Positions 1-64,000 of a DNA stretch of 64,000 nucleotides are shown piece by piece. This DNA comes from Candidatus Poribacteria bacterium. Lineage in GTDB: Bacteria; Poribacteria; WGA-4E; PCPOR2b. The notes beneath the pieces were generated by a model. The model saw nothing but the letters and a program-made list of their open reading frames with translations, searched no databases and was not told where the DNA came from. The translations under genes were made by a program, and so were the position numbers. The stretch covers positions 4,765,203 to 4,829,202 of the forward strand of contig OZ244587.1 of the NCBI GenBank assembly GCA_965218095.1, given 5' to 3'. Position 1 is the first letter of the stretch; every line of letters begins with the position of its first letter.

Positions 1-261
1 GAAGGTTTTTCCGTTGGTGATAAACTTTCAGTCCTGCTCGTGCGTCGTGACTATATGTGTTCAATGGAATCGGTCAGTTTGCCGACCCGTTCTGTTAAAT
101 ACTCTCCCGGCGTCTATCGTTTCATGACCAACGTTGCGGTCTACTCGCTGACACATGGCTCGATTTCAGACTACTCCCGCTATGTGCCAGAAGATCAGTT
201 GGCCAAGCAGAATCTGCCAACCAAGGCGCCAGAAGCTGCAAAAATCGGGGCGGTTGAGTAG
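1..261 (+). CDS. C-terminal fragment of an unidentified protein; the ORF enters from upstream of the window
   Basis: Frame 1 is open from base 1 to a stop at 259-261, followed by a strong terminator hairpin. No recognisable motif. Confidence 0.25.
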   Translation, partial: EGFSVGDKLSVLLVRRDYMCSMESVSLPTRSVKYSPGVYRFMTNVAVYSLTHGSISDYSRYVPEDQLAKQNLPTKAPEAAKIGAVE

Positions 262-301
262 AATCTGCTGGTTTAGACAGACTGTCACATCTATTGAGCA
301 T

Positions 302-337
302 AAAAAAAGCAGCCAACTATTTGGCTGCTTTTTTTAT
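302..337. terminator. Rho-independent terminator; bidirectional (A-run, hairpin, T-run)
   Basis: AAAAAAA then GCAGCCAA-ctat-TTGGCTGC then TTTTTTTATT, read directly at 302-337. Confidence 0.55.
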
Positions 338-1058
338 TGGCTCATTCTTTCTTCTATTACTCTCGCTGGCGTCCCGTTTGGGTGGAATAGACTGACCTTC
401 TTGTGGGATGGGGATATAGGTGTTGGTATCGGAACCCCTGTGCCGACTTTACTGTGGACAAAGTACAGAGGTATTCTCTAGCAGTATCGTGGCGATAATC
501 TTCCATGGTATAACGCATGATCAATCCCTCCAATTGATAATTTCTGAACAAATGGTTGATAATTGAACTGGTATCTGCCGGTCAATTGCGAGATTGGCTC
601 GCGTCATAGGCGCCCTTCTCTCGCACCGCAGAAAACAGGTTCCATATTGCATTTTCTCTGCTTTGGGGATTTCGCGAAGATGGAGTTTTCTTTACAATCC
701 GCAATGGAAAACATTAGGTTTGTCGGGCAAAATAAACTAGAAGAAAAGGAAGAGGTCCCCTTAGCGGATCTGAAAGCGGCTCTTAATAACGACTGATACA
801 GTAGTTCAGTTCAGGAAAACGGAATTGAAGATTCAATGGGACACTCACCGGATCGTCCTTCAAGTTGCTTACAGTTTTACTGTCCAAGAACGCGGCGCCC
901 CGGGGGTATGGGTCGCTTACTTCAACGCTGTCACCAGCGAATATATCTCAGCCAACTATGGATTTCCCTGCTGATGAATGTATTATTTTATCCATTTTCG
1001 CATCTATATCAAGGCAAGTCCTTGGTTGCAGAATAATTAAATCTAAGGGGGTATTATC

Positions 1059-1256
1059 ATGTTGTCTAATAAAAAGCTTTATCTGTATATTTCCGTGATG
1101 AGTTTTGTTTATATAGTATTATCAAATTTACGCAATACGCATTACGACAACCGGTCGGCTTATTTCTTTCAGAATACGATCGCTATTGGGATGATTGAAA
1201 TCCTGGGAAACCTGGTTTTTAATCTTGAACGTCATCCCCGTGCATGTCGTAAGTAA
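1059..1256 (+). CDS. Small hypothetical membrane protein (65 aa)
   Basis: ATG preceded by AAGGGGG 7 nt upstream. One hydrophobic helix. AT-rich. Its 3' end converges on the neighbouring minus-strand gene. Confidence 0.25.
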   Translation: MLSNKKLYLYISVMSFVYIVLSNLRNTHYDNRSAYFFQNTIAIGMIEILGNLVFNLERHPRACRK

Positions 1257-2718
1257 TCCGCGACAGCCGCAGTTCAGACTGGAACACCTGGGGTTTATAA
1301 ATGGAAGTGCCAAGAAGCATGCGCACACACTCCTGCACCCCCTCGGTGACCGCCGGATGCGGATGGAGGAGTTCCGCAAGGTCTCGGACAGAGCGGCTAT
1401 GATTAATCAAAAGTGACACGGCTTCAATGGTTGTCGAAGCATGTACGCCCAACGCCCGCATCCCAAGTATACGCATTTCATCGTCATCAGTCACCAACAA
1501 CTTCACAAACCCACCAGTTGCCCGCATGGCGATTGCACGGTTGACGAGAGAGTAACCGTAGACGGCAACCCAGTAGGAAATTCTGCGCTCCTGGGCTTGC
1601 TGTTCGTTCAATCCAATGGCAGCAACCTCTGGATCCAGAAACATGATGGTTGAGAGGTTATCATAGGATAGCGGACCCTTTGTCGCGCCGTACATACGCT
1701 CGACCGCATAGCGCCCCTCAATCTCGCCAACGCTTACGAGAGCCAGATCGAGCGTCACATCGCCGATGGCATAGATGTGCGGGACAGAGGTTTGTGTGTC
1801 CTCGCTGATGATGTGTCCGCGTCCGGTCACTTTAACGCCAGCTTTGTCCAGACCGAGCTCTTCGGTGTTGGGCGCCCGCCCGATGGAAACAAGCGCTCGC
1901 TCGACGATCGAAGTCTCACGGGCGCCTGAAGGGTGTTCGATAGTGTACTCCACCTCTCCATCTATCACCCGCATGGATATAAGCTGTGGGCGATGGTGAA
2001 TGGTGACGCCCTTCGCCTCAAGATTTGTCGAGCAAAGGCCGGAGACATCCTCGTCCTCAAATGGCAGGATGCGATCCGCTCTGTCAATCAGATACACTTT
2101 TGTCTGACCAAAGTTAGCGAAGATTGTCGCAAACTCGCAGCCGACTACGCCCGCGCCGAGGATGACAAGAGACTTTGGGAAGCGCGACAGGTGCATCAGT
2201 TGGTCCGAGGTCATGATAAAACGGCCGTCAATGGGGATGGAATCGATCATCCGAGGTCTGCTTCCGGTAGCGATTACAAAGTGTTTCGCAGAAATCTTTC
2301 GTGGTTGTCCTGCCTCAGCCTCCTCGACAAGCAAGGTGTGGGGGTCAAGAAAGCGCCCGGCTCCGCGCACCACTGTTATTGCACCGGGGCAACCGAAACG
2401 TGGCTGCGAAAGCTCAGCAAACTGCCGTCTAATCTGGGAAACCTTCTCGCCAATGGCTTTCTTGACGCAGTCCACCACATAGTCATAGCTAATCTCGACG
2501 TTCTCTGCGATGTATCCGCGATCTCTTCGCAAGGCATTGCGATAATCCCGCGATAATTCCCACAGTGTCTTCGAGGAGAGGGCGCCATTTTGCAGGCCTG
2601 TGCCGCCAAGGGCGCCCCTCTCAACAATGCAAATCTGCGCCCCAAAATCCCATGCTCGCATAGCTGCTGCAACGCCAGCCGGACCAGCCCCAATTACACA
2701 GACATCGAAATCTGCCAT
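1219..2718 (-). CDS. FAD/NAD(P)-binding pyridine nucleotide-disulfide oxidoreductase of the dihydrolipoyl dehydrogenase family; the redox-active Cys pair is absent
   Basis: N-terminal VCVIGAGPAGVAAA (FAD GxGxxG), a second Rossmann motif LVILGAGVVGCEFA, and a C-terminal dimerisation region with HPHP. The position of the CxxxxC motif reads GGTGLQNGALSSK, with no cysteines. Confidence 0.85.
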   Translation of the reverse strand: MADFDVCVIGAGPAGVAAAMRAWDFGAQICIVERGALGGTGLQNGALSSKTLWELSRDYRNALRRDRGYIAENVEISYDYVVDCVKKAIGEKVSQIRRQFAELSQPRFGCPGAITVVRGAGRFLDPHTLLVEEAEAGQPRKISAKHFVIATGSRPRMIDSIPIDGRFIMTSDQLMHLSRFPKSLVILGAGVVGCEFATIFANFGQTKVYLIDRADRILPFEDEDVSGLCSTNLEAKGVTIHHRPQLISMRVIDGEVEYTIEHPSGARETSIVERALVSIGRAPNTEELGLDKAGVKVTGRGHIISEDTQTSVPHIYAIGDVTLDLALVSVGEIEGRYAVERMYGATKGPLSYDNLSTIMFLDPEVAAIGLNEQQAQERRISYWVAVYGYSLVNRAIAMRATGGFVKLLVTDDDEMRILGMRALGVHASTTIEAVSLLINHSRSVRDLAELLHPHPAVTEGVQECVRMLLGTSIYKPQVFQSELRLSRITYDMHGDDVQD

Positions 2719-2750
2719 GTATCCTCCTTACTCAAGTTTCAAGACTGAAA

Positions 2751-3032
2751 TTAAATCAAAAGCATGGCAATATCCGAAAATTCGACCGCCATGGCATAGG
2801 TGAGTCCTCGCATAGCGACCTGCTTTTCATCCCTACTTTCCATCACCAGCAGTTCATGATGATGTTGGTTCAGCATATCACGGTAGGCAGGCAGCGGATA
2901 GTCCATTGTGACAATTGCTTCAGTCTGTGCAATTTGACAGGCGTATTCTGTCGCTGCCTGAGAATAGCTGGAGCCATCTAACCCTAACAAGATTTTTGCA
3001 AAGCTTGAACCTGAATGATCTGTTTGGGACAT
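2751..3032 (-). CDS. Small Usp-like protein; possibly truncated
   Basis: ILLGLDGSSYSQAATEYA resembles a universal stress protein N-terminus. It is only 93 aa and lacks the C-terminal ATP-binding glycine motif. Confidence 0.25.
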   Translation of the reverse strand: MSQTDHSGSSFAKILLGLDGSSYSQAATEYACQIAQTEAIVTMDYPLPAYRDMLNQHHHELLVMESRDEKQVAMRGLTYAMAVEFSDIAMLLI

Positions 3033-3196
3033 AATAATCTCCGATCCTGATTAGCAAATATAAACGCGGTAAGGCGCTGTCATAAGAGAGGAAGTCCAAC
3101 AAACAAGCGCGATCTATTATAGCAGAGAAATCTCTGTATGCCAATCAAAAAAGGTGGCGCCCGGCTTTTTTATTGACGTGACTCCGCCAAAGTGCT

Positions 3197-3526
3197 ATGA
3201 TGGTAAATGTTCAGGTAGTGTATGGGTTGATACGGCGGGTTGTTTTTGGAATTGAGAGACTTCCAATAGGGCGCAGGAGACAATCTTTGGAGAATCAAGC
3301 CATCAACTTGTTTGTGGGATTACCGTGTCTTGCAATCCCAGAGGAAACTGCCGATTACTATGCACAGATGAAAAGGCAAGCGGAACAACAGGGTATACCA
3401 CTGTCTGATAACGACCTTTGGATAGCTACCACTGCGATGACACTCAATGCAATTCTTGTCACTTCTGATTCAGACTTTCAGCGGATTGCCGGATTCGAGT
3501 TACAGCTTGAGGATTGGACAAGTTGA
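3197..3526 (+). pseudogene. vapC: PIN-domain (VapC-like) toxin remnant; only the C-terminal portion is recognisable
   Basis: ...LSDNDLWIATTAMTLNAILVTSDSDFQRI... matches a VapC C-terminus. The N-terminal 35 aa do not look like a PIN domain. No vapB partner is present. Confidence 0.4.
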
Positions 3527-3589
3527 TGAAGGGAAGGTTTGTCTTTCGGGTGTAAGGAGGAACTGAAGGAAGTGCATCGCACATATCAG

Positions 3590-4543
3590 ATGGCACGGAT
3601 TCTCAAAGTCGCAAGCCTTATCCGCCGTGACCCCAGAAAATGGAATCGCCCACGCCTCGCCCAAGAACTTCGCGTCAATAAAGCAACGATTTCGCGCTAC
3701 ATCGGCGAACTGCGCGAGATGGGAATGCAGGTTATTTCACATGGGCGTGGCGGTTACGAAATCATTACCGATATTTTTCTGCCTGAACTTAACTTTGATT
3801 GGGATGAAGCCCTTGGTCTGGTTACGGCAGCGAGTTTTTACAGGGCGAATGAAGGGCAACAGGCTCAAGGTACGCTTGACAGTGCCATCGCAAAAATTCG
3901 GACGAATCTACCCAAAGGTACTCAGCGCGTCCTGCAACAGATTGTTCCACAGATTGATGTTCCCGATTTTCAGGTGAGCCAGACCGATGAAAGTCAGCCG
4001 CAGCGCGAGACGCTATATGACGCGATTCGGGAACGCCTCAAAGTCAATATCGAATACAACTCCTTCAGCGGTGGAAAACGTAGGCGACATCGGCTTTCGC
4101 CCTATGCCGTCATGTTCCGCAAACGTGCCTGGTACGTCATTGGGCACTCTGAAACGTTCAATCGGATTCTGACCTTCCGCATCAACCGCATCCATTCCTT
4201 CTCTATCGGCCATACCCCCTACACGATTCCCGAGGATTTCTCTGTGCAGAGATACATGGAGAAAAGTTGGGATGTCATGCTCGGTCCGGAGACACACGTC
4301 GTCATCGAGTTCGCGCCACGCATCGCCCCGCTGATTCGAGAGGTGCGTTGGCATTCGACACAGCAGATACAGGAAAACGCTGATGGAGGACTTCGCTTTG
4401 AAGCCACAGTCGCAGGTTGGCTAGAAGTCGGCTGGTGGGTTTTGGGTTGGGGAGATGAGGCAGAAGTGATTGAACCGAGGGAATTGCGGGAGTGGGTCGC
4501 GCAGACGGCACGGAAGATGGTAAGGATGTATCGAAAAAATTAA
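3590..4543 (+). CDS. WYL-domain transcriptional regulator (HTH + WYL + C-terminal extension)
   Basis: N-terminal HTH (ARILKVASLIRRDPRKWNRPRLAQELRVNKATISRYIGEL). WYL-type core (RLSPYAVMFRKRAWYVIGHSETFNRILTFRINRI). The ORF track starts at 3539; the internal Met at 3590 is more likely. Confidence 0.8.
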   Translation: MARILKVASLIRRDPRKWNRPRLAQELRVNKATISRYIGELREMGMQVISHGRGGYEIITDIFLPELNFDWDEALGLVTAASFYRANEGQQAQGTLDSAIAKIRTNLPKGTQRVLQQIVPQIDVPDFQVSQTDESQPQRETLYDAIRERLKVNIEYNSFSGGKRRRHRLSPYAVMFRKRAWYVIGHSETFNRILTFRINRIHSFSIGHTPYTIPEDFSVQRYMEKSWDVMLGPETHVVIEFAPRIAPLIREVRWHSTQQIQENADGGLRFEATVAGWLEVGWWVLGWGDEAEVIEPRELREWVAQTARKMVRMYRKN

Positions 4544-4816
4544 GAATGGAAGATAGGATTGGAAGGGTGGCGGATACAGGGATTTGCCCCTACAGCGTGA
4601 TATTCACTTTGTCCGCAACGCACCTGAAAAAAGGTTGCGAAAACGCGGGCGGCAATGGTAAGTTTTATTGAAAGATGTTTGGAAGTTTCAGAGTTTTCAG
4701 AGTTTTCCGAGGAAACGCGAGAATTTGATAGAGACAAAAAAAGGGTGAGAACGCACGCCGGGACTGATTTCTAGGCGGTTTGACAGGAAGTCCCCTCGGA
4801 ACTGTACTCGGAAATA

Positions 4817-4838
4817 GGGAACGGAGATCTCCGTTCCC
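4817..4838. promoter_or_regulatory. Perfect 22-bp palindrome GGGAACGGAGATCTCCGTTCCC, 25 bp upstream of the 4863 start codon; candidate operator
   Basis: Read directly. Flanked by the partly symmetric CGGAAATA / TACTTTTCCG. Followed by GGAGGA then ATG. Confidence 0.4.
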
Positions 4839-4862
4839 TACTTTTCCGAATAACGGAGGAAA

Positions 4863-5801
4863 ATGATGGCGACACAAAAAAGGAAGGCCTCACTTCAGAA
4901 CGCACTTCGTGGGCGTTTTGCGAAAAAAGGGTCTGCAGAACTAAAGTCGGATTTAAAAGGGTTGTTTGATACGTTGAGTGGTTATGAGCTTGTGGATGCG
5001 GTTATCGGGCGTGTGCAGCGTTATGCGGTGGAGGCATCCGGTAAGACGGTAGATCACGATTTCAGTCGGATGGAATTGTATGAAGCAGACGAGATTAAAA
5101 GGGGAATCCGTGATGAGTTGGTTTGGCACGTTTCGTCCTTTGTCTCAGATGTGCATCGGGAGTTTATCGTCCAGTGTCATGCGTGGGGGGGGGCTACTTC
5201 CGAAGCGGCTTTGGAGTTGATGAAGACAGACAAGGCGATAAATCGATTGGCGCAAGAGGACGCGATGGGTTGGAACGAACTTCGAGAAACGTTGATTCAT
5301 CGGTTGGCGTATCTGAAGCCGGGTTCGTCTCGGTGGCCTGAAAAGAAGTACGGCTTGGCCTGGCGTGAAGCACGGGAGGAGTATAAACAGGCGTTGAGTG
5401 ATATTCCGTTCACGTCTCGGGTGGAGCAGGTTGCGCTTTTAGCCAAACATGCTGAGCGAATTAACTATGAGCTGGATAATAGAATACATTCCGTGAAAGC
5501 TTTGCAAATGTTGACGAATTCGTTGGTAAAGACGGTAGAGAGTTTGCGGAAACTGTCGGCGGTTGATGAACAACAGATACCTGCGAATTTGTCTGCGCCT
5601 CAGCTTGTTGGGGTTCTGGAGCGGCTGACGCTTGCGCTGAGGGCGCCTGAGCAGAAGGCGATTGGCGGTGGGGCTGAGGAACTTGTTGGGGTTCTGGAGC
5701 GGTTAACGCTTGCGTTGAGGGCGCCTGAGCAGAAGGTGATTGGCAGTGGGGCGGAGGCTGTGCCTGCGGAGGCGGGTGGTGACGTGGGCGAGCCTGAGTG
5801 A
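4863..5801 (+). CDS. Hypothetical protein with an internal 25-aa (75-bp) tandem duplication near the C-terminus
   Basis: RBS GGAGGA. LVGVLERLTLALRAPEQK(A/V)IG(G/S)GAEE is repeated twice (5608-5757). No recognisable domain. Confidence 0.55.
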   Translation: MMATQKRKASLQNALRGRFAKKGSAELKSDLKGLFDTLSGYELVDAVIGRVQRYAVEASGKTVDHDFSRMELYEADEIKRGIRDELVWHVSSFVSDVHREFIVQCHAWGGATSEAALELMKTDKAINRLAQEDAMGWNELRETLIHRLAYLKPGSSRWPEKKYGLAWREAREEYKQALSDIPFTSRVEQVALLAKHAERINYELDNRIHSVKALQMLTNSLVKTVESLRKLSAVDEQQIPANLSAPQLVGVLERLTLALRAPEQKAIGGGAEELVGVLERLTLALRAPEQKVIGSGAEAVPAEAGGDVGEPE

Positions 5802-5835
5802 AGTGACCTGAGTTGCCGCCTTAGATAAGACCAAG

Positions 5836-5862
5836 CGCAGAAACCGAGTTTTTAGATGAATA
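5836..5862. repeat. Relic fragment (about 25 nt) of the 155-bp MITE-like element found at 35083 and 44766
   Basis: cagaaaccgagtttttagatgaata versus element cagaaaccgagttttttatagataa. Confidence 0.45.
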
Positions 5863-5933
5863 GACACGAGTTCGGCGGAAACGCCAACGATTTGCTCAGG
5901 TCTGGGTTCGTAGTAGCGCAATTCATTATACAA

Positions 5934-7235
5934 CTACGGCATGCTTGCAACGATATTTTGAACTTCCGTTTCTAATTCCAGGGTGATTTGCTGCGTGGTT
6001 TGTCTTTTCTCTTTTTTATAGGCTTCATAGGCATCCAGCAGATTTTGGGGCGTACCAATACGAACGAAAGCATCCAGGGGGCCTTTGGCTTTCGAGCGAC
6101 CAAAGACCTCCGCTTCAAGCCGTGTGATGACTTCCAGAAAGCGTTCTTGAGATGGATGTTCGCCGATGTACCCCTCGTAAATCGCAATAGAGTTGACAAT
6201 GCGGCGCAGGTCTGTGAAAAATTGTCGAAATTTGTCAAGGCGCTGTGTGTGAATCCCCTTCTCATATTTGGTCATCTCATCTACATCCCGGTAAATTTCC
6301 TCATTAATCTGGTTCTGAATGGCCCGAACTCGCCTTAGTGGATGCGAGTCTGGTTGAGGAACGATTCCCATGAAGTTCTCCATCTGTGACAGAATGTGTT
6401 CTTTCAACAGTTGAATTCGCTCATTAAGTGAACTATCTTCGCTCAGACGAAGTTGATATTCTTTCGCCAGCGTCATCAGCAGGCTCGCTCCCACATTCTT
6501 CACGCGGTCATACAATTCTGTAGGCGGATCGGTATGCTTAGGCAGGACGCTTTGTTCCAGATTCGTAAGTGCCTGCTCAATTTGACGCCACATATCTTTC
6601 TTGTAGATGTACTTTAGCCCGACAGGTACAAGATAGACAGGTTTGACATTACCCGCCTTTTCCATATCATTGAGTGCCCAGAATCCGAACTGTGCAATGC
6701 CACTTTCAAACGGCATAATCGTCTCGTTCTGATGCGAGATTTCTCCTTCGCCGAAGATAACTAACTTCTGCTCCCCTTTGGTCAGCGTTTCTCGTGTCAG
6801 CCGAAACGAATCCCGGTCTACGGCGCCACGCACGATTGAATAGGCGCCAAGCCTAGTCATGAAAAATCCTCTCCATTTCCCCCCAGCTAACTGGTCAAAG
6901 GTCTCTCGTGCTGTCATATAGCGAAACCGCTCCCCACAGCGTTTTGACACCGCAAACATCACATGTGGGTCAGCGTGGGTTGGATGATTCGGCACGAGAA
7001 TCGTTGAGAATCCATCAGTTGATTTCAGCCTATCGAGGGATGTTGCATCAATATCTAAATGTGAAACCTTCTGGGAAAGCCGCATGAGTAACGGTAACAT
7101 CAACTTGACGGTCCCGATCACGATTGCATTCTCTTTGGGCGGTTTGAAATCTAGCATCCGATCACTCCAAAACTCGATTTCTCTGGGATAGGTAGCAAGT
7201 TTGATTATTTTAAACGATCTCGGAAACAATGTCAA
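5934..7235 (-). CDS. Lysophospholipid (1-acyl-glycerol-3-phosphate) acyltransferase family protein
   Basis: HX4D acyltransferase motif (NHPTHAD). FGEGEIS block. Size 433 aa. Confidence 0.6.
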   Translation of the reverse strand: MTLFPRSFKIIKLATYPREIEFWSDRMLDFKPPKENAIVIGTVKLMLPLLMRLSQKVSHLDIDATSLDRLKSTDGFSTILVPNHPTHADPHVMFAVSKRCGERFRYMTARETFDQLAGGKWRGFFMTRLGAYSIVRGAVDRDSFRLTRETLTKGEQKLVIFGEGEISHQNETIMPFESGIAQFGFWALNDMEKAGNVKPVYLVPVGLKYIYKKDMWRQIEQALTNLEQSVLPKHTDPPTELYDRVKNVGASLLMTLAKEYQLRLSEDSSLNERIQLLKEHILSQMENFMGIVPQPDSHPLRRVRAIQNQINEEIYRDVDEMTKYEKGIHTQRLDKFRQFFTDLRRIVNSIAIYEGYIGEHPSQERFLEVITRLEAEVFGRSKAKGPLDAFVRIGTPQNLLDAYEAYKKEKRQTTQQITLELETEVQNIVASMP

Positions 7236-7299
7236 CCCGGAAATGCGGCGCCATGTTACCTCTGATTCCGTCCAATTCTTATCTTGTCAAGTATATCCG

Positions 7300-7460
7300 G
7301 GCTTCTAATGCGGAAACGATTGGCGGGGAGGCTGAGGTTGTGCCTGTGAAGGTGGGTGGTGACGTGGGTGAGCCGGAGTGAAGTGATTGAACCGAAGGAA
7401 TTGCGGGAGTGGGTCGCGGGGATAGCACGGAAGATGGTAACGGTGTATTTCAAAGCAAAA
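7300..7460. repeat. Chimeric duplicated fragment: a copy of the 3' end of CDS 4863-5801 fused to a copy of the 3' end of the WYL gene (4461-4543)
   Basis: 7318-7385 matches 5742-5807 (...GGDVGEPE*). 7381-7460 matches 4461-4540 (gaagtgattgaaccgagggaattgcgggagtgggtcgcg...). The junction is at a gaagtga microhomology. Confidence 0.7.
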
Positions 7461-7498
7461 CGATGATTTTGCCCTTGACCAAAAGGGCCGGTTCTGCT

Positions 7499-7595
7499 AC
7501 CATAATGGCGAGAATCTCGATTACGAGATTGAAATATGGTTGTGTTATATTTTGCCCTAATTGTATGATAAGAATCTCGATTGCGAGATTGAAAT
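7499..7595 (+). CRISPR. Orphan mini-array: two degenerate CRISPR repeats (psiR1 7499-7535, psiR2 7559-7595) around a 23-nt pseudo-spacer
   Basis: psiR1 matches the canonical 37-nt repeat at 27/37 positions, with the 3' 23 nt near-perfect. psiR2 carries GATTGCGAG. Both end GAAAT rather than GAAAC. Located about 640 bp upstream of cas3'. Confidence 0.7.
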
Positions 7596-7603
7596 ATTTT
7601 TAT

Positions 7604-7632
7604 TTGACTTGTTGGGTTGTCTATGTTATAAT
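7604..7632 (+). promoter_or_regulatory. Sigma70-like promoter (TTGACT, 17 nt, TATAAT) directly after the mini-array
   Basis: TTGACT at 7604-7609, a 17-nt spacer, TATAAT at 7627-7632. Confidence 0.5.
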
Positions 7633-7691
7633 TAGTTTATTGTGATGGTAGTGTTATATACTCAATTAGAATAAAAATACAAGGAAATCAA

Positions 7692-7931
7692 ATGCAACCC
7701 TTAAATCCATCTCTGGAAATTCAAGCACATTTAAAAAAAATAGATCGGGAGCAGTCTTATATTGAAGATCGGCATTATGAGATTGGTCAGACTGTAAATC
7801 TTTTAGAACGCGAGAATGCAGATTTACTTGATCGTTATAGCGATCTGGATTCGGCAAAGGAAATTTGCTACAGTGCACTCGCAGGCGACCCCGTCGCGAT
7901 TTGGGCGGAACTTCAGCGGTTCGGACTTTAA
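7692..7931 (+). CDS. Small hypothetical protein (79 aa) downstream of the mini-array and promoter
   Basis: ATG with AAGGAAA RBS 6 nt upstream. Predicted helical/charged. No known domain. Confidence 0.35.
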   Translation: MQPLNPSLEIQAHLKKIDREQSYIEDRHYEIGQTVNLLERENADLLDRYSDLDSAKEICYSALAGDPVAIWAELQRFGL

Positions 7932-8236
7932 GATTGTGGGAAATGCGTCTGGAGAAACCTAGTTTTTCGGCAAAACTGGGAATGGGGCAATCAATTACAT
8001 TCTTAAACAGACGAACCGCAAAAAAAGCAGGGCCTACATCCACCGCCAAGGATGGGTTCGGTCCTGCGCATCGTTATTATAGCATTCAACTCAAGATAGG
8101 TCAAATCCTTTTCAAAAGATTTTAACAAAAATGAGATTCGGCGAGATTTTTTTTGATTAGTTGCAGGTTTGTGCGACTGATCGTATGTTATCATGTTCTC
8201 GGTTACTGGAAAATCCGATGAAATGGAGGGTTTAGA

Positions 8237-10330
8237 GTGATTAAACTTAGAGTCAAACCTGTATACTCTCGAAAGGCGGAAGTTGTTCCCATCAAGAACG
8301 GCCCCGAAGGGCTTGAGTTTCGACAACACCAAGTCGAAACCTATAAAGCGATTCAGGATCCAGATGTAGATGTGATCTTCAATAGGGCAATGACCGGTGA
8401 TGGAAAAAGTTTAGCCGCGTATCTTCCCGCGCTGACGGAAGGCAGGTCAATCCTAGCTATGTACCCAACTAACGAATTAATCAAAGATCAAGAACGACAA
8501 GTGCAGGGATACTGCCAGTGGTTTGAGCAAAATATTGCCTGCGACAAGATGTTTGGGGAACGGCTGTACAAACTTCGTGCAGAATTGACAGATCTACGCG
8601 GGCAAAAAGCCGCGATTGAACTTTTGGCTCTAAAGAATCCAATTCTACTCACAAATCCGGATATCTTTAATCTAATCGCCAATTTTCACTATCTGAACCC
8701 CGAATATGAAAACCCAGATCAGTTGGTACAGCACATTATCGACTATTATGATCTGTTTATCTTCGACGAGTTTCATATCTATGATGTCTCGCAGGTCATC
8801 TCTGTTCTGACAACCATGTTGTATTTCATCGAGCAGGGACGTGGCAAATTCAATCAGAAAAAGTTCGTCTTTCTCTCTGCGACACCGAGCCCACTCCTGC
8901 TGGATTGTTTGGAGAAGGTGAATCTCCGATACAAAATCATCGAAGGGTGTTATCAATTCGATGAACTGGATTCAGCGAATTGGGACGGAATCTGCGCGCC
9001 ATTCGACTTACATTTCCACGCAACGGGTCGCCGTACCGAAGAATGGGTCGAAAACCATTATCAGCAAATCGCCGAGTGGTTTGCCGATAATCCGAATTCA
9101 CGTGGGGCAATTATTGTCAACTCGGTTGCAGCGGCGAAACGAATTTCCTTGTTTCTCAAAGAACGAAACGTGGCGGGGGATTTTCCTCTGAACGTTGGCG
9201 AAAATACTGGACTCAGCAGTCGGGAAGAACGACGTTTTGCTCTCCACGAAAGTGACCTGCTCATCGGGACCTCAACGGTAGATGTCGGTGTTGACTTCAA
9301 AATCAACTTTCTTGTCTTTGAGGCGATAGACGCAGGTTCGTGGATTCAAAGGCTTGGACGGCTTGGTCGGCATTCAGAATACGCAACACCTGACGGGGCG
9401 GTTATGAAGTTTGACCGTTTCGTTGCTCACTCGCTTCTGCCCAAATACGTCTACGAACGGATTGAGCAAGTCGTCACGTCGGATTCAGAAATTGACAAAG
9501 GGACTCTGATTGACCTCATGCGAAGTGAGGATGAGAATAAACGGATTTTCTCTCCCATCAACGATTTTCGCAACTATAAAAAGTCTTGGGGTTGGTTGCA
9601 CGCTTCGCATATCATCAACACTTTGGGGCATCCACGATTGCGCGAAAACTATGCACCCCAGCGAGAAAAACTCACGAAGGTCTATACCGACATTTTCGAG
9701 GCGGATATCGAAACGCGAGCAACAAAATGGTATTTCGCTGTTAAAAATAAACGGCCGGAAATCATTGATTCTGCTGTGATTCAATTTCGTGGTGAGACAC
9801 CTTTCACATGTGGAATCATTGATGAAACAGATGGCGAGGTGAAAGACTACAATCTCCTGTGGACGTTAAGCAACGCCGAAGTCGAATTCATGGACAAGAC
9901 GGATTTCATGCAAGAAATCCAATCGCGGGGAATTCCACCCCGTCAGTTTCGGTCCGTTGGCATCTATCTCCGATTACATGGATATCGCTCAGAGCGAGAG
10001 CGTTTTCACCTGACTCAGAGCCGCAAGATTGGGAAGCAGTTTACTGACGAAGATTACCGTCAGTTGCATACGCTCAAGGGGTTTGAGATTGATGGTAATT
10101 TTCCAGAAATTAACAAAATCAATCGTTGGTTGCGCATAAAACCGCATCTTTGCCTTGTTTGTAAAGAGCCGTTGGGTGATTTACGGCGGCTGTTACGTCT
10201 GCCGATGATGTTTTCCATTTTCTCGCTACTTGATCGGGATGGTAACGAATTCAGCGTCGTATTTTCAAAGGACGCGCTCTTGTTACATTCTCAGCCCTAC
10301 ATTTGGGCGAAGGAGGATTCTAATGGCTGA
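8237..10330 (+). CDS. cas3': CRISPR-associated helicase Cas3' (type I-D; no HD domain)
   Basis: GTG start with a GGAGGG RBS. Helicase motif I MTGDGKS, DExH box FDEFH, motif VI QRLGRLGR. No HD motif. First gene of the cas operon. Confidence 0.8.
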   Translation: MIKLRVKPVYSRKAEVVPIKNGPEGLEFRQHQVETYKAIQDPDVDVIFNRAMTGDGKSLAAYLPALTEGRSILAMYPTNELIKDQERQVQGYCQWFEQNIACDKMFGERLYKLRAELTDLRGQKAAIELLALKNPILLTNPDIFNLIANFHYLNPEYENPDQLVQHIIDYYDLFIFDEFHIYDVSQVISVLTTMLYFIEQGRGKFNQKKFVFLSATPSPLLLDCLEKVNLRYKIIEGCYQFDELDSANWDGICAPFDLHFHATGRRTEEWVENHYQQIAEWFADNPNSRGAIIVNSVAAAKRISLFLKERNVAGDFPLNVGENTGLSSREERRFALHESDLLIGTSTVDVGVDFKINFLVFEAIDAGSWIQRLGRLGRHSEYATPDGAVMKFDRFVAHSLLPKYVYERIEQVVTSDSEIDKGTLIDLMRSEDENKRIFSPINDFRNYKKSWGWLHASHIINTLGHPRLRENYAPQREKLTKVYTDIFEADIETRATKWYFAVKNKRPEIIDSAVIQFRGETPFTCGIIDETDGEVKDYNLLWTLSNAEVEFMDKTDFMQEIQSRGIPPRQFRSVGIYLRLHGYRSERERFHLTQSRKIGKQFTDEDYRQLHTLKGFEIDGNFPEINKINRWLRIKPHLCLVCKEPLGDLRRLLRLPMMFSIFSLLDRDGNEFSVVFSKDALLLHSQPYIWAKEDSNG

Positions 10331-13292
10331 ACAACCTCAACCTGATTTCCTGGGGATTTCAGAGAGTTCCCAAGAAACACAAGAAATCCACGCACAAATC
10401 GCATTGCTGAAAAACGCCGTTGACCCAGACGATTTTGTCTTGACAGACTACGTCGAGACAGTTGTACCGCAGATGCTGGACGAATACACGCTCCGTTCAG
10501 CGAAAGGAAGCACGGTTTGGGCGTCCAATCACGACCAAAGTATGCTCGCGCATATTCTCAACGGCATCTTTCCAACGCTCACGATTGTGCGAATTGCCGG
10601 GCAACCGTTGAGTGAACTAGACGAGCGGCTCTACCTGATTGCCTATTCGTTTCATGACATTGACAAACTCATAGACATCCGTGATTTGAGTGTCTCTGAT
10701 GCGGAGAAGTCTGAGCAATTTTACAGCTACCTTGATGAATGGGTTGCGAAACTCCATTTTGATAAATTCTGTCCAGATTACGAAGATTACCGCGGAGACA
10801 TTGCATATCTCATTCTCAACACGCAGAAGAAATACGGTGCAAACCTCAATTTGCAGAGTTACGATTCGCGCCTACCGGGGCGACGACGCCAGTTTTTGCG
10901 GGAGATGTGTACCGCATCAGACCTTATCGCCTATTTTCTGAAGAATCCGAGTGGATTTCGAGAACAGGCGAATGCCCGTGAATCTCTCGTCAAGCTCAGC
11001 GGTGGGAAACTCGAATTCGCCTATCACAAACTCGCTGAGAATCGCGGTATGATTACGAATGTCATCAACAACGCCTTGCTCAGAATCCTGCGTGACCGAT
11101 TGGGATGGAAACCGTTTCTCTTCTTCCCAACAGGTGTCACATATTTGCGAAAGTGGTTAAGCGAAGAGAGCAACTTGCCGACACAGGATGAAATTGCCGA
11201 GGATGTTGAAAAACAGCTCATTGCATACTGCGCCGGGCGATTAGAGGCGAACCTCAACGGATTTACGCGAGATGGGAAGGGATTTAAGTTTCCCGATTAC
11301 TATTACGATTTCTTCCAACTTCCTGAACTACTCCAACTCATTCGCAAAGGATGCTTCAGGATACTGCACGAGAATAAGTCACCCTCTGCTGGGAAGCGAC
11401 TACAGAAGCTGCTTCAACTTCAGAAAAAAGGTGATATTCCCCCTGATGTCAATCTCCATTTTGAAGAGGATATGCGCGTTGACCAACTTGCGGAATATCT
11501 CTACGAAATCGAGAAACACGTTGGCGCAATAACGAGCCGTGAGGCGGTATCTTCTGAGATTATCACGATTTTGGATACGCAAGAATATCAGACTGACTTT
11601 GAAGCGATTCCACGCGATAATCGGGCAGGCGGTGTGCCGCTACATTGGTATTTCCTCGCAGGCAAATACTTGATGAAAAATCTTGGGCTTGATGCGAATC
11701 AGATGGAAGATTTGTTTGCAGACATTGCCAATCAGGTTGTGACAACATTCGAGGGAGAAATTGAACATCGCGAGGTGGAGAAGGAAGGGTTCAGTGTACT
11801 CCGCGAATATGTTCGAGAAATTGTCGATATCAATGGACACAGTGAGATCGAACGCGACTTTGAAGCGGAATTGGACCGATACACAAACACGAAGAAAAAA
11901 GGGCGTGGCTCGAATGCGGGTTGTTCTCTCTGTTCGTCAACGTTTGAAACAAGCAAGCAACGAGACACGTCGGTCATCTTCGCCAACCAAGTCTACAGTA
12001 ACAAGAACTTGCTCAACTCCTCATTGCTCGTCCGCGGCATCTGTGAATTGTGCGAGGTCGAAATGATGCTCCGACAAATCATGATACGCTCGAAATTGCG
12101 GCTCGTGGGCGGTGGGTATGATGACGTCAAAATCAAGTGGCTGTATCTCTATCCGAGCTACTTTTTCACGACAGAGACAGCGAAGTTTGTCGGCAACGCA
12201 TATCGGCAGATGAAGAACTTGAATTTCTTTGACGTGCGGAAAGCGTTACACAAAGGAATGGCAGTGAGGGATTTCATCAATTTAGATGAAATGGTCATTG
12301 ACACCGAAATTCCGAACCCTGACGATGATTATCTGCTCAAGATGGAGTTCGACACCAACGACCTTGCAACCTTCTACTTCTGCGGAATCCCGACGCTCGG
12401 CAAAAGCCCCACCGATACAGAATCGTGGGCATTACCGACTTTTCTCGGTCTGCTTATGCCATTAGTGTTCAATGCGAAGGTCGTTGTGACCGAGTCGCAG
12501 ATTCCACTCTATCACAGCAGCGAGGAGTGGAAAGAGACAGTTGTTCTCAATGCCCCCCATCCGTTTGTGAAGCACATTCTAGGCACAGTCGAAATCCGCA
12601 TTGACCAGATCGAAGCGGCTTTGAAGAAGATTGTTGCTGCCTACGATATGAATATTGATGTATTCCAAAAGGATGGTAAACCGCAGTGGCAACACCTCAA
12701 CGAAATTGGGCGGAACATTGACACAGACCCACTTTACGTTTTTCATTATCTCGAAGCGTTTCGCCGGAAGCAGGGTTGGGACAGTTTCCCCAAACCCCGT
12801 GATGGCGAATCATCAATCCCGGAACGATACATCCAAACTTATCACCATATTGGAGGTGACAAGATGAGTCTCATTGAAGAAGTCGCCAAACGGTGCTTCA
12901 AATTTTACGGACCCGATAACTTCAAGCCGAACAGTGTCTTGAAGGTGATTACGCTGGTTGAAGACGTGATTGTCAACAGCGAGTCGAAAATTAACGCAAC
13001 TGATCTAAAATACCAAGCCATTGGCGAGGTAAGTAACCTGATGCAACGGATTCGGTCAAGTCGTGCCCAAGGCTACGCTCGGCTCCACCCTAGAGATGAA
13101 GAACCATCAGCTATTCACGAATTTGTTGAATATTTTTATAACGTGGTGTTTGCTGAATATTACGATGGCGAGCGCGGTATGCTTCGTCAACGTCGCAACC
13201 GCTTTAATGCGGGTGTCAACGCATGGTATCAGGTAAACTGGCGTCAATTCCAAACGAAAAAGGCAAAGGAGGAAAACAATGCCGACAATTGA
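10323..13292 (+). CDS. cas10d: Type I-D large subunit Cas10d with an N-terminal HD-nuclease-like motif
   Basis: About 990 aa. N-terminal H...HD motifs (MLAHIL ... SFHDIDK). Four-Cys zinc finger (CSLC...CELC). The ATG at 10323 has an AAGGAGG RBS and overlaps the cas3' stop; the ORF track's 10230 start is less likely. Confidence 0.7.
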   Translation: MAEQPQPDFLGISESSQETQEIHAQIALLKNAVDPDDFVLTDYVETVVPQMLDEYTLRSAKGSTVWASNHDQSMLAHILNGIFPTLTIVRIAGQPLSELDERLYLIAYSFHDIDKLIDIRDLSVSDAEKSEQFYSYLDEWVAKLHFDKFCPDYEDYRGDIAYLILNTQKKYGANLNLQSYDSRLPGRRRQFLREMCTASDLIAYFLKNPSGFREQANARESLVKLSGGKLEFAYHKLAENRGMITNVINNALLRILRDRLGWKPFLFFPTGVTYLRKWLSEESNLPTQDEIAEDVEKQLIAYCAGRLEANLNGFTRDGKGFKFPDYYYDFFQLPELLQLIRKGCFRILHENKSPSAGKRLQKLLQLQKKGDIPPDVNLHFEEDMRVDQLAEYLYEIEKHVGAITSREAVSSEIITILDTQEYQTDFEAIPRDNRAGGVPLHWYFLAGKYLMKNLGLDANQMEDLFADIANQVVTTFEGEIEHREVEKEGFSVLREYVREIVDINGHSEIERDFEAELDRYTNTKKKGRGSNAGCSLCSSTFETSKQRDTSVIFANQVYSNKNLLNSSLLVRGICELCEVEMMLRQIMIRSKLRLVGGGYDDVKIKWLYLYPSYFFTTETAKFVGNAYRQMKNLNFFDVRKALHKGMAVRDFINLDEMVIDTEIPNPDDDYLLKMEFDTNDLATFYFCGIPTLGKSPTDTESWALPTFLGLLMPLVFNAKVVVTESQIPLYHSSEEWKETVVLNAPHPFVKHILGTVEIRIDQIEAALKKIVAAYDMNIDVFQKDGKPQWQHLNEIGRNIDTDPLYVFHYLEAFRRKQGWDSFPKPRDGESSIPERYIQTYHHIGGDKMSLIEEVAKRCFKFYGPDNFKPNSVLKVITLVEDVIVNSESKINATDLKYQAIGEVSNLMQRIRSSRAQGYARLHPRDEEPSAIHEFVEYFYNVVFAEYYDGERGMLRQRRNRFNAGVNAWYQVNWRQFQTKKAKEENNADN

Positions 13293-14286
13293 AATTCCGA
13301 AAGAGCTCGTTCCCGAAAATTATTTTTTGAATCGAATTCCGAAAGCCCCAACGGGGCGTTATGCACATCTGATTGTGGTTCGTGAAACAGAGTCGTTTCC
13401 CGTTTTTCAAACAGATGGCACGCTCAACATTGCCAAGGTCAAGGCAGGTTTGCAAAATGGCGATTCGCTCATACGCCTTGCGATGTTCAAGCGGAAACAG
13501 AGTTCGCCAGAGCGACTTACTGGACGCGAATTGCTGAGAAGCACAGGCATTACACAGAATGAAGATGCCGGCGAAGATAACTACTGTGACTACAACGAGC
13601 AGTTCTGTACGACCTGCCCCGACTGCGTTTACTACGGGTTCGCAATCGGTGATTCTGGCTCTGAAAAATCAAAGGTGTATGTTGATACCGCCTATTCGAT
13701 TACAGGCTACGATGAGTCACATCAGCAGTTTTCATTCAACGCGCTGTATGAAAAAGGGAACATGAGTCAGCATGGCGAAGTTCGCTCTAGCTTTGGCGAA
13801 CAAGACCACATCGTACCACAAGTTTTCTTTCCCTCTATCATTACCATTAAGGATGTGATGGTCAACAGTTTTGCCTACGTTTTGAACAACGTGCTACGAA
13901 CGAAACGTTACGGCGCGCAGACGACACGAACCGGACGACTTGCCAATCATATCGTCGGAGCGGTATTTGCTGATGGTGAGATCTTTTCAAATCTTAAATT
14001 CACGCAAGCCATCCACGATGCGTTGGGCAACGACAAGGACGAAACGCCGTTGAATCCTGAGAAAGTTTTTCAAACGGCTCGATTAACCACATCCGAGCTC
14101 TTGAAGGATGACGGTGTGAACTATCATCTACTTGAGGAAGAAAACCTGCAAGAGTTACTTGGCATCGTCAAGTCCGCGACAACGGATGAAGAAAAACTTC
14201 ATCAACTTTTGCAGGAGGCAAACGCCGAGACGCAGGAATACTCCGAACGAGTGATTCAAAAGGCATCAAACAAAAAGAAAAAGTAG
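13279..14286 (+). CDS. csc2: Cas7 backbone subunit (Csc2-type, type I-D)
   Basis: 335 aa. AAGGAGG RBS. Overlaps the cas10d stop. Four-Cys cluster CDYNEQFCTTCPDC. Position and size match Cas7d. Confidence 0.6.
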   Translation: MPTIEIPKELVPENYFLNRIPKAPTGRYAHLIVVRETESFPVFQTDGTLNIAKVKAGLQNGDSLIRLAMFKRKQSSPERLTGRELLRSTGITQNEDAGEDNYCDYNEQFCTTCPDCVYYGFAIGDSGSEKSKVYVDTAYSITGYDESHQQFSFNALYEKGNMSQHGEVRSSFGEQDHIVPQVFFPSIITIKDVMVNSFAYVLNNVLRTKRYGAQTTRTGRLANHIVGAVFADGEIFSNLKFTQAIHDALGNDKDETPLNPEKVFQTARLTTSELLKDDGVNYHLLEEENLQELLGIVKSATTDEEKLHQLLQEANAETQEYSERVIQKASNKKKK

Positions 14287-14295
14287 GAGGGACCG

Positions 14296-14991
14296 ATGCA
14301 AGTCACGAGATGCCGCCTTATCCTGCACGACTCTCTCTACTACGCGACTCGTGAGATGGGGCGACTGTACGAGACGGAGAAGGTCATCCACAATTGGGCG
14401 TTGACGTATGCGCTCGGTTTGATTCAAAAGCCGTATAGATCATTTAACAGCGTTCCAACTTATCAGGAGGACCTCACACCAATCAATGCGGCAGGTGTCT
14501 ATGTGACACCTGCCAAACCGATTCATTATGATTATATAATCAGTACCTTCAAATTCGCGGACAATCGACATCGCCCGTTTTCAACTGTCAGCAATACGCG
14601 AAAAAGGGAGTTGAAGATTACTGTGACGAACAAACCATCTTTCGGCAAGGCGAAGGAACTTGCGCCGGAGAGCGAGTTTGAATTTTTCATCATGGGTAAA
14701 TTGCCCGAACGGGTCCCGAAGTGGATCCGGTTGGGATTGTGGATGAGCAAAGCAAAAATCGAAATCAAAGATCGTCAGGACTTGACCGTTCAACGGGGTC
14801 AATTTACATGTCCTCACTTGTTGAATCCGCTAGATCTTTCAATTCGGCCGCAACTCTATGATCTGATCTCGATGCCGCCGGTGAGTCTTCTTCAAAATGT
14901 GACTTTGACAGGCGAGTACGTTGCGTTTCAGAGAGAGCAAGAAACAGTTTGTTTACCAGCCACAATGAGATATTTTGCAAACTCAACTTAG
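14296..14991 (+). CDS. csc1: Cas5 subunit (Csc1-type, type I-D)
   Basis: 231 aa. TAGGAGGG RBS. Lies between cas7 and cas6 as in I-D operons. Assigned mainly by synteny. Confidence 0.5.
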   Translation: MQVTRCRLILHDSLYYATREMGRLYETEKVIHNWALTYALGLIQKPYRSFNSVPTYQEDLTPINAAGVYVTPAKPIHYDYIISTFKFADNRHRPFSTVSNTRKRELKITVTNKPSFGKAKELAPESEFEFFIMGKLPERVPKWIRLGLWMSKAKIEIKDRQDLTVQRGQFTCPHLLNPLDLSIRPQLYDLISMPPVSLLQNVTLTGEYVAFQREQETVCLPATMRYFANST

Positions 14992-15848
14992 AAAAGTTCA
15001 CCATGCCCATCAGCACCGTTATCTACCTCATCCCCCCCGAAGATGTCACACTTCGTCCGACGATGGGGCATCACGCGCACGCTGCGTTCCTATCGCTGTT
15101 GCGAATTGGCAATCCGGAAAAAGCGGAAGAAATTCACGCCACATCCGCGCAGAAACCGTTTACTGTTTCGCCGCTGATTGGTAAAGGCGAACGACGTGGG
15201 GATTTCCTGCACATCCGCGCTGGAACGGAATGCTGGCTCCGCTTTACGTTCCTCGACGATGAACTCTTCGCCTACTTCGGCAACGCCTTCTTGACACAGC
15301 AACTGCCGTCCATCCGCATCGGACAGGCGATGTTTCAACTCAGCCGATTGAATTCATCTGGGACAGAGGGTAAAGATTGGAGCGGCGCAAGAACCTACGA
15401 AGACCTAATTGAATCTGCGCGGACAGACACTCGGATTCAGATGCGATTCCATTCGCCGACCGCCTTTCGGGAACTGACTCCGCACGGGCGAAAAACACGC
15501 AATCAAGCAAATATTGACCTGCAACGTTGCTATCAGAGTTGGGTCAACAAATGGAATGCCTTCGGACCGATGCAGATTGATAAGCAACGCCTTCTCGATT
15601 TCGTGGTCGGTCACGCCGGGCTGACCACAGTTGAGGCCAAGAGCCGGATGCTCGATTTCGGCAGACATAAGGCGGTCGGATTTGTTGGAAATTGTGCATA
15701 CCAATTTTTCGTGAAGCGTCAATCCGATGATGAGGGTAACATTGAGATGTTACGTTTGGTGAACCTGCTCGCCGATTTCGCCTTTTACTGTGGCACCGGC
15801 TACAAAACGACGATGGGGATGGGACAGACGCGGCGACGACAATCCTGA
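14949..15848 (+). CDS. cas6: Cas6 crRNA endoribonuclease
   Basis: C-terminal glycine-rich loop GTGYKTTMGMGQ typical of Cas6. The start may be the downstream Met at 15003. Confidence 0.75.
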   Translation: MFTSHNEIFCKLNLEKFTMPISTVIYLIPPEDVTLRPTMGHHAHAAFLSLLRIGNPEKAEEIHATSAQKPFTVSPLIGKGERRGDFLHIRAGTECWLRFTFLDDELFAYFGNAFLTQQLPSIRIGQAMFQLSRLNSSGTEGKDWSGARTYEDLIESARTDTRIQMRFHSPTAFRELTPHGRKTRNQANIDLQRCYQSWVNKWNAFGPMQIDKQRLLDFVVGHAGLTTVEAKSRMLDFGRHKAVGFVGNCAYQFFVKRQSDDEGNIEMLRLVNLLADFAFYCGTGYKTTMGMGQTRRRQS

Positions 15849-16208
15849 TCACGAGATTGACATCAGATCGACATCAAGTGCCTCGGCAATCGCCTTCAAC
15901 GTTTTGACGGAACCGGACTTTCGTCCTGTCTCAATCCCCGCTAAATATGCACGTTGAATGCCGGTTTTATCCGCAAGTTGCTTCTGTGTGAGTCCCCGGT
16001 ACTCGCGATACACCTTGATCGGATTCTCCTCATTGAGAATCAGCCGATTAATCACCTCGCCGGGGAAGGTTTCCTCATCAATGGCTTTCGCCCTACGAAA
16101 ATCACGAATGTCTCTAAGCATCTCCGCATCTGCAAGGAGTTGGTCGTAATGCTCTATCGGTACAAGGGCAAATTTCTGACCTTCTATTTCTACTGTTTCA
16201 AGGCTCAT
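15849..16208 (-). CDS. higA: XRE-family HTH antitoxin (HigA-like)
   Basis: HTH LTQKQLADKTGIQRAYLAGIETGRKS. ATGA overlap with the upstream toxin gene. Confidence 0.75.
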   Translation of the reverse strand: MSLETVEIEGQKFALVPIEHYDQLLADAEMLRDIRDFRRAKAIDEETFPGEVINRLILNEENPIKVYREYRGLTQKQLADKTGIQRAYLAGIETGRKSGSVKTLKAIAEALDVDLMSIS

Positions 16209-16462
16209 TTATACACACCGCCTCTCGGTCCAATTTTTACGATTTCAAGTACAAAGGTGTCATCATGGAGTTCATACAGCACTCGCCAGTCACCCACTCT
16301 GAGCCGGTATCCCGGCTCACCTGTTAGGCGTGTTATATTATTGTTCGGCGCGTAAGGATTCTCAGCAAGTTGGTTAATCTTCCCAACAACGGTTTTCGCT
16401 ACATTACTGGGCATCCGCTGGAGCATCTTCATCGCGCTTGCTCGATATCGAATCTGATACAT
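16205..16462 (-). CDS. higB: RelE/ParE-family toxin (HigB-like)
   Basis: ...KLTGEPGYRLRVGDWRVLYELHDDTFVLEIVKIGPRGGVYK is a RelE/ParE signature. The toxin-first order is typical of higBA. The start is set at the internal Met; the ORF track extends to 16501. Confidence 0.75.
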   Translation of the reverse strand: MYQIRYRASAMKMLQRMPSNVAKTVVGKINQLAENPYAPNNNITRLTGEPGYRLRVGDWRVLYELHDDTFVLEIVKIGPRGGVYK

Positions 16463-16547
16463 GATGCCCCTTATTGTAGCTAAAAGCAACCTGAAAATCA
16501 AGCATTTCCGTTACACACCCCGTTCCACAAATCTGGAGTATTAAACC

Positions 16548-18230
16548 ATGTCCGAAACCTACATACCGCTTTCGCAGATAAACACCTATGTCTTCTGCCC
16601 GCGCCGATTCTACTACGAATCCGTTGAGGGCCATCAGGTGATTAACGAGCATGTCGAAGAGGGGAAGATCAAACACGCCCGCGTTGATACGGAGATGAAA
16701 GGTCGCAACGAGCGCGGGGTGAAGGTCTCGCGTCGACAATACCTCGCCTCTGATGCACTTGGTGTCTCCGGTTATCTCGATCTAATTGAAGAGAAGGACG
16801 GTGTGCCGTATCCGGTCGAATACAAGAAAGCCGGCACCGGCAACTGGCTCAACGATCAGGTTCAACTCTGTCTACAAGGGATGCTAATCGAAGAGAGCAC
16901 TGGCATTGAGGCGCCTCACGGCTATATCTACTACATCGGCTCCAAACGCCGCCGAAAGGTGGTCTTTGATGACGAACTGCGGCAGACCAGTCTCGACTTT
17001 GTCTCTAACGCCGAATCGCTGTTGCAGACAAGAAAGATTCCCGAACCGGTCCACGACAACCGGTGTAACGGGTGTAGCGTCCGAGGCATCTGTCTTCCAG
17101 ACGAGGTTGCCTATCTCCATGAATTAGACGATCGACCAAAACGCATCAAACCTGTGCTTGGGATCGATAACGTGCTGTATGTCGATGAAGCGGGCTGTAT
17201 ACTCAAAAAAACTGGGGAACGCCTGCTCGTTGTCAAAGAGGGAGAAACCATCCGCGACATTCCGCTCATCCATCTCGGCCAGGTTGTGCTTTGTGGCAAC
17301 ATCAGTGTGACGACCCCGGTGATGCAAACCCTGCTCAACGAGGGGATTCCGGTTGTTTACCTGTCTGCGTACGGACGCTATCAGGGAACGCTTACGCCGA
17401 AAATCTCCCGAAACTCACTCCTGCGCGTCGCTCAACATCGGATCGCGGATGACCCGGAAAAGTGCCTCGCGCTCGCGAAAGCGTTTGTACATGGCAAAAT
17501 CACGAACATGCGGATGATGCTCCAGCGTCGGAAATGGCGGAACAGAACGACCAACGACAAAGATCTCGATTGCGAAGTTGAAACAAACGGAATCGAAACT
17601 GAGGACAGGCACGCCGACATTTTATCGAGCATTAAGGGACTCGCTGCGATGCGCCGGAAGATTCCCAAAGCGGAACGGCTCCCTGAACTGCTTGGTATTG
17701 AAGGTAACGCCTCTGCCGCGTATTTCCAATCGTTTTCCGCCATGCTCAAACCAGAAATGGGATTTGACTTTGAACGCCGCTCCCGCCGACCACCCGCGGA
17801 TGCGACCAATTCGTTGCTTAGTTTTGCCTACTCGCTATTGACAGCGGATCTGATTTCCGCCATCCAGCTTGTCGGACTCGACCCATACGTGGGGTTCTTC
17901 CATCAACAGAATTACGGGCGTCCCTGCCTCGCATTAGACCTCATGGAGGAGTTCCGTCCGATCATCGCCGATTCAGTTGTGATTACGCTCATCAACAAAC
18001 GGCAGATTAAACCGGATGACTTCACCCAATCGCACGGCGGCTGGTTCCTCAAAGACGCCGCCCGCAAGCGGTTCTACGCCGCCTACGAGGGACGCAAAAA
18101 TGAGACGATTACACACCCTGTCTTCAAGTACAAAATCAACTTTCGCCGTGCAGTCGAATTACAGGTACGATTGCTTGCCAAGTGTCTAATGGGAGAGATT
18201 GAAACCTACACGCCGCTGACAGTTCGATAG
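16548..18230 (+). CDS. cas4-cas1: Cas4-Cas1 fusion protein (adaptation)
   Basis: N-terminal Cas4: Cys in FCPRRFYY plus the C-terminal CNGCSVRGIC cluster (4-Cys Fe-S), and a PD-(D/E)xK core (DLIEE...EYKK). C-terminal about 330 aa is Cas1-like. Confidence 0.85.
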   Translation: MSETYIPLSQINTYVFCPRRFYYESVEGHQVINEHVEEGKIKHARVDTEMKGRNERGVKVSRRQYLASDALGVSGYLDLIEEKDGVPYPVEYKKAGTGNWLNDQVQLCLQGMLIEESTGIEAPHGYIYYIGSKRRRKVVFDDELRQTSLDFVSNAESLLQTRKIPEPVHDNRCNGCSVRGICLPDEVAYLHELDDRPKRIKPVLGIDNVLYVDEAGCILKKTGERLLVVKEGETIRDIPLIHLGQVVLCGNISVTTPVMQTLLNEGIPVVYLSAYGRYQGTLTPKISRNSLLRVAQHRIADDPEKCLALAKAFVHGKITNMRMMLQRRKWRNRTTNDKDLDCEVETNGIETEDRHADILSSIKGLAAMRRKIPKAERLPELLGIEGNASAAYFQSFSAMLKPEMGFDFERRSRRPPADATNSLLSFAYSLLTADLISAIQLVGLDPYVGFFHQQNYGRPCLALDLMEEFRPIIADSVVITLINKRQIKPDDFTQSHGGWFLKDAARKRFYAAYEGRKNETITHPVFKYKINFRRAVELQVRLLAKCLMGEIETYTPLTVR

Positions 18231-18541
18231 CGGTTGTAGGGGCAATGCCTTGTGCTTGCCCATAGTAGAGGTGAGATTGAAACCTACACGCCGCTGACAG
18301 TTCGATAGCGGTTGTAGGGGCAATGCCTTGTGCTTGCCCATAGTAGAGGTGAGATTGAAACCTACGCGCCACTGACAGTTCGATAGCGGTTGTAGGGGCA
18401 ATGCCTTGTGCTTGCCCATAGTAGAGGTGAGATTGAAACCTACGCGCCACTGACGGTTCGATAGCGGTTGTAGGGGCAATGCCTTGTGCTTGCCCATAGT
18501 AGAGGTGAGATTGAAACCTACGCGCCACTGACGGTTCAATA
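18194..18541 (+). repeat. 78-bp tandem repeat, about 4.4 copies, starting inside the last codons of cas4-cas1
   Basis: Unit GAGATTGAAACCTAC(A/G)CGCC(G/A)CTGAC(A/G)GTTCGATAGCGGTTGTAGGGGCAATGCCTTGTGCTTGCCCATAGTAGAGGT, with starts at 18194, 18272, 18350, 18428 and 18506. Each unit contains two hairpins and the 11-mer GAGATTGAAAC, identical to the 3' end of the CRISPR repeat. Confidence 0.9.
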
Positions 18542-18561
18542 GGCTGTCGGAGGAGAAACCG

Positions 18562-18834
18562 ATGTTTTACGCAGTTGCCTATGATATTACCAATGACCGG
18601 CGGCGAAACGCAGTTGCCAAAATTTTGCTAGATTTCGGCACACGCATCCAATATAGTATATTTGAGTGCAACACCGATCGACGCGCTTACCTCCGGCTAC
18701 AAGATCGGCTTCAGGATGCCATCAATCCCAAGGAGGATGCTGTGACTTTCTATCATCTCTGCCGGTCCTGCGAGAAGGGGATCGAACGGATTGGTATCAA
18801 AAAAGGAATTGACAAAGCCGCGTATATCGTTTAG
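18562..18834 (+). CDS. cas2: Cas2
   Basis: MFYAVAYDITNDRRRNAVAKILLDFGTRIQYSIFEC is canonical Cas2. 90 aa. GGAGGAG RBS. Confidence 0.85.
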   Translation: MFYAVAYDITNDRRRNAVAKILLDFGTRIQYSIFECNTDRRAYLRLQDRLQDAINPKEDAVTFYHLCRSCEKGIERIGIKKGIDKAAYIV

Positions 18835-19066
18835 CATCCAAATCGGGCATAAGGGCATTCGGGTTCGGAAAACTCAACTGTCAACCGCTGAGCTAACAAA
18901 AAGCGAAGTGTCCGACAGGATCGGTGAAGAGACTGTTATGATAGGGGTTTGACGATGTACCTTTTTGAAAATCGCCCATTTCAACTGGATCAACAACTGA
19001 AACATCCAAGTCTGACAGAAAGCAGTGTTCAAAATGCTTGCTGTTACTGGCTTTCAAATGGTCGCT
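18835..19066 (+). promoter_or_regulatory. CRISPR leader region
   Basis: Non-coding 230 bp between cas2 and the first repeat. The conserved repeats are at this end; the degenerate repeats are at the far end. Confidence 0.6.
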
Positions 19067-22000
19067 CGATCAATGATAAGAATCTCGATTACGAGATTGA
19101 AACGCAAATATCGTGAAAATGGCGGGGTTGTATGGGTGGACGATCAATGATAAGAATCTCGATTACGAGATTGAAACATGTCAACGAAACGGTACAACAA
19201 CTCGCCGATGATGCGATCAATGATAAGAATCTCGATTACGAGATTGAAACGTAAAAGGTGGGAGATGCCCCCAGCTGGGTTGCTGGGCGATCAATGATAA
19301 GAATCTCGATTACGAGATTGAAACTACATTAATAATGAGCCGCTCCGCGACTTTGGTGGTGACGATCAATGATAAGAATCTCGATTACGAGATTGAAACA
19401 AATATCATCGGGATGATCTACCAATTTATCCGCAATCGATCAATGATAAGAATCTCGATTACGAGATTGAAACCAACGCTCGGGTTGCGACATCGACACT
19501 CCCAAACCCTCGATCAATGATAAGAATCTCGATTACGAGATTGAAACGCATCAGTAATGATATACTCCGACGAAGCGAACCTGTCCGATCAATGATAAGA
19601 ATCTCGATTACGAGATTGAAACTACATTATGATAGCAATGGCAACCACAACGGCTATACGATCAATGATAAGAATCTCGATTACGAGATTGAAACTCACC
19701 GGTGCTAACGACATCCGACGGAATACCCGGCTCGATCAATGATAAGAATCTCGATTACGAGATTGAAACCAGGTGAGGGAATCGCTTTCAGATCGCGAGA
19801 TACGCACGATCAATGATAAGAATCTCGATTACGAGATTGAAACATAATCCTCAGCATCATACGCTTCAAACGGTTTAATCGATCAATGATAAGAATCTCG
19901 ATTACGAGATTGAAACGGAACGCCGGCGCTGCATACAGTGTTTAATCGCGCCTTCGATCAATGATAAGAATCTCGATTACGAGATTGAAACACTGCCATG
20001 CTTTCCAGAGAGTCATAGTGCGGTCGCCGATCAATGATAAGAATCTCGATTACGAGATTGAAACTGAGACAACCTGTACTTTTCAATCCTCCAGTGAACA
20101 CCGATCAATGATAAGAATCTCGATTACGAGATTGAAACGACAAAGAGCGGATCAGAACTCTCCTCAGTATCCCCGATCAATGATAAGAATCTCGATTACG
20201 AGATTGAAACGACAGCCTCCGAGAAGAAGCCCGACGACTCAACATCACCCCCGCGATCAATGATAAGAATCTCGATTACGAGATTGAAACCTGGGTGGAA
20301 CGGCGCAATGGGATAGCGACGAATTTCGACGATCAATGATAAGAATCTCGATTACGAGATTGAAACACATGGCATGGAAACTCGGGCTGATGGGAATCTG
20401 GGATCGATCAATGATAAGAATCTCGATTACGAGATTGAAACAAGTCCAAAATCGTCCCGTCCAGCAACAACACCTCTAAAACGATCAATGATAAGAATCT
20501 CGATTACGAGATTGAAACAGAGATTCGCTGGGAATTAGGCGCATCCTCATCGAGGCGATCAATGATAAGAATCTCGATTACGAGATTGAAACTACCACGA
20601 CCGCGAAGGGCGCCCCCGACAGTATCTTCCGATCAATGATAAGAATCTCGATTACGAGATTGAAACCAAGTACCACTTCGATGTTGCCACTCACCGTCGC
20701 GGTGTTCGATCAATGATAAGAATCTCGATTACGAGATTGAAACCAGCAAGTCAGGGTACGATTTGCGAGTCTGCCCGATGACGATCAATGATAAGAATCT
20801 CGATTACGAGATTGAAACAAAACGGTAGGACCAACAACGAAATTTGGACAGGCAGCTCGATCAATGATAAGAATCTCGATTACGAGATTGAAACTGTAAA
20901 CGATAATGACGATCTTGAAGTCGGCACACAATTCGATCAATGATAAGAATCTCGATTACGAGATTGAAACAGCTATAACCAAGACCGCATCCTGATTCCG
21001 ATGGAGATTCGATCAATGATAAGAATCTCGATTACGAGATTGAAACAAGTCCAAAATCGTCCCGTCCAGCAACAACACCTCTAAAACGATCAATGATAAG
21101 AATCTCGATTACGAGATTGAAACGACTGAGTTCTATCGAGAATACCCGTCAACGCCGGAGGACGATCAATGATAAGAATCTCGATTACGAGATTGAAACT
21201 CCCCGTCGTCGCCGCAGACAGCGCACCCGACGCCCCGATCAATGATAAGAATCTCGATTACGAGATTGAAACGCGAAACGTGCGATTTCTCTGCCGAAGC
21301 GGATGGAGATACGATCAATGATAAGAATCTCGATTACGAGATTGAAACCAGCGAATATCTTGGGACCCATCCTCTGCTGATCGTATCATCGATCAATGAT
21401 AAGAATCTCGATTACGAGATTGAAACGAAGGGCACACCATTGATGTACAATCGATAATCGAACTCGATCAATGATAAGAATCTCGATTACGAGATTGAAA
21501 CCACTGGGGCATCCATCAGTACCGATTGAGATATACGAATCGATCAATGATAAGAATCTCGATTACGAGATTGAAACTTGTGATCCACCTGCGCCCATCG
21601 CGCTATCTGCCTGTCGATCAATGATAAGAATCTCGATTACGAGATTGAAACACAGGCACGATTTCAGGAAAGACGGTCATCCCGTTTGACGATCAATGAT
21701 AAGAATCTCGATTACGAGATTGAAACGAGATTCAACAGATCCCGCGCTGCACCCCGCCGTCCCGACGATCAATGATAAGAATCTCGATTACGAGATTGAA
21801 ACTACCATGCCAGAAATAGCGGTTCAAAGTTGCTTTCGCGATCAATGATAAGAATCTCGATTACGAGATTGAAACACAGACGCATCATCGGTATCGGGGT
21901 CAACCACCGCTTCCGATCAATGATAAGAATCTCGATTACGAGATTGAAACTTCTATAATCCAAATAGTTCAAAAATACTCAGTGTTCGATCAATGATAAG

Positions 22001-23940
22001 AATCTCGATTACGAGATTGAAACCGTTGAAAGGTGGGAATATGGCAAAGATTCAATTAGGCGATCAATGATAAGAATCTCGATTACGAGATTGAAACAAC
22101 ATCATCAAACGGCAGGATAAATTCACCCGATGTTGCGATCAATGATAAGAATCTCGATTACGAGATTGAAACTCAAGGCATTTACTCCTTCGAGGGATGG
22201 CGGGCTGAGGAGCGATCAATGATAAGAATCTCGATTACGAGATTGAAACCAGTGGCTGCTTCGTTGCGCGGATACCACCGCTTGCGATCAATGATAAGAA
22301 TCTCGATTACGAGATTGAAACGCGGCGGTGAGTTACTTTCCCTTGTTCAATCCGGCTACCCGATCAATGATAAGAATCTCGATTACGAGATTGAAACCGG
22401 AACTGGATCAACTGACTGAGCAGGGTAAGCAGAACGATCAATGATAAGAATCTCGATTACGAGATTGAAACTAACGTCTCGCGTCTCATGTTCCGCGTCT
22501 GCCGGTGCGATCAATGATAAGAATCTCGATTACGAGATTGAAACTGGTGCGCAAGTGCTGGGTGCGCGTGCGGGTCGTGCCAAGCGATCAATGATAAGAA
22601 TCTCGATTACGAGATTGAAACAGCCGTTGGTATCACGTCTTTGTGGGTTTCGTCAACGATCAATGATAAGAATCTCGATTACGAGATTGAAACGAAACCA
22701 ATAATCGTGTACCATTTTTGATACGATTCGCCACGATCAATGATAAGAATCTCGATTACGAGATTGAAACTCTGAAGATTTCAGCGTTATCAATCAAATA
22801 CGCTTTACGATCAATGATAAGAATCTCGATTACGAGATTGAAACAGAAATGACTTCCCATTCGGAACGTGGCAAGTTTATACGATCAACGATAAGACACT
22901 CGATTGCGAGATTGAAACAAACCCAAACCAGAGGCATGGATAAAGTGTGGATAACGATCAACGATAAGAATCTCGATTACGAGATTGAAACATGAATGAA
23001 CACCACCAGAAGATTTGTTGATGGCTGTACGATCAACGATAAGAATCTCGATTACGAGATTGAAGCTGCTGAGCTCTCACCATGTGGAAGTCGGCGTGAA
23101 GCGATCAACGATAAGACACTCGATTACGAGATTGAAACTTCCCACACCTCTCGTGGCAGTGTCTGAGGTTCAGGGAACGATCAACGATAAGACACTCGAT
23201 TGCGAGATTGAAACGGGGGTGGTATTGTATTTGTTGCGTGAGTCCGTGTTTTCGATCAACGATAAGAATCTCGATTACGAGATTGAAACCCGCAGCCGGC
23301 GGAGCGGAGAATACAGCGCATTCAACGATCAATGATAAGAATCTCGATTACGAGATTGAAACTTATCAGACAGTACCACTTCAAGCCCATTTAATCTGCG
23401 ATCAACGATAAGAATCTCGATTACGAGATTGAAACAGCGGTGCAAACCGATTAAGGCGCCAGGCCTCGAACAACGATCAACGATAAGAATCTCAATTACG
23501 AGATTGAAACATGGTAGAGGGTAAGAAAGCTCACCAGATGGAGATCGCCGCCGATCAACGATAAGACACTCGATTGCGAGATTGAAACAGTTTCGATTTG
23601 ACTCCCATCAGTTTGACTCCTTTTTTTTGTGCATGCACAAGAAAATTCGCCGCACGATCAACGATAAGATTCTCGATTACGAGATTGAAACGTGGAAAAC
23701 AGATGAAATACAAAAAGCCATCGGAAACTCCCGATGCTTCTGTTGAAGTCGGCGTTGAAAAAGATGCTGTTGATGGATTCTCTTACGGTGTTCTGGAGCG
23801 AGTCACGGTATTGAGTCCATGCGGACCTCGGATCAGGGAATCGATACCTGTTGCCTCCCACGACGTAAGAAATGAAGCGCGAGTTGCGGCGGGGGAAACA
23901 GAACAACCTACGATAAGACTCTCGATTACGAGATTGAAAC
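19067..23940 (+). CRISPR. CRISPR array: about 65 copies of the 37-nt repeat CGATCAATGATAAGAATCTCGATTACGAGATTGAAAC, with spacers of about 34-38 nt
   Basis: Read directly. The repeat contains the hairpin AATCTCG-atta-CGAGATT followed by the ATTGAAAC 5'-handle. Repeats from about 22883 onward carry substitutions (CAACGAT, GACACTC, GATTGCG, GAAGC). The terminal relic repeat at 23909-23940 is preceded by an aberrant 217-bp interval. Confidence 0.97.
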
Positions 23941-24188
23941 ATAACCCTGACGGTTTTAATTCATTGCTTGTAACCGTTCAGGGGGTAGCGCTGGTCGAAT
24001 AGGCAGAACCGTATTGAGACCAACGAGTTTTTCACTTAGCTACCTCAGACCGACTGGAACCAGTAAATATGCGGGTTTGAGAACAGAATATTCGACTCGC
24101 AGGACACTGATTATGACTGAATTCCTGCCATAACTGAAAAAGTTGTATTTCTAACCAGAAATTACTGACAAAGAGGTTCAAAAGTCAA

Positions 24189-25361
24189 TTGAAATTTGAC
24201 GCCCAGCGAGCGTATTATTATATTGCCCAGCTTGCCTTTCCAAGGGCGGTTGGCAGCGCGGGAAAATCCAAAGCACGGGCTTATATCGTCAAGCAACTTA
24301 CACAGCTCGGATTAAGCGTGGAGCAGGAGGCGTTTGACTTTACCTTATTTCCCGCCGAGGTCTTGCCTCGCTTGATCTCGGCGGCCTACACCGTTGGCGT
24401 GATAGGCGTTTGCTGGCTGAGTGGCAACCGACCAACAGGCGCCAGCCTTTTATGCGTCGGTATGTTGGTGATTGCCCTATCGCTAACGCGCTGGCAGAAA
24501 AGACTGGAATGGCTCTATAATGTTGGCAGAGCACACACGTCAAAAAATATCGTCGCCACAAGTACGCCATCTATTGGTGCAAATTTCGATTTCATCTTCG
24601 TCGCGCATTACGACTCCAAGTCGCAGGTGCTGTCGATTGCAGTGAGGGCGTTATGTTATTATGTTGCCGTCGTTGGTTTAATCGGATTGACGCTGCTAAT
24701 GCTCATTCAGATGTCTCCTTTGAAGGTCACATTGTCCTTGCCTTTGATCTGGCCGATTGGTGTCTCTATCTGTCTTTGCCTCCTGCTCTTGCAATTCAAC
24801 TTCACGCAAAACGGTTCCCCCGGCGCATTTGACAATGCCTCTGGTGTTGGTGTCTTGCTGGAGCTCGCCCGTTGCCTTGCAGCACAGCCGCTGACCAACA
24901 AGGTGCGCCTGACTTTCCTATCGCCAGGGGCTGAAGAGTACGGGATGTGCGGCGCCCTGCGCTACATCCAACGGCACGCGGAAACCTACCATCCGGATCG
25001 GACTTACGTCATCAACCTCGACAGCCTCGGCGCGAGCGGAAAACTGACCCTTATCACACGCTACGGAATTCCACCTGTGGCGACAAGCAGAAGCCTGGGT
25101 CAAGCCATTATCGCATACGGGAGGGAAATTGGCGTTGAAGTTTCGGAGATCTATTCGCTGACAGGTGTTGGATTCGATCAGATTCCAATTGCCAGTCGCG
25201 GATTTGAAGCTGTAACACTGTCGTCGGGCGGATTTGGTGGGGCTGCCTTAAAAATTCACTCCAAACGCGATCGAATCGATCTGATTCACGAGGACAGCTT
25301 ACAGCAGGTTGGGGATGTGCTCGTGCATTGTGTGGAACGGGAATACAAGATGCAGATCTGA
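24189..25361 (+). CDS. M28-family zinc aminopeptidase with internal membrane segments
   Basis: HYDS, DNASG and EE(Y) zinc-ligand blocks. Hydrophobic stretch in the middle. Confidence 0.65.
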   Translation: MKFDAQRAYYYIAQLAFPRAVGSAGKSKARAYIVKQLTQLGLSVEQEAFDFTLFPAEVLPRLISAAYTVGVIGVCWLSGNRPTGASLLCVGMLVIALSLTRWQKRLEWLYNVGRAHTSKNIVATSTPSIGANFDFIFVAHYDSKSQVLSIAVRALCYYVAVVGLIGLTLLMLIQMSPLKVTLSLPLIWPIGVSICLCLLLLQFNFTQNGSPGAFDNASGVGVLLELARCLAAQPLTNKVRLTFLSPGAEEYGMCGALRYIQRHAETYHPDRTYVINLDSLGASGKLTLITRYGIPPVATSRSLGQAIIAYGREIGVEVSEIYSLTGVGFDQIPIASRGFEAVTLSSGGFGGAALKIHSKRDRIDLIHEDSLQQVGDVLVHCVEREYKMQI

Positions 25362-25396
25362 ATCCTGAATCTCTGAATCCACGAAGGGTCATTCAA

Positions 25397-26038
25397 ATGC
25401 AAAATCACATGGAAGCAACCACGGGCGTCATCCTCGCCGGTGGATGCAGTCGCCGGATGGGGCAGAACAAGGCGTTGATGCGTTTGGGAAATGAGGCGAT
25501 CATCGCCCATGTCGTCCGCCAGATGCGAGCCGTCACAGATGAGCTCCTGCTAATCACGAATACGCCAGAACTATACGCTCATTTGGGCTTGCCGATGCAT
25601 GCGGATATCCTGTCAGACATGGGCACATTAGGCGGCATCTACACCGGGCTGACTTACGCTGTAAACAGCACCGCGCTCTGTGTCGGCTGCGATATGCCAC
25701 TGTTGCAGCCGAATCTCTTATCTCACCTGATTGCCATCTTGGGAGAATATGATGCTGTCGTTCCATGCGTGAAAAAAGTTAATCGACCTGTCCCCATCTT
25801 CCAAACGCTATCCGCCGTTTATTCCAAACGGTGTTTGCCGGTCATCGATCAGATGCTCGCGGAGGGAGAATTGCGCGTTCATGCGCTGTACGAGCGAATC
25901 TCCGTCCGTATCGTCGAACCCAATGAATGGCAGGCGCTTGATTTACAGGGACTGTCGTTTTTCAATATTAACACACCTGAAGATTTTGAAAAAGCAAAGC
26001 AGATGAAGATGGAGGGAAATGGCCATGCTAAGTGTTGA
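25397..26038 (+). CDS. mobA: Molybdenum cofactor guanylyltransferase MobA
   Basis: GVILAGGCSRRMGQNKAL motif. The start is taken at Met 25397; the ORF track extends to 25328. Confidence 0.8.
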   Translation: MQNHMEATTGVILAGGCSRRMGQNKALMRLGNEAIIAHVVRQMRAVTDELLLITNTPELYAHLGLPMHADILSDMGTLGGIYTGLTYAVNSTALCVGCDMPLLQPNLLSHLIAILGEYDAVVPCVKKVNRPVPIFQTLSAVYSKRCLPVIDQMLAEGELRVHALYERISVRIVEPNEWQALDLQGLSFFNINTPEDFEKAKQMKMEGNGHAKC

Positions 26039-27227
26039 AGAAGCGCGTAAACGAATGCTGGACACCATTACCGTTTTATCCACAGAGACGTGCAGCATTT
26101 CAGACAGCCTTGGGTATGTGCTTGCCGAGGGTGTCTATGCCAGCGAGAACATACCACCGTTTCACAACTCAGCGATGGATGGCTTCGCTGTGATTGCCGA
26201 AGATATATCAAACGCTTCCAAAGATTGCCCGGCCCAGCTTTCAGTCATTGAAATCATCCCGGCGGGATATGCGCCGACTAAGCGAGTTGTGCGGGGACAA
26301 GCGGCGCAAATCATGACCGGCGCCATGATGCCCGAAGGTGCGGATGCCGTTGTGATGAAGGAAGTGACGCAGTTGGAAGGGGATGAAGTCACAATCTTTG
26401 AGGGGATAGAAAAAGATGGAAACGTCCGGTTCACAGGCGAAAGTGTGAAGCAGGGCGATCTGGTCATGTCCAGAGGGAAGCTCATCCGTCCGCAGGAGAT
26501 CGCGATGTTTGCTTCGCTGAACCGATCGGAAGTGAAAGTTTACAGATGTCCAAAAGTCGCGGTGGTTTCCACGGGCGATGAGCTCACGCCGCTCGGCGAG
26601 GCGCTGAAGCCGGGTAAGATTCGGGATAGCAACCGCTACGGCATCTGCGCACAGATCGAAGAGGCGGGGTGTTATCCGATTGACATGGGAATTGCCCGTG
26701 ATGATGAGGCAGAGACAGAACGCAAGTTCCGCGATGCGTTGGATCAGGCGGACGCGCTCATCACCAGCGGCGGCGTTTCTGTTGGAGAATACGATGTGGT
26801 CAAAACGGTGCTATCCAGGCTCGGTGAGATCAATTTCTGGCGAGTGGCGATGAAGCCGGGAAAACCGCAGGCTTACGGCATCGCTGACGGCAAGCCAATC
26901 TTCGGATTGCCGGGGAATCCGGTGTCTTCGCTGGTTGTGTTTGAGCTCTTTGTCCGTCCAGCTCTGCTCAAAATGGCGGGTCACGCCAGCCTACTTCGTC
27001 CGACCTTCAAAGCAGTTTTGGAAGAAGGTGTCGTCAACAGAGATGGGCGGGTCAGCTATATGCGGTCGATCATCACACCGTGTGACGGGAAGTATTACGC
27101 GAAGACGACGGGACCACAGGGTTCGGGCATCCTCTACTCACTTGTCTTGGCGAATGGCTTTATTGTTATTCCGCCGGGAGCAGCGATGAAGGCTGGCGAA
27201 GTCGTGGAAGCGCAGTTTATGGGATAA
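26019..27227 (+). CDS. moeA: Molybdopterin molybdotransferase MoeA
   Basis: MoeA N-terminal, MoCF-binding (GGVSVGEYD) and C-terminal domains. Overlaps the mobA stop. Confidence 0.85.
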   Translation: MAMLSVEEARKRMLDTITVLSTETCSISDSLGYVLAEGVYASENIPPFHNSAMDGFAVIAEDISNASKDCPAQLSVIEIIPAGYAPTKRVVRGQAAQIMTGAMMPEGADAVVMKEVTQLEGDEVTIFEGIEKDGNVRFTGESVKQGDLVMSRGKLIRPQEIAMFASLNRSEVKVYRCPKVAVVSTGDELTPLGEALKPGKIRDSNRYGICAQIEEAGCYPIDMGIARDDEAETERKFRDALDQADALITSGGVSVGEYDVVKTVLSRLGEINFWRVAMKPGKPQAYGIADGKPIFGLPGNPVSSLVVFELFVRPALLKMAGHASLLRPTFKAVLEEGVVNRDGRVSYMRSIITPCDGKYYAKTTGPQGSGILYSLVLANGFIVIPPGAAMKAGEVVEAQFMG

Positions 27228-27573
27228 GCATGGGTTTGTGCTCGCGTTAAGGAATGGTCACCTGCATTTGCTGAAGTATCGCGATCGGGGGCCCTGTAGA
27301 TCAGGAAGGCGAACACGATTGTATGGTTCTGGAGGATTCTGCAGCAAAGCCTGAAATTGTGTTCTAATTTCAGGGAGGTAGCGGTTATAATTTGTCACCA
27401 TTCGTCCATCTGTTGATGTTCACTATCCCCGAAGGACTTGTTTGATGCTTGCGTCGCTTGGATCTACTTCGATAACCAAATCACCACAACGGCGTCCTAC
27501 ATAATCCTTTACCTCCGATCGCAAGGGACGCGCAATCTATGTGCTTTCCTGCTATTCATCACGTTTCACGCAT

Positions 27574-28406
27574 CACGCCTCCGGTATCTCGATCGGCAGA
27601 TCCAGCCGATCTCCCCACTCTTTCCACGACCCAATATAGTTGCTGACTTTCGGGTAGCCCAAAAGCCGCAGCGCTAGATAGCCGTGGGAAGAGCGGTATC
27701 CGCCCTGTCAGTAGGACATGACGCACTTTTCTGGCGTAATGCCTGCGGACTCGTAGAGCGTTCGGAGTTCAGCGGCAGGTTTGAACATGCCACCTTCGTC
27801 CAAGTTGTTGAGCCATTCGATATGGATGGAGCCGGGAATCGCGCCCCCTCGCGCAGATCTCGCAACGTGTGCGTAGTGCTCCGCATCGGTGCGCGTATCG
27901 AGGACAGCAAAGTCATCTTGATTGAGCATGGCATGGATGGTATCTGCGTCTATATGGGCGTCCGGTTTTGCATCGGTCGGGAATGACGGAACATCCGATG
28001 GCTCGACGCCTTCGGTGCTTATTCCTCCTCCTGCGGCGAGCCAAGCACTGAATCCACCGTCTAACACGCGGACATCTTCGTGCCCCAAATACTCGCAGAA
28101 CCAGAACCCACGTGCAGCACAAACGCCCGACGTGTTTTCGTACCAAACGATTGTTTTTGTCGGGTCAACCCCACGGTCTCGGAAAAGGTAAGCGATCATC
28201 CACATAAAAGCGTTGAACGGCTTTTCGCTCGTGTCGTTGAGACTGATTGCGAACAGATCGAGATGAATTGCGCCGGGGATATGCCTTTCGATATACTTGC
28301 GCGTTGGGCGCGTATCCACAATACATACTGAGCCATCGTCGAGTCGGTTCATCAATTCTTCGGCGGAAATCAGTAACTGTGGATTAACATAGCCTTTGTC
28401 ATTCAT
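27574..28406 (-). CDS. Tandem-domain rhodanese (thiosulfate/3-mercaptopyruvate sulfurtransferase) with an in-frame TGA at the catalytic Cys position. Candidate Sec-rhodanese, or a pseudogene
   Basis: The ORF track stops at the TGA (27708-27710) after ...PEKCVMSY. Continuing in frame gives [44 protein letters not shown]. The combined SY-[TGA]-QGGYRSSH aligns with the rhodanese active-site loop YC(R/Q)xGxRSS. Confidence 0.6.
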
Positions 28407-28452
28407 TGTGTGCTCCTTTTTTTAGGGTTTAGGGTTTAACGAATTCCCAAAG

Positions 28453-29559
28453 CTAAAGCAAGACATTTCTTAGCTCAGTTGCACGCAGGATCTTGCATCC
28501 ATCAACCTCTATCGGTTCTTCAGCACCCCTACCATGGATTTCCTCTTGTAAGCGTTTCCACAATCCATTATCGCAAAAGGCGTGAGGTAGTTTATCATCT
28601 ACTACGCCAAAAAATTCAAAGTGGTTTGCTATATCTTCGACAGTCCAACTGGGCAAATTGTTCTGCTGGATGGAAAGGGCGATGGGGTGAATCTGTTCAG
28701 CACTAGGAGGGTGAGACAAGGTAAGGTGTTTGAGGACTATTTCTTTCCCTCTTGCATGTATTTCTTCGAGTGTCTTGTTTACCCATTTCAGATAACAAAT
28801 TTGACCATATGTCCTCTTCAAAGACTGATACCACCCCATCTTATCAAACATGTGACTCATTATTTCCCGAGAGATTATGAATCTGTCAATATTCCTTTCC
28901 TCTTTTCGCCTGTGTTTTGAGATCTGCATCTTTCCATCAAAGACCAAAGGATCTGGCTTCTCGTGGTGTAATGCGTGACAATAAGCGCACATGACACTAT
29001 AGTGCTCTTGTATAAAATCCTCATCGTGAGGAGAAGTTTTATATATTTCATCCTCAATACCCTCGTTGTGGTGAACATGCCAGGTGAATGGACTGTTCTG
29101 CTCCCTTTCGCGACAATCCTTGCACATAGACTTTTTGTTTTTGTCCTCACTAAGGCAACTTTTTATTCTCTCTATAATTCGATCGTGGGTATAGAAGCCG
29201 GGCTCGTAATCCTCATATTTCAAATAACCACCCTCTAAAGTGTCGATAAAGTCAACTCCGTAAACATCTAAATCCAAAAGTTTGATCCTATACTGTTCTA
29301 TACTTAATGGCAGGATTGCCCTGACTATAAACACATGGGATTTAAAACGAATAGGCTTCAAATCCTTATAAAGGCTGATAGGGCTGTGACTAGTAGTTGC
29401 TTCAGCCTTTTTTATTGCTATTTTCTTGGCATCTGTATCACTCTCAGCTCGGATAGGCCATTTCTTCAAGCACTTAAAAGACTGTATTTCTTCCTCGCTT
29501 TCCAAATTTTCTTCCTTACTTGTAATAATTTTCTCAAGGATAGCCTCAAAAGACTTCAT
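28453..29559 (-). CDS. HNH endonuclease domain protein in an AT-rich islet
   Basis: CKDC...WHVHHNEGIEDE...MCAYCHALHH (CxxC...HH...N...CxxCH..H). The flanks at 28440-29800 are markedly AT-rich. Confidence 0.6.
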   Translation of the reverse strand: MKSFEAILEKIITSKEENLESEEEIQSFKCLKKWPIRAESDTDAKKIAIKKAEATTSHSPISLYKDLKPIRFKSHVFIVRAILPLSIEQYRIKLLDLDVYGVDFIDTLEGGYLKYEDYEPGFYTHDRIIERIKSCLSEDKNKKSMCKDCREREQNSPFTWHVHHNEGIEDEIYKTSPHDEDFIQEHYSVMCAYCHALHHEKPDPLVFDGKMQISKHRRKEERNIDRFIISREIMSHMFDKMGWYQSLKRTYGQICYLKWVNKTLEEIHARGKEIVLKHLTLSHPPSAEQIHPIALSIQQNNLPSWTVEDIANHFEFFGVVDDKLPHAFCDNGLWKRLQEEIHGRGAEEPIEVDGCKILRATELRNVLL

Positions 29560-29807
29560 TCTTTATTTCCTTTCAGTATTTACGCACTTAAGGTGTAAAG
29601 CAATTGATCCAGATAGACACCCACCCTAAATTATGCTGTATATTTTTTAAACGACAAATATATTTCGGAACGGGTATATTCGTTCCTTATTGGTTCAGTT
29701 TTGTTCGTAGCTTGGCATTTGTTGGAACGCTTTTTCCGTTCCGGTTCAAGGAACTGAATATCAAATTCCGCCCTTTCCCCACCAAACGATTGTCAATTTT
29801 TCACGCA

Positions 29808-31106
29808 TTACGTCGATCCAATCGTCTCAATACCACCCATGTAAGGCGTGAGAACTTCTGGAATGCGAATACTTCCATCTTCCTGCTGATACGTTTCGAG
29901 GATTGCGATAACCAATCGTGGTAGTGCGGTCCCTGATCCGTTGAGGGTATGAACAAATTCTGGTTTTGCGCCTAGTTCACGACGGAAGCGGATATTTGCG
30001 CGACGCGCTTGGAAGTTTTCAAAGTTGCTGCACGACGAGATTTCCAGACTGAACTTTTCCTCCGTAACCGCCCATAATTCAATATCGTAACATTTTGCAG
30101 CAGCAAACGTCAGTTCGGCTGTACAGTGTTGGACGATCCGGTAGGGAAGCCCTAGGGCTTGTAAAACATCTTCAGCATCGGTCAGTAGCGATTCATGTTC
30201 ATCGTAAGACGTTTCAGGGAGGGTAAACTTCACCATTTCGACCTTATCGAACTGATGGATACGCTGCAATCCCCGTGTTTCACGGCCGTAAGAACCTGCC
30301 TCACGACGGAAACAGGGCGTGTATGCAGTATAGTAGATTGGGAGATTTCTGCCCTCTAAAATTTCCTCAGCAAAGATGTTGGTGACAGGAACTTCAGCCG
30401 TTGGAATGAGAAAGAGATCGCCGGCTTCGTCCGCTTTGTTCCGGTCGCATCGGTACATATCCTCCTCAAACTTGGGCAACTGTCCCGTGCCGGTCATCGC
30501 CGGACGGTTGGCAACAAAAGGAGGGGAGATTTCGGTGTAGCCGTGTAGGGTAATGTGCATATCAAGCATGAAGCTGATGAGCGCACGCTCCAGTTTCGCA
30601 CCTAACCCCTTGAACAACACAAAGTTGCTGCCGGCCAGCTTTGTGCCCCGCTGAAAGTCGATGATATCCAACGCCTCTGCAAGCTCCCAGTGGAGTTTTG
30701 GTTCAAAATCGAAGGTTCGGATTTCTCCCCATTGCTTAATTTCAGGGTTATCCGCTTCGCTGCTCCCGATCGGTGTACTTGAATGCGGCATGTTCGGAAT
30801 GTTCATCAAAATCTCATCCACTTCATTTTTATAGATTTGCGCCTGCTCATTCAACGTCTTGATCTTCTGAGAGACGTTTTTCATCTCAGCAATCTGATCG
30901 GAGGCATCCTGCTTGTTTCTCTTGAGTTGAGCGATTTCCTTTGAAATTGTGTTTTGATAGCTTCTTAACGACTCCACCTCCCCCAACAGTGTACGCCATT
31001 TGCGGTCAGCCTCAATGAGTTGATCTAACGGCACTGTCATCCGCCGATGTGCTAACATCGCTCGCACCACATCGGGGTTTTCGCGAATGAATTTGAGATC
31101 TAACAC
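29808..31106 (-). CDS. serS: Serine--tRNA ligase
   Basis: [12 protein letters not shown]... N-terminal coiled coil. Class II aaRS core. 432 aa. Confidence 0.9.
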
Positions 31107-31147
31107 GAGAATAACCTCCTTCTGAGACCTTCGATCTGTAGATATGA

Positions 31148-31186
31148 AAAAGCCACAGATTGCTCAAAAACAACCTGTGGCTTTAA
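31148..31186 (-). terminator. Rho-independent terminator downstream of the tRNA genes (minus strand)
   Basis: Minus strand reads AAAGCCACAGgttgtttttgagcaatCTGTGGCTTTTTCAT. Confidence 0.5.
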
Positions 31187-31188
31187 AA

Positions 31189-31264
31189 CGGACCCGACGG
31201 GATTTGAACCCGCGATCTTCTGCGTGACAGGCAGATGTGTTAAGCCAGGCTACACTACGGATCC
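31189..31264 (-). tRNA. tRNA-Asp (anticodon GTC)
   Basis: Minus strand reads GGATCCGTAGTGTAGCCTGGCTTAACACATCTGCCTGTCACGCAGAAGATCGCGGGTTCAAATCCCGTCGGGTCCG. Cloverleaf with anticodon loop CTGTCAC. CCA is not encoded. Confidence 0.85.
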
Positions 31265-31283
31265 GAGTAAGGATTTCAATTTT

Positions 31284-31360
31284 TGGTAGGCGGGACAGGG
31301 CTTGAACCTGTGACCTACGGCTTGTAAGGCCGTCGCTCTGGCCAACTGAGCTACCCGCCC
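31284..31360 (-). tRNA. tRNA-Val (anticodon TAC); CCA is encoded
   Basis: Minus strand reads GGGCGGGTAGCTCAGTTGGCCAGAGCGACGGCCTTACAAGCCGTAGGTCACAGGTTCAAGCCCTGTCCCGCCTACCA. Confidence 0.8.
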
Positions 31361-31610
31361 AAAATCCACGACCTTCCAGAAAAGCCCATAGAGTATATAA
31401 CACAAAGAGACATTTGTCAAGAGGAAAAGTCGTTTTTCCCAGACGGACAAGAAGGTTGACACCAGTGAATTTTTCGTTGATTTTTCGTTGGGACGTGAGT
31501 AAAATGGCAAGTAGATGCTGAATTTGTAGGCTCGGCGCAATCGATCCAAGTTGAGTTGGAAAAAATTGGGGATTGAAATCGGAAGGATCAACGAATCAGC
31601 AAGTTACATC

Positions 31611-32390
31611 TCACGCATCATCCTTCGCGCTTTTCGGTTTTATAAATGACTGCAATAAATCGATCGGTAATGGAAAAATCAGCGTAGAGTTTTTCTCGGC
31701 GGACACTTCAATCAGAGCTTGTAAATAGCGGAGTTGGATACCGATTGGATTTTTGCTTAAAGTCATCGCGGCTTCCGTTAAGGCTGCCGACGATTCCAAT
31801 TCTCCCGTTGCGTGTGTCAATTTTGCGCGACGTTCCCGTTCTGCTTCCGCCTGTTTCGCCATCGCACGCTGCATTTCCGCAGGCAGATCAACATGTTTAA
31901 TCTCCATAGCAATGACGTTGATTCCCCACGCTTCGCTGTGGTTTCTGATAATCTCCTCCAGATCATGATTTAGTTTTTCGCGCTCAGACAGGAGATCATC
32001 GAGTTCTGCGCGTCCGAGAACACTCCGAAGGGTTGTCTGTGCGAGTTGAGTAATTGCAAACCCAAAATCCTCTACCTCAACCACCGCTTTCGCTGCGTCT
32101 ACGATACGGAATGTCAAAACTGCGTTCACGCTCACAGAGACGTTGTCCTTGGTGATCACGTCCTGCGGTGTAACATCCTGTACGATGGCGCGCAAACTCA
32201 TACGCTGCATCCGCTCGATCCAGAATGGAATCAGCCATATCCACCCGGGCCCCCTCACGCTGACTAAACGCCCGAGTCGAAAAACAACGGCTCGCTCATA
32301 TTCTTTGAGGATACGTACAGAGGTCATCATTGCTATGATGCCAACGACCATTGCGATTCCCATTTCATTCATAAAGTTGATTTGCGGCAT
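31611..32390 (-). CDS. SPFH/band-7 (stomatin-like) membrane protein
   Basis: N-terminal TM helix. SPFH core (VVFRLGRL...). C-terminal coiled coil. Confidence 0.8.
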
Positions 32391-32441
32391 TTATCTCTCC
32401 TTACTCTCTAATTTATTGGAAATAACAAGCCTAATTCAGTA

Positions 32442-33395
32442 TTATCCCTCTTCTTTGAGTTTTCTTGCATATATTGCCCAAAGGGCAAAACAGGTGGTTT
32501 GTAAATTCGCCGTTGGCTGTTCCAGTTCAATAGGAGTTGAGCTGACATAGCTTCCATCTTCCTGTTGGACACGTCTCAGATACCCGATTGCGACCTTATC
32601 GGCGTTCAAGGGATCTTCCCCGATCACCAGTGCCAGAGTGGCATAAGCCGTAATTTCCGGATCGCTTGGTTCCCCCTTCCACTTGCCGAACCCGCCATCC
32701 TCATTCTGCATCTGTTTCAACCACACGAGTTGCTCATTGATATCATAAACGAGCGGTAATGCCTGCAACACCCATGACGTAACTAGAACATCGGATCTCA
32801 GCCCACGACCTATTGACCAGCCGCCATCTATATTGATGAGACCGGCAAGCCAATCAGCAGCTTTGGGGACAGGGGAAAACTTCTTGTTGAAGCCAAGTTG
32901 GCCTAGCCCTGCCAAAACGGCCGCTGTATAGAGCGGATTGCCGGGTCGGTACATTTCACGGCCCCAACTTCCATCTTCGTTTTGTGCTTCCTTAATCCAT
33001 TTGAGCCCTTTAAGCCGGGCGTCCGGATCTGTCTCGGCGCGAGTTAGCGCGATTAAGGCGAAAATGGTGTGGGCGGTATTTCCGTTCCAGCTTCCATCTG
33101 CTTTCTGATGCTTTATTAAATAGCTTACCCCTCGACGGATGAGGCTTGAGCCTGTGCCCCACCCTTTTAGCATCAGCACCTGCATCGCCATAGCGGTAAT
33201 CTCAACATCACTTTCTTCACCGGGGATAAGGGGCCAACCGCCGTCGGGATTCTGGTGTTCGACGATATACGATGAAGCAAATTTAAGGGTCTCATAAATC
33301 GATTCCGCAGCTATCCCCGCTGTTGAGTGGAAACTCAACGAAACAAGCAGTAAACAGACCCACAATTTACGGATAACATATCGAAGTATTTTCAT
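32442..33395 (-). CDS. Secreted protein with prenyltransferase/squalene-oxidase-like repeats
   Basis: Signal peptide. Repeated Q(N)xDGGW/DGSW units. Confidence 0.55.
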   Translation of the reverse strand: MKILRYVIRKLWVCLLLVSLSFHSTAGIAAESIYETLKFASSYIVEHQNPDGGWPLIPGEESDVEITAMAMQVLMLKGWGTGSSLIRRGVSYLIKHQKADGSWNGNTAHTIFALIALTRAETDPDARLKGLKWIKEAQNEDGSWGREMYRPGNPLYTAAVLAGLGQLGFNKKFSPVPKAADWLAGLINIDGGWSIGRGLRSDVLVTSWVLQALPLVYDINEQLVWLKQMQNEDGGFGKWKGEPSDPEITAYATLALVIGEDPLNADKVAIGYLRRVQQEDGSYVSSTPIELEQPTANLQTTCFALWAIYARKLKEEG

Positions 33396-33490
33396 TGGTT
33401 CTCTTGGTGTTGCTTTTTGCTGATGGAATTGGTTAAACTGGGAGTGATTGGTGAGCGGGCACTAACCACTCCACCACTTGCCACTCTACC

Positions 33491-34615
33491 TCACTGATGT
33501 GGCTCAATAACAACCTTATAGACCCCTTCTTGACCAAGTATCTGGATGCCTTCCTCCAGGCGAGTCAAGGGGAGATGATGGGTAATCAAATCCTTCAGGG
33601 GCGCATGGGTTCGCTCTAAAAAATCTAAGGCGGTTTGGAATTGAATCTGCGGATATGCCCACACACCACAGATATCGAGATCTTTATTGCAGATTTGATG
33701 TGGACGCACTTGAATGGAACCCGAATCGGTATAGTGTCCCACCTCAATCACCTTTCCACCACGTCGCACGACATCCAGAGCTTCGGCGAAAACGCCCGGC
33801 AGCCCGGCACATTCGATCGCGATGTCCGCCCCGGTGCCGTGCGTCAGATCTTGAACTTGCTCAAGGCGTTCTTCAGCGGAGGTTTTGGCGACGTTGAGAA
33901 CGACATCCGCCCCCATATTTTTTGCCATGTCCAGACGGCTGTCCACAATATCTGTGGCGATAATTGTGCCAGCTCCCGTGCTGCGGAGAACCGCAATCAC
34001 GAGGAGCCCAATCGGACCGCAACCGAGAACTGCAACGCTATTCCCAATCCCGTACCCCGCCCCAACTTGCGGGATGCCCGGCGCACATGCACGCTCCACA
34101 GCACGGGTCGCCACAGCGACCGGCTCCGTTAAAACTCGCAGTTCTTCAGGGATGCTCTCTGGCACCTTAAAAACCCAGGAGTTACCGTGGATGTAGGTAT
34201 ATTCAGCAAACTCCCCTGTCAGGTGGGGTGGGTTCTCACAGTTGCTGAACCCGTAGATCGTTCGATTTGTGCACAACGTCGGACGGTGTGGGAAACGTAA
34301 ACAGTAATAACACCTCTCACAGTTTTTCGACCCGGGCACCACAGTAATCCGATCGCCTTCTTGAATCGGGCCGCCCATCACATGCATCACCTGATTTGCA
34401 TCTTTGCCAATTTCGGCGATGGTGCCAACGACTTCGTGTCCCGGAATCACCGGAAAGTTTAGATTCGTATGACCGAGATACATATGCTTGTCGCTGCCAC
34501 AAATCCCAACCTGATCTACTTGAAGCAGCAACGCGTCGTTGGCAGGCGCCGGTTTTTCAAATTCACGGATTTCGATCTGTCCCGGCTCTGGCATCACCGC
34601 AGCCTGTACTTGCAT
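33491..34615 (-). CDS. Zinc-dependent alcohol dehydrogenase (MDR family)
   Basis: GHEVVGTIAEIG catalytic zinc motif. Structural-zinc Cys cluster (C..C..C..C). Rossmann motif VLGCGPIG. Confidence 0.85.
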   Translation of the reverse strand: MQVQAAVMPEPGQIEIREFEKPAPANDALLLQVDQVGICGSDKHMYLGHTNLNFPVIPGHEVVGTIAEIGKDANQVMHVMGGPIQEGDRITVVPGSKNCERCYYCLRFPHRPTLCTNRTIYGFSNCENPPHLTGEFAEYTYIHGNSWVFKVPESIPEELRVLTEPVAVATRAVERACAPGIPQVGAGYGIGNSVAVLGCGPIGLLVIAVLRSTGAGTIIATDIVDSRLDMAKNMGADVVLNVAKTSAEERLEQVQDLTHGTGADIAIECAGLPGVFAEALDVVRRGGKVIEVGHYTDSGSIQVRPHQICNKDLDICGVWAYPQIQFQTALDFLERTHAPLKDLITHHLPLTRLEEGIQILGQEGVYKVVIEPHQ

Positions 34616-35082
34616 TTTGAGAACTCCTTTTTAAGCCTTAACCCGATTTGGGCTTGCAATCTCGTATGATGACGCAATCGCCCCTCCCCTTTTGTATTCT
34701 TCGACAAAGAGGAAAAGACAGGTAAGAAGCATTGAGGTTTACGAGCCATCGGCTTCAGGTACAATCACCACTCTTCCACCTAACATAGATATTATGGCAT
34801 ATTATATGGGGTGTGTTCAAGGATAAAACGCAAAATGCTGATGAAATCAAGTCGTACACCGTTAAATAAATCTTGATGATAGTTATTTCGCTGTAGGTCA
34901 ATTTTCCAAAATTGACTCTCTGAAATCGCGTCGAGATTGGAATCTCGACCTACTGTTAAAACATAATTTACAGTGTAATACTACACGTTGGCGGAAATAA
35001 TGACCCCACTTTTATGCTAAACCTTCCGAACCGAGAATGAAACGGCCCCGGCCAGAGTGATTCCCGCTTGTGGAAACTATTA

Positions 35083-35238
35083 TAACCTGAGTTGCTAGTA
35101 TCATAGAGAAACCGAGTTTTTCACTTTCAGATTGTCTGATTTAGGGAAAATCAGTTGTATTTTTCCCTAAATCGTGTTCCTTATCTATAAAAAACTCGGT
35201 TTCTGACGCTTGCTTTATCAACTAGCAACTTGCGTTAT
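35083..35238. mobile_element. MITE-like palindromic element, copy A (about 155 bp, imperfect terminal inverted repeats)
   Basis: Identical, as a reverse complement, to 44766-44920. Nested internal inverted repeats (AGTTGCTAGT/ACTAGCAACT; GAAACCGAGTTTTT/AAAAACTCGGTTTC; TTTAGGGAAAA/TTTTCCCTAAA). Confidence 0.75.
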
Positions 35239-35303
35239 TATATAGAGTATGATACGCCGTTATGCACGAATCAGACTCATTTCATCCGATTGAGAGGAAA
35301 TGC

Positions 35304-35640
35304 TATGCAAAATTCATCAAGCTGCGGCGCAATTCTCATTGTCATTGATGGCTGCCGTCCCGGTGGTATCCAGCAAGCCAATACACCAAGACTCTCTTAG
35401 ATCGCCATTTTATCCTCGTCTAGAGCGATCATGGTGGGCACGAAAAAAGTCACGGCACAGATCTCCCTGAAGATTTGACGATTCCGCGGATTGCGGCCGG
35501 AGCGAAGGTCTCACCGATCGGTGAGATCAAGCAGCCGGTGCGTATTATTGACACCGCATTGACGCTTGCTCACGTTCTGGATGTGCTGTTTTCGGAGAAA
35601 CGGGAGGGACACCCGATTATGCGAATCTTTTGACTCGTGA
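35304..35640 (+). pseudogene. Remnant of an alkaline-phosphatase-superfamily gene; N- and C-terminal fragments in different frames
   Basis: N-terminal fragment MQNSSSCGAILIVIDGCRPGG... is followed by stops. A later frame reads ...PIGEIKQPVRIIDTALTLAHVLDV... like the C-terminus of an AlkP-family enzyme. Confidence 0.4.
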
Positions 35641-35864
35641 ATCTTCTGACGAACATCTGTTCAGGTCAAGTGAAAATCAAAAGTCCCTGAGACTAAAAAC
35701 ACAAAGTTTCAAAGGTATGAGCGTTTTGAGAGGTGAAAAAATAATTGAGTAAAAACCGAAATTCTGCTAAACTAATACCAATTTTCAATTCTGAACTGGT
35801 ATTATACTACGATTCAAACGCATCTTAACAATCACACATCTTAAAATCAGAAAGGGTAGGAGAT

Positions 35865-37157
35865 ATGCCGACCGATCTTGCACACCACATTCAAGCGACT
35901 GCTTTGGTCGACACACATGAACACCTGCGAAGGGAACCGGAGTGGCTGGAAAACGGACCCGACATTTTACAAGACCTGTTTGGGAATTACGTTCCCGCAG
36001 ACCTCAACACAGCAGGCGCATCGCCAGACGCGATGAAACGCTTGATGGATGCTTCAGATCCGGATATTGCCGGACGTTTCGAGGGTATTCAGGAGGCGTG
36101 GGAAGCGACGCAGTTCACCGGATACGGCGAAGCGGTGCGACTCATTGCGGAACATATCTACGGGATTGACGAACTCACCGGGGAAGGCCTTGAATCAGCG
36201 CAAGAGAAAATTAAAGTGCTACGCAAGCCCGGTGAACGCTATCGCCTGCTGCACGATGTCGCGAACCTAGATCATGTTCAAACTGACGACTTTTGTTGGC
36301 CCTGTACCCCGGATCATTCCGGGCTGGACTTCTTTCTCTATGACCTCTCATGGGCAGGATTTTGTAATGGACAGATCGATTCGGAGCAAATCCACGTCGA
36401 GACCGGCGTTGAAGTAAAAGATCTCAGAACGCTGAAACAGGGAATGGAAGCGATTTTCGCGAAGTATGCCCCTTGTGCGATTGCGGTGAAGGCGCAACAC
36501 GCCTACAACCGCACCCTCAATTGGATTGAACGGAACGACGTTGAGGCATCAGCCGCTCTCGGAAGAGTGCTGACTGCGCCTGAAGAGGAGATCAGCGTCG
36601 AAACTCGGCTCTGCTTGGGCGATTGGTGCTGGGCGCGGGGGGTTGAGTTGTCAATCGAACATAACCTCCCATTCAAGATCCATACCGGCTACTACGCGGG
36701 GAACGACCGAATGCCGGTACGTCGGATTCCTGCGGGGAATATGTGCGCGCTCTTTGGACGTTATCTAGACGCCACATTTGTCCTGATGCATATCGCCTAC
36801 CCCTACAACGATGAGCTCGTTGCACTGGCGAAGCACTATCGCAACATCTGGGTCGATCTTTGTTGGGCGTGGAGCATCGATCCGTACAGTTCCCGTGACT
36901 TTTTGCGTCGATTTCTGCACGCCGTCCCATCGAACAAGCTATTTGCGTTTGGCGGGGACACAGGCTGGCCCACAAGCTCGATGGCTTACGCGATCCAGGC
37001 GCGTAACGAGATTCGGCGCGCCCTTGAGGGGGAGATCGCGGACGGCTATATGACGGAAAAGAGTGCGATGCAAATCGCCACGCGCATCATGCGGGATAAT
37101 CAGTTCGCTTGCTTTGATGTCGAAGGGACACGGGCGAATATTCGCGCTGCTGCTTGA
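35865..37157 (+). CDS. Amidohydrolase-family metal-dependent hydrolase (TIM barrel)
   Basis: N-terminal VDTHEHL metal-binding motif. 430 aa. Confidence 0.65.
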   Translation: MPTDLAHHIQATALVDTHEHLRREPEWLENGPDILQDLFGNYVPADLNTAGASPDAMKRLMDASDPDIAGRFEGIQEAWEATQFTGYGEAVRLIAEHIYGIDELTGEGLESAQEKIKVLRKPGERYRLLHDVANLDHVQTDDFCWPCTPDHSGLDFFLYDLSWAGFCNGQIDSEQIHVETGVEVKDLRTLKQGMEAIFAKYAPCAIAVKAQHAYNRTLNWIERNDVEASAALGRVLTAPEEEISVETRLCLGDWCWARGVELSIEHNLPFKIHTGYYAGNDRMPVRRIPAGNMCALFGRYLDATFVLMHIAYPYNDELVALAKHYRNIWVDLCWAWSIDPYSSRDFLRRFLHAVPSNKLFAFGGDTGWPTSSMAYAIQARNEIRRALEGEIADGYMTEKSAMQIATRIMRDNQFACFDVEGTRANIRAAA

Positions 37158-37432
37158 ACAAATTAGGCTCAGATAACGCTGGTTATCGGCAGCGATTGTA
37201 AACATCAAGAATTCTAGGCAGGGTGAAAACTTGAACAAAAAAATCCCCAGTGATACAGTTCTCATCTTAAAGTGTGCCTATCTGTTTCAATGCCTTAGCT
37301 GCATTTTTACGAACCAAGTCATGTTGGTCTCTCAACGTATCTTTCAACGCAGGAATAGCTCTAGAGTCACCGTAGCATTTTCTCGTCTAAAATCGAATGA
37401 GTTATCACGCATTACACCTCACTCATCACGTT

Positions 37433-38698
37433 TCACTTCTTCCTCAGACAACACTGTTTGTACTTCTTGCCACTGCCGCAGGGACAGGGCGAATTACGGC
37501 CGACTTTCTGCGGGACTTCCACCTGTTCGGGGTGCATCAATGGCATAATGCTATCAGCGGGGCGTCCTGCTTGCAGCGCGGCAGCCATCATTTTCATCGG
37601 TCGGTCAGTGTGGTTGAAGAACATCTTATAGCCCGCGCAGAGATAGTTCAAACCGTCTTCGCCGCTTGGTGTTTTGATGAAACGGTTTTTCGGGCAGCCG
37701 CCGTTGCAGACGAAACGAACTTCGCAGTCCCGACAATACTGCGGCAAGGTGTCACGCTTGTCCGTCCCAAACTTCCGCTGGAATGGTGAGTCCACCAAGT
37801 CCTCCATCGGCGTGTCCATTACATTTCCGAGGAAGTATTCCGGATCAACGTAGTGATCACAAGAGTAGAGATCGCCGTTATGCTCAATTGCCATTGCGTT
37901 CCCGCAGGTCTCGTTGAAAATACATAAGCTCGGCTGATAGCCTAGCCAGCCTTCCAGGGCAACATCGAAGATCTGGACAAAGATCTTCCCAATATCGTTC
38001 ACAACCCACTCATCGAAGATTTCACAGAGGAATTTGCCGTACTGCTTCGCGTGTACCGAGCGATCTGTCACACCCCTCTCACCCACGCGCTCGACAGCGG
38101 GGATAAACTGCATGAACTGAACGCCAAGTTTCTTGAAGTAGTGGTACACCTCACGCGGATAATCTCCATTGTGGCTATTGACAACGCAGAGAACGTTATA
38201 ATCCACGTTATGCTTCTGTAGAAGCCGAAGTCCCCGAAGGACATCATCGGAGGAAGGCCTGCCCCTTTTGTCGTAGCGGTACTTATCGTGTAATTCAGGG
38301 GGTCCATCAATACTAATGCCGATCAGGAAGTTGTGCTGCTTGAAGAAAGTACACCATTCATCATTCAGGAGCGTGGCATTGGTCTGGAACGTATTCTGGA
38401 TGCGCATACCGGGGCGTCGGTATTTCTTCTGATATTCGACAGCGCGTCGGAAAAAGTCAACGCCCATCAACGTTGGTTCGCCGCCTTGCCAGGCGAAGGT
38501 AACTTCATTGACCTGCTGGGTTTCGATATATTGACGCACATAATTTTCCAGGACCGCATCAGTCATCCGAAATGAGTGCGTATTGGGGTAGAGTTGCTCT
38601 TTATCCAAATAGAAGCAATATTCGCAGTCCAGATTACAAATTGCCCCAATCGGTTTGGTCATCACATGAAACGCACGCGGGGTTTTGTATTCAATCAT
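37433..38698 (-). CDS. Radical SAM/SPASM maturase of the anaerobic sulfatase-maturating enzyme (anSME) type, with a C-terminal SEC-C metal-binding motif
   Basis: CNLDCEYCFY (CX3CX2C). Cys-rich SPASM region. Terminal SPCPCGSGKKYKQCC. Confidence 0.7.
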   Translation of the reverse strand: MIEYKTPRAFHVMTKPIGAICNLDCEYCFYLDKEQLYPNTHSFRMTDAVLENYVRQYIETQQVNEVTFAWQGGEPTLMGVDFFRRAVEYQKKYRRPGMRIQNTFQTNATLLNDEWCTFFKQHNFLIGISIDGPPELHDKYRYDKRGRPSSDDVLRGLRLLQKHNVDYNVLCVVNSHNGDYPREVYHYFKKLGVQFMQFIPAVERVGERGVTDRSVHAKQYGKFLCEIFDEWVVNDIGKIFVQIFDVALEGWLGYQPSLCIFNETCGNAMAIEHNGDLYSCDHYVDPEYFLGNVMDTPMEDLVDSPFQRKFGTDKRDTLPQYCRDCEVRFVCNGGCPKNRFIKTPSGEDGLNYLCAGYKMFFNHTDRPMKMMAAALQAGRPADSIMPLMHPEQVEVPQKVGRNSPCPCGSGKKYKQCCLRKK

Positions 38699-38856
38699 TT
38701 CATTTTATCCTTTGCTAAACATTGGTCGAGAGTCACCGCTACGTCAGCAGATAAGGGTCAACAACTTGCGCCACGCCGTACCAGCCATCAACAATACAGT
38801 GAGATTTTAACCAAGCCGGAGCAGGGATTAAGACAAAAGAAAAAACGCTGACCGAG

Positions 38857-40254
38857 CTACTTCTTCCGCCTTCCAATCTTCCCTACCTTCGTCTTGCCAT
38901 CCCTCTGGGTGGTAATCATTGCGACATTGAACACCCGCCGTTCATAACTGTGTGATGGACGGTTCACAACGCCTCCAAGCCCCCAAAAAGTCGATGAACT
39001 TCCACCATCGAAGTTGATGGCGTGTTTCACCCCGAGATCGCGTAAGAAGCCAGCCATTTCATAAAATGTCATTCCTATGCTATATTCTGCCTGTCGTCCA
39101 TCCACCACAATAAGGAAAAGTCGATCGTCGTTAAACCCTAATACACTCCGTGGATGCAATTGGGCGCCATTGTTGTGGCCGGAGGCAGAGCCTCCGCTCG
39201 ATTCGTGGAATTCGACAAGCTCGGGTTCTATTTCTCCATTCCGTAAGAGACGGATATTCCCCCCGATTCCGTCAGAAACGTGCTGCCATTGAGTTGGTGA
39301 AAGTGCGAGCTCAAGTTCCCCTGTTGTGCCTTCGCTCAATGTCGATTGCCACTCTTGCGCCAGATGACGATCGAGGGAGAGTACAATGCTGTCGCGGGGA
39401 ATGCTGTTGTTGCCGCTCCTGCTGACCGTATCGATCACAAAACGGCTGCGATATTTGCCTGTGAGTGGCAATTTGAGTTGCTTGAGGACGACTTCATAAC
39501 CACTTCGTGTGAGGGTCTGCGGGCCAAATCGGGACGTATAAATCACGGCGGCACACTCGGATTCGCGGATCTGATTAATGCAATCGATTTCAAGTACTTT
39601 TCCATTGATACGGAGAACCCCATTCAACTGAACGGCATCTAGCAGGAATTCACCGTCTGTTGTCACGCCGAAACTCGTTTCACCCCAGGAGGAAGGCGGA
39701 GAGTATCCCCACCAATCGCGCCGGGGGGGTATACTAACCAGTTCCCAATCTTGAATGTGGAGATTAAAGATTATTCCTCCGCGCCTCATACCATCTTCGC
39801 GGATGCCGAAACTGCCATTGACACCAGCTAACATCGGGATATCGCGTGCTGCGAGCCGTTTTGCCATGCTACTCATTGTTTCCCGGCCCAAGATGCGGCT
39901 GTTAGCAAGTTCAACCCCAAAGCGAAGATTTTTGGCGGTGCGATCCATCTCGGCAACATAAATCGCCGATTGCCGTTTATTCCACCAATCACGGTAGATA
40001 CGCAGCCCCCCCTGCCAATCGGATTTTTTAAGGTAATCTCGCCTTTTGGACGAAGGATTGGGAGAGACGGTGGTATGCTTGCTAACAATTCTGGAGATAA
40101 CAGAGGAAGACGAGAAATCTACACTATTTCCGGGTGTAGGTTGAGGCGCTGTTGTTCGCAACGCTCCTATCGCCAGAATCAAGAATATCATCACTCCCCA
40201 AACAGTGGCTACTTTTATGAGATAAACGCGCTGATCACTGTCTTTCATCTTCAA
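38857..40254 (-). CDS. Membrane-anchored phosphodiester glycosidase family protein (NAGPA-like)
   Basis: N-terminal TM helix. C-terminal region (...HAINFDGGSSSTFW...) resembles the phosphodiester glycosidase domain. Confidence 0.55.
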   Translation of the reverse strand: MKMKDSDQRVYLIKVATVWGVMIFLILAIGALRTTAPQPTPGNSVDFSSSSVISRIVSKHTTVSPNPSSKRRDYLKKSDWQGGLRIYRDWWNKRQSAIYVAEMDRTAKNLRFGVELANSRILGRETMSSMAKRLAARDIPMLAGVNGSFGIREDGMRRGGIIFNLHIQDWELVSIPPRRDWWGYSPPSSWGETSFGVTTDGEFLLDAVQLNGVLRINGKVLEIDCINQIRESECAAVIYTSRFGPQTLTRSGYEVVLKQLKLPLTGKYRSRFVIDTVSRSGNNSIPRDSIVLSLDRHLAQEWQSTLSEGTTGELELALSPTQWQHVSDGIGGNIRLLRNGEIEPELVEFHESSGGSASGHNNGAQLHPRSVLGFNDDRLFLIVVDGRQAEYSIGMTFYEMAGFLRDLGVKHAINFDGGSSSTFWGLGGVVNRPSHSYERRVFNVAMITTQRDGKTKVGKIGRRKK

Positions 40255-40768
40255 TCTTCCTCATAGTTTACGAAAATGATTCCATACAGGGATAATTGCT
40301 TGGCTGACATCCCGTCACATTGTAGCGCAAACTTGTTCAAGGTGCAAGCACAATAGAGCTCGGAGCATTTATTTTAGTCCCCAACATCCGGTACGAGATT
40401 ATGAAGAAGCGAATCGATAAGGCGAGGATCAAGGGACGCGCAGAACGGCTGACGTAGCCGGGCAAGATCGCTATCGTCTACTCTCAAGCAAAGGAGGTTT
40501 TTGAGTGCCGAGAATATATCGACTACCTCTAGGCGTCGGGGTATTTGACTGAAGAGTTGGAGGGATGTCGACTTGGAAGAGCTCCAGGGAATTCAGGGAT
40601 TGAAGGCGCTGCGAGTCATAGTGGACGTGCGGGGAGTGGCTCAAGAACCGGTCACTGCGGCAGAAGAAGTAGAGCAAGCTGTACAGGCTATAGCACAGGT
40701 TAGTTCGCTATGAATCGTGAATAGAAATGGTAAACGTAAAGCGTAAAATGTAAGAGAAAAGGTTCTTC

Positions 40769-42388
40769 TTACGTTTTACATCCAATATGTAGATGATCGA
40801 TGAGATACTGTGCGTTGAGCGCTTCTCCGGTCGCATGGATGAGCAGCTCGTTCCAATGAATGCTGGCGCCGGGCTTGAAGACTCTTTTGCGCAGATAGTT
40901 CCCCACACGGGGTTCGTCCACATAACCCGTTGATTCAACGCTTGCTCCGTCCAGAACGTCCTGATCTATGGTATGTTGCAATTGAGAAGCAACCATTTCT
41001 CCCAAGAGGTAGTTGTGATAATAAACCGGCGCGGTTGCAATGTGGATTTTCGCCGCCCAATCGGGTTCGTTCCGATTTTCCGGGCGGGTGACGAGTTGGA
41101 AGTGTTCAACCAAATCCCACCATAGCGTATTCAAATCCTGATCCGGATCGCAGTAGAGCGCACGTTCAAAGTGGATCATCACCATCGCCCAACGCACGAA
41201 GATCAGCATCCTCAACCGGAAGGATTCGATCGTTTCCGCTGCAATCGCCTCATTTTGCGCGGGGGATAAGTGAATAATCTTGTCCAGCCACGCCGCGTTT
41301 CGAGCAAGACGCCCCATAAGCATTGCAATCGCTTCCGTCGTGATCAGGTGCGAGGGCTGTCGCAGCAAGAATGGAAGCGCCTCATCCAGATATTTATCGT
41401 AAACTGCGTGACCATATTCATGCAACAACGTTCCCATCCACCTCGCTGTCGCTCTGACGTTCGCAAGCACCCGCACATCTTGCTTCCTGTCTATATTGAT
41501 GCAGAAAGCATGCTGATCTTTCCCCGGATGTTCAAAGAGATTGCTCCTTTCAACCAGCTCTTCGATGGGCAGATTGATTCCACGATAAAAATCCTTCGTT
41601 ATGGCAACTAGAGCCTCACCCTGGAATAGCTCATCAAAGTTGATTTTGCCGACCTCCGGCACCTCTTGAAAGAAGGGATCGGCGTTATGCCATGGGCGCA
41701 GTTCATCCACTGTGACCCCGAAGCGATTAGCCAGTTCTTGATCCAATTTCCCCTTCACCTGTCGGAAGGGTGCATCTGTCAATGTCTCCAACCGACTCAC
41801 GGTGTCGAAAAGCTGATCCGGATCGACTTCGCTGAGAGTCAGAGACATCTGATAATAGTCAGCAAAGCCGACAGTACGTGCAGCTTTATTGCGCCGATGG
41901 GCTAAAGCGATTATATCTGCTGCGACTTTACGTCCGATCTGTTTGCTTCCTTCCCACACCTTCTGTCGCCTGACATTGTCGCCCTCTGTCTTCATCACCT
42001 CAACGATTTCGTTATCGGTCATTTCTGTTCCATCGACAACGGTGCGATGGGCATGGAAAACCTGCTCAATTGCCGTCTGGCGCTTGACCAGCTCTTCGAT
42101 CATTTCCCGCGGAAGTTGGTGCGAGGTAAACTCTAAAATGAGTAAATGCAATTGCCGTGTAAGCTGCGGCTCTTCAATTGCGTTTGAGGCTTGAAAATCT
42201 CTCAATTGTTGGAAGTGGTCCCGATCTGAGAAAATAAGACGATATTGCGTTTCTAATTCGGCGACCAACTGCGTTGCTTCATCGGAGCCTGTTAGGCTTG
42301 CCTCCCAATAACTTGCGTTCAACTGTCTCTCAAGCGGTTGAATCTGTGTGACCAATTGATCAATAAATGTTTGTAACTGCGATTCCAT
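40769..42388 (-). CDS. M3-family oligoendopeptidase (PepF-like)
   Basis: HEYGH zinc motif. 539 aa. Confidence 0.8.
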   Translation of the reverse strand: MESQLQTFIDQLVTQIQPLERQLNASYWEASLTGSDEATQLVAELETQYRLIFSDRDHFQQLRDFQASNAIEEPQLTRQLHLLILEFTSHQLPREMIEELVKRQTAIEQVFHAHRTVVDGTEMTDNEIVEVMKTEGDNVRRQKVWEGSKQIGRKVAADIIALAHRRNKAARTVGFADYYQMSLTLSEVDPDQLFDTVSRLETLTDAPFRQVKGKLDQELANRFGVTVDELRPWHNADPFFQEVPEVGKINFDELFQGEALVAITKDFYRGINLPIEELVERSNLFEHPGKDQHAFCINIDRKQDVRVLANVRATARWMGTLLHEYGHAVYDKYLDEALPFLLRQPSHLITTEAIAMLMGRLARNAAWLDKIIHLSPAQNEAIAAETIESFRLRMLIFVRWAMVMIHFERALYCDPDQDLNTLWWDLVEHFQLVTRPENRNEPDWAAKIHIATAPVYYHNYLLGEMVASQLQHTIDQDVLDGASVESTGYVDEPRVGNYLRKRVFKPGASIHWNELLIHATGEALNAQYLIDHLHIGCKT

Positions 42389-42704
42389 TTTATGTTCCTC
42401 GTTGGTAACCGCTCAGATGATCGGGCAAACTGACAGTTTGTGTTACAAGCATCTGCTAGATTGCGTTTATTTCCGATTCTTCTCCGTTTACCACCTGAAT
42501 GGTTACTCTCGTTGATGAATTCGGGGCTGGGTTAGGTTATCATAGGCAGCATGAATTGTCAAACTGAAAAAGGGATTGCCCACGCATAAAAATTGGATCG
42601 ATTCTATGGGGAATTTCTAGGATCGCAATTTTCTCCTTGATCTTCAGCGCAAGTTAGAATATAATCTCCCTATTGTACCAATATGGCTGTACTATCATTA
42701 GAAA

Positions 42705-43589
42705 ATGGATCATCACGTTTCACGAAAGGAGTTTGCCATGGATCTGACGAAACAACCCCCACGCAGTCCATACTGCACAGCGGTTCTTGGTCTGATGGGT
42801 GCGGCGCGAGCCGCGGATAAAGCGCGCGCCGAGCTCAACAACACGATTGGTGAATATCAATTTGGTCGGGATTCAGGGCTGGACAGACGCACGTTGGAAT
42901 TTCTGGGGCTCTCGCCTGAAGAATTCTTCGATGCAGTTAAAGCCTACCCAGATAATCAATCGTTGAGCGCCGGTCTGAAGGAGAAAACAGGTAAGACCAT
43001 CGAAGAAATTAAAGCGTACAACGAAGCCCAGCGAAATCGCACGCCTCCGGATGAGCAGTCACGTCAACGCTTTGAGCAGCGGAGACAGAATATCGGACGC
43101 CTAGACATCAAGATGATGTCTGACATGCTCGATGCAGAAGATGTGCATGAGTTTGGACCGCCGACAGAGCTCACTGCAGGCCCTCCACGAAGTCCTCACT
43201 CCGGTTCATTGTTGGGGATCGCGTGTTTGGCGCGAATGGCAGACAAAGCGAGGGCGAAACTGGCGGGAACGATCGGTGAGTACAAGTACGGAGAGGATTC
43301 CGGGCTTGATGAAGGCACGTTGGAATTTATCGGATTGACTGCCAATGAATTTCTCGAAGGCGTCCGTCAAAGTCCTGATGACGCTGCACTTGCCAGTTGG
43401 CTGCTTGAGCGTGTCCAGAAGACCGATGCAGAGATCGCGGACTGGAACGCGCAGCGACGTGCGCGAGGCCCATGGAATGACGAGATACAGAAGATATTTG
43501 ATCAACGGGCAAACGCCGCCGGGCGTCCCGATCTCACGACGTTCCTCAATTTGCTCGATTGTGAGGATGCACACGATTTTCCAAGATAA
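42705..43589 (+). CDS. Protein with two tandem DUF5069-like repeats
   Basis: Two homologous halves (…PRSPY…GEYQFGRDSGLD…TLEFLGL… and …PRSPHSG…GEYKYGEDSGLDEGTLEFIGL…). Confidence 0.5.
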   Translation: MDHHVSRKEFAMDLTKQPPRSPYCTAVLGLMGAARAADKARAELNNTIGEYQFGRDSGLDRRTLEFLGLSPEEFFDAVKAYPDNQSLSAGLKEKTGKTIEEIKAYNEAQRNRTPPDEQSRQRFEQRRQNIGRLDIKMMSDMLDAEDVHEFGPPTELTAGPPRSPHSGSLLGIACLARMADKARAKLAGTIGEYKYGEDSGLDEGTLEFIGLTANEFLEGVRQSPDDAALASWLLERVQKTDAEIADWNAQRRARGPWNDEIQKIFDQRANAAGRPDLTTFLNLLDCEDAHDFPR

Positions 43590-43678
43590 ATGTTATAAAT
43601 TCTCAACATCATTCTAGGTTCGATGAAGCGGTGCGTGTCATTGAGACGTGAAAATCAGCGGACGATAGGCACGAAAGC

Positions 43679-44233
43679 ATGAAAAACTACAGCGTCAAAA
43701 TGATCCGCGAACATATAGATAACATCCCCAACATCTCCGTCCCAGAAGGGTTCTCCATCAGAAACTACCGTCCCGGCGAGGGACACATCTGGACACGTAT
43801 CCAGAGAGCCGCCGAGCCGTTTCTTGAGATCGAAGATGACCTGTTTGATCGGGAGTTCGGTCACAATCTGAAAGCGATGGAAGATCGGAGTTTCTTCCTC
43901 GTCGCGGACGAAGGAAAAGAGATCGGGGCAATCACCGCATGGTGGAATCCAGACTGGAAAGACGGGGAATGGGGGCAGATCCACTGGGTCGCAGTACACC
44001 CCGACTATCAGGGGCGTGGACTATCCAAACCGATGATGTCGGTTGCGATGAAACGCCTCAAGCAATTTCATGACCGCTGCTTCCTCGGCACATCAACGAG
44101 ACGGATTGTGGCAATCAAGGTCTATCTGGATTTTGGGTTTTACCCCGACCTCGAATCCGAAAATAGCCGTGAAGCGTGGGTGGAGGTCGCGTCGGTCTTA
44201 GAACACCCGATCTTAAAGGCGTGCGGGTTTTAA
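43679..44233 (+). CDS. GNAT-family N-acetyltransferase
   Basis: Acetyl-CoA-binding motif QIHWVAVHPDYQGRGLSKPMM. Confidence 0.7.
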   Translation: MKNYSVKMIREHIDNIPNISVPEGFSIRNYRPGEGHIWTRIQRAAEPFLEIEDDLFDREFGHNLKAMEDRSFFLVADEGKEIGAITAWWNPDWKDGEWGQIHWVAVHPDYQGRGLSKPMMSVAMKRLKQFHDRCFLGTSTRRIVAIKVYLDFGFYPDLESENSREAWVEVASVLEHPILKACGF

Positions 44234-44331
44234 ATCTGCGATAAATTACGTTTTACGCATCATACATATCACATTTCGTGTATGTATGTCGCATTCATTG
44301 CAAAACAACATCGTTTTAGACAGAGGAAATC

Positions 44332-44700
44332 ATGCAACGCCTTTTCTTCGCACTCGGTTCTAGTTGTGCCTTGTTAGCTGTGATAACAGGCGCATTCGGC
44401 GCGCATGCCCTTAAAACGAAACTCTCATCCGATATGCTGGCAACCTTTGAGATTGCTGTGCGCTATCAGATGTATCATGCGTTGGGATTGATCGCTGTGG
44501 CCTGGGCTTCATCACAATGGAGTAGCCAACTTATCTCCGCGGCCGGCTGGTTATTCGTGGTTGGTATCGTTATCTTTTCAGGGAGTCTCTATATTCTGGC
44601 CTTGAGCGGAATTCGCTGGCTTGGAGCGATGACGCCGCTCGGTGGGCTCGCCTTTATCGTTGGCTGGCTGTGTCTTCTGTGGGCTGTAATACGAAACTGA
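44332..44700 (+). CDS. DUF423-family small membrane protein
   Basis: Four predicted TM helices. 122 aa. Confidence 0.55.
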   Translation: MQRLFFALGSSCALLAVITGAFGAHALKTKLSSDMLATFEIAVRYQMYHALGLIAVAWASSQWSSQLISAAGWLFVVGIVIFSGSLYILALSGIRWLGAMTPLGGLAFIVGWLCLLWAVIRN

Positions 44701-44765
44701 GAACACGAGACAATCTGTATCAACCCGGAGGATCTTGACCTGCGAGGGAATGGGATGGTGTACTA

Positions 44766-44920
44766 TAACGCAAGTTGCTAGTTGATAAAGCAAGCGTCAG
44801 AAACCGAGTTTTTTATAGATAAGGAACACGATTTAGGGAAAAATACAACTGATTTTCCCTAAATCAGACAATCTGAAAGTGAAAAACTCGGTTTCTCTAT
44901 GATACTAGCAACTCAGGTTA
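44766..44920. mobile_element. MITE-like palindromic element, copy B (inverted relative to copy A)
   Basis: Reverse complement identical to 35083-35238. Confidence 0.75.
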
Positions 44921-45112
44921 CTATACTAAACCTTTGAGAAACCGCATTGTAGCTTGGAATTAACGTCGCAAGAGTGTATGAATTCAAGAGTGCATGGGTT
45001 CATTGAACGCTTGAACTCAAATCCCGAGTCCTCGATACGCCAAATGGAATAGATCTTCTTTGAGAGCTATCCACTTAACAAATATAAGTACCTGCCGCCA
45101 AAAACTTGCTTC

Positions 45113-46030
45113 ATGTTCCTACCCATGAATCTATTTCTCCAAATCGCTCACGGTGTCATCGGGGCGGTCATCATATCCCTCTTTTTCAGCCTCAGATCTA
45201 GTTTCGGTGAAGCGCGACATACCCTCAGCATCATCGGAGCCATCGCGATTATTATTGCAAGTGGCTACATCCTGCGGACACGGCTCATCCGGTGGGGAAG
45301 TCGGCAAATCTGGTTGAAATACCATCAAAGGCTCGCATCTTTCGGATTGAGCCTTGTCTTTATCCACTCCGCCTTTCGCCCCTTCTCATGGCATTCGTGG
45401 CTGACATTCGCTCTCGCGCTGCTCAACCTTGGGACAGGCATTGCCGTGAGTCTCACTACACGGCGCACACGACGTGTCCTGCTCCGCTGTCATCTCGCCC
45501 TCGCGCCAATTTTGCTAATTGGCATCGTCGTACACGGCAGGGAAAAATTAGATCACGATGAATTCTTTCCCTTGACAGAAGAACACGATATTCCGTGTGT
45601 AAGGTGTCACACATCAGATCGGCTGCTGTTTACCATCAATTCGCGCTTTCAAAGTGATTTAGACGGTGAGGGCAATGCCTCGGATGACTTACAGTGGGAG
45701 TTTGGCCTTCAGGCGACTTCACTTTCTCAGCATGCAGCGATTTCGACGAAAAAGGGAGATGGCGGTTGGCTGATAACCGATGAGCCGAACCACCAGAAAT
45801 ACATGGTCAGGAAAGTGGCAGATCGGCTGCACGTTTATGCCAATTCTCCATACAAGGGTTACACCTGTCTCACCTGTCATGTTCACAACACCCCTGAGAT
45901 TCAGTTTGCTCATGAGGCTCACGGTGTGACTTCCTATAACGCATGCTTCAACTGCCATCAAACGGTCATTGGTGGAGAAAAATATGGCAGACGAAAAGCG
46001 AACTGGGACTATAATCCAGTTAGGAAATGA
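45113..46030 (+). CDS. Membrane-anchored triheme c-type cytochrome
   Basis: N-terminal 150 aa contains about 4 TM helices. Three CxxCH motifs (CVRCH, CLTCH, CFNCH). Confidence 0.65.
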   Translation: MFLPMNLFLQIAHGVIGAVIISLFFSLRSSFGEARHTLSIIGAIAIIIASGYILRTRLIRWGSRQIWLKYHQRLASFGLSLVFIHSAFRPFSWHSWLTFALALLNLGTGIAVSLTTRRTRRVLLRCHLALAPILLIGIVVHGREKLDHDEFFPLTEEHDIPCVRCHTSDRLLFTINSRFQSDLDGEGNASDDLQWEFGLQATSLSQHAAISTKKGDGGWLITDEPNHQKYMVRKVADRLHVYANSPYKGYTCLTCHVHNTPEIQFAHEAHGVTSYNACFNCHQTVIGGEKYGRRKANWDYNPVRK

Positions 46031-46244
46031 ACAAATCAACAGCAAAAGTAGCTCACGTAGATCGTCCAATCTTGGGTCCTGGAGTGCAAAAGCTCCGTCC
46101 CGCTACGCGGGATCTTGCTTCACTAGAGACTTGTAGCGAAAACAGAGTTTTCGCACGCCGGTTGAAATTTTCCTTGACACCGAAACTTCACTTATGATAC
46201 CCTTTGCGCACTCTCAAACGATAGACAGAAACTTAAAAGGCGCC

Positions 46245-46346
46245 ATGCAAACTCTGAATCGACGACCACAACTTCAAATTGTATCTCATCGTTGGCATTG
46301 GTGGTGGTATGCTGTTCAGGGTGGGAGTGTGCCTTTGCTGAGATAG
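46245..46346 (+). CDS. trpL: trp leader peptide (33 aa) with tandem Trp codons, W-H-W-W-W
   Basis: atg...cgt tgg cat tgg tgg tgg tat...tag, read directly. A terminator lies 30 nt downstream. The trp genes follow. Confidence 0.6.
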   Translation: MQTLNRRPQLQIVSHRWHWWWYAVQGGSVPLLR

Positions 46347-46377
46347 ATTTTTGGATTCATATTTTAGATAAATCAAA

Positions 46378-46425
46378 GCTGTAGGCATACGAACCCCGTT
46401 GTCTACGGCTTTTTTTGTGCCTATT
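46378..46425 (+). terminator. Attenuator terminator hairpin followed by a T-run
   Basis: GCTGTAG-gcatacgaaccccgttgt-CTACGGC then TTTTTTTG, immediately upstream of the hisI RBS. Confidence 0.55.
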
Positions 46426-46446
46426 TTCTGCTAGCGAGGAGGAAAA

Positions 46447-46830
46447 ATGGAAATTCTAAATCAACTCAAACCCGATCAGAATGGTTTAATTCCTGCGATC
46501 ATACAAGACGACGAAAACAACGAAGTCCTCATGGTTGGCTATATGAACCGCGAGGCGGTGCAGCGGACGTTAGAATTGGGGCGTGTCTGCTTCTGGAGCC
46601 GTTCTCGCCAAGAATACTGGATCAAGGGGGAGACTTCAGGACACACGCAAACCGTACGAACTGTCGCCTTTGATTGTGATGGTGATGCGCTGCTGATCAA
46701 AGTTGAACAGAAAGGCGGGGCGTGCCACACCGGCTATCGCTCCTGTTTCTTTCGGGAGGTCTCCCCCGACGGTAACTCTACGCGCATTGTTGGCAAGAAG
46801 GTTTTTGATCCGGATACAGTGTACTCGTAG
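46447..46830 (+). CDS. hisI: Phosphoribosyl-AMP cyclohydrolase
   Basis: LIPAIIQD...YMNREA...[19 protein letters not shown]...DCDGDALL...[10 protein letters not shown]. Confidence 0.8.
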
Positions 46831-46839
46831 GAGACTCCC

Positions 46840-48354
46840 ATGTATTACCCAAGCTTAGAAGATTTTCGAGAAAAAGCGCAACACGGAAACTTGATTCCCG
46901 TTTACAAACCGATTCTGGCGGATATGGAAACGCCTGTGTCCGCATTTTACAAGATTGAAGTGAGTGATTACGCATTTCTGTTGGAGAGCGTCGAAGGCGG
47001 TGAAAACCTTGCTCGATATTCATTCCTTGGCAGCGGTCCGTCGACTTTATTTCGGAGCAGAGGAAATCTGGTCCGGATTGATGACCTGCGTACCGGGCAA
47101 ACCGTCGAACTGGAAAGCGAAGACCCATTGGAAGCACTTGAAAAATTGATGGCTCGCTACCAGCCCGTTGATGTTGAGGGATTGCCACGGTTTCATGGTG
47201 GGGCTGTCGGCTACCTGAACTACGACATGGTGCGTTTCGTTGAGGAACTGCCCGACGATACCGAAGACGATCGAGAACTATCCGATTGCTTTTTCATGGT
47301 CACCGACACGCTCCTGGTGTTTGACCATGTGAACCATCAGATCAAGGTTGTCGCCAACGCCCACATCAACGGCGACGTTGACGACGCTTACGCACAGGCA
47401 ATCGATCAGATTGACGGGCTCATCGCCAAACTCAAACAGCCGTTGTCCTCCCCTTTCCCCGCAAGTGGGGGGGGGGAGAAGGGGGGAGTCAAAAAGCCGG
47501 CTAGACACCCAAGCGATGTGCCTGTCACTTCAAACTTTACGAAGGAAGATTACAAGCAGGTTGTCCTTCGGGCAAAGAAATATATCGCCGCGGGGGACAT
47601 CATTCAGGTCGTGCCATCACAGCGTTTCACCGTGCCGATATCGGTCGATACATTCGAGGCTTATCGTGCTTTACGCACAGTGAACCCATCGCCTTATATG
47701 TACTACCTCAAGTTCGATGAACTCCAGATTGCTGGCGCTTCACCTGAGATGATGGTGCGCGTTGAGGACGGTGTTGCGGAGATGCGCCCAATCGCAGGCA
47801 CCTGTCCACGTGGGAACATGCCCGACGAAGATGCCGCCCTTGCAGAAGAGTTGCTCGCGGATCCGAAGGAGCGGGCCGAACACGTCATGCTCGTTGACCT
47901 CGGGCGAAACGACCTGGGGCGCGTTTGCGAATACCATACTGTTCGCGTGAGTGAGATGATGCTGATCGAACGTTACTCGCATGTGATGCACATTGTTTCG
48001 CACGTTGTCGGAGAATTGCGCGAGGGGAAGACCTCCTTCGATGTGATTCGCGCCTGCTTGCCCGCCGGGACGCTATCCGGCGCCCCAAAGATCCGGGCGA
48101 TGGAAATTATCGACGAACTTGAGCCGACGCGGCGGGGACCTTACGGCGGCGCCGTCGGCTACTTCAGCTTCTCCGGTAGCGCAGATACAGCGATCACGAT
48201 TCGCACGCTCGTCGTCAAAGACGGTGTTGCCTACGTCCAAGCGGGCGGTGGCATCGTCGCAGACTCTGTACCCGAAACGGAATATGAGGAAACGCTCAAC
48301 AAGGCGCGGGCGGTGTTAAAAGCAATTGAATTAGCTGAGACTGGATTGGAGTAG
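46840..48354 (+). CDS. trpE: Anthranilate synthase component I
   Basis: Chorismate-binding core (LVDLGRNDLGRV..., GAVGY...). 504 aa. Confidence 0.9.
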   Translation: MYYPSLEDFREKAQHGNLIPVYKPILADMETPVSAFYKIEVSDYAFLLESVEGGENLARYSFLGSGPSTLFRSRGNLVRIDDLRTGQTVELESEDPLEALEKLMARYQPVDVEGLPRFHGGAVGYLNYDMVRFVEELPDDTEDDRELSDCFFMVTDTLLVFDHVNHQIKVVANAHINGDVDDAYAQAIDQIDGLIAKLKQPLSSPFPASGGGEKGGVKKPARHPSDVPVTSNFTKEDYKQVVLRAKKYIAAGDIIQVVPSQRFTVPISVDTFEAYRALRTVNPSPYMYYLKFDELQIAGASPEMMVRVEDGVAEMRPIAGTCPRGNMPDEDAALAEELLADPKERAEHVMLVDLGRNDLGRVCEYHTVRVSEMMLIERYSHVMHIVSHVVGELREGKTSFDVIRACLPAGTLSGAPKIRAMEIIDELEPTRRGPYGGAVGYFSFSGSADTAITIRTLVVKDGVAYVQAGGGIVADSVPETEYEETLNKARAVLKAIELAETGLE

Positions 48355-48375
48355 ATCGGCGACAGGAGGCAAATC

Positions 48376-49062
48376 ATGAGTGTCACACTCGACCAAGTCA
48401 TTCCTTGGGGAAGAGCCCTCCAAGAGTACACGCGGATGTTCAAGCTCTCCGACGAGGAACTGAACTTACGGATCCTCGGCGTCGGTGATGGGCCTGCCAG
48501 TTTTAATAGCGAGATGAAGGCCCTGGGGCATACGGTTCTATCAATTGATCCGATCTATTCGTTTTCAGGAGCGCAGATCGAACGGAGAATTGAAGAGAGC
48601 TACGATACCGTCATCTCTCAAGTGAAACAGAAGCCTGACAACTTCGTCTGGGATTTTTTTTCAGATCCAGCGCATTGTGGTCGCTTCCGTCTTGAGACCA
48701 TGAGGAAATTTTTAGCGGATTTTGAGATGGGAAAGGTTCAAGATCGTTATCTTCCTGAGTTTCTACCTACACTCAATTTCGCCGATGACCAGTTCGATTT
48801 AGCACTCTGCTCGCATCTGCTCTTTTTATATTCAGTTCAGCTATCTTTCGATTTTCATCGAGATTCTATACAAGAACTCTGTCGCATTTCTCAAGAGGTA
48901 CGGATTTTCCCGCTGCTAGCGTTGAATTGCAAGAAGTCGCCCTACGTTGCACCGATTCAATCACACTTTTCGGCAGCGGGATTTACGGTTGATATTTGTC
49001 GCGTGCCTTATGAATTCCAGAAAGGCGGAAACGAGATAATGAGAATCTACAGAAATGGTTAG
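48376..49062 (+). CDS. Class I SAM-dependent methyltransferase-like protein inserted between trpE and trpG
   Basis: Motif I-like [11 protein letters not shown]. Lower GC than its neighbours. Confidence 0.5.
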
Positions 49063-49073
49063 GAGAAGAACCA

Positions 49074-49637
49074 ATGATACTCATGATTGACAATTACGAC
49101 TCATTCACCTACAATCTCGTGCAATATCTCGGCGAGTTGGGGGCGAATCTTGTCGTCCATCGCAACGACAAAATCACGCTTGACCAGATCGAAGACCTCG
49201 CACCTGAGAAGGTCGTCATATCGCCGGGGCCCTGCACGCCGCGGGAGGCAGGCATCTCCTGTAAGTTGATTCGTCACTTTGCCGGGCGTGTGCCCCTTCT
49301 CGGCGTCTGCTTGGGGCATCAGTGCATCGGCGATGTTTTTGGCGGCGAGGTCGTTCGCGCCGGACGATTGATGCACGGCAAGACTTCGATGATTTACCAC
49401 AATGGACAAGAGCTCTTTGCCAATCTGGAGTATCCCTTTGAGGCAACACGCTATCACTCACTGATTGTCGCAAAGGAGACGCTGCCAGATTGTCTGGAGC
49501 TCACGGCGTGGACAGACCAGGACGAAGTTATGGGGATTCGACACAAAGATTATCCGATCTGGGGAGTGCAGTTTCACCCAGAGTCGATCTTGACTCGCGA
49601 GGGGAAAAAACTGTTGGGGAATTTTTTGAGGAGGTAG
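49074..49637 (+). CDS. trpG: Anthranilate synthase component II / glutamine amidotransferase
   Basis: Class I GATase: GVCLGHQ catalytic Cys, HPES. Confidence 0.9.
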
Positions 49638-49688
49638 GCAATGTCTGAGACGACGCTATCCCTCCGCCAGGTACGGGTGAATGCTCGT

Positions 49689-50261
49689 TCACCCCTCATA
49701 AATGTCCTGAAACTGCTCTAACGCCGCCGCTAGATTCGCGGCAATCAGATCGCCAACATAATCGTCATCCACCGAGGTCGTGCCGTCATTGGCGATGTCA
49801 ATCCCATCGCCCTTGATGTTCCGTGTCGCTTGCGCTGCTATGGCGTCAAGTTTGCTTTCATCACTCGATGTGAACGGTCGGGACACCGCTATCGTCTTTG
49901 TGCCGTCGGTCTCCTCGGTAATCGTGATGCCCACGCCTTGGGCAATCGAATCGCCGCCGCTACTGCTCACCTGCGTCCACGCACTGCCGTCTGCCGATAT
50001 ATAAATCCCACCCGTGTCGCCCGTCCGAAAATAGATCGCCCGACGCCCCGACACCAGTAGGCTCTCCGCAGGGGCGTCATCACCTACCAAGATCAGATCC
50101 TCGCTCGTGAACTTGATCAGGTTGCCATACGTCATCCCCTTCAAGTCCGCAAGCGTGGCATCTCCACTGCTGGGCACCGCCGCCGGCAGCCGCACGTCGT
50201 CCAACTCCGACTCCGCAACCTCCGGCACCGCTGTGGTATCGATGATATTTCGTTCTGGCAT
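49689..50261 (-). CDS. Hypothetical protein (190 aa; Gly/Asp/Thr-rich C-terminal half)
   Basis: Coherent ORF convergent with trpG. No recognisable domain. Confidence 0.4.
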   Translation of the reverse strand: MPERNIIDTTAVPEVAESELDDVRLPAAVPSSGDATLADLKGMTYGNLIKFTSEDLILVGDDAPAESLLVSGRRAIYFRTGDTGGIYISADGSAWTQVSSSGGDSIAQGVGITITEETDGTKTIAVSRPFTSSDESKLDAIAAQATRNIKGDGIDIANDGTTSVDDDYVGDLIAANLAAALEQFQDIYEG

Positions 50262-50280
50262 CGTCTTACATTCCCGTAAC

Positions 50281-50336
50281 TGTGCACAAAAAAAAGGCGC
50301 AAACTCCCGGTATCATGCCTGATACCGGGGCTTTGC
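50281..50336 (-). terminator. Rho-independent terminator, minus-strand sense (nested hairpin followed by a T-run)
   Basis: Minus strand reads GGGCGCAAAGCCCCGGTATCAGGCATGATACCGGGAGTTTGCGCC then TTTTTTTTG. Confidence 0.5.
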
Positions 50337-50492
50337 GCCCTCAAATCCCTGTTATTACGCAGCGCAAACAGTATACCCAAAAGTATAACCGTTTGTCAAT
50401 CTGTTTTATCGTCCTGTTTTATCGTCTAATCACCATTGCCCTCCATATCAAATAGACCCGGTATCCCATTCAGGATCAAGCCCCAAGCGATT

Positions 50493-50882
50493 TCATCTGG
50501 TAAGTCTTAGCAAAGCTATTTCATATTCTAAACCATCTATTTCAGATCCTAAATCATCTATTTCAGATCCTAAACTAGATATTTCAGATTCTAAATCATC
50601 TATCTCAGATCCTAAATCATCTATCTTAGAAATCAGGGACCCGGACCTATATGTTGGCTGGGTACCACCAATTCTTTTATTCAGCTTGTCGATTCTTGAA
50701 TTCAATGTGTCAACACTACTGGTAAGACTTTGGATAGCCCTGCGTAACTGATGATCAGACGCTGGACTATAACTTACGTCGATTGCAAAAACAACAACTA
50801 CAGCGGTTATCAATAACCCAATCCATTTGATCAGTTTTATGCGTCCCATTTTTATCATCTCCTTATCAGACATTTTACTCAA
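50493..50882 (-). CDS. Small membrane-anchored coiled-coil protein with tandem D-D-L-G-S-E-I heptad repeats
   Basis: N-terminal TM helix. The DNA shows 21-bp tandem repeats at 50520-50630 (atctatttcagatcctaaatc...). AT-rich. Confidence 0.5.
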   Translation of the reverse strand: MSKMSDKEMIKMGRIKLIKWIGLLITAVVVVFAIDVSYSPASDHQLRRAIQSLTSSVDTLNSRIDKLNKRIGGTQPTYRSGSLISKIDDLGSEIDDLESEISSLGSEIDDLGSEIDGLEYEIALLRLTR

Positions 50883-51377
50883 TATAATTTACCTGATACT
50901 TATCCAGAAATAAATCAAGGTGTTTTCTTGCTTCCAATTCATTTGTGCCCCTGTATATTGGATATCCTTGGCATTTACCATCAGGAAAGCGCAGAATTCC
51001 ACTGATAATCCAATAACCAGAATCCTATATCAATTTAACAGCCTCTAAATGCTCATCATCCACAAAAGTACTACCTCCCTTAAACTCCCTTAAAACCAGT
51101 AAGAGTTATTTTAGCACACCTCCTTTCAGATTGCCCCGGATCTGATCACGACTGAGATCTAGCGTTTTTTTGTTTGACAAGACTTCGTTGGGTTTGCTAC
51201 AATATGCAATGCATGTGGCTACCCCTAGCTGCCACACCAGGGATAGCCTCAAGCCGAACAACCAAGTTCGTTAGGAGCGCCCCCATTGGTTGAGCGACTT
51301 TGGTATATTATAACGCATTTCTACCCTAAAACAGAAAAAAAATATAGAAATTGCCATAATATCACCGAAATATACCG

Positions 51378-51428
51378 AAAAAAAGGCGGGATCGCTCAAA
51401 TTCTGACGCGATCCCGCCTTTTTTTTGT
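51378..51428. terminator. Bidirectional rho-independent terminator located where the HsdM homology stops
   Basis: AAAAAAA then GGCGGGATCGC-tcaaattctga-GCGATCCCGCC then TTTTTTTTG. Confidence 0.6.
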
Positions 51429-51831
51429 CGCTGTCGTAGATATCCCCTTTCACATCGGTATCCAGACCGCTCCATGTTTCATCATTGATGAGTTGAATGA
51501 TTTGCTTCAGTTTGACGGGATCTTGGATCCTGTTTTGGGATTTTCTGAAGATTACACCTAGCGTACCGCTCTCCAGAGCCAACGTGTCGAGGATATCGCG
51601 GTAGTGTGTTTCAAGGGCAGCGCCCTCCTTGGCGACTAAACCTTCCCAGTCTTTCCCTGCGGGGACAACGGGGTCCTTGTTGTATGGCGGTTTGGTCTGC
51701 TCGTCCGCCATTTTCAGAAATAGGAGATAGGTCAACTGTTCCACATAGTCGCCGTAGCTGATCCCATCATCACGAAGGACGTTACAATAATTCCACAGTT
51801 TTTGCACAATAGCTGATGAATCGTTTGGCAT
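51425..51831 (-). pseudogene. hsdM: Type I RM methyltransferase HsdM: N-terminal domain only (truncated)
   Basis: LWNYCNVLRDDGISYGDYVEQLTYLLFLKMADEQ...TWSGLDTDVKGDIYD is the HsdM N-domain. The catalytic domain (xxFYTP, NPPF) is absent. The ORF runs on through the terminator into AT-rich DNA. Confidence 0.55.
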
Positions 51832-51871
51832 TTTCGGGATGGTTCTCCTGCGGTTGTATGGGAGGGCACGT

Positions 51872-52255
51872 TTATACCGGCGGCATTATTACCAATTGAC
51901 TGGCAAGAGCCAGCTTTCTTGCGATGCGATCGCGCGCGATCTTGTCTGCCGGGAACGGTGTGATATTCGCATGTAGTTCATGAGGGATGATGTCTGGAAT
52001 AACTGTAAGATGATTCTCATAAACGACCTCTGCCAAAAGATCTGCCCTTGCTCTCAGTGTTCTTTCGCCTTGGACGTTTTCCCGCCCAATCACCCACACT
52101 TCGCTCTCAGAGAGGGATGAGATACGAAACACAGACAGATCCTCGCTATATAGAGGTGGCATGAATGCCGCATATTTGACAACCTTTTTTTCTACGGAAA
52201 AATGTCTTTTAGAAAAAATAAAGCGGGTAAGTTTCTCGCCTCCTGAAAAATTCAT
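51872..52255 (-). CDS. Hypothetical protein (127 aa) within the RM island
   Basis: ORF coherent with its neighbours. No known motif. Confidence 0.35.
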   Translation of the reverse strand: MNFSGGEKLTRFIFSKRHFSVEKKVVKYAAFMPPLYSEDLSVFRISSLSESEVWVIGRENVQGERTLRARADLLAEVVYENHLTVIPDIIPHELHANITPFPADKIARDRIARKLALASQLVIMPPV

Positions 52256-52265
52256 ATCATGTCCT

Positions 52266-52688
52266 TTATTGAAAGAGGCGGTTTAACGTTGTAAGAAAAC
52301 CCGGTAGAAGGGCAAAGTCCGACAAGGCACAAATTCCTGCAATCTCCCGCTTATCACTAAAAAAGGCACCGTAGATGACGTGACCGTCACCGTATAGGCT
52401 CATCGTCGCTATGCCATCCCCTGGTCGCCATTCCAACCCAATCCCTCCATCTTCCAACCACATCATCTCAGGCATTGGAATATTACGCTGCATCTGCTCC
52501 AGCAAAGAAAGTGTTTCATTGTACGCCGATTCAGGGACAGGCTCAACTTCGTTATCCAACTCACAGGCTTCCTCAACCTCCTCGCGGATATCCTCTAGCT
52601 CTCGTTGCACCTGTTTCCTAAACAGTGCTTCATCTACAGGAGGCCGAACGAAATCAAGTTTCTTTTTTGGGGTTTCCATAATGTTCAC
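52266..52688 (-). CDS. Hypothetical protein (140 aa) within the RM island
   Basis: ORF with an acidic N-terminal half. No known motif. Confidence 0.35.
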   Translation of the reverse strand: MNIMETPKKKLDFVRPPVDEALFRKQVQRELEDIREEVEEACELDNEVEPVPESAYNETLSLLEQMQRNIPMPEMMWLEDGGIGLEWRPGDGIATMSLYGDGHVIYGAFFSDKREIAGICALSDFALLPGFLTTLNRLFQ

Positions 52689-52950
52689 CTATCCGATTTT
52701 GAGATACGTTTCTTAATGAGGTATCTCCGAAATCTGATTCATCGTTATCCCCTCGTAGCTCTGCCAGCAGTACGTCTCCGATATAATCATCGTGGCGTTC
52801 GCCTACGTCTGTTACCTCACACTCCAGCGTCCCTGCCAACGCCAGGAGGGGATCGGTGCCCTGCGTTTCCTGGGCTGGATCTTCGTTTTCTGGAATATTA
52901 TCTAAGGCGATTTCGGCAGATAAATCTGTCCACTCTCCTCGTGCCCTCAT
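52654..52950 (-). CDS. Hypothetical acidic protein (98 aa) within the RM island
   Basis: The ORF overlaps its downstream neighbour by 35 nt. No known motif. Confidence 0.3.
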   Translation of the reverse strand: MRARGEWTDLSAEIALDNIPENEDPAQETQGTDPLLALAGTLECEVTDVGERHDDYIGDVLLAELRGDNDESDFGDTSLRNVSQNRIGEHYGNPKKET

Positions 52951-53015
52951 ACCTAATATCTCCCAATTAAAATTAAGACTTTAACAAGCAATTGGCAATC
53001 AAATTACACTTAATT

Positions 53016-53804
53016 TTAACCTAAGTTTTCACTAAATACAATCTCTTTCTGTACCTTGATCCGTTCAAGCAAGACACTAGCAGGTTCATCGTTTGGGTCT
53101 TGCGACACCAATTTTCCAGAGAAGGCTTTTTTGAGAATTGACTGACGCAATTGCTCGGCGCGTTTCAGTTCTGCCGTAATAGTTTTTTCCACTTTGTCGG
53201 CAGCAAAGAGATGACGTTCGACTTCTTCAACAAGAATCTGCTGCTCTTTTTCCGGTGGCATAGGGACTGCAAGGAGTCTGAGTTTTGTGCCGTTTACATT
53301 TGCCTGTCCTGCCTGTTGAGACACAACCGATAAAATCCAATCTTTACCATACACGGAGTTAATATAGTACGCTACAATCATCGAATCAATATGTGGATTA
53401 AACCGTACCCTAATAAGATATGAAGCGAACGAACACGGGTTGGGTATTCCTGTATAAACTGCCGTTTTGCCAACTAATTCACGGCTATTTGTGCGATTGA
53501 ATAGCAAATCCCCTTTATTCAGCAACAACTCTGGAAATTCATCGTGTTCTTTCGGGAGATATTTCAGATTATTCAGAACGATTTTACCGTCAACAATATT
53601 CCCCATTCTCAGCACAGGTATATCGTTTGAATCCTCGCTTGTTTTTTTTGATGAGCCGTATTGGATTTTTGTCAAGAGTTGTTCAACAGTTGCCCAAGTC
53701 CATCCCTTTGGTAACTTTGGCAGCTCATTCGTATCAGGTGCAACAGGTTCTTTATACTTCGCCTTCCATTTATCATCTTTGGGTATTTCTCCCTTTGCCT
53801 GCAT
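53016..53804 (-). CDS. hsdS: Type I RM specificity subunit HsdS, C-terminal half (TRD2 + conserved helix)
   Basis: TRD followed by the conserved ...LRQSILKKAFSGKL... In the same frame as the upstream half, separated by a single TAG. Confidence 0.65.
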   Translation of the reverse strand: MQAKGEIPKDDKWKAKYKEPVAPDTNELPKLPKGWTWATVEQLLTKIQYGSSKKTSEDSNDIPVLRMGNIVDGKIVLNNLKYLPKEHDEFPELLLNKGDLLFNRTNSRELVGKTAVYTGIPNPCSFASYLIRVRFNPHIDSMIVAYYINSVYGKDWILSVVSQQAGQANVNGTKLRLLAVPMPPEKEQQILVEEVERHLFAADKVEKTITAELKRAEQLRQSILKKAFSGKLVSQDPNDEPASVLLERIKVQKEIVFSENLG

Positions 53805-53825
53805 CTGCTCAAGCTGCTCTGCCTC

Positions 53826-54512
53826 CTACTTCTCCCGCCGCGCTTTGAGAATACGCTCAAGTAGTACAGAAGCAGGTTCAATCCCGTCCTGATGCTCCGC
53901 CCGCCACGCTTCAGTCAGCTTTCCTTCAAAGGCAGCTTTCAGGACGGATTGGCGATACTGCTTGAGTTGGGATTGTGCCTTGTGGAGTGCGTTAATGCCC
54001 GCATCAAGTTTGGCGAGGAGTTCTTCGATTTTGGTGACGATGCGGTATTGTTCGGGGAGTGGGGGTAGAGGGATTTCAAAGGTTTTGAGTTGGTTCCCCG
54101 TTATCGCATTAAAAGTTGTTCCAGCACCTCTGCCCGCGAGTTCATCTTCATAGGCACGCATCAAATAGAAGATGAAAAACGGCTCAATACCACTTAACCC
54201 ACGGATTGCTGCAAGACCTCTACCTACGCAGGATTTTTCAGGGCATAAGTTCGTTGGACCAACAGGTGCGCGAACAGAAATAAATACGTCCCCTTTTTCA
54301 GCGATTTTTTTCGGTGCGGCACACCACTTTTGTGGCGTTGGGTAGATCTCACCAAATTCAAGTTTACCTTGATAAAAAGGAAGTCCTTTTCCGTCAGTAT
54401 TATAGGTTGATGATGGTGGCGATTGCCCCAATATAATTTTGCTGATTTCCTCTAATCTCGTCCACACCCACCCATCGGGCAGCTCAGACAAACCTACATC
54501 CGTTTCGCTCAT
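53826..54512 (-). CDS. hsdS: Type I RM specificity subunit HsdS, N-terminal half (TRD1 + conserved helix), ending at an in-frame TAG
   Basis: ...LPEQYRIVTKIEELLAKLDAGINALHKAQSQLKQYRQSVLKAAFEGKL... 4-nt overlap with the fic start. Confidence 0.65.
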   Translation of the reverse strand: MSETDVGLSELPDGWVWTRLEEISKIILGQSPPSSTYNTDGKGLPFYQGKLEFGEIYPTPQKWCAAPKKIAEKGDVFISVRAPVGPTNLCPEKSCVGRGLAAIRGLSGIEPFFIFYLMRAYEDELAGRGAGTTFNAITGNQLKTFEIPLPPLPEQYRIVTKIEELLAKLDAGINALHKAQSQLKQYRQSVLKAAFEGKLTEAWRAEHQDGIEPASVLLERILKARREK

Positions 54513-55699
54513 ATCACATGCTTCCTTTGGTTCATTGATTTTGTTCTTTCTGTCATGATTATATTGAGTATTTCATCTGCAACAAACAGACGGTTTCGCC
54601 GCCATCCGGTTATTTCCCTGAGTGTGCCTTTTTCGATAAGATAATCCACTCCCCGCTGAACGGTGGGAAAGGGCATCTCCCAAGCCTTCGATAATTCTGA
54701 AATTGAGATAATAGGACTTGCAAACAGATAGTCAATCAAGCGGTTTACAACCTTCAGCACCCTTCGACCGGCTGCAATTGCTCTGTATCGGTTTTGTAAG
54801 TCAAGCAATTTTTGAACCGTCAAAAGGGCATCTTCTGACTGTTGACGAATCCCGTTTAAGAAAAATGTGAGCCAAGCTTTCCAGTCCCCTTTTTGGCTTA
54901 CATTCAACAGCAATTTATAATATTCATCTCTATGCTTCTCAAAAAAATCGGAAAGATAAAGGAGGGGCTGCGATAACAACTCCTTTTCCAATAACATAAA
55001 CGTAATAAGAAGCCTGCCGATCCTTCCATTGCCATCAAGAAACGGGTGAATCGCCTCAAACTGATAATGAACCAGAGCGCATTGAATCAATGCCGGTTCC
55101 CTTGCGTTGGAATGGATGTATTTTTCCAAGTCTGAAAAACAACCTTTCATCTCTGGGTCCGGCGGAGGAACATAGGTTGCGTCCATCAAAGTACACCCGG
55201 GGCTACCAATCCAGTTTTGGCTCGTCCGCATCAAACCCGGGGTTGCACGTTCACCCCGCACCCCCTTCATTAGAATTCCGTGTATTTCACAGGTCAGCCG
55301 AGAACTTATCGGCAACTCTCGCAACCGTTTGATTCCATGTTCCATGGCTCTAACATAGTTGAAGATCTCTTTTACATCGGATGCAGGGGACGGCTCCGTT
55401 TCATCTGCTTCAAAGAGAAAGAGATCATCTAAACCGGATTGGGTGTTTTCAATTCTCGAACTCATTACGGCTTCACGCCGAATAAAAGGGCCAATCAACA
55501 GATGCGGATTAGGAAGCAGTTGCCCTGCACCGGATAACTCTCCAAGTTTGCTGTCTGCTTTTGATAAAAGATTAGCTAACTCCCAATCCACTTCGATTTT
55601 TGATGGGAGTGGATTCGGCACATAAGCCGAATATGGGGGACGGCTTATCGTGCGAATACATTTACCAGCGGTTGAATTTTTGAAATCTTCCGGATTCAT
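54509..55699 (-). CDS. fic: Fic-family protein (AMPylation motif) with a C-terminal winged-HTH
   Basis: HPFLDGNGRIGR Fic motif. C-terminal wHTH-like region. Confidence 0.85.
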   Translation of the reverse strand: MNPEDFKNSTAGKCIRTISRPPYSAYVPNPLPSKIEVDWELANLLSKADSKLGELSGAGQLLPNPHLLIGPFIRREAVMSSRIENTQSGLDDLFLFEADETEPSPASDVKEIFNYVRAMEHGIKRLRELPISSRLTCEIHGILMKGVRGERATPGLMRTSQNWIGSPGCTLMDATYVPPPDPEMKGCFSDLEKYIHSNAREPALIQCALVHYQFEAIHPFLDGNGRIGRLLITFMLLEKELLSQPLLYLSDFFEKHRDEYYKLLLNVSQKGDWKAWLTFFLNGIRQQSEDALLTVQKLLDLQNRYRAIAAGRRVLKVVNRLIDYLFASPIISISELSKAWEMPFPTVQRGVDYLIEKGTLREITGWRRNRLFVADEILNIIMTERTKSMNQRKHVI

Positions 55700-55722
55700 T
55701 TTTTATCACTTTACGTTAATAA

Positions 55723-55890
55723 GATACAGTATTATTAACGTTTTTATGGGTTTGTGTTAATAAGGTTTAGCGTTATTAATGTTTTTTGCGAATTCGTGTT
55801 AATAAGATCTAGTGTCATTAACATTCTTGTGAATCAACGTTAATAAAATGTAGTATTATTAACGTTTTTTCGAGTTACTGTTAAAGCGTT
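55723..55890. promoter_or_regulatory. Four tandem 41-bp units, each with the palindrome GTTAATAA-N9-TTATTAAC; operator-like array upstream of fic
   Basis: Units read directly: acGTTAATAAgatacagtaTTATTAAC, gtGTTAATAAggtttagcgTTATTAAt, gtGTTAATAAgatctagtgTCATTAAC, GTTAATAAaatgtagtaTTATTAAC. Confidence 0.6.
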
Positions 55891-55929
55891 TGATAACAGC
55901 AGGGATTTTATCCAATTGAGGCATCTACC

Positions 55930-58830
55930 TCACGCCGCCAACTGCTCATTCAACGCCTCAAGAATTGTATCCAACGCATCCCCAAACAACTGATACACCT
56001 TAATCGCCCCGCCCTTTGCCTGAAACGGTATGTTCTCAAAATCATCCATTTCAATGCGTAGCGATGTGGCGATATGGTCTTTTATCATCTCCAACCACGC
56101 TATCTGTTCTTGTGAAAATTCCTTCTCCTGATTGGTGAGCCATTCTTGGAACTGTTGATCGACGGTCTCTTTGTAAGGCTCAAGCGTTGCAGTATCCCCA
56201 ATTGCAAAGCGGACTAACGAAATGATGTCGGTCAATAGCTTGTGCGGGCCCGCTCCCTTGACTTTCGATTGGTCTAACCGCTCGTACGCCTGCCATAGCT
56301 CCTCTTTCGTGAAGCGATATGGCGGCTGTTCGATCGCTTGGGCGAGTTGCTGAACTTGTTGATATGTGAGATGCCGCTGCCCGTACGGTTTGCTGTAGAT
56401 AATCTGGATCGCTGTCAGTTCATCCTTGTTCTCTTCGATAAACTGCTTGAAACTTGCCACGCGCTGCTCCGCCCGCGCCTTTGCCTCACGGTCAAATCCC
56501 GAAGAGATGACGCTATCTTGGCTCACGGTGTCTATCGTCTGTTCCTGCTGCCTTTTGAGGTCAATGAGTGTGTTGCGTACGTCTGGGTTATCAAAGGGCT
56601 TACACGCCTCTGTGATAAGCCAATTCGTTTTCACCCGAATTTGCTCCGGCGTTAGGGATTCCGCCGGTGATTCGAGCAATAGCCGAATGTGCTCCGGCAC
56701 TAAGCCTTCAGTAGGTGATTCAGTCAATGCGATGGGTTGTTGATTATTGTCCGGATCCATCGCATCAAACAGGGCGTGGATCATACGCTGCAAGGAGATA
56801 CCCCCTGACACTTCGGCGATTTGTTTCCGGGCATCTTCTCCAATTTCACGGTCAAGACGTGCGAGCCTACCCGCCAACGAGGTCAAGGTATCGGTTTCTC
56901 GGTTGCCGAGCACCACAGACTCAAGCAACTTATCAAACGGCACACTCTGTTTTCGCTCAAGTGGTCGGGAATCGGTTTTGTCATTCTCACAAACGCCCAC
57001 TGCATCGACAATCACGAAATGGGTTTTGTGATGGGTGTCGGGAGTGACCGCGTGCAAATCTGTTGATGAAATCGTGCGCGTACCTCTGCCCTTCATCTGC
57101 TCAAAATAGACCTGCGATCTGATGTTTCGCATGAAGATGATACACTCTAACGGCTTGATATCCGTGCCTGTGGCGACCATGTCCACCGTTATGACGATGC
57201 GCGGATTGTATGAAATGCGGAAGCTAGTGAGCAGGTTTGCCGGTGTATCGCCCGTTGTGCGGTATGTAATCTTTTTACAGAAGTCGTTACCTTTCCCGAA
57301 CTCCTGACGGACGATATGTAGTATATCTTCAGCGTGGGAATCGTCTTTGGCAAAGATCAGTGTTTTCGGGACATGCTTTCTGCCGGGAAAAATCTCTGTG
57401 AACAGATTATCTCGGAAGGTTTGAATCACCTTGCGGATCTGGTCGTCTGCTACCACATCACGGTCAAGTTGATTCGCGCTGTACTCCATCTCCTCATCCA
57501 ACAGTTCCCATCGGATTTTGCGGGTAAGCTTGTCCCGTTTGTCAACGTAAAAGCCGGGAGGAATCTTGCTGCCTTCCTCCGTAATCTCTGTCTTGATACG
57601 ATACACCTCATACCCCACATTCACGCCATCGGCGACCGCTCGCTCGTGGGGATACTCTGTGACCAAGTTCTGATTGAAGAATCCGAGCGTCTGCTTTGAG
57701 GGTGTGGCAGTGAGACCAACGATAAAGGCGTCAAAATATTCCAGTACGGGCTTCCATCGGTAGTAAATCGAGCGATGGCACTCGTCGGTGATGATAAAGT
57801 CAAAGGTCGAAATCGGAATCTTGGGATTGTATACCACCTCCGCAGCGGGTTGATTCGTCGAATCAAGGTTGAGCAGCGATTCACTCTCGCCCTGTTCATC
57901 AAAAACCGATTCTCCCTTTAGCATCGAATACAACCGCTGAATCGTGGTGATACAGACCTTGCTCACCTTGTCAATCCGGTTGGTGGTGAGATGTTGCACG
58001 TTGTAAAGTTCGGTGAATTTCCTGCCATCGTCCGGTGTGGTATATTGCTGAAATTCTTTGTGCGTCTGTCTTCCGAGATTGCTGCGATCAACGAGAAAAA
58101 GTATCCTTTTGGCATTTGCAAACTTGATTAGCCGATAGGCGAAATTCACGGCGGTGTATGTTTTCCCGCTGCCGGTTGCCATCTGAATCAGCGCGCGAGG
58201 GTAATCTTTGGCAAATGACTCCTCTAGATTGGTGATTGCTTCAATTTGACAGTCTCGCAAACCCTGCTTATCCAGTACAGGTGGTGTCTGGAGGTTGTAT
58301 CGTAATGTAAGCGGCTGCTGAATCCACTGTAACAGGGTTTCCGGTTTGTGGAAGGCGAAAACGGGTCGGGAGCGGGAGTCCGGATCGCGTAGATCGCGGA
58401 AGAAGGTTTCAACCCCCGTGCTCTCATAACCAAAAGGTAAAGGTTTTCGATAGCATCGAAGGGTTACTGGAATCCCGGTGAGATACTTCTCAGTTTGTTC
58501 AGAGACCCCGCTGAGGGTTGTGCCCTCCGGTTTGGCTTCGATTACCCCGACCGCTCTTCTGTTGATAAATAGCAGGTAGTCTGTGGGCCCGGCGGACATA
58601 GGAAATTCACGTACCGCGACACCCAGCGATTCACTAGGATTCATCTGTTCATGATCTTGAATCGCCCAGCCCGCTGTGGTGAGCAGTTGGTCGATGTTCT
58701 GTCGTGCTTTTTCCTCGGGTTTCATATCTTCTTTATCTGTGGTGAGGTGAGATTGTCGTGCAAACGTCAGCGTTATTTTACCTGAATCTACTGCTGATGT
58801 CAAATGTCGCGTCCGTCCACTCGCATCCAA
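55930..58830 (-). CDS. hsdR: Type I restriction endonuclease subunit HsdR
   Basis: Helicase motifs (MATGSGKTYTA, DECHRS). HsdR N-terminal nuclease region. About 930-966 aa. The true start may be the internal Met near 58725. Confidence 0.85.
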   Translation of the reverse strand: MDASGRTRHLTSAVDSGKITLTFARQSHLTTDKEDMKPEEKARQNIDQLLTTAGWAIQDHEQMNPSESLGVAVREFPMSAGPTDYLLFINRRAVGVIEAKPEGTTLSGVSEQTEKYLTGIPVTLRCYRKPLPFGYESTGVETFFRDLRDPDSRSRPVFAFHKPETLLQWIQQPLTLRYNLQTPPVLDKQGLRDCQIEAITNLEESFAKDYPRALIQMATGSGKTYTAVNFAYRLIKFANAKRILFLVDRSNLGRQTHKEFQQYTTPDDGRKFTELYNVQHLTTNRIDKVSKVCITTIQRLYSMLKGESVFDEQGESESLLNLDSTNQPAAEVVYNPKIPISTFDFIITDECHRSIYYRWKPVLEYFDAFIVGLTATPSKQTLGFFNQNLVTEYPHERAVADGVNVGYEVYRIKTEITEEGSKIPPGFYVDKRDKLTRKIRWELLDEEMEYSANQLDRDVVADDQIRKVIQTFRDNLFTEIFPGRKHVPKTLIFAKDDSHAEDILHIVRQEFGKGNDFCKKITYRTTGDTPANLLTSFRISYNPRIVITVDMVATGTDIKPLECIIFMRNIRSQVYFEQMKGRGTRTISSTDLHAVTPDTHHKTHFVIVDAVGVCENDKTDSRPLERKQSVPFDKLLESVVLGNRETDTLTSLAGRLARLDREIGEDARKQIAEVSGGISLQRMIHALFDAMDPDNNQQPIALTESPTEGLVPEHIRLLLESPAESLTPEQIRVKTNWLITEACKPFDNPDVRNTLIDLKRQQEQTIDTVSQDSVISSGFDREAKARAEQRVASFKQFIEENKDELTAIQIIYSKPYGQRHLTYQQVQQLAQAIEQPPYRFTKEELWQAYERLDQSKVKGAGPHKLLTDIISLVRFAIGDTATLEPYKETVDQQFQEWLTNQEKEFSQEQIAWLEMIKDHIATSLRIEMDDFENIPFQAKGGAIKVYQLFGDALDTILEALNEQLAA

Positions 58831-58974
58831 TGGTAAGGATGATTCCGCAAAAATAGCTTGCCTAAGTCAACTCATTGGGCTATAATATTTTGATAAGGCA
58901 GGGAAGTCCAACCGGTAGTTCCGCAGTTAAGTTCAGTGGATCCCCGTCTTGTCAAGTTATAACTTTATACTTTA

Positions 58975-59616
58975 GTGGGGTGCTACCAAGCGATGAGCAG
59001 CGAAGATTATTTTGATCAGGTTGCGGATCAATGGGACAGCCTCCAGGCGAGTTTCTATTCGGAGAAAGTTAGAGACCGGGCGCTTGCTACCGCCGCCGTG
59101 CGAGCGGGCGGCATTGCTGCTGATATTGGCTGCGGTAGCGGCTTCATCACTGAAGGGTTGATCCATGCCGGACTGCATGTGGTTGCCGTCGATCAGTCCG
59201 AAGCCATGCTGGCAGAAATGAAAAGGAAGTTCGCCGACATTGTCGACATTGACTACCGCCGTGGAGAGGCAGAGCAGTTACCGATTTCCGACGACTCTGT
59301 GGATTACGCCTTCGCCAACATGTATCTCCATCACGTCGAAAGTCCACTGATGGCAATCAAGGAAATGGCGCGGATTTTGAAGCCAGGCGGGGCATTGGTG
59401 ATTACAGATCTGGATGATCACACCTTTGAATTTCTGAGAGATGAACATTATGATCGCTGGCTGGGTTTCGACAGACAGCAGGTTCGACAATGGTTTATGG
59501 AAGCAGGACTCCGGCGTGTGGCTGTGGACTGTGTGGGTGAACATTGCTGCGTTCAATCCAATGGTGAGAGCCAGTCTGCCAGTATCAACATATTCGTGGC
59601 GTCAGGTGAGAAATGA
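58975..59616 (+). CDS. Class I SAM-dependent methyltransferase (type 11)
   Basis: Motif I AADIGCGSGFIT. The start is possibly the Met at 58993. Confidence 0.75.
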   Translation: MGCYQAMSSEDYFDQVADQWDSLQASFYSEKVRDRALATAAVRAGGIAADIGCGSGFITEGLIHAGLHVVAVDQSEAMLAEMKRKFADIVDIDYRRGEAEQLPISDDSVDYAFANMYLHHVESPLMAIKEMARILKPGGALVITDLDDHTFEFLRDEHYDRWLGFDRQQVRQWFMEAGLRRVAVDCVGEHCCVQSNGESQSASINIFVASGEK

Positions 59617-60037
59617 ACGTGAGGCAAAGCCATGCGTATCATACTGAGTCAAAAGGTACGCTGGAAGCGCTTATCGAACTAAGAAATCAAGCAGAGGAAA
59701 ACAGACAGAGAAATCTGTAAACTTTGATTAGCACGTTCAAGAGATACGACTGCGCGTCCGGCGTTATCAACTCAAGCAACGCGCGTAGCAGCCCCACCGC
59801 CCTTCACGCCGTCGCCCGCGGGATGCAGACGAACATCAGGGCTAGTTCAGTTGGCGATGAAACGTCGGGAACAGTGGTTGAAAGATGGGCGTTTGGAAAA
59901 ACTGGATCCAAGACACTACCGTCTACATCTCGATTGAAAATCTGTCGGTTGGTTTGAACAACCGTGAGCCCCAACGTATGTCCGTGCTTGTTGGGTATCG
60001 TGCATCAACCTGACCTACCGATTATTCCACAATCCGG

Positions 60038-61042
60038 TTACGCCTTGTAAAACTCGACGTGCTGTCCACCTAGCACGAGCTCGGCAACCTTTTCCACCAG
60101 CGCATCGCACTGTACTTCCTCTAGCCCGACGAACGACCGTGCCAGCGTAATCTTTTCCTTCATCTGTTCGGGGTTATCGGCTCCGGCGATCAGCACACTG
60201 ATCGGCAGCGACCAGACAAAACGGACTGCCTCGTCGATACTGACCCGGTAGGGGATGAGTTTTGGCTTGTCTCCATGCTCTCCCTGCTTGGAACCACCGA
60301 AGAATCCACCATTCGCTAACGTCTTCATCGCCAACACGCCGATCTTCCGCTCAACCAGTATGGGAAGCACGCCCTTGATAAAACTCGCGTAGCTCGGGTC
60401 AGCCAGATTGATAGGCATTTGACAGGTGTCGAAGATGTCCGATTTTTCAAGCACGCGCTGGTGAGCCAAAGGACTGTTATGACCGGTGAACCCGATATAG
60501 CGCGTCTTACCGGATGCCTTTGCCTCAGTCATGACATCAAACATGCCCTGCTGAATGCGGCCGTCCACATCATCTGGATCTTGCACCGAGTGTACCTGCC
60601 ACAGGTCGAGATAATCTGTCCTCAATCGACGCAACGAGCCTTCAAGATGACGCCTGGCGCCATCGGCGTCATGGGCGGTGGTTTTGGTCATGAGAAAAAC
60701 GGTGTCGCGGTATTTGGGCGTCAGCAACCGACCTAAGCGGCTTTCGCTGCCGCCATCCTGGTAGGACTCTGCCGAATCGAAGAATCGCACGCCGCCTTCA
60801 AGCGCCGTTTCAATCGCAGCCTGTGCATCGCGCTCATTATGCATCCGTCCGATGTGCCACCCGCCCACGCCGAGCATTGTCACCGTTTCGCCGGTGCGTC
60901 CCAGCGTGCGCGTCGGCAAAAGTTCGCCCAAACGATCGCTTTCCTGACGGTCTCCACCGGCGTTGGTTTGAGATGATGACAATACCCCTGCTGTTAAATC
61001 AGTCAACGATTTTAGAAACATTCGTTGTTCTTGCATAATCAA
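60038..61042 (-). CDS. Aldo/keto reductase family oxidoreductase
   Basis: AKR core motifs (...GFTGHNSP..., LAMKTLANGG). 334 aa. Confidence 0.75.
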   Translation of the reverse strand: MIMQEQRMFLKSLTDLTAGVLSSSQTNAGGDRQESDRLGELLPTRTLGRTGETVTMLGVGGWHIGRMHNERDAQAAIETALEGGVRFFDSAESYQDGGSESRLGRLLTPKYRDTVFLMTKTTAHDADGARRHLEGSLRRLRTDYLDLWQVHSVQDPDDVDGRIQQGMFDVMTEAKASGKTRYIGFTGHNSPLAHQRVLEKSDIFDTCQMPINLADPSYASFIKGVLPILVERKIGVLAMKTLANGGFFGGSKQGEHGDKPKLIPYRVSIDEAVRFVWSLPISVLIAGADNPEQMKEKITLARSFVGLEEVQCDALVEKVAELVLGGQHVEFYKA

Positions 61043-61729
61043 AACCTCCTCTTCACCGGACTATGGCTCGGCTATTCCGAATTATGCACATCCCTCAACT
61101 AAGTGAGGGTGGTTCATAATTCAATGCGCGTCATTGCTGGCCTCGGGTAAGTTTGTAGTCGGGCGATTTATCGCCCGTCTCAACGCGCAATGAATTGCGC
61201 TACTACCAACCGCTTATTTTAACAAGAATTTTTTGCCAGGGAACTTATAGCAAGTAAAACGCGCGCTTCTCCCGTCAGCCTGAGCGAAGTGAAGCATCTC
61301 TTGTACCTTAACGAGGAGATTCTTCACTGCGCTCTATTAGACTTCCAAGAAACTACCCGCAATGAGTTCAGGACCTATTTCTACAATCTCCAATTGATAA
61401 TTCCCTCGAATAGGCAAAGTCGGAACGGCGGCACGAAATTTTTTCGCGGCGGTTTTTTCGGCGGCATTTTTTGAAAATTAGATTCGACTTCGCGGGTAGC
61501 CAAAAAGGTAGGCTACCCGACCTCTTGGGTCGTTCTTCTTCCAACCAACAGTGTTGGCGGTCGGACTTTGCTTTCTCTCGTGCATATTTTTCAGCACGCT
61601 TTTTTTGTTCGTCGGATAGCTCGAAGTTTTCCTCGATAGCAGTGCGCAACCAACCAGCAGGGTTTTCGGAGATAAGCGGGGTAAAGTGTCCTTATCCATC
61701 AACTCAAACCTGACAGACCAGTACCAAAA

Positions 61730-62950
61730 TTAAAACCCCATAAGTCCACAACAGCGACGGCAGACAGGCATGGGGCCTTCGGTGCTGATAGAGCTTCGGA
61801 ATTTCCGGGCGGCTTCATTATTCCACATGTCCGTGACAGCATCCGTTTTGATGTTGCCGATGATGTAGTCGTGGTAATCACGGCAGAGGCTGACATCACC
61901 GTTGCTATCGATTTCCATCGTCATGTGGATGCTGACACACTGATTGTAATCGAAGACTTCACTGTGATCTGTGTAGTATCGGTTGATCTCCTCTTTTGTG
62001 TTGAGGCTTGGCATCATCATCGGTAGGCACCGTTGTTGTGCTTTCGAGAGCTTCTCCATTTCCTCAAATTTATTGAGGATGGCGCCGTGATCGAAATCTT
62101 TCCATGTCCCGATCCAGCCGTAGTGGGTTTGGGGCTTGAAACCGAAACGGCGCTCAAAATCTTCTGTGTGTGCCTGTGCAGAATGCGAGTCGATCCACCA
62201 CGTCAGGTAGAAAATCTGTGCATCTGCGTACTGGCTTGTGAATTTGTAGAGATCGACGACATTGTCGATATTGTACATGGTGATGCAACTGAGCGGGACA
62301 ATATATGGAAATGCTAGATTACGACGCTGCTTCTCTTCGCTGAGTGTTTCGAGCGCTGCTTTCACATCCTTGAAGTTGTCATAGTTTCCTGTGACCCCGG
62401 GACGCTGATTGTTGTGAATCTCCGCATTTGGTCCATCAACGCTCAAGTAAAGAATCTTGCATGTTTCAAGAATATCGTCCGCACGCCTGGCCAGGTTCGT
62501 GCCGTTGGTTACGAGCGAGATTGCCATGCCTCGGTCTTTAATATAGTGCAACAGCTCAAGTAAACCGGGATAGAGCATCGGCTCGCCGCCCCAAATGTAC
62601 CACACAGGCGACCAGCCAGCATCAAGGATCTGATCAACAAGTCGTTTGTAGATTTCAACAGGAACCTCCCGCTGTTTCAGTTCTTTGAGGGACTTGTCAA
62701 GCAGATAGCCGTTATCTCCCCACTGCCCGCAGGAGTGACAGCGCAGGTTGCACATATCTGTTATTCGTAGACTCACCAGTTGGACGGCATCCCCTTTACC
62801 GTGCCTGGCTCCAAATGGGTGTCTCCAGTTGAAGGTCTCCTTCGCCATCTGGTATTTCATGAGCGTGTAGGTGGTCGCCCAATCATCTGACATCGCTGTT
62901 GCGAGTTGACTTACAAGAAAACGGGGTGAAACTCGACTTCGAGTCGCCAT
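61730..62950 (-). CDS. Radical SAM protein with a C-terminal Cys-rich (SPASM/twitch-like) region
   Basis: CNLRCHSC (CX3CX2C). C-terminal ...VCRRCCG... Confidence 0.7.
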   Translation of the reverse strand: MATRSRVSPRFLVSQLATAMSDDWATTYTLMKYQMAKETFNWRHPFGARHGKGDAVQLVSLRITDMCNLRCHSCGQWGDNGYLLDKSLKELKQREVPVEIYKRLVDQILDAGWSPVWYIWGGEPMLYPGLLELLHYIKDRGMAISLVTNGTNLARRADDILETCKILYLSVDGPNAEIHNNQRPGVTGNYDNFKDVKAALETLSEEKQRRNLAFPYIVPLSCITMYNIDNVVDLYKFTSQYADAQIFYLTWWIDSHSAQAHTEDFERRFGFKPQTHYGWIGTWKDFDHGAILNKFEEMEKLSKAQQRCLPMMMPSLNTKEEINRYYTDHSEVFDYNQCVSIHMTMEIDSNGDVSLCRDYHDYIIGNIKTDAVTDMWNNEAARKFRSSISTEGPMPVCRRCCGLMGF

Positions 62951-63061
62951 AATTTTCCTTTCTATCTATGAAGAATAAAACGTGAAACGCAATGCGTAAA
63001 TGTACTCCTGAACTCTTGACTCTCCGATGGATCGGAATTTCCGTTTCGCTCCAACCTGAAC

Positions 63062-64000
63062 CTATTTCCCTTCGTTTCCTCCTTCCATTCTGCTACTCTT
63101 CCTCTTGTCTCCTTGTCCTTCTGTTATCCGTCCTAAGACACGGCACTTCGTGGCTGAAAGGATTTCGTACCGGACACCGCCCCATACAATCTTGTTCTGA
63201 AATAGGGCATACAGTGTGTTCAGACCCGCGACACACATGGATATGGGGGTAACAAGCGAGGTCATCCGGATGCTTTCGCGCATCTTGGGCATATCTCTCA
63301 GCCAACGGGGCAGGTTTCGGGTGAAGAAACGGTAATTCTGAATCTCAATAAATGGAACAAGGAGAACAGGGAGTAGCCGATCGGAATAGAATATAAACGC
63401 GATTGAACCAAACACAAGCAAAACTTTGGGCAGAAGCACGAGCAGGGCGCCTGCCCATTGTGTTTTAAGCCCCATCCGGAAGGTCATCACCATTTGCCGG
63501 TTGGTAAACTCCATGATCTGCTTCCACGTACGTTTTTCGGTGTGCGTAACCGCAACGCAATCAGGGACAAAATGAACCTTGAGTTTCAAGTCTCTCACCG
63601 CATGCGTCAAATTGTGATCTTCAATGGGGGCGTTTTCCCAGCGTTGCAACACCTTGCCTTTCTCAAAAGATTCGCGGCGGATTGCATTGGAGCCGCCCCA
63701 AACCATAGCGAGTGGGTGATCGCCCTGTAACGCAATCTGGAAGTTAACCCAGATCGCCTCGACAAGCGACGCTGCGTTCAGGGTATGTGGGTAATAAAAT
63801 CTTGCCCCCACTGTTGCACCGATTTTCTTATCCTGGAGCGGTTGGACGAGCAGTGTCAGCCAATTTCTCTGAATTGTTGCATCCGCATCAACAAAGGCGA
63901 TAACTTCAACATCATCTGGAAATGCCAAGATTGCTGTCATCAGATTCTGCACTTTCTGCGAACGTGGCAAGGAGTTATCTATGATATTTGGCGCCAATAG
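63062..64000 (-). CDS. Family 2 glycosyltransferase with a C-terminal membrane region; the N-terminus lies beyond the window edge
   Basis: DADA (DxD) motif. Hydrophobic C-terminal segments. The ORF is open to the window end. Confidence 0.55.
   Translation of the reverse strand, partial: LLAPNIIDNSLPRSQKVQNLMTAILAFPDDVEVIAFVDADATIQRNWLTLLVQPLQDKKIGATVGARFYYPHTLNAASLVEAIWVNFQIALQGDHPLAMVWGGSNAIRRESFEKGKVLQRWENAPIEDHNLTHAVRDLKLKVHFVPDCVAVTHTEKRTWKQIMEFTNRQMVMTFRMGLKTQWAGALLVLLPKVLLVFGSIAFIFYSDRLLPVLLVPFIEIQNYRFFTRNLPRWLRDMPKMRESIRMTSLVTPISMCVAGLNTLYALFQNKIVWGGVRYEILSATKCRVLGRITEGQGDKRKSSRMEGGNEGK

Follow-up and report, generated by a model that had tools for sequence, protein, structure and literature searches.

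Regulatory mini-arrays make CRISPR effectors programmable repressors of host genes as well; in type I-D systems this has so far only been predicted. CreTA is known in the type I-B system of Haloarcula hispanica and in type I-F systems of Acinetobacter and Pseudomonas (PMC8501985; bioRxiv 10.64898/2026.06.02.729485). As outlined in these sources, creA contains two divergent repeats and yields a crRNA-like RNA, with which Cascade represses a neighbouring gene that has a strong promoter; the pairing is partial and PAM-dependent, and the CreT toxins are small RNAs (tRNA-sequestering or codon-based). CreR elements are degenerate mini-CRISPRs beside the cas genes that direct the effector to promoter-proximal sites; their autoregulatory action has been demonstrated experimentally for types I-B, I-E and V-A, not for I-D, while I-D is one of the subtypes for which creA-like elements are listed (Liu et al., 2023, bioRxiv 10.1101/2023.03.10.532045). 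For type I-D, the computational predictions of Shmakov et al. (2023, bioRxiv 10.1101/2023.03.03.530964, later Nucleic Acids Research) include mini-arrays aimed at the promoters of cas10d and of cargo genes, one Cas3 clade carrying its cargo upstream of the locus. Type II systems offer a parallel in scaRNA (Francisella) and tracr-L (Streptococcus pyogenes), which, as generally described, are repeat-derived RNAs that use partial complementarity to turn the effector into a repressor.

The element considered here lies in a 64-kb window (the whole stretch of DNA that was analysed) from Candidatus Poribacteria, and is a well-supported new case of these already known self-regulating CRISPR elements. 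We consider it probable (about 0.78) that the mini-array functions as a regulatory gene derived from CRISPR, of the CreA/CreR class, which would guide Cascade to the promoter of a 79-aa open reading frame (ORF79) and silence it. Like the cases outlined by Shmakov et al. (2023), which are computational predictions as is the present one, it is a two-repeat mini-array of a type I-D system whose spacer has a partial seed match, with cognate PAM, at the promoter of a non-cas gene between mini-array and cas operon. The cargo in that description consists of toxin-antitoxin genes, transcriptional regulators and variable genes in a gene-shuffling hotspot, whereas here it is one conserved 79-aa coiled-coil family in a fixed position across type I-D and I-B loci. 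The likeness to CreTA, as far as the descriptions of that system go, extends to the two divergent repeats and to the predicted repression of an adjacent strong-promoter gene; however, the locus in the window is type I-D rather than I-B or I-F, and ORF79 is a conserved protein rather than an RNA toxin. With CreR it shares the degenerate mini-CRISPR beside the cas genes and the predicted promoter-proximal action of the effector, but CreR targets adjoin the effector-cas promoter with no gene between, and here about 590 nt separate the target, at the ORF79 promoter, from cas3' downstream. As described, scaRNA and tracr-L, class 2 guides derived from tracrRNA and used by the single protein Cas9, are built differently from the mini-array and follow other pairing rules. 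An initial annotation of this DNA had taken such a module to be new to type I-D, which the predictions of Shmakov et al. (2023) and Liu et al. (2023) contradict.

The mini-array is located on the plus strand and comprises two degenerate repeats, psiR1 (7499-7535) and psiR2 (7559-7595), flanking the 23-nt pseudo-spacer psiS (ATGGTTGTGTTATATTTTGCCCT, 7536-7558). Compared with the 37-nt repeat of the main array (CGATCAATGATAAGAATCTCGATTACGAGATTGAAAC), psiR1 carries 9 differences and psiR2 carries 7, nearly all within the 5' 13 nt; the 23-nt core GAATCTCGATTACGAGATTGAAA has no mismatch in psiR1 and a single one in psiR2, and a match to it with at most three mismatches was found in 0 of 100 shuffles of the window. 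Both repeats retain a 7-bp hairpin (AATCTCG-ATTA-CGAGATT in psiR1; 7573-7590 in psiR2) and end in GAAAT, not GAAAC. The 8-nt handle ATTGAAAT is also intact in both; as in the CreA/CreR class, the hairpin and 8-nt handle needed for Cas6 processing and Cascade loading have thus been kept. The psiR2 hairpin and the T-rich tail behind it also score as an intrinsic terminator for the mini-array transcript, and a terminator-like site is likewise predicted at psiR2 in the related locus L006. Among relatives this hairpin is preserved through compensatory changes from G:C to A:U, and the handle that follows psiR2 is free to decay (for example in L006). The real array, with 63 type I-D repeats and spacers of 35-43 nt against the 23 nt of psiS, starts at 19067, past all cas genes. 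The mini-array lies 11.5 kb from it and 640 nt upstream of cas3', so that it has the setting of the CreA/CreR class: two repeats and one spacer, apart from the main array and beside the cas locus. The initial annotation had already recorded the repeats, pseudo-spacer, stem-loops, handles and GAAAT ends at these positions, together with the distant array beyond the cas genes, and the present analysis agrees with it on each of these.

Upstream of psiR1, a promoter is predicted at 7475-7503 (plus strand; TTGACC-17-TACCAT with a TG extension), the -10 box of which overlaps the degenerate 5' end of the repeat; an equivalent TTGACC/TTGACT-17-TATTAT promoter occupies the same position in related loci. 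It is preceded by the 3'-end remnant of a WYL/WCX regulator gene (7380-7465, plus strand), the translation of which ends in EVIEPKELREWVAGIARKMVTVYFKAKR followed by a stop and resembles the C-terminus of the intact WYL protein encoded at 3539-4543. In related loci WYL or WCX genes stand directly upstream of the mini-array, and the remnant marks the ancestral order, with the WYL regulator followed by the mini-array. Downstream, the gene cas3' (8237-10330, plus strand) opens the operon cas3'-cas10d-csc2-csc1-cas6, which extends to 15848. This operon contains the type I-D gene set (cas10d/csc3, csc2/cas7d, csc1/cas5d, cas3' and cas6), with NCBIfam matches to TIGR03174, TIGR03157, TIGR03159, TIGR03158 and TIGR01877 and a Pfam match to Csc2.

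ORF79 is preceded by a strong sigma-70-type promoter (7604-7632, plus strand; TTGACT-17-TATAAT, TG-extended, 11 of 12 positions), which is conserved in related loci; this promoter and the open reading frame with its ribosome-binding site had been noted before and are confirmed. The target site (7642-7667, plus strand) begins just past the -10 box, 50 nt downstream of psiR2, and corresponds by position to about +4 to +29 in the transcript predicted for ORF79. It consists of the PAM GTG (7642-7644) and a protospacer (7645-7667) whose first 15 nt, ATGGTAGTGTTATAT at 7645-7659, match psiS positions 1-5 and 7-15, position 6 being the only mismatch (14/15). No better match to psiS occurs on either strand of the whole window, and within 7000-8300, with a GT PAM required, 0 of 2000 shuffled spacers scored above 12/15. 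Such PAM-proximal partial complementarity at a promoter-proximal site with the cognate PAM is again what is seen in the CreA/CreR class. Type I-D complexes recognise a 5'-GTN-3' PAM, use an 8-nt 5' handle and flip out every sixth base, where mismatches are tolerated (PMC10212523); tolerance at position 6 is also mentioned in the account of Shmakov et al. (2023). The initial annotation had proposed alignment of the pseudo-spacer with a PAM requirement, and it is this alignment that gives the GTN-flanked site. The GGTTGT and GTTATA similarities in the promoter spacer that it had itself put forward as the target are rejected, as they lack a proper PAM register and their scores fall far short of that of the site at 7645; the real target is GTG followed by ATGGTAGTGTTATAT (7642-7659). 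The core of its CreA/CreR-like reading, a guide to a PAM-flanked promoter site and a regulated 79-aa ORF, is strongly supported by conservation and covariation. Besides its claim of novelty for type I-D, it needs correction on the place of the target and on the candidate toxin: nothing in the present results marks ORF79 as a toxin, and this conserved, soluble coiled-coil protein is unlike the RNA toxins known as CreT.

The same arrangement was sought in relatives, as had been suggested, and the cassette recurs in 16 related loci, some of them in Candidatus Poribacteria; all 17 loci with an ORF79 homologue carry it. The order is constant: the mini-array follows a first promoter, a second promoter with the target comes next, and the 79-aa ORF closes the cassette, which in every case precedes a type I cas operon. 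A scan of genome contigs gave two loci, both from Candidatus Poribacteria, and a scan of metagenome contigs gave one partial locus. The records of this host are exclusively metagenome-assembled genomes, and going by them it is uncultured. Among 16 unique guide/target pairs, a single cell breaks the match at positions 1-5, 7-11 and 13-14; position 6 is mismatched in 15 pairs and position 12 in 10. In nearly all loci the last paired base is found at positions 14-17; only in L018 does pairing go past position 17, ending at 19-20 with a mismatch at position 18. The PAM is GTG, GTT or GTC in every locus (for L007, L008 and L013 the targets were assigned with a GT PAM required). Eight distinct seed haplotypes, variable at eight positions, match the target of their own locus in 143 of 144 paired cells, the mean number of matches being 11.92 for own-locus targets versus 8.73 for those of other loci; the observed match sum was reached in 0 of 100000 permutations. 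The eight covarying pairs amount to a natural mutational scan of the type I-D seed rules, which read as pairing in 5-nt blocks, with positions 6, 12 and 18 free, mostly about 14 paired bases, and a GTN PAM. In L011 and L014 the same cassette precedes a type I-B effector operon; a GTN PAM there can be accounted for only if these hosts have an I-D complex as well, or if their Cas8b reads GTN. The best promoter of L013 and L014 stands about 55-60 nt upstream of the target, so the mechanism there would be a roadblock and not promoter occlusion.

The regulated gene (7692-7931, plus strand; ribosome-binding site AAGGAA) encodes a 79-aa protein predicted to be an acidic coiled coil. A profile search with ORF79 gave 16 relatives; its homologues show 72-82% identity, and each of them has 79 aa. 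The constant length and a dN/dS of 0.1-0.5 indicate a real protein-coding gene under purifying selection. The AlphaFold model consists of one long helix (pLDDT 88.6), and single-domain members of the family are acidic, soluble and probably dimeric coiled coils; tandem-duplicated relatives are not acidic. Searches of Pfam, NCBIfam, PADLOC and PHROGs with the protein and its family returned nothing meaningful, a sequence-profile search of the PDB gave only coiled-coil and TPR noise, and Foldseek comparison of the ORF79 model and a tandem-duplicated relative with the PDB gave only generic coiled coils. The family and structure searches found no toxin-like domain, membrane segment or DNA-binding fold. 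Phage and plasmid records searched by tblastn contained no match, and hence gave no sign of an anti-CRISPR from a mobile element. No name for the protein was found in the sources, and as a regulated protein ORF79 is not previously described. The cassette draws attention to a small, conserved and as yet uncharacterised protein, the expression of which is predicted to be tied to the presence of Cascade.

From the DNA sequence we infer transcription, processing, repression without cleavage and a role for ORF79, as follows. The mini-array would be transcribed from its own promoter (7475-7503), the -10 box of which may have overwritten the 5' end of psiR1, and the transcript would end at the psiR2 hairpin and T-run. 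Cutting by Cas6 at both hairpins would release a short crRNA-like RNA made up of the handle AUUGAAAU, the 23-nt pseudo-spacer and the psiR2 hairpin. As the guide of a type I-D Cascade, this RNA would recognise the GTG PAM at 7642-7644 and pair through 14 of 15 bases at 7645-7659, so that Cascade would sit a few bases past the -10 box of the ORF79 promoter as a repressor and not as a nuclease. With a short guide and pairing that stops at about 15 nt, the R-loop should stay incomplete and Cas3' unrecruited; the long-term persistence of the target also suggests that it is not cleaved. ORF79 would be silent while loaded Cascade is present, and would be released upon loss of Cascade, its inhibition by an anti-CRISPR, or its titration by other crRNAs.

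Two explanations would deprive the pairing of any function. According to one, an old array or an ectopic integration event has left the element behind as a decayed remnant, and its match to the promoter is due to chance or to AT-rich composition. The degenerate repeats, the short spacer and the missing leader would fit, and stand-alone repeats are said by Shmakov et al. (2023, bioRxiv 10.1101/2023.03.03.530964) to arise sporadically. However, the cassette is conserved in 17 loci over ORF79 divergences that run from dS near zero to saturation (about 0.4 to above 2 for most pairs), values that exclude near-identical copies of a single recent transfer; the hairpins are maintained through compensatory changes, and degeneration is confined to parts dispensable to a crRNA-like RNA. 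Above all, the covariation of the eight haplotypes, unmatched by any permutation, together with the mismatches at positions 6, 12 and 18 and the invariable GTN PAM is the signature of Cascade pairing, which excludes a decayed remnant for practical purposes and makes this the least probable of the readings. It is nearly as improbable that the transcript is mainly a decoy which soaks up Cas6 or Cascade in the manner of solitary-repeat RNA anti-CRISPRs, DNA targeting being incidental. The repeat hairpins are indeed conserved, and phages are reported to have repeat-mimicking RNA anti-CRISPRs (PMC10651486), but a decoy would need no conserved pseudo-spacer, PAM-flanked target or covariation, all three of which are present. 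Moreover, the element is chromosomal and lies within the host's own cas locus, and homologues of ORF79 were not found in phage or plasmid records.

If the mini-array is instead a working regulator of ORF79, the purpose of that regulation has several candidate answers, which are not mutually exclusive. Tentatively placed at the head is a CreT-like guard, which would arrest growth when Cascade fails. Autoregulation of the CreR type ranks below it and is on balance unlikely to be the main purpose: ORF79 would be the first cistron of a transcript reading through into cas3', and Cascade would repress its own synthesis. This agrees with the position of ORF79, which in each of three operon architectures has the same orientation as the cas operon and directly precedes it, and with the consensus scan, in which the window and L006 have no plus-strand terminator between ORF79 and cas3' except the palindrome at the cas promoter. 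In L017 the stop codon of ORF79 is 16 nt from that palindrome, and CreR targets usually adjoin the effector-gene promoter, with I-D among the listed subtypes (Liu et al., 2023, bioRxiv 10.1101/2023.03.10.532045). Yet every locus has a separate conserved extended -10 promoter directly before cas3', cas10d or cas8b, without a psiS target. In the window this cas-proximal promoter (8154-8194, plus strand) is a conserved imperfect palindrome (8154-8183), a possible operator, followed by the extended -10 box TGTTATCAT (8186-8194), and no psiS target was found at it. Read-through is further opposed by a 20-bp hairpin with a U-rich tail 3' of ORF79 in L005, L006 and L012, of which only the upper 9 bp are left in the window (7958-7980, plus strand), by an insert with a strong hairpin and a convergent promoter between ORF79 and the cas genes in the window and L001-L004, and by an IS element at that place in L007. 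The third candidate, more doubtful still, is a relay regulator: ORF79 would be a coiled-coil adaptor or anti-repressor acting on the WYL regulator or on the cas-promoter palindrome, and lower Cascade occupancy would lead indirectly to higher expression of cas and CRISPR. Acidic soluble coiled coils, as single-domain ORF79 members are modelled to be, are often found among the small proteins that inhibit DNA-binding proteins. WYL gene, mini-array, ORF79 and the palindrome with the cas promoter stay together while the downstream module is swapped (I-D with cas3' first, I-D with cas10d first, I-B), and WYL regulators are known partners of type I-D systems (PMC10212523), which also counts for a relay. 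On the other hand, the tandem-duplicated relatives lack the acidic character, ORF79 matched no known regulator family, and covariation at the palindrome showed no excess over shuffles in a test that did not separate an RNA hairpin or terminator from a DNA operator.

Given silencing of ORF79 by the mini-array, the protein would extend the CreTA/CreR principle from RNA to protein payloads, be it a toxin that acts as a guard, a sensor of anti-CRISPRs or a regulator in a feedback loop. It is conceivable, at about the level of confidence accorded to the guard, that ORF79 represents a new family of Cascade-controlled protein effectors, being either the first protein guard of the CreT type or a coiled-coil relay that reports Cascade occupancy to a WYL-controlled cas promoter. 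In that case it would form, together with the WYL regulator, the mini-array and the operator, a portable head cassette re-used before I-D and I-B operons. IS insertions are seen at the 3' end of ORF79 (L010), in cas3' (L005) and between ORF79 and cas3' (L007); as regards toxin addiction of the CreTA kind, such insertions in or near the cassette are suggestive at most.

Some smaller features of the region complete the description. The 10-mer ATTTTGCCCT occurs both at 7466-7475 and at the end of psiS (7549-7558), as the initial annotation had pointed out, and is not clearly conserved in related loci. An Rfam scan of 7000-8400, with E up to 1, gave no family. The insert between ORF79 and cas3', about 120 nt long and absent from L005, L006, L011 and L012, has its core on the minus strand (8020-8104), with a promoter TTGACC-17-TATAAT (8104-8076), a 41-nt hairpin (8067-8027) and a U7 run (8026-8020). 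No other copy of the hairpin was found in the window and none in viral contigs. It is 100% identical in L001-L004 and L009, and the insert could encode a small RNA of roughly 50 nt or serve as a terminator.

The mini-array reported in the initial annotation is present, with two degenerate repeats, psiR1 (7499-7535) and psiR2 (7559-7595), carrying 9 and 7 mismatches, respectively, to the 37-nt repeat of the main CRISPR array and enclosing a pseudo-spacer of 23 nt (7536-7558). These mismatches fall nearly all within the first 13 nt, and the 23-nt core formed by hairpin and handle shows 0 and 1 mismatch in the two copies, a match that is not found with shuffled sequence. The 7-bp hairpin of the true repeat also forms in both copies, and across related loci the psiR2 hairpin is maintained by compensatory changes (CTCG...CGAG to CTCA...TGAG). 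The promoter (TTGACT-17-TATAAT, 7604-7632) and the 79-codon ORF (ORF79; 7692-7931, + strand) lie as originally described, as does the 10-mer ATTTTGCCCT, found at the pseudo-spacer 3' end (7549-7558) and again at 7466-7475. The latter copy, which immediately precedes the mini-array promoter's -35 box, is part of a GCCCTT..AAGGGC hairpin; in related loci the 10-mer can be recognised only weakly.

When the whole window was scanned on both strands, the best pseudo-spacer match anywhere was at 7645-7667 (+), directly 3' of a GTG (7642-7644). Target (ATGGTAGTGTTATAT...) and pseudo-spacer (ATGGTTGTGTTATAT...) pair at 14 of the first 15 bases, the sole mismatch being at position 6. Type I-D systems recognise a 5'-GTN-3' PAM on the non-target strand, and mismatches are tolerated at every sixth guide base, which is flipped out (review PMC10212523). 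The proposed mismatch-tolerant alignment with a GTN PAM does yield a flanked site, but not at the GGTTGT and GTTATA similarities inside the promoter spacer, where the target had been placed. Among 2000 shuffled spacers, compared with 7000-8300 at sites that have a GT PAM, no score exceeded 12/15. The target begins 10 nt past the -10 box and is therefore predicted to lie at the start of the ORF79 transcript.

The same arrangement, which had been suggested as a check in relatives, recurs in all 17 loci retrieved (window counted), two of which are titled Candidatus Poribacteria. In each, psiR1 shares its first bases with the -10 box of a sigma-70-type promoter, and a pseudo-spacer of 22-25 nt separates it from psiR2, which is followed by a T-run and then a strong promoter; a GTN-flanked pseudo-spacer match lies 28-50 nt ahead of the ORF's start codon. 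Among the 16 unique guide/target pairs, positions 1-5, 7-11 and 13-14 match in all cells but one, while mismatches occur at position 6 in 15 pairs and at position 12 in 10. Pairing stops at positions 14-17 in all pairs other than that of locus L018, which matches past position 17 and is mismatched at position 18 too. The guides fall into 8 seed haplotypes with 8 variable positions (for example ATGGTTGTGTTATA, ATGATTTTGTTATG, ATAGTTGGGTTCAT, ATGGTTGCGTCACA and ATATTAGCGTCATA), each mirrored in its own target (143/144 cells), and none of 100000 guide-versus-target permutations reached the observed score. As read from sequence, 5-nt pairing blocks with free positions between them, beside a cognate PAM, are what Cascade binding predicts, and because of this pattern a decayed array remnant is excluded.

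These comparisons support Cascade-guided repression of ORF79 by the mini-array RNA as the core of the mechanism. The RNA would be cut by Cas6 and loaded into Cascade, which would then repress the ORF79 transcription unit by binding the GTN-flanked site at its start. With a short guide that pairs over ~14-16 bases, the R-loop should stay incomplete and Cas3' should not be recruited; ORF79 would then be expressed only if loaded Cascade were absent or blocked.

CreA/CreT, the CRISPR-regulated toxin-antitoxin, is known from types I-B and I-F, and the Cas-regulating RNA CreR is known from I-B, I-E and V-A (Liu et al. 2023). For type I-D, mini-arrays with PAM-flanked partial targets have been predicted near cas3 and cas10d, and two Cas3 clades are described as having targets at cargo-gene promoters, one with the cargo upstream of the locus (Shmakov et al. 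2023); I-D elements are also listed by Liu et al. (2023). Because both studies cover I-D, the earlier statement that the type had no precedent is wrong; the initial annotation was right about the kind of element, a regulatory mini-array, but not about its target or its novelty. The literature search found no experimental test of mini-array regulation in type I-D. The locus is a further member of an established class; what is new is the cargo, a conserved family of predicted coiled-coil proteins that keeps its place at the front of the cas operon, the depth of the guide/target covariation evidence, and a cassette common to I-D and I-B operons.

ORF79 homologues are exactly 79 aa long with 72-82% identity, and a profile search of 1.8 billion representatives returned only 16 relatives, some of them tandem domain duplications. 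The gene is under purifying selection (pairwise dN/dS 0.1-0.5, dS up to saturation). In the AlphaFold model (pLDDT 88.6), ORF79 forms a long helix over residues 6-63 and a short C-terminal one, and a natural tandem-duplicated relative is modelled as two 60-residue helices in an antiparallel hairpin (pLDDT 92), which makes an antiparallel coiled-coil dimer the probable form of ORF79. Conservation is strongest in the C-terminal motif AL-G-P--IWAELQRFG, and single-domain members are computed to be acidic (pI 4.2-5.1) and soluble. Searches against families, solved structures, defence models and phage families gave no match, and a search of phage and plasmid records turned up no homologue.

What ORF79 does once derepressed can be approached from CreTA and CreR. 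By analogy with CreTA, it may act as a guard, harming the cell or halting its growth when Cascade fails, a role to which we assign a probability of about one in three. Autoregulation of the cas operon by read-through, following CreR logic, is put slightly lower; a consensus scan of the interval from ORF79 to the cas genes called no terminator on the plus strand, so transcription may continue into them. Slightly less likely again is a relay acting on a WYL-controlled cas promoter. A WYL/WCX regulator gene or its remnant lies directly upstream of the mini-array in related loci, and in every locus the first cas gene is immediately preceded, 3' of ORF79, by a T-rich tract, an imperfect palindrome of 30 bp and an extended -10 box, TGTTATCAT (8154-8194 in the window). 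This cas-proximal promoter contains no pseudo-spacer target. Covariation in the palindrome does not exceed that of shuffles, and the palindrome may thus act either as an operator in DNA or as a hairpin in RNA. The three roles, which we rank in the order presented, can overlap.

Between ORF79 and this unit, a 20-bp hairpin with a U-rich tail follows the gene in L005, L006 and L012; in the window and L001-L004 the hairpin is degenerate and a ~120-nt segment is found instead (core at 8020-8104 in the window, minus strand). L009 also has the segment; L005, L006, L011 and L012 lack it. Its minus strand has a strong, near-consensus promoter (TTGACC-17-TATAAT with TG), a 41-nt hairpin and a U7 run, and the hairpin is 100% identical between loci that have otherwise diverged. 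The segment may be the gene for a small RNA of ~50 nt transcribed towards ORF79, or it may be a terminator. Rfam gave no match to it, and no further copy turned up in the window or in viral contigs.

The window holds a complete type I-D system, consisting of cas3' (8237-10330), cas10d (10230-13292), csc2 (13279-14286), csc1 (14296-14991), cas6 (14949-15848), a cas4-cas1 fusion (16548-18230), cas2 (18562-18834) and a main array of 63 repeats with spacers of 35-43 nt (19067 to ~23940, +). Type I-D operons start with cas3' in the window, L006 and L012, and with cas10d in L001-L004 and L018. In L011 (676-6487) and L014 (5477-11288), the head cassette is followed by an effector operon assigned to type I-B by PADLOC models (Cas8b, Cas7b, Cas5b, then Cas3), whose genes have no match in NCBIfam and Pfam. 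The head there comprises a mini-array with same-family repeats, an ORF79-family gene, the palindrome, the cas promoter and, in L014, the WYL regulator, and the targets still have a GTN PAM. The same head before I-D and I-B operons suggests that effector modules have been exchanged behind it.

IS elements cluster around the cassette. In L010 one (8190-8361) takes the place of the ORF79 homologue's conserved C-terminal motif, in L005 one splits cas3' (6412-8051), and in L007 one lies between ORF79 and cas3' (4828-5604); mini-array and target are intact in all three in spite of them. Upstream of the mini-array, 7300-7465 holds short remnants of two genes that are intact farther upstream: the 3' end of a 312-aa gene (..GGDVGEPE*; intact at 4863-5801) and that of the WYL/WCX regulator (WCX C-terminus, 7380-7465; intact at 3539-4543). 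These remnants, together with the acyltransferase gene between them and the intact genes (5934-7235, -), point to duplication or rearrangement of an ancestral order of WYL regulator, unknown gene and mini-array. A PIN-domain gene (3197-3526) lies just upstream of the WYL regulator, and a ParE-family toxin with an HTH (Xre-type) partner lies between cas6 and cas4-cas1 on the opposite strand (15849-16501, -); with a BREX PglZ gene near related loci, they mark the region as a defence island.

Leader-distal repeats of the main array (22882-23940) are degenerate (T8C, AATC to ACAC, loop A to G), with two unusually long gaps of 66 and 212 nt. The gap between cas4-cas1 and cas2 is filled by 4.5 copies of a 78-bp unit at 98% identity (18195-18542), starting in the last codons of cas4-cas1. 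The first bases of each unit, GAGATTGAAAC, are the 11 nt that end the CRISPR repeat, its 8-nt handle among them, and the period is about one repeat plus one spacer; slippage or an integrase-linked process are both possible origins. Within the cas4-cas1 coding sequence, an unusual location, the 37-nt stretch CGACCAACGACAAAGATCTCGATTGCGAAGTTGAAAC (17548-17584) is in frame and identical to the CRISPR repeat at 29/37 positions, with its hairpin partly broken; it shares the loop A to G change with psiR2 and the leader-distal repeats.

Follow-up and report, generated by a model that had tools for sequence, protein, structure and literature searches.

In the Sulfolobales, vapBC toxin-antitoxin (TA) pairs are interspersed in the cas cassettes, and a role in maintenance was proposed for them, not tested (PMC4390879). 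[quoted passage not shown] CRISPR-regulated RNA toxin-antitoxin modules (CreTA), located near cas6, are an experimentally proven addiction device (PMC9458426, PMC10097628). The TA pair described here was found within a cas operon, and pairs of its kind have been reported from CRISPR loci before.

The window (the whole 64,000-nt stretch of DNA that was analysed) is derived from a Candidatus Poribacteria bacterium, a sponge symbiont, and contains a type I-D-like CRISPR-Cas locus. Genes for cas3', cas10d, csc2 (cas7d) and csc1 (cas5d) were identified 5' of cas6, with scores far over the NCBIfam type I-D cut-offs (TIGR03158, TIGR03174, TIGR03157 and TIGR03159, respectively). The fusion protein Cas4-Cas1 scored 374.9 bits with cas1_CYANO (Cas1d), below the cut-off of 385, while it passed cas4g_cas1g with 621.5 bits (cut-off 560). 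By these scores the locus is a hybrid, in which the effector genes are of type I-D and the Cas1d assignment fails. The cas4-cas1 gene is followed by cas2 and by a CRISPR array with a 37-nt repeat, extending from 19067 to 23940. A 79-aa open reading frame gave no Pfam family, and an Rfam scan of positions 14500-19200 (E <= 1) gave zero matches. The features of the cas6 to cas4-cas1 region are as follows:

15003..15848, plus strand: cas6, 281 aa from ATG 15003 (alternative start 14949); Pfam CRISPR_Cas6_N and CRISPR_Cas6, NCBIfam cas_cas6; also 281 aa in public records
15849..16208, minus strand: antitoxin gene, 119 aa; residues 1-60 two strands and a long helix, residues 61-119 an XRE helix-turn-helix
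16205..16462, minus strand: RelE-family toxin gene, 85 aa (MYQIRY...GGVYK), PF05016; an identical 85-aa protein occurs in public gene calls
16473..16501, minus strand: promoter-like site of the TA pair from a consensus scan; -35 TTGATT (16501-16496), 17-nt spacer, -10 TACAAT (16478-16473)
16548..18230, plus strand: cas4-cas1 fusion gene, Cas_Cas4 and Cas_Cas1; NCBIfam cas4g_cas1g

Elsewhere a Cre-like mini-array sits upstream of cas3', a CRISPR repeat lies in frame within cas1, and repeat-tailed 78-nt tandem units are present in the window. These are its more unusual features, and not the TA pair.

The arrangement of the pair could be read directly from the sequence and agreed with the original prediction, in that the toxin gene comes first, the toxin stop and antitoxin start share the four nucleotides ATGA (16205-16208), and both genes lie on the opposite strand between cas6 and cas4-cas1. 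The two minus-strand open reading frames extend over 15849-16208 (119 aa) and 16205-16501 (98 aa from TTG, 85 aa from ATG 16462). Position 16501 had been taken as the limit of the toxin frame; this should be corrected, since the public gene calls and all homologues have 85 aa starting with MY, and TTG 16501 coincides with the -35 hexamer, so that translation almost certainly starts at ATG 16462. Transcription of the pair had been described as convergent, which holds with respect to cas6, while the pair is divergent from cas4-cas1 across a spacer of 85 nt. The stop codons of cas6 (15846-15848) and of the antitoxin gene (15849-15851) abut with zero spacer; most orthologous loci show a 12-nt overlap of these genes. 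Small, adjacent, co-oriented and overlapping genes, coding for 85 aa with PF05016 and for 119 aa with HTH_3, have the architecture of a type II TA system, and the pairing was retained in all contexts seen, cas-linked and non-cas. The frames are not chance ones: orthologues are intact in 6-7 other species-level genomes, and their median omega (dN/dS) is 0.20 (toxin) and 0.13 (antitoxin); across the 7-8 orthologous loci these values indicate purifying selection on both genes.

A RelE/ParE-superfamily toxin with an XRE-HTH antitoxin had been predicted, and matches to PF05016 and HTH_3 bore this out. The toxin matched Pfam ParE_toxin (PF05016) over profile positions 1-86 of 89 (E 1.8e-9, 38.5 bits, cut-off 23), and none of the HigB-family Pfam models at E <= 0.01. 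Its score with NCBIfam RelE_StbE (TIGR02385) was 21.4 bits; it was not filed in the RelE/StbE subfamily because this is under the curated cut-off of 27.9. A profile of 33 toxin homologues was searched against the PDB, and all nine matches at E <= 0.01 were RelE-type chains, among them Pyrococcus horikoshii aRelE (1wmi, 3.3e-12), Mycobacterium tuberculosis RelE1 and RelE2, and E. coli RelE (1e-7); ParE or HigB chains were not among them. The AF2 model (pLDDT 89) consisted of a strand at residues 3-6, helices at 8-16 and 19-34, and four strands, and fits the superfamily fold of two N-terminal helices packed on an antiparallel sheet. The best Foldseek matches of this model were RelE1, aRelE and RelE (TM 0.78-0.83), followed by YoeB, HigB2, YafQ and ParE2, the last with a TM of 0.52-0.60. 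Assignment to ParE was rejected on the RelE-type PDB sequence matches and the far lower fold score of ParE2, and assignment to HigB on the ranking by sequence and fold, which favours RelE. From sequence and model, then, the toxin is placed in the RelE/ParE superfamily on the RelE side.

Loss of catalytic residues had been named as a sign that the pair is inactive, and such loss was for the most part not found: R53, R55, R60, R80 and Y84 were invariant across the 33 homologues. In the HMMER alignment they correspond to K54, R56, R61, R81 and Y87 of E. coli RelE. Among the catalytic residues of that enzyme, which we take to be K52, K54, R61, R81 and Y87, four of the five positions are kept, and the equivalent of K52 is a glycine (G51).

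The antitoxin matched HTH_3 with residues 64-115 (E 7.5e-14), and its PDB sequence matches were confined to residues ~61-119. The AF2 model (pLDDT 90) showed two short strands and a long helix (residues 1-60), followed by a five-helix XRE domain whose fold relatives include C-proteins, SinR and HipB. The sole full-length fold match was the uncharacterised 3kxa. HigA models were absent from the NCBIfam matches at E <= 0.001, and a single weak HigA chain was matched in the PDB (6af3, E 0.0077, HTH only). An exact look-up of the antitoxin in public assemblies returned zero matches; the same look-up with the toxin succeeded. If it resembles other two-domain HTH antitoxins, its N-terminal part would serve to neutralise the toxin and its C-terminal part to bind DNA.

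The -35 and -10 hexamers were near-invariant in eight cas-linked loci, including one in which the toxin gene is missing, and non-cas paralogues keep the promoter as TTGACA-17-TACA(A/C)T. The 17-nt spacer carries the conserved GTTGCTTTnnGCTAC, a motif also kept in these paralogues. It is an imperfect inverted repeat (4/5) and the sole operator candidate, a function tentatively assigned to it; no convincing palindromic operator was found between 15800 and 16600. The toxin ATG lies 10 nt downstream of the -10 box, so that the TA mRNA is expected to have no leader or a very short one. A consensus scan of the 85-nt spacer did not reveal a plus-strand promoter ahead of cas4-cas1, and no intrinsic terminator was found between the convergent cas6 and antitoxin genes. 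For both reasons the adaptation genes of TA-bearing loci presumably must be expressed by read-through that opposes TA transcription, or from a promoter that escaped recognition.

The comparison set was obtained by a search of species-representative genomes with the Cas4-Cas1 protein, which gave 71 loci (57-90% identity), all from Candidatus Poribacteria. The Cas and TA proteins of the window were mapped on these by tblastn, and the distance from cas6 to cas4-cas1 was measured in the 67 loci with both genes. In 44 of the 67, cas4-cas1 followed cas6 after 15-258 nt with no gene between, the gap in TA-less loci often being only a stop codon, a ribosome-binding site and a start codon. Remnants of the pair were not seen at the junction of TA-less loci, which held only GGAAG-rich microsatellite-like spacers. 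The pair itself was present, antisense and at the same junction, in seven of the 67 (L010, L011, L014, L015, L060, L064 and L069; 79-86% amino acid identity); the comparison of related genomes that had been proposed thus recovered the insertion. Because 44 loci have cas6 next to cas4-cas1 with no trace of it, the pair is an insertion and not a part of the core operon, in agreement with the claim that it is foreign to the canonical one.

The same slot is occupied by other genes. A same-strand gene for a PF05635 four-helix-bundle protein was found there in 11/67 loci, IS transposases in 3/67, and an HTH-WYL-WCX regulator in one (L037). Since these and the TA pair share the site, the junction of cas6 and cas4-cas1 is an insertion hot spot. 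In L064 a MITE-like insert of 250 nt lies between the TA promoter and cas4-cas1. In L011 the toxin gene is replaced by a MITE-like insert and the antitoxin gene is intact, the order in which a pair with a live toxin would be expected to decay. The purifying selection, the invariant RelE residues and the conserved promoter make both genes look functional. Their dS was 0.31-0.49, about half of that of cas6 and cas4-cas1 (0.85-0.87), and simple co-inheritance does not explain this low value. In sliding windows the DNA identity of the pair was 0.85-0.89 vs 0.77-0.85 for the flanks, a modest rise which is not decisive on a recent spread of the pair between loci.

A toxin identical to that of the window was encoded on three more contigs, all from a single metagenome sample, where effector modules of three kinds lie next to it, and the homology of these contigs with the window ends at the start of cas6. 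The shared block, defined by blastn of L072, L073 and L074 against the window, is:

14998..18308, no strand assigned: cas6-TA-cas4cas1 cassette, 3311 nt, 97-98% DNA identity with loci of other effector modules

In the species set, the identity of cas6, the TA pair, cas4-cas1 and cas2 was similar whether the effector module was of I-D type or divergent (22-37% identity). The recombining unit is thus cas6-TA-cas4cas1, shuffled among effector modules with its boundary at the cas6 start, and these comparisons show that poribacterial cas6, the adaptation genes and the array move together and are exchanged as a unit among effector modules. The pair had been placed between the interference and adaptation modules. 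By function this is correct; by evolution it lies inside a recombining cassette and not at a module boundary, because the shared block spans cas6 to cas4-cas1.

Copies outside cas loci were also found. A conserved site next to a type I restriction-modification (R-M) system, which in L075-77 is accompanied by an HTH/M78 pair, holds paralogues of 72-78% identity. A TA lineage as close as the cas-linked ones (86% identity) is located between genes for AP-endonuclease and PhyH on at least 24 contigs. By blastn the recurring unit was 84-85% identical to this site in many Poribacteria contigs (L078-L086):

15840..16596, no strand assigned: unit recurring outside cas loci, 757 nt; comprises the TA pair with its promoter region, plus 9 nt downstream of the antitoxin stop codon and nucleotides 1-49 of cas4-cas1

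As it carries these first 49 nt of cas4-cas1, the 757-nt copy came out of a cas locus. In L078 the copy at this site is split at the toxin gene by an IS605/TnpB element. Relatives of the toxin were found on 928 plasmid records, typically annotated as a RelE/ParE toxin with an adjacent HTH regulator. Since the same TA lineage also occurs outside cas loci, its linkage to cas genes is not obligate.

The explanation best supported by these data, and a probable one, is that the pair is an intact type II operon, a mobile addiction cassette which entered a hot spot and is inherited with the cas6-cas4cas1 cassette. From homology we infer the toxicity of the pair, its neutralisation and operator binding. 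The toxin would be a RelE-type ribosome-dependent mRNA endonuclease, which the N-terminal 60 residues of the antitoxin would neutralise; the C-terminal XRE helix-turn-helix would repress the pair's own sigma-70-like promoter, from which a leaderless or near-leaderless bicistronic mRNA would be produced. Such a cassette, whose family is widespread among Poribacteria and plasmids, would be self-perpetuating and would persist because its loss is costly. One lineage may have landed antisense in the insertion-tolerant junction, where it would have interrupted the ancestral co-transcription of cas6 and cas4-cas1, and would since have been inherited with the cas6-cas4cas1-cas2-array cassette as this recombined onto different effector modules. 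Deletions removing the cassette would incidentally be penalised by post-segregational toxicity. Addiction of the cell to the locus and transcriptional interference, both raised in the original prediction, are plausible. Any stabilising effect on the cas genes is local and weak, since these genes can be lost or kept independently of the pair, as seen from the escaped 757-nt copy and from the many TA-less loci. As far as the present evidence goes, nothing points to a special link with immunity, and the pair is a selfish cassette of an ordinary kind, at a site permissive for insertion.

Among the alternatives, the one that survives best, although it is unlikely, is that the pair has been co-opted as a regulator. 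The XRE antitoxin or the TA complex, acting in the 85-nt divergent region together with convergent TA transcription, would then set the expression of cas4-cas1-cas2 and so control spacer acquisition. A distance of only 46 nt separates the TA -35 box from the start codon of cas4-cas1, the spacer is conserved over its whole length, the convergent genes lack a separating terminator, the insertion breaks an otherwise tight cas6-cas4cas1 junction, and in L037 a regulator of the HTH-WYL-WCX type holds the same slot. However, copies that lack cas neighbours conserve the promoter and the spacer motif to the same degree, so these serve the TA pair itself; the escaped copy retains the region without cas4-cas1, L064 tolerates its insert between the TA promoter and cas4-cas1, and a plus-strand promoter was not found.

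A role as a back-up of immunity is doubtful and ranks behind the regulator. Here shut-off by a phage, or stress, would deplete a labile antitoxin, and RelE would halt translation by dormancy or abortive infection, gaining time for CRISPR interference or adaptation. A coupling of immunity to dormancy is established in the literature (PMC6452270), and two of the contexts of the pair are defence loci, namely the CRISPR-Cas locus of the window and the R-M and HTH/M78 genes of L075-77. Against this, equally close copies lie between housekeeping genes, co-variation with the cas genes is limited to linkage, and the sequence holds nothing that ties activation to infection.

A safeguard under CRISPR control, a protein analogue of CreTA, was considered in view of sequences resembling the CRISPR repeat. 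Such sequences would make the TA transcripts or their antisense into Cas6 substrates or Cascade targets, and the loss of Cas functions would free the toxin. One of them is:

15841..15860, no strand assigned: imperfect stem-loop at the abutting cas6 and antitoxin stops, resembling the 3' part of the CRISPR repeat

It is 17/20 identical to the window repeat, and the corresponding junction of L010 reaches 23/26 with a score of 20 (background mean 7.05, sd 1.5). A second repeat-like hairpin was found inside the antitoxin frame, and the mini-array upstream of cas3' is itself Cre-like. On the other hand, the junction hairpin does not covary with the repeat of each locus, and its stem decays in three loci (L014, L015 and L064); it was therefore rejected as a maintained Cas6 site. 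The likeness to the repeat is due in part to antitoxin coding sequence that the non-cas paralogues also have, and a second flanking repeat was not found for the TA-side hairpin. The 23-nt pseudo-spacer of the mini-array matches the promoter region upstream of cas3', and its best match in the TA region (15800-16600) was at chance level (14/23, seed 8/12), so it was rejected as a guide against the TA promoter. With only a partial, single repeat-like hairpin and a chance-level pseudo-spacer, the pair does not form a Cre-type module, and a safeguard of this kind is highly improbable.

That the pair is an inactive relic, or that its toxin is a ParE-type gyrase poison instead of an mRNA interferase, merits equally little credence, for although the best Pfam model is named ParE_toxin, the RelE_StbE score is under its cut-off and related copies decay (the toxin deleted in L011, split in L078), both frames are intact under purifying selection, the PDB sequence matches are all RelE-type, ParE2 reaches a TM of 0.52-0.60 vs about 0.8, and the C-terminal Arg and Tyr used by RelE are invariant.

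Domestication of the addiction cassette by the CRISPR cassette, either with the antitoxin and convergent transcription gating cas4-cas1-cas2 or with the repeat-like hairpins making TA expression dependent on Cas6, is quite improbable. Were it true, the low synonymous divergence of the pair would reflect extra constraints on the TA RNA. If the Cas6-dependent form applied, a protein-toxin counterpart of CreTA would guard the cas6-adaptation cassette, while the upstream mini-array would guard or regulate the effector genes. If the addiction cassette is active, the loci form a natural series in which the same cas6-cas4cas1 cassette is found with the pair, without it, with other inserts and with the toxin deleted. 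This series addresses whether a protein TA pair embedded in a cas operon stabilises or tunes that operon, which is usually left as a hypothesis. For the present the value of the pair is mainly that of a documented example.

Compared with the vapBC pairs of the Sulfolobales, the window pair is likewise a protein type II TA inside a cas cassette, where the archaeal ones lie in variable, transposon-rich regions (PMC4390879). These differ in their PIN-domain toxins, archaeal hosts and mostly type III or I-A cassettes, and no fixed insertion site was reported for them. CreTA, like the window pair, is an addiction module situated near cas6 within a cas locus, and could make loss of that locus costly. 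Toxin and antitoxin of CreTA are both small RNAs, and antitoxicity requires Cascade together with a pseudo-spacer directed at the toxin promoter, whereas the window pair consists of two proteins that have a promoter of their own, and the pseudo-spacer of the local mini-array is not directed at the pair.

RelBE of E. coli and aRelBE of P. horikoshii (4fxe, 4v7k and 1wmi) resemble the window toxin in fold (TM about 0.8) and in the basic/Tyr catalytic set, but RelB is a ribbon-helix-helix or unrelated protein encoded upstream, while the window antitoxin is an XRE-HTH protein encoded downstream. In HigBA2 of Vibrio cholerae the antitoxin neutralises through an N-terminal segment and carries its HTH at the C-terminus. 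This system (5ja8, 8a0x) shares the toxin-first order and a RelE-superfamily toxin, but the fold match of HigB2 is weaker (TM 0.73-0.76, 14-15% identity), HigA2 is absent from the fold matches of the antitoxin, and the HigB and HigA models gave no sequence-level matches. The description "HigBA-like" in the original prediction can thus be kept for the gene order, with the toxin gene upstream of an XRE/Cro-type HTH antitoxin gene, and for the type of HTH, but not for the toxin, which groups with RelE by sequence and fold.

The Ssl7039/Ssl7038 pair has a RelE-domain toxin gene first, an HTH-Xre antitoxin gene second and an mRNA listed as leaderless, and it resides on a replicon dominated by CRISPR-Cas loci, a type I-D system included (PMC4963859). 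This likeness is one of description, not of sequence comparison, and Ssl7039 was reported to be ribosome-independent in vitro. The Synechocystis pair lies between cas cassettes on a plasmid, whereas the pair of the window lies inside the cas6|cas4 junction of a chromosomal operon.

The adaptation protein of the window locus was analyzed by comparison to NCBIfam models, and its gene also carries a degenerate CRISPR repeat.

16548-18230: Cas4-Cas1 fusion adaptation protein, NCBIfam cas4g_cas1g
17548-17584: degenerate full-length CRISPR repeat, in frame within the cas4-cas1 ORF, 29 of 37 positions identical

The fusion scored 621.5 bits with the type I-G model cas4g_cas1g, above its cut-off of 560, and 374.9 bits with the Cas1d model of type I-D, below the required 385. 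In this locus, I-D effector genes are hence joined by an adaptation module that is I-G-like. Among the related Poribacteria loci found with the window Cas4-Cas1 (L001-L071) and three contigs of one metagenome sample sharing the window's cas6-TA-cas4cas1 block (L072-L074), the cas6-cas4cas1-cas2 cassette was attached to effector modules of at least three kinds. These were the I-D order cas3'-cas10d-csc2-csc1, a divergent module in the order cas10d-csc2-csc1-helicase (22-37% identity), and a set of unannotated proteins with a Cas3 of 625-628 aa. Some genomes held two loci bearing the cassette.

The in-frame repeat codes for the peptide TNDKDLDCEVET and falls in the 15-aa insertion which distinguishes the 560-aa form of Cas4-Cas1 (the window and L001-L009) from the 545-aa form. 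It also lies within a stretch where the window shows only 60-66% identity to the other loci bearing TA, the RelE-family toxin and XRE-HTH antitoxin gene pair.

The genes flanking the locus and the sequences inserted next to TA in two related loci were as follows.

3539-4543 and 25328-27227 (joint entry): HTH_11-WYL-WCX regulator gene; mobA-like and moeA bounding genes
L011 9620-9990 and L064 9700-9960: short palindromic elements of MITE/REP-like type with the core CCGGTGCGGTTnnAAACCGCACC, inserted adjoining the TA promoter

The regulator gene is located upstream of the cas operon. The mobA-like and moeA genes which bound the window locus are also the neighbours of the TA paralogue linked to type I R-M genes in L075-L077; a defence-island site in common is therefore suggested. 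In 11 loci (L013, L024, L026, L030, L036, L038, L040, L043, L063, L065 and L067) the slot between cas6 and cas4cas1, held here by TA, contains a gene, on the same strand and often preceded by GGAAG-rich microsatellite-like repeats, whose product is a PF05635 "23S rRNA-intervening sequence" four-helix-bundle protein. In L011, one MITE/REP-like element takes the place of the toxin gene. In L064, two copies separate the TA promoter from cas4-cas1.

Further repeat-like sequences were identified at three positions in the window.

7499-7667: mini-array upstream of the cas operon, two degenerate CRISPR repeats around a 23-nt pseudo-spacer
16018-16046, minus strand: perfect 7-bp hairpin GATTCTC-AATGAG-GAGAATC within the antitoxin ORF
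18192-18581: about five tandem 78-nt units between cas4-cas1 and cas2

Every 78-nt unit terminates in GAGATTGAAAC, which is the CRISPR repeat's 3' end, and the first unit overlaps the end of cas4-cas1; by sequence, the series resembles a degenerate array having one repeated "spacer". In the CRISPR array itself, a 115-nt repeat-spacer-repeat stretch occurs twice with 100% identity (20404-20518 and 21009-21123), thus one spacer has been duplicated. The stretch around the antitoxin hairpin matches the CRISPR repeat of L069 at 23 of 29 positions, and the hairpin is partly dictated by a conserved peptide, NRLILNEEN, which is common to paralogues outside cas loci.

The mini-array repeats differ from the CRISPR repeat by nine (7499-7535) and seven (7559-7595) mismatches, and are followed by a strong promoter, TTGACT-17-TATAAT (7606-7634). 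Across the entire window, the pseudo-spacer matches best at 7645-7667, where 15 of its 16 leading nucleotides are identical and GTG stands before the match; the type I-D PAM is GTN. This match is located at the beginning of the transcript toward a 79-aa ORF (7692-7931; no Pfam family) and then cas3'. Comparable ectopic repeats were found upstream of cas3' in L025, L044, L046, L050, L054, L055, L060 and L067. Judged from sequence, the mini-array and its match look like a Cascade-guided repression element of the CreR/CreTA type, CreTA being the known CRISPR-regulated RNA toxin-antitoxin module in which a pseudo-spacer guides Cascade onto the toxin promoter.

Follow-up and report, generated by a model that had tools for sequence, protein, structure and literature searches.

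The stretch of DNA analysed here, a window of 64,000 nucleotides, carries a type I-D CRISPR-Cas locus of Candidatus Poribacteria, as assigned by NCBIfam profile matches, and all 71 related loci also belong to Candidatus Poribacteria. On the plus strand, a cas4-cas1 fusion of 560 aa (16548..18230; NCBIfam cas4g_cas1g, 621 bits, with the Cas1d and Cas4 models) is followed by cas2 (18562..18834, 90 aa; NCBIfam cas2). An exact look-up of the Cas4-Cas1 protein gave no identical record, and that of Cas2 gave matches, the identical protein being encoded on four other contigs. Downstream lie the CRISPR leader (18835-19066) and the plus-strand CRISPR array (19067..23940), which consists of 63 repeats of 37 nt, with a degenerate distal end, and of spacers of 35-43 nt (mode 37), with a repeat-spacer period of 72-80. 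Of 61 spacers, none is 42 nt long and three are at least 41 nt long.

The end of cas4-cas1 and the gap before cas2 are occupied by a tandem array. Its 78-bp repeat, reported in the first-pass annotation at coordinates off by 1 nt, is real: Tandem Repeats Finder places it on the plus strand at window positions 18195-18542 (period 78, 4.5 copies, 98% matches, indels 0, score 647), in line with a repeat search and a register print-out. The array is only 348 bp long and reads head-to-tail as four complete units (18195-18272, 18273-18350, 18351-18428 and 18429-18506) and a partial fifth of 36 nt (18507-18542). Each unit is composed of segment A, 36 bp, and segment B, 42 bp. The first copy of A (18195..18230, plus strand) is the functional end of cas1 (EIETYTPLTVR*, E550-R560), that is, the final 11 codons and the TAG, and it is this stretch of 36 nt that is duplicated, not 15 codons as had been proposed. 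The first copy of B (18231..18272, plus strand; CGGTTGTAGGGGCAATGCCTTGTGCTTGCCCATAGTAGAGGT) recurs at 18309-18350, 18387-18428 and 18465-18506. The units vary at four positions (16, 21, 27 and 32, corresponding to 18210, 18215, 18221 and 18226 in the first copy), where two or three point differences had been counted, and the variation forms a gradient along the array. The terminal partial copy, A', is a decayed copy of the cas1 end that differs from A at 4 of 36 positions (11%); together with the native 19-nt cas1-cas2 spacer GCTGTCGGAGGAGAAACCG, which contains the RBS GGAGGAG, it spans 18507..18561 on the plus strand.

The 42-nt inter-repeat segments are identical across all copies in the window, as against the differing spacers of a CRISPR, and the initial view that this is not a second CRISPR array is thereby upheld. 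All three plus-strand frames of the unit contain stops. Two minus-strand ORFs spanning the array (130 and 117 aa) gave no match in a family search and were rejected as repeat artefacts; Rfam likewise gave no match within the array. A possible homology of the trailer (from 23941) to segment A was discarded as well, since it amounted to a 9-mer only, not above ordinary-spacer controls. The cas1 reading frame in copy 1 and the cas2 RBS after the last copy are both intact, and the array is therefore evidently tolerated within the adaptation operon.

Every unit opens, as had been noted from the start, with GAGATTGAAAC, identical to the 3'-terminal 11 nt of the CRISPR repeat (37 nt; CGATCAATGATAAGAATCTCGATTACGAGATTGAAAC), and outside the CRISPR array this 11-mer occurs in the window only in the five tandem-array copies. 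It corresponds to the codons of E-I-E-T in the Cas1 tail motif EI[ED]xYTPLT[VI]R*, conserved in the 71 relatives; the 8-nt 5' handle ATTGAAAC, present in every unit, is explained by cas1 codons in the same way. The 11-mer stands at the same cas1 position in 6 of the 71 related loci, and none of these six has a 78-bp-type repeat, which argues against a crRNA-like role. The chance of 1 in 30 originally given for the match is correct for random sequence, which is the wrong model here; because the 11-mer is found at 6/71 cas1 ends and terminates the CRISPR arrays of 60/71 relatives, the empirical value is about 1 in 12. Read in its coding context, the 11-mer is a run of cas1 E-I-E-T codons, carried along passively.

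Segment B contains, every 78 nt, the core GTAGGGGCAATGCCTTGTGCTTGCCC (18236..18261 in the first copy, plus strand), a short imperfect palindrome of 26 nt, GGGCAA(T)GC-CTTGT-GCTTGCCC, with a predicted G+C-rich stem-loop fold and an unpaired GTAG at one end (the window reads TTGTAGGGGC). The exact core was found in more than 120 metagenome contigs of 26-68% GC, in 46 distinct flank contexts, and GTA precedes 126 of the 134 metagenomic copies. No further core was detected in the 64-kb window, and in 960 kb of Poribacteria loci it was confined to CRISPR trailers; at the trailer of eight relatives, a core variant followed by a T-run forms a terminator-like hairpin with a 10-bp stem. It should also be mentioned that a 10-mer of the B tail lies near the trailer terminator of one relative (L012), with a roughly estimated chance of 0.03; this match was not relied on. 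A literature search on the core sequence found nothing. By its sequence features, the core is best classified as a GTAG-tagged REP-type hairpin, which belongs with the small palindromic repeats, a very widespread class described, together with REP clusters and BIMEs, by Di Nocera et al. 2013 (PMC3733652), Nunvar 2010 (PMC2817692) and Ton-Hoang 2012 (PMC3333891). REP elements become tandemly reiterated along with flanking DNA (PMC3733652). At the same time, direct repeats of at least 12 nt are missing from the flanks of 101 of 114 REP copies elsewhere, and a 36-bp duplication is therefore not a normal by-product of this REP.

Data on closely related loci characterize the behaviour of the array. 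Four contigs from two samples, which encode the identical Cas2, are 97.5-98.8% identical to the window in DNA and have private point differences, carry 1.5, 1.5, 1.5 and 2.5 copies, and the window carries 4.5. In order, the copies in the window are A, A, A'A, A'A and A'. The third and fourth are chimeras of A' and A in which the A' type invariably occupies the 5' side; this is the polarity that duplication after A'/A mispairing should produce. The middle copy of L072 does not fit this simple polarity, and extra conversion events are therefore needed there. The recombination hotspot suggested in the first-pass annotation is thus substantiated by copy numbers of 1.5, 2.5 and 4.5 in loci about 98% identical and by the chimeric units, and the copy number varies freely between isolates, which the same annotation had regarded, together with a lack of any transcript or processing signal, as the mark of a neutral expansion. 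The comparison shows that the array behaves as a VNTR. Its copy number has changed through slippage or unequal crossing-over involving A and A', and most probably it is a neutral minisatellite of variable copy number.

Relatives also provide the state without the array. Five loci (L010, L014, L015, L064 and L069) have an "empty" site, a 19-nt cas1-cas2 spacer without B, and the last partial copy of the window with its native spacer equals this junction, as matched in L014, L010 and L069. In relatives the cas1-cas2 gap is hypervariable, from 13 to 2087 nt, and 47 of 69 loci have more than 60 nt there, as against 9-55 nt for the csc2-csc1 gap. In L002/L004 (109 bp x2), L027 and L035 it harbours REP-like or tandem arrays of other kinds, and the GGAAG-rich gap elements of eight relatives matched no Rfam family, Poribacteria-1 included. 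GTAG-hairpins were reported by an automatic finder, which proved too strict, in 2 of 68 cas1-cas2 gaps and 2 of 62 controls.

Taking these data as a whole, we consider it rather probable that the array is a non-coding minisatellite (VNTR) in the adaptation operon, not a CRISPR-RNA element, and that its A-B-A' structure arose, most likely, by REP-linked duplication or slippage. This favoured route, in which the creating step is the inferred one, would begin at an ancestral junction of the cas1 TAG, a 19-nt spacer with the RBS, and cas2. A single event would have placed a 42-bp segment with the GTAG-tagged REP-type core directly after the cas1 stop, between two direct 36-bp copies of the cas1 end, and so produced the basal A-B-A'; REP-linked duplication, or replication slippage with template switching at short microhomologies, purine-rich or GTAGG, could account for it. 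Later unequal crossing-over or slippage, pairing A with A', changed the copy number. The consequence would be at most a side effect on expression, with the 19-nt cas1-cas2 coupling distance lost and 1-4 stable hairpins introduced into the mRNA; by analogy with intra-operon REPs, the array could favour cas4-cas1 over cas2 expression. The ends of B show marginal similarity to the ancestral post-stop sequence (p = 0.03-0.05), and a model of microhomology-mediated duplication followed by REP insertion, with support at the same marginal level (p = 0.03-0.05), was not adopted. Against the favoured route, the lengths of duplication (36 bp) and insert (42 bp) agree with CRISPR repeat and spacer sizes, and four similar events cluster in or beside cas1 in relatives.

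These same features suggest another origin, which differs from the favoured explanation only in the route to A-B-A' and which we regard as possible, though clearly the less probable of the two. The locus's own Cas4-Cas1/Cas2 would have inserted a spacer-sized fragment, by chance a REP hairpin of host origin, off target at the cas1 end by staggered cuts about one repeat length apart, duplicating the 36-bp target; the resulting pseudo repeat-spacer unit, a "neo-CRISPR" seed, would then have been amplified by unequal crossing-over. The dimensions are close, with a duplication of 36 bp beside a repeat of 37 nt, an insert of 42 nt beside spacers of 35-43 nt, and a period of 78 within 72-80. Events of the same geometry occur in other species in the cas1 linker or the cas1-cas2 gap: a perfect 37-bp repeat with a 35-nt insert, in frame in cas1 (L050), a 36+39 direct repeat and insert, in frame inside cas1 (L008), and two direct repeats with unique inserts in the gap (L040, 37+39; L024, 40+34). 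No local template was found for the inserts of L050, L040 and L024, and among 23 independent repeats of period 45-140, seven have a period of 72-78, against an expectation of about 1.7. The rarity of long flanking repeats at REP copies elsewhere points in the same direction, and non-canonical spacer integration by E. coli Cas1-Cas2, spawning neo-CRISPR arrays, is documented by Nivala, Shipman & Church 2018, according to citations in PMC7054753, 10.1101/148544 and PMC6698737.

Set against this, the target does not resemble the repeat or leader in register (8-13/37; in-register identity 9/37; leader vs left flank 6/20), the 11-mer stands at the wrong end of the duplicated stretch, and the exact lengths deviate, the duplication being 36 and not 37 and the array having no 42-nt spacer. 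The insert is a dispersed hairpin whose GTAG head adjoins a target in which relatives already have TGTAGG, which points to REP- or microhomology-driven events. Tandem arrays are numerous in Poribacteria intergenic regions, with unrelated periods of 48-128; the IMG/VR search gave no protospacer for any insert (no match for those of L050, L040 and L024, and one unrelated match for the REP core); and the six relatives with the same 11-mer lack the insertion. If integration did occur, A-B-A' and at least four insertions in relatives (L050, L008, L040 and L024) would record natural off-target integration by type I-D Cas4-Cas1/Cas2 into or beside its own gene. The array in the window would then be a pseudo-CRISPR at an early stage that recombination has amplified, and Cas1 proteins of the clade would carry translated scars, one of them a CRISPR-repeat-derived 45-nt insertion; we offer this reading tentatively. 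It would constitute rare natural evidence of self-directed off-target spacer integration and would bear on the birth of new CRISPR arrays and on the cost of an integrase beside its own gene; it also predicts that flanking-duplication length should track repeat length across systems, which is directly testable.

A functional RNA, whether a Cas6 decoy, a crRNA-like regulator, or a selected attenuator or stabiliser setting the Cas1:Cas2 ratio via copy number, appears improbable. The handle does lie within the operon transcript, the copy number is variable, as in phase-variable loci, and REP hairpins can modulate expression within operons (PMC3733652). Two hairpins per unit, as described in the first-pass annotation, are indeed predicted (MFE -26 kcal/mol, z = -2.3), but the A-type to A'-type substitutions disrupt hairpin 1 without compensation. 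Across 32 variants of the CRISPR repeat, covariation preserves a 7-bp hairpin (AATCTCG/CGAGATT); the 5' arm of this hairpin was sought upstream of the 11-mer in the units and is absent, and no local fold is predicted there (z = -0.19). The repeat covariance model assigns 59.9 bits to real repeats and 6.5 bits to the first unit, and internal units have no match even at E<=10. With the Cas6 hairpin missing and scores of at most 6.5 vs 59.9 bits, the proposed Cas6 decoy or processed crRNA-like element finds no support. No promoter-like or terminator-like site was found in the array, and the element is limited to one species-level clade, the gaps of 69 relatives holding unrelated sequences. A genuine repeat-like mini-array with intact hairpins is located elsewhere in the locus, at 7513-7595, and the repeat covariance model gives 30-35 bits to two genuine elements of repeat-like sequence lying upstream of cas3'.

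Still less credit can be given to a recombination scar, in which an incoming cas4-cas1 allele with a downstream REP replaced the resident one and an imprecise join left the resident cas1 tail (A') before cas2. The 11% difference between A and A' is indeed close to between-species divergence, strains differing by only 1-2.5%, and segment-wise identities to relatives are mosaic; against it, A' variants are mostly missing from the sampled relatives, all relatives are at least 12% divergent, so that no breakpoint can be placed, and the join would have to fall, for no evident reason, exactly at the start of A. An assembly artefact, to which short tandem repeats are prone, is very improbable for an array of this small size whose structure recurs in four independent contigs from two samples with differing copy numbers and private point differences.

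Taken as a minisatellite with a REP, the array is of little import in itself and is usable as a strain marker. More generally, it shows that small repeats are tolerated at, and drawn to, the cas1-cas2 junction of Poribacteria, and it calls for caution, since agreement with a CRISPR repeat over 11 nt can be a coincidence of coding.

Several known systems offer themselves for comparison. CreA/CreR-type crRNA-like RNAs are CRISPR-derived regulatory mini-arrays, as reported by Li et al. 2021 and Shmakov et al. 2023. The units in the window resemble them in holding the 8-nt crRNA handle inside a cas locus, but lack the repeat hairpin, the flanking degenerate repeats and a spacer-like segment with a PAM-adjacent target; the element at 7513-7595 fits this kind far better than the 78-bp units do. 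The MIRUs of Mycobacterium (Supply et al. 1997) are bacterial intergenic minisatellites or VNTRs. As in MIRUs, units of 40-100 bp lie in an intra-operon gap with strain-polymorphic copy number, and the unit takes in the stop codon of the gene before it while leaving the start signals of the next gene in place; in contrast to MIRUs, the flanking genes are not linked by a small ORF, and the unit includes a REP hairpin together with a duplicated gene end.

With neo-CRISPR arrays the locus shares a putative target duplication of about repeat length flanking an insert within the spacer size range beside the integrase genes, with similar events in relatives. It differs from them in that the "spacers" are all identical (amplified, not acquired), the pseudo-repeat has no in-register likeness to the true repeat, the insert is a host hairpin element, and the role of the integrase is putative. 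Unlike known REPs, the co-amplified flank is here the cas1 3' end, with a 36-bp flanking duplication that is absent at other copies. With GTAG REPs and BIMEs it nonetheless shares an imperfect palindrome of 26 nt headed by an unpaired GTAG, an extragenic position directly after a stop codon, tandem reiteration that includes a piece of flanking DNA, as in REP clusters, and a core dispersed in many genomes.

Between the cas4-cas1 fusion gene (16548–18230) and cas2 (18562–18834), a 78-bp unit is repeated head to tail in 4.5 copies (18195–18542). The copies are 98% identical and free of indels (TRF score 647). Each unit consists of segment A, 36 nt that carry the final 11 cas1 codons (EIETYTPLTVR) and the TAG stop, and segment B, 42 nt with the sequence CGGTTGTAGGGGCAATGCCTTGTGCTTGCCCATAGTAGAGGT. 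The partial fifth copy, A', is joined directly to GCTGTCGGAGGAGAAACCG-ATG, and the 19-nt spacer with the ribosome-binding site that follows it is the cas1-cas2 spacer of the related loci L010, L014, L015, L064, and L069. Because this junction is the same as that of the relatives, copy 1 is the true end of cas1 and the last copy leads into the true start signals of cas2; the sequence between them is extra. The unit contains stops in all three plus-strand frames, and two long minus-strand ORFs across the array, neither with a family match, were rejected as repeat artefacts.

The ORF list and family models assign the genes around the array to a type I-D CRISPR-Cas operon, with cas3' (8237–10330), cas10d (10230–13292), csc2 (13279–14286), csc1 (14296–14991), and cas6 (14949–15848) upstream of cas4-cas1, and a CRISPR array (19067–23940) of 63 repeats of the 37-nt CGATCAATGATAAGAATCTCGATTACGAGATTGAAAC with spacers of 35–43 nt. 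A search of species-representative genomes gave 71 related loci (L001–L071), all from Candidatus Poribacteria, which are sponge symbionts. An HTH antitoxin and RelE/ParE-type toxin pair (15849–16501, minus strand) lies between cas6 and cas4-cas1; in strain L072, which is 98% identical, this gap holds a 23S_rRNA_IVP (four-helix bundle) gene and not the toxin–antitoxin pair. In the CRISPR array, one repeat-spacer-repeat block is present twice with 100% identity (20404–20518 and 21009–21123), and in its distal part the repeats are degenerate and two "spacers" are over-long, at 66 and 212 nt (23589–23654 and 23692–23903).

An exact protein look-up with Cas2 returned four further contigs from two ENA samples, with 97.5–98.8% DNA identity to the window across the cas genes. 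The copy number is 1.5 in three of them (L073, L074, and L075), 2.5 in L072, and 4.5 in the window; the array is thus a VNTR, and its basal state is the 1.5-copy form, A-B-A'. Four sites separate A from A' (unit positions 16, 21, 27, and 32), and the copies in the window follow the order A, A, A'A-chimera, A'A-chimera, A', with the A' type 5' in every chimera. This polarity is that expected of a duplication product if the downstream A' mispairs with the upstream A; in the reciprocal product, the array would be cut back precisely to a single copy. The copies of L072 require further conversion events beyond simple A'/A mispairing. Of the proposals in the first-pass annotation, that of a recombination hotspot is borne out by the differing copy number among near-identical loci and by the chimeric copies. 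The annotation had also held that an array whose copy number varies freely among isolates would be a neutral slippage expansion, and such variation is what we observed. Overall, the array is a real feature, and the best explanation for it is an ordinary minisatellite that bears a REP and is polymorphic in copy number. Elsewhere in the window, an in-frame tandem duplication inside ORF 4863–5801 (5604–5757, plus strand, 2.0 copies, 92%) also has a 78-bp period, apparently by coincidence.

The 26-nt core of segment B, GTAGGGGCAATGCCTTGTGCTTGCCC, is a GTAG-tagged REP-type hairpin. A scan of metagenome contigs found the exact core in at least 120 contig stretches and at least 134 copies; among the matches listed, GTA directly precedes it in 126 of 134 copies, and it occurs in at least 46 flank contexts on contigs of 26–68% G+C. 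The core frequently forms a pair with an inverted partner, an arrangement also seen in BIMEs. GTAG REPs frequently adjoin or provide TAG stops (PMC3733652). Exact matches occur in distant organisms because the family follows a shared template, GTAGGGGC-N4-CCTTGTG-N4'-GCCC; in metagenome loci L077–L196, where the exact core spans 22–23 nt, the related partners GGGCAGGGACAAGCCCTGCCCCTAC and GGCGACCACAAGGGTCGCCCCTAC fit the same template, which suggests a single, very widespread REP superfamily. In one AT-rich metagenome organism, the core lies in tandem composite units of 116–123 bp. On the opposite strand, directly past the terminal CRISPR repeat, eight Poribacteria relatives carry the variant GGGGCAAGCCTTGTGCTTGCCC with a T-run; TGTAGGGGCAAGCCTTGTGCTTGCCC with a T-run lies within about 10 nt of the terminal repeat in L010 (11961–11985, minus strand), L011, L012, L013, L015, L024, L060, and L064. 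With its T-run, this trailer variant scores like an intrinsic terminator and has the look of a conserved, convergent terminator next to the array trailer. The last repeat of L013, L015, L011, and L064 has the T-run in place of its 3' end.

As for the origin of A-B-A', we lean towards a route independent of the Cas proteins, in which the form would have arisen by REP-linked duplication, or by microhomology-mediated duplication followed by REP insertion at GTAG. In favour of this route, the inserted segment is itself a REP, TGTAGG already stood in the ancestral post-stop sequence, the two ends of B show a weak resemblance to that sequence (p = 0.03–0.05), and these intergenic regions commonly contain tandem arrays.

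Off-target integration by the locus's own Cas4-Cas1/Cas2 would account for the dimensions of A-B-A', with a 36-bp duplication against the 37-nt repeat, a 42-nt insert against spacers of 35–43 nt, and a period of 78 within the array's 72–80; furthermore, 101 of 114 REP copies elsewhere have no flanking direct repeat of at least 12 nt. We found four more events of a direct repeat with a unique insert in 534 kb of cas-operon DNA, all in the cas1 linker or the cas1-cas2 gap, and their geometry is that of CRISPR spacer integration. Two are in frame in the cas1 linker and leave the ORF intact, namely L050 (7048–7156; a 37-bp repeat, 37/37 identical, plus 35 nt, with an empty site in relatives) and L008 (7021–7131; 36 + 39, the insert being a dispersed TIR hairpin); the others, L040 (7640–7752; 37 + 39) and L024 (7676–7789; 40 + 34), lie in the cas1-cas2 gap. 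However, the targets are unlike the repeat in register (8–13/37), in the duplicated segment the 11-mer shared with the repeat lies at the wrong end, none of the spacers in the CRISPR array has a length of 42 nt, and protospacer searches in IMG/VR found none. We regard this origin as the less likely of the two. Both readings include amplification by unequal exchange, which is demonstrated. An element resembling a MITE, about 100 nt long and bearing TIRs GAAACCGAGTTTTT...AAAAACTCGGTTTC, is present in inverted copies at about 35109–35215 and 44790–44900 and also at 5841; a back-to-back pair of these TIRs forms the 39-nt insert of L008 cas1 and occurs in L013, L015, and L069.

The further proposals of a processed or regulatory RNA and a Cas6 decoy are not supported. 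In the folded CRISPR repeat, a 7-bp hairpin, AAUCUCG-AUUA-CGAGAUU, precedes GAAAC, and compensatory changes maintain this hairpin across 32 repeat variants of relatives (G-C to A-U, n = 14; U-A to C-G, n = 1). A covariance model trained on these variants gave genuine repeats 59.9 bits and the first tandem unit 6.5 bits (E 0.2–0.5), and the internal units were unlisted even at E ≤ 10; with no GAGATT complement upstream of the 11-mer in the units (fold z = −0.19), the hairpin's 5' arm is missing and the array was rejected as a Cas6 substrate. The A-to-A' changes disrupt the first predicted hairpin of the unit without compensation, the array matches no Rfam family, and no promoter-like or terminator-like sites were found in it. 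As the annotation had stated, it is not a second CRISPR array, failing the defining test for one.

The 11-mer itself, GAGATTGAAAC, comprises codons GAG-ATT-GAA-AC(C), the E-I-E-T of the conserved Cas1 tail EI[ED]xYTPLT[VI]R*. The repeat ends with it in 60 of 71 relatives, whereas the cas1 codons at this site vary (GAAATTGATCAA and others) and give the exact 11-mer in only six; in the cas1-cas2 gaps of these six (19, 19, 19, 19, 105, and 659 nt), the cas1 end is not repeated. The match is no signal that follows the repeat as it changes, but a coincidence of coding, with odds of about 1 in 12.

Two other repeat-like elements occur in the locus. A full-length 37-mer, CGACCAACGACAAAGATCTCGATTGCGAAGTTGAAAC (17548–17584, plus strand), lies in frame in cas4-cas1, encodes TNDKDLDCEVET, and is identical to the repeat at 29/37 positions (null best match 17–22/37; covariance model 21.5 bits). 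It belongs to a 45-nt insertion common to the 560-aa Cas4-Cas1 clade and missing from the 545-aa clade, and the homologous segment of L001–L009 matches the repeat in register at 17–25/37 (chance about 9–10); the insertion is a candidate repeat-derived coding insertion. About 640 nt upstream of cas3', two degenerate repeats (7513–7534 and 7565–7595, plus strand) with a 30-nt spacer form a mini-array whose Cas6-type hairpins are intact (30.5 and 34.6 bits in the covariance model) and whose repeats end in GAAAT. A promoter, TTGACT-17-TATAAT (about 7604–7634), is immediately 3' of it, and the 5' part of the spacer matches 14/15 nt at 7645–7659, preceded by GTG, just downstream of the −10 box (shuffle p = 0.034). 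The mini-array is a candidate crRNA-like autoregulator (CreR/CreA type), whose target would be either a small ORF at 7693 or the cas operon.

In Poribacteria, the cas1-cas2 gap is a general dumping ground. The gap (about locus 7640–8400) is 13–2087 nt long, with 47 of 69 loci above 60 nt, in contrast to 9–55 nt for csc2-csc1. Across L001–L071 it is filled by unrelated material that matches no Rfam family; this includes REP-like hairpins (L002/L004, L008, L020, L027, L034, and L035), inverted repeats of GGAAGAWTGGAAG/CTTCC (GGAAG/CTTCC), tandem arrays whose periods range over 48–128, and tandem duplications of 109 bp x2 in L002/L004 and 98 bp in L027. In L020, L027, and L035, a GTAG REP-like hairpin provides the cas1 TAG stop.

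Both cas1 and cas2 are intact, the distance coupling them grows from 19 nt to 97–331 nt, and the mRNA gains one to four stable predicted hairpins without U-runs. By analogy with REPs inside operons, such hairpins could protect the upstream message and lower the relative output of cas2; nothing in the present evidence indicates selection for this effect. In its behavior, the array is like a REP cluster or VNTR, and it is comparable to the MIRU minisatellites of mycobacteria, which are likewise intra-operon.

Follow-up and report, generated by a model that had tools for sequence, protein, structure and literature searches.

Does the TGA at which an annotated rhodanese gene of a Candidatus Poribacteria bacterium ends stop translation, or is it read as selenocysteine (Sec) at the catalytic position of a longer enzyme? 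In the window, by which we mean the whole 64,000-nucleotide stretch of DNA that was analysed, the annotated ORF (27708..28406, minus strand, 232 aa) ends with ...PEKCVMSY at the TGA at 27710-27708, and the same frame continues past this codon for 44 more codons, up to a second TGA at 27576-27574. A sequence-only reading, which left the strand unstated, had already described this stop and the open frame beyond it, counting 43 further codons where translation gives 44. It had placed the stop exactly at the catalytic Cys and offered two explanations, a Sec-containing sulfurtransferase or a one-base pseudogene. Translation of the minus strand bears out the arrangement, and the evidence assembled below strongly supports the first of the two explanations.

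Gene layout and domain architecture

The gene opens with an ATG at 28406-28404 on the minus strand and comprises about 276 sense codons, that is, 232 amino acids, the UGA as codon 233 and another 44 amino acids, followed by the terminal TGA. The features of the gene and its product are as follows.

27574..28406, minus strand: full coding sequence of the proposed selenoprotein, from translation; two rhodanese domains, frame open throughout in orthologues
28413..28417, minus strand: Shine-Dalgarno-like AGGAG, 6 nt 5' of the ATG, read directly from the sequence
28035..28367, minus strand: N-terminal rhodanese domain, aa 14-124, from the best Pfam PF00581 stretch and the alignment to RhdA (1E0C)
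27591..27959, minus strand: C-terminal catalytic rhodanese domain, about aa 150-272, from the second PF00581 stretch (approximate boundaries) and the RhdA alignment
27708..27710, minus strand: in-frame UGA, codon 233, the proposed Sec codon at the catalytic position, from the TGA/Cys comparison and the RhdA alignment
27690..27710, minus strand: active-site loop U-Q-G-G-Y-R-S with its UxxG motif, from translation, homologues and the RhdA alignment

With Cys substituted at the stop position, the read-through product matches PF00581 in two stretches (E=1.5e-37, Pfam), which correspond to two tandem rhodanese domains of the COG2897 type, the C-terminal one being split by the UGA in the annotation. 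The N-terminal domain is non-catalytic in RhdA-type enzymes. The best solved homologue, RhdA of Azotobacter vinelandii (1E0C, E=1e-38), aligns with query residues 10-274, so that the two-domain architecture of the thiosulfate/3-mercaptopyruvate sulfurtransferases is shared over the whole length; full-length alignments were also obtained to the structures of a Thermus rhodanese and of SseA. In the structure-homologue alignment (msyCQGGYRS against vthCQTHHRS of RhdA), the UGA coincides with the active-site loop Cys of RhdA, the position of the catalytic nucleophile that opens the C-terminal active-site loop, and the codon in this position is UGA rather than one for Cys. Compared with the RhdA loop C-Q-T-H-H-R-S, the loop encoded here, U-Q-G-G-Y-R-S, would have Sec for Cys and differs in other residues as well. 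Among the best 120 of the 4651 homologues described in the next section, all 23 full-length proteins (274-299 aa) carry [YHF]-C-QGGYR at the site, which, together with the RhdA alignment, puts the stop exactly at the catalytic Cys, as previously suggested. Assignment to the SseA/3-MST orthologues was considered and rejected, the score against the NCBIfam 3-mercaptopyruvate sulfurtransferase equivalog NF008557 being 113.7 bits, compared to the 250-bit cut-off.

On the downstream side, the gene is flanked by MobA (25328-26038) and MoeA (26019-27227), both convergent with it, whereas its upstream neighbours are an unassigned 368-aa ORF (28453-29559), seryl-tRNA synthetase (29808-31106), tRNA-Asp and tRNA-Val. 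Across the 80 orthologous loci analysed below, MoeA is adjacent in 43, seryl-tRNA synthetase in 26 and the 368-aa ORF in none. We rejected an operon tie to the molybdenum cofactor genes because MobA and MoeA are convergent and MoeA adjoins the rhodanese gene in those 43 loci only. The gene appears to be monocistronic, and a scan for promoters and terminators at the locus was uninformative. The neighbourhood of the rhodanese gene gives no functional clue.

Conservation of the UGA and of the frame beyond it

A search of 5.8 billion proteins yielded 4651 homologues, of which the best 120 (52-90% identity) were examined. In 97 of these, the protein ends exactly at the residue before the site, always with ...V[MLV][CSA]Y; most of these truncated homologues are 231-234 aa long, with some reaching 259 aa owing to longer N-termini. 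We also scanned genomes, one per species (GTDB), with a query alignment that stops before the site. Because the query ends 5' of the site, the choice of loci is unbiased with respect to TGA versus TGC. All 80 best species-level loci, nearly all of them from Candidatus Poribacteria, have TGA at the site (none has TAA, TAG, TGC or TGT), and in all 80, the frame 3' of this TGA is open and conserved. A metagenome scan seeded with Cys-type proteins, supplemented with four directly fetched Cys-type loci, served as the control set and yielded 19 further UGA-type loci along with 65 Cys-type (TGC/TGT) loci from soils, sediments and sea water. The orthologue alignment that had been proposed as a check on the Sec interpretation accordingly gives TGA in the 80 nearest species-level loci and Cys in these 65 other loci.

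The TGA at the site persists at protein identities down to about 53%. Beyond this range, at least nine further cluster representatives (50% clustering; 34-53% identity) end just before the catalytic Cys, and therefore Sec forms are probably widespread in the superfamily.

The 44 downstream codons are better conserved than the upstream part of the gene, with protein identities of 81-98% and 61-81%, respectively, in the listed pairs. Among the 97 unique downstream sequences, codon-position entropy is 0.28, 0.11 and 0.88 at positions 1, 2 and 3, and there is not a single in-frame stop in the segment; synonymous and nonsynonymous codon differences stand at 2.6:1 downstream versus 1.13:1 upstream. 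This pattern of substitution indicates that the 44 codons past the UGA are under strong in-frame purifying selection. The gene combines, as expected of a bacterial selenoprotein, an in-frame UGA where homologues have Cys with conserved flanks on both sides. The comparative evidence shows that the UGA is translated at this one site and excludes a sequencing error, a mutation to a nonsense codon and a real truncation of the protein.

Membership in a known selenoprotein family

Among the 15 selenoprotein families newly described from the Sargasso Sea in 2005 is the 'rhodanese-related sulfurtransferase, COG2897', then represented by three sequences (PMC1088965), so that the earlier mention of Sec rhodaneses in environmental selenoproteomes was correct. 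A 2026 review lists five rhodanese selenoprotein forms, the fourth of which comes from the Sargasso Sea study and has the motif UxxG (PMC13188914). Given its COG2897 type and UxxG motif, which match form 4, the protein analysed here is a member of this selenoprotein family, known since 2005. The two share the PF00581 fold, Sec at the place of the catalytic Cys and the U-x-x-G motif (here U-Q-G-G), the Sargasso Sea family having been found, too, through Sec/Cys pairing in environmental sequence; the likeness to the published representatives (AACY01016424, MCY3690685.1) rests on the family description and the motif. In 2005, the family consisted of three sequences, whereas here the UGA-containing form is universal in the 80 nearest species genomes, nearly all from Poribacteria. 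The Sec call is an annotation correction rather than a discovery, the family being already known; the new element is the architecture of the recoding signal.

RNA structures that accompany the UGA

In what follows, RNA positions are counted from the U of the UGA as position 1, such that the window coordinate equals 27711 minus the position. The elements downstream of the UGA are as follows.

27615..27696, minus strand: H1, an extended hairpin of 82 nt at +15..+96, from minimum free energy (MFE), shuffles, the Sec/Cys contrast and compensatory pairs
27696-27689 (CCGCUCUU) with 27622-27615 (AAGAGUGG), minus strand: P1, the basal helix of H1, 15-22/89-96
27591..27611, minus strand: H2, a 7-bp hairpin (GAUCGGC / GCCGAUC) at +100..+120, candidate SelB-binding hairpin
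27604-27598, minus strand: the 7-nt loop of H2, UGGAUCU
27690..27706, minus strand: the small hairpin of the earlier reading, 5-11/15-21 with loop 12-14, which competes with P1 for nt 15-21

In the window, H1 has an MFE of -43.4 kcal/mol (z=-5.77), with none of the 200 shuffles being as stable, and its apex lies at about 27658-27654. The mean pair probability of P1 is about 0.93 in 120-nt folds of 76 Poribacteria sequences. Among unique sequences, P1 reaches a probability above 0.5 in 93 of the 93 Sec-type but in only 1 of the 61 Cys-type ones (Fisher's exact test, p about 2e-42, a statistic that ignores phylogeny), and the median z of the +12..+99 segment is -4.26 and +0.23 in the two types, respectively. 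The interior of H1 is looser, with 82% of the cells paired on the window-derived structure and register shifts between lineages.

Compensatory changes in P1 involve the pairs 18-93 and 21-90. In Sec-type sequences, the Ser codon at 19-21 and the Lys codon at 88-90 occur solely as UCU with AAA or as UCC with AAG, so that the pair 21-90 is either U-A or C-G. The Arg codon at 16-18 and the Glu codon at 91-93 occur in the Sec-type as CGC with GAG, CGU with GAA or CGU with GAG; the combination CGC with GAA, which would leave a C-A mismatch, is found in none of the 93 Sec-type sequences, whereas among the Cys-type sequences it is the commonest one (31 of 61).

The second hairpin shows the same contrast: H2 has a probability above 0.5 in 90 of the 93 Sec-type and 3 of the 61 Cys-type unique sequences. 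Its pair 102-118, in which the third, synonymous base of an Asp codon is tied to a replacement between Ile and Val, is C-G in 50 and U-A in 43 Sec-type sequences, with no mismatches, compared to a C-A mismatch in 36 of the 61 Cys-type sequences. Two further synonymous sites, G105 and the loop position G108, are each G in 93/93 Sec-type versus 25/61 Cys-type sequences; G109 is likewise G in all 93 Sec-type sequences, in which the H2 loop reads U-G-G-A-U-Y-U. The MFE of H2 is -12.5 kcal/mol in the window, and the segment medians are -12.7 for the Sec-type and -4.3 for the Cys-type. When P1 and H2 are taken jointly in 43 non-redundant sequences, 98.8% of the cells are paired and 4 of the 15 pairs are doubly changed, in 38 cells; none of 500 shuffles matches this, and slid controls are 37-54% paired. 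Almost every UGA-type gene has P1 and H2, whereas almost no Cys-type gene has them; in this respect as well, the gene resembles bacterial selenoproteins, in that a stable 3' mRNA structure is specific to its UGA form.

The sequence-only reading had pointed instead to a GGCGG-AUA-CCGCU hairpin as a possible SECIS. This hairpin does exist, at +7..+19, and extends to 5-11/15-21, and its start is 3-4 nt past the UGA, not 5 nt as had been stated. Among the 43 non-redundant Sec-type sequences, 93.5% of its cells are paired, with no compensatory changes, and 8 of the sequences lose the pair A5-U21 and 9 the pair G6-C20, through U21>C (Ser UCC) or G6>A (Gln CAA). The change U21>C covaries with A90>G and not with A5. 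We rejected the small hairpin as the conserved SECIS element, since it shows no compensatory change and U21 covaries with A90; the elements that track the UGA are the 15-22/89-96 helix and the 100-120 hairpin. The small hairpin is still enriched in the Sec-type (83/93 versus 15/61 Cys-type), perhaps as an alternative fold that competes with P1 or because nt 15-22 are constrained for other reasons. A 3-bp hairpin at 28-38 was rejected as well, as it has no G in its loop and is not conserved.

Comparison with the consensus bacterial SECIS

The consensus bacterial SECIS (bSECIS) consists of an apical loop of 3-9 nt on a stem of 4-16 bp, with a G at loop position 1 or 2, after which G or U is usual, a UGA-to-loop distance of 16-37 nt and an MFE of -7.5 kcal/mol or lower (PMC13188914). 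H2 conforms to this consensus in its loop and stem (7-nt loop, 7-bp stem), in its loop G (G108, G109) and in its stability, the H2 segment being at or below -7.5 kcal/mol in 93 of the 93 Sec-type sequences. The spacing does not conform, be it for H2 (103 nt), the small hairpin (7-8 nt) or the H1 apex (49 nt). H1 opens 11 nt past the UGA and is separated from H2 by 3 nt, so that only if a closed H1 is skipped does the H2 loop come within the consensus range, at 11+3+7 = 21 nt from the UGA. Hairpins within 16-37 nt that comply with the consensus occur in 30 of the 93 Sec-type sequences, at no common position, and at a similar rate in the Cys-type (20/61), such that the bSECIS-model check proposed earlier finds nothing positionally conserved in this interval. 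Rfam, including its SECIS models, gave no match on 27520-27780 up to E=10.

As with the E. coli fdhF-type SECIS, the stem-loop lies within the coding region 3' of the UGA. Set against the fdhF-type and consensus SECIS, H2 is similar in its stem of 7 bp and in its loop of 7 nt, the second and third nucleotides of which are G-G, but this G-containing loop is 103 nt away, with an 82-nt hairpin intervening. The Sec-specific RNA structure described here is, in this sense, a misfit to the consensus bSECIS model that was used in the Sargasso Sea work. Structure, in the form of H1, begins 11 nt past the UGA. Liu et al. are said to have found, in 1998, that the minimal SECIS of E. coli requires an 11-nt spacing from the UGA, and Su et al., in 2005, reportedly dealt with a SECIS in the 3'-UTR in E. 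coli.

Some bacterial selenoprotein genes depart from the SECIS consensus, possibly as classes of their own (PMC13188914); the signal of the Sec rhodanese looks like a well-supported example of such a non-consensus class. Ribosomes intended to make selenoproteins in living E. coli cells have been built with a minimal SECIS placed on helix h16 of 16S rRNA (PMC10945757), which suggests that spatial rather than linear proximity may suffice. These RiboU SECIS-16S rRNA fusions share with the arrangement described here the idea of a SelB hairpin that is held near the mRNA entrance (h16) and is not contiguous with the UGA. RiboU is engineered and works in trans, whereas here proximity would arise in cis, via a natural long-range helix.

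Selenocysteine machinery and other candidate selenoproteins

ARAGORN detected no tRNA-Sec in the 64-kb window, where it found tRNA-Asp and tRNA-Val only, or in 84 fetched loci, and Pfam detected no SelA, SelB or SelD among 40 window ORFs; the flanks of the fetched loci likewise showed no selA, selB or selD. For Candidatus Poribacteria WGA-3G, the counts are 2 for COG1921 (SelA), 1 for COG3276 (SelB) and 1 for COG0709 (SelD) (Slaby et al. 2017, Table S4; PMC5649159), and Sec-type group 4 hydrogenases have been reported from Poribacteria (PMC13582414). The case for Sec machinery in the source genome is based on this phylum-level literature. When the window and all loci were scanned for further conserved ORFs interrupted by TGA, the rhodanese and its antisense frames were the only ones to emerge, and among the long ORFs of the window that a TGA splits there were no convincing candidates.

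Alternative readings of the UGA

The comparative data show a translated codon with an attached RNA signal, not which amino acid is inserted. The UGA might be recoded to something other than Sec, either to Cys, by a SelB-dependent tRNA of the tRNA(ReC) type, or to Trp, Cys or Arg, by structure-stimulated near-cognate read-through. The base 3' of the UGA is always C, and in E. coli a UGA that precedes C terminates translation weakly. Recoding of UGA with a downstream SECIS is what tRNA(ReC) systems do (PMC13582414). We nevertheless consider non-Sec recoding improbable, given that a catalytic nucleophile alternating between UGA and Cys is the textbook hallmark of selenoproteins, here in a family that is already catalogued as such; that an enzyme with Trp or Arg as its catalytic residue would be inactive, in contrast to the strong purifying selection on the domain; and that H2 bears the loop features of SelB-binding hairpins.

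Less probable still is a true, conserved stop that would leave a 232-aa product without the catalytic loop, the downstream region being kept as an RNA element or a small ORF. Public annotations do give exactly a 232-233 aa product (GenBank MCZ6678161.1 and MDE0301021.1 annotate only this fragment), and a conserved RNA structure does exist downstream. The downstream segment, however, evolves as same-frame coding sequence, with third-position variation, the 2.6:1 ratio and no stops in 97 sequences, and supplies the half of the catalytic domain that the 232-aa product lacks and that Cys-type homologues possess. Furthermore, the site is always TGA, never TAA or TAG, whereas the real terminator varies freely between TAA, TAG and TGA among the 80 orthologues (TGA in 22). 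This variation also takes all weight from the previous argument that a TGA stop shared between the short ORF and the true end fits recoding.

In one genome, a single TGC/TGT to TGA change would suffice for a recent nonsense mutation, or a sequencing error, to create a one-base pseudogene, but the same TGA in 80 of 80 species genomes and in 19 environmental loci, with the downstream frame intact and selected, refutes this explanation, which we regard as highly improbable. A genome-wide reassignment of UGA to sense, of the kind found in some uncultured bacterial lineages, is the least probable of all and is likewise refuted, as TGA terminates 11 of the 30 Pfam-supported genes in the window, including the rhodanese gene itself, and 22 of the 80 orthologues.

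Weighing these alternatives, we consider decoding of the UGA, with a Sec (or Sec-site) rhodanese as the product, highly likely.

A proposed split SECIS

We favour the reading that the gene is intact and encodes a two-domain sulfurtransferase of the rhodanese type, the catalytic residue of which is very probably Sec. When the ribosome reaches the UGA, the mRNA structure would recruit SelB·GTP·Sec-tRNA(Sec), and Sec would be inserted in place of termination. If the chemistry parallels that of RhdA and rhodanese, in which Cys forms a persulfide, sulfane sulfur (or selenium) would be bound to Sec233 of the mature enzyme as a Se-S(H) intermediate.

As to how SelB would be recruited, we propose a signal in two parts. 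The 82-nt H1 would open 11 nt past the UGA and close on itself, which would reduce the effective distance between the UGA and H2 to 21 nt, as against 103 nt in the sequence. H2 would then be the SelB-binding hairpin, encoded in the less constrained C-terminal tail, and P1 would act as a clamp that sets H2 beside the mRNA entrance as long as the UGA occupies the A site. Covariation and the Sec/Cys contrast leave the role of H2 as a SelB hairpin positioned by P1 almost evenly balanced, with doubt slightly ahead. We are a little more tentative about the general proposition that Sec-type COG2897 rhodanese genes use a distinct, split bacterial SECIS made of the covarying 15-22/89-96 helix and the 100-120 hairpin.

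The codons just past the UGA encode the invariant active-site loop and therefore leave no room for a canonical SECIS, which is the likely reason for this layout. The split-SECIS proposal would account for three observations: the base of H1 is invariant or compensated while its interior drifts, a loop G is fixed at a synonymous site, and the signal is kept off the active-site loop codons, which cannot vary.

Implications

If the proposal is true, Sec decoding in bacteria would depend on the three-dimensional rather than the linear proximity of the SECIS, and SECIS-based gene finders limited to 16-37 nt would systematically miss or mis-model such genes. A functional split signal would relax the textbook rule that the bacterial SECIS directly follows the UGA, would explain how Sec can be placed before a sequence too constrained to contain a SECIS and would offer a simple design rule for recombinant selenoproteins. 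The structures that track the UGA lie at +15..+120 in about 93 distinct sequences of the UGA type, whose sources are sponge symbionts, soil and sediment. That all 80 nearest species genomes, nearly all of them from Poribacteria, have the Sec form is relevant to how sponge symbionts handle selenium and sulfur.

Genes upstream of the rhodanese gene

The Sec-type rhodanese gene is preceded on the same strand by the following features:

28453-29559, minus strand: 368-aa ORF, between the rhodanese gene and the seryl-tRNA synthetase gene
29808-31106, minus strand: seryl-tRNA synthetase (SerRS), two genes upstream of the rhodanese gene
31188-31360, minus strand: tRNA-Asp and tRNA-Val, next after the SerRS gene

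SerRS attaches serine to tRNA-Sec. Of the 80 related loci, nearly all from Ca. Poribacteria, 26 have the SerRS gene at most 10 kb upstream of the rhodanese gene, and the proximity of the two genes probably reflects coincidental synteny. The intervening 368-aa ORF has a GC content of 40.5%, compared with 48.5% for the window, and had no match in a Pfam search; by eye, its Cys/His-rich motifs resemble those of HNH nucleases. Given that this ORF is missing in all 80 related loci, it is probably a recent insertion.

Other genes in the window

The window encompasses a type I-D-like CRISPR-Cas locus (8237-18230 and 18195-22850) that encodes the Cas3 helicase, Csc2, Cas6, and a Cas4-Cas1 fusion and also contains, after the Cas3 helicase gene, a 1020-aa ORF that matched nothing in Pfam. 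Beyond the cas genes lies a long CRISPR array, built on the 37-nt repeat CGATCAATGATAAGAATCTCGATTACGAGATTGAAAC, which explains why the window is free of ORFs between 18.5 and 23.6 kb. At the array start, 4.5 copies of a 78-nt unit, 98% identical to one another (18195-18542), overlap the Cas4-Cas1 ORF at its 3' end. The only sequence that this unit has in common with the CRISPR repeat is GAGATTGAAAC, and the 78-nt repeats look like one repeat-plus-spacer unit that was duplicated several times. Other genes in the window include:

37433-38698, minus strand: radical SAM/SPASM protein 1, with a C-terminal SEC-C metal-binding motif
51271-58830, minus strand: type I restriction-modification cluster (N-terminal fragment of HsdM, two HsdS specificity ORFs, 966-aa HsdR)
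54509-55699: Fic/DOC protein, inside the restriction-modification cluster
61730-62950, minus strand: radical SAM/SPASM protein 2

Probable further Sec-type lineages and possible signal relics

Nine other representatives of 50%-identity clusters of rhodanese homologues (P0141, P0147, P0163, P0189, P0214, P0221, P0225, P0232, and P0265), 34-53% identical to the window rhodanese, stop one residue before the catalytic Cys, with C-terminal ends such as …VVPF, …IAPY, …VVCF, …IIAH, and …VVTY. Judging from these protein ends, the nine are candidates for, and probably represent, additional unannotated Sec-type lineages.

Some Cys-type genes retain parts of the hairpin pair. In L082:3763-3900, from Ca. 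Limnocylindrales, the long hairpin is retained (probability of its basal helix P1, 0.97; z=-4.0). Three Cys-type loci, L082 not among them, fold the 7-bp hairpin H2; in the TGT-type loci L105 and L122, H2 is retained (probability 0.96) and P1 is not, and TGT is a single step away from TGA. The hairpins of L082, L105, and L122 resemble remnants of the recoding signal. This would fit a recent switch from Sec to Cys in these Cys-type genes, after which the signal decayed.
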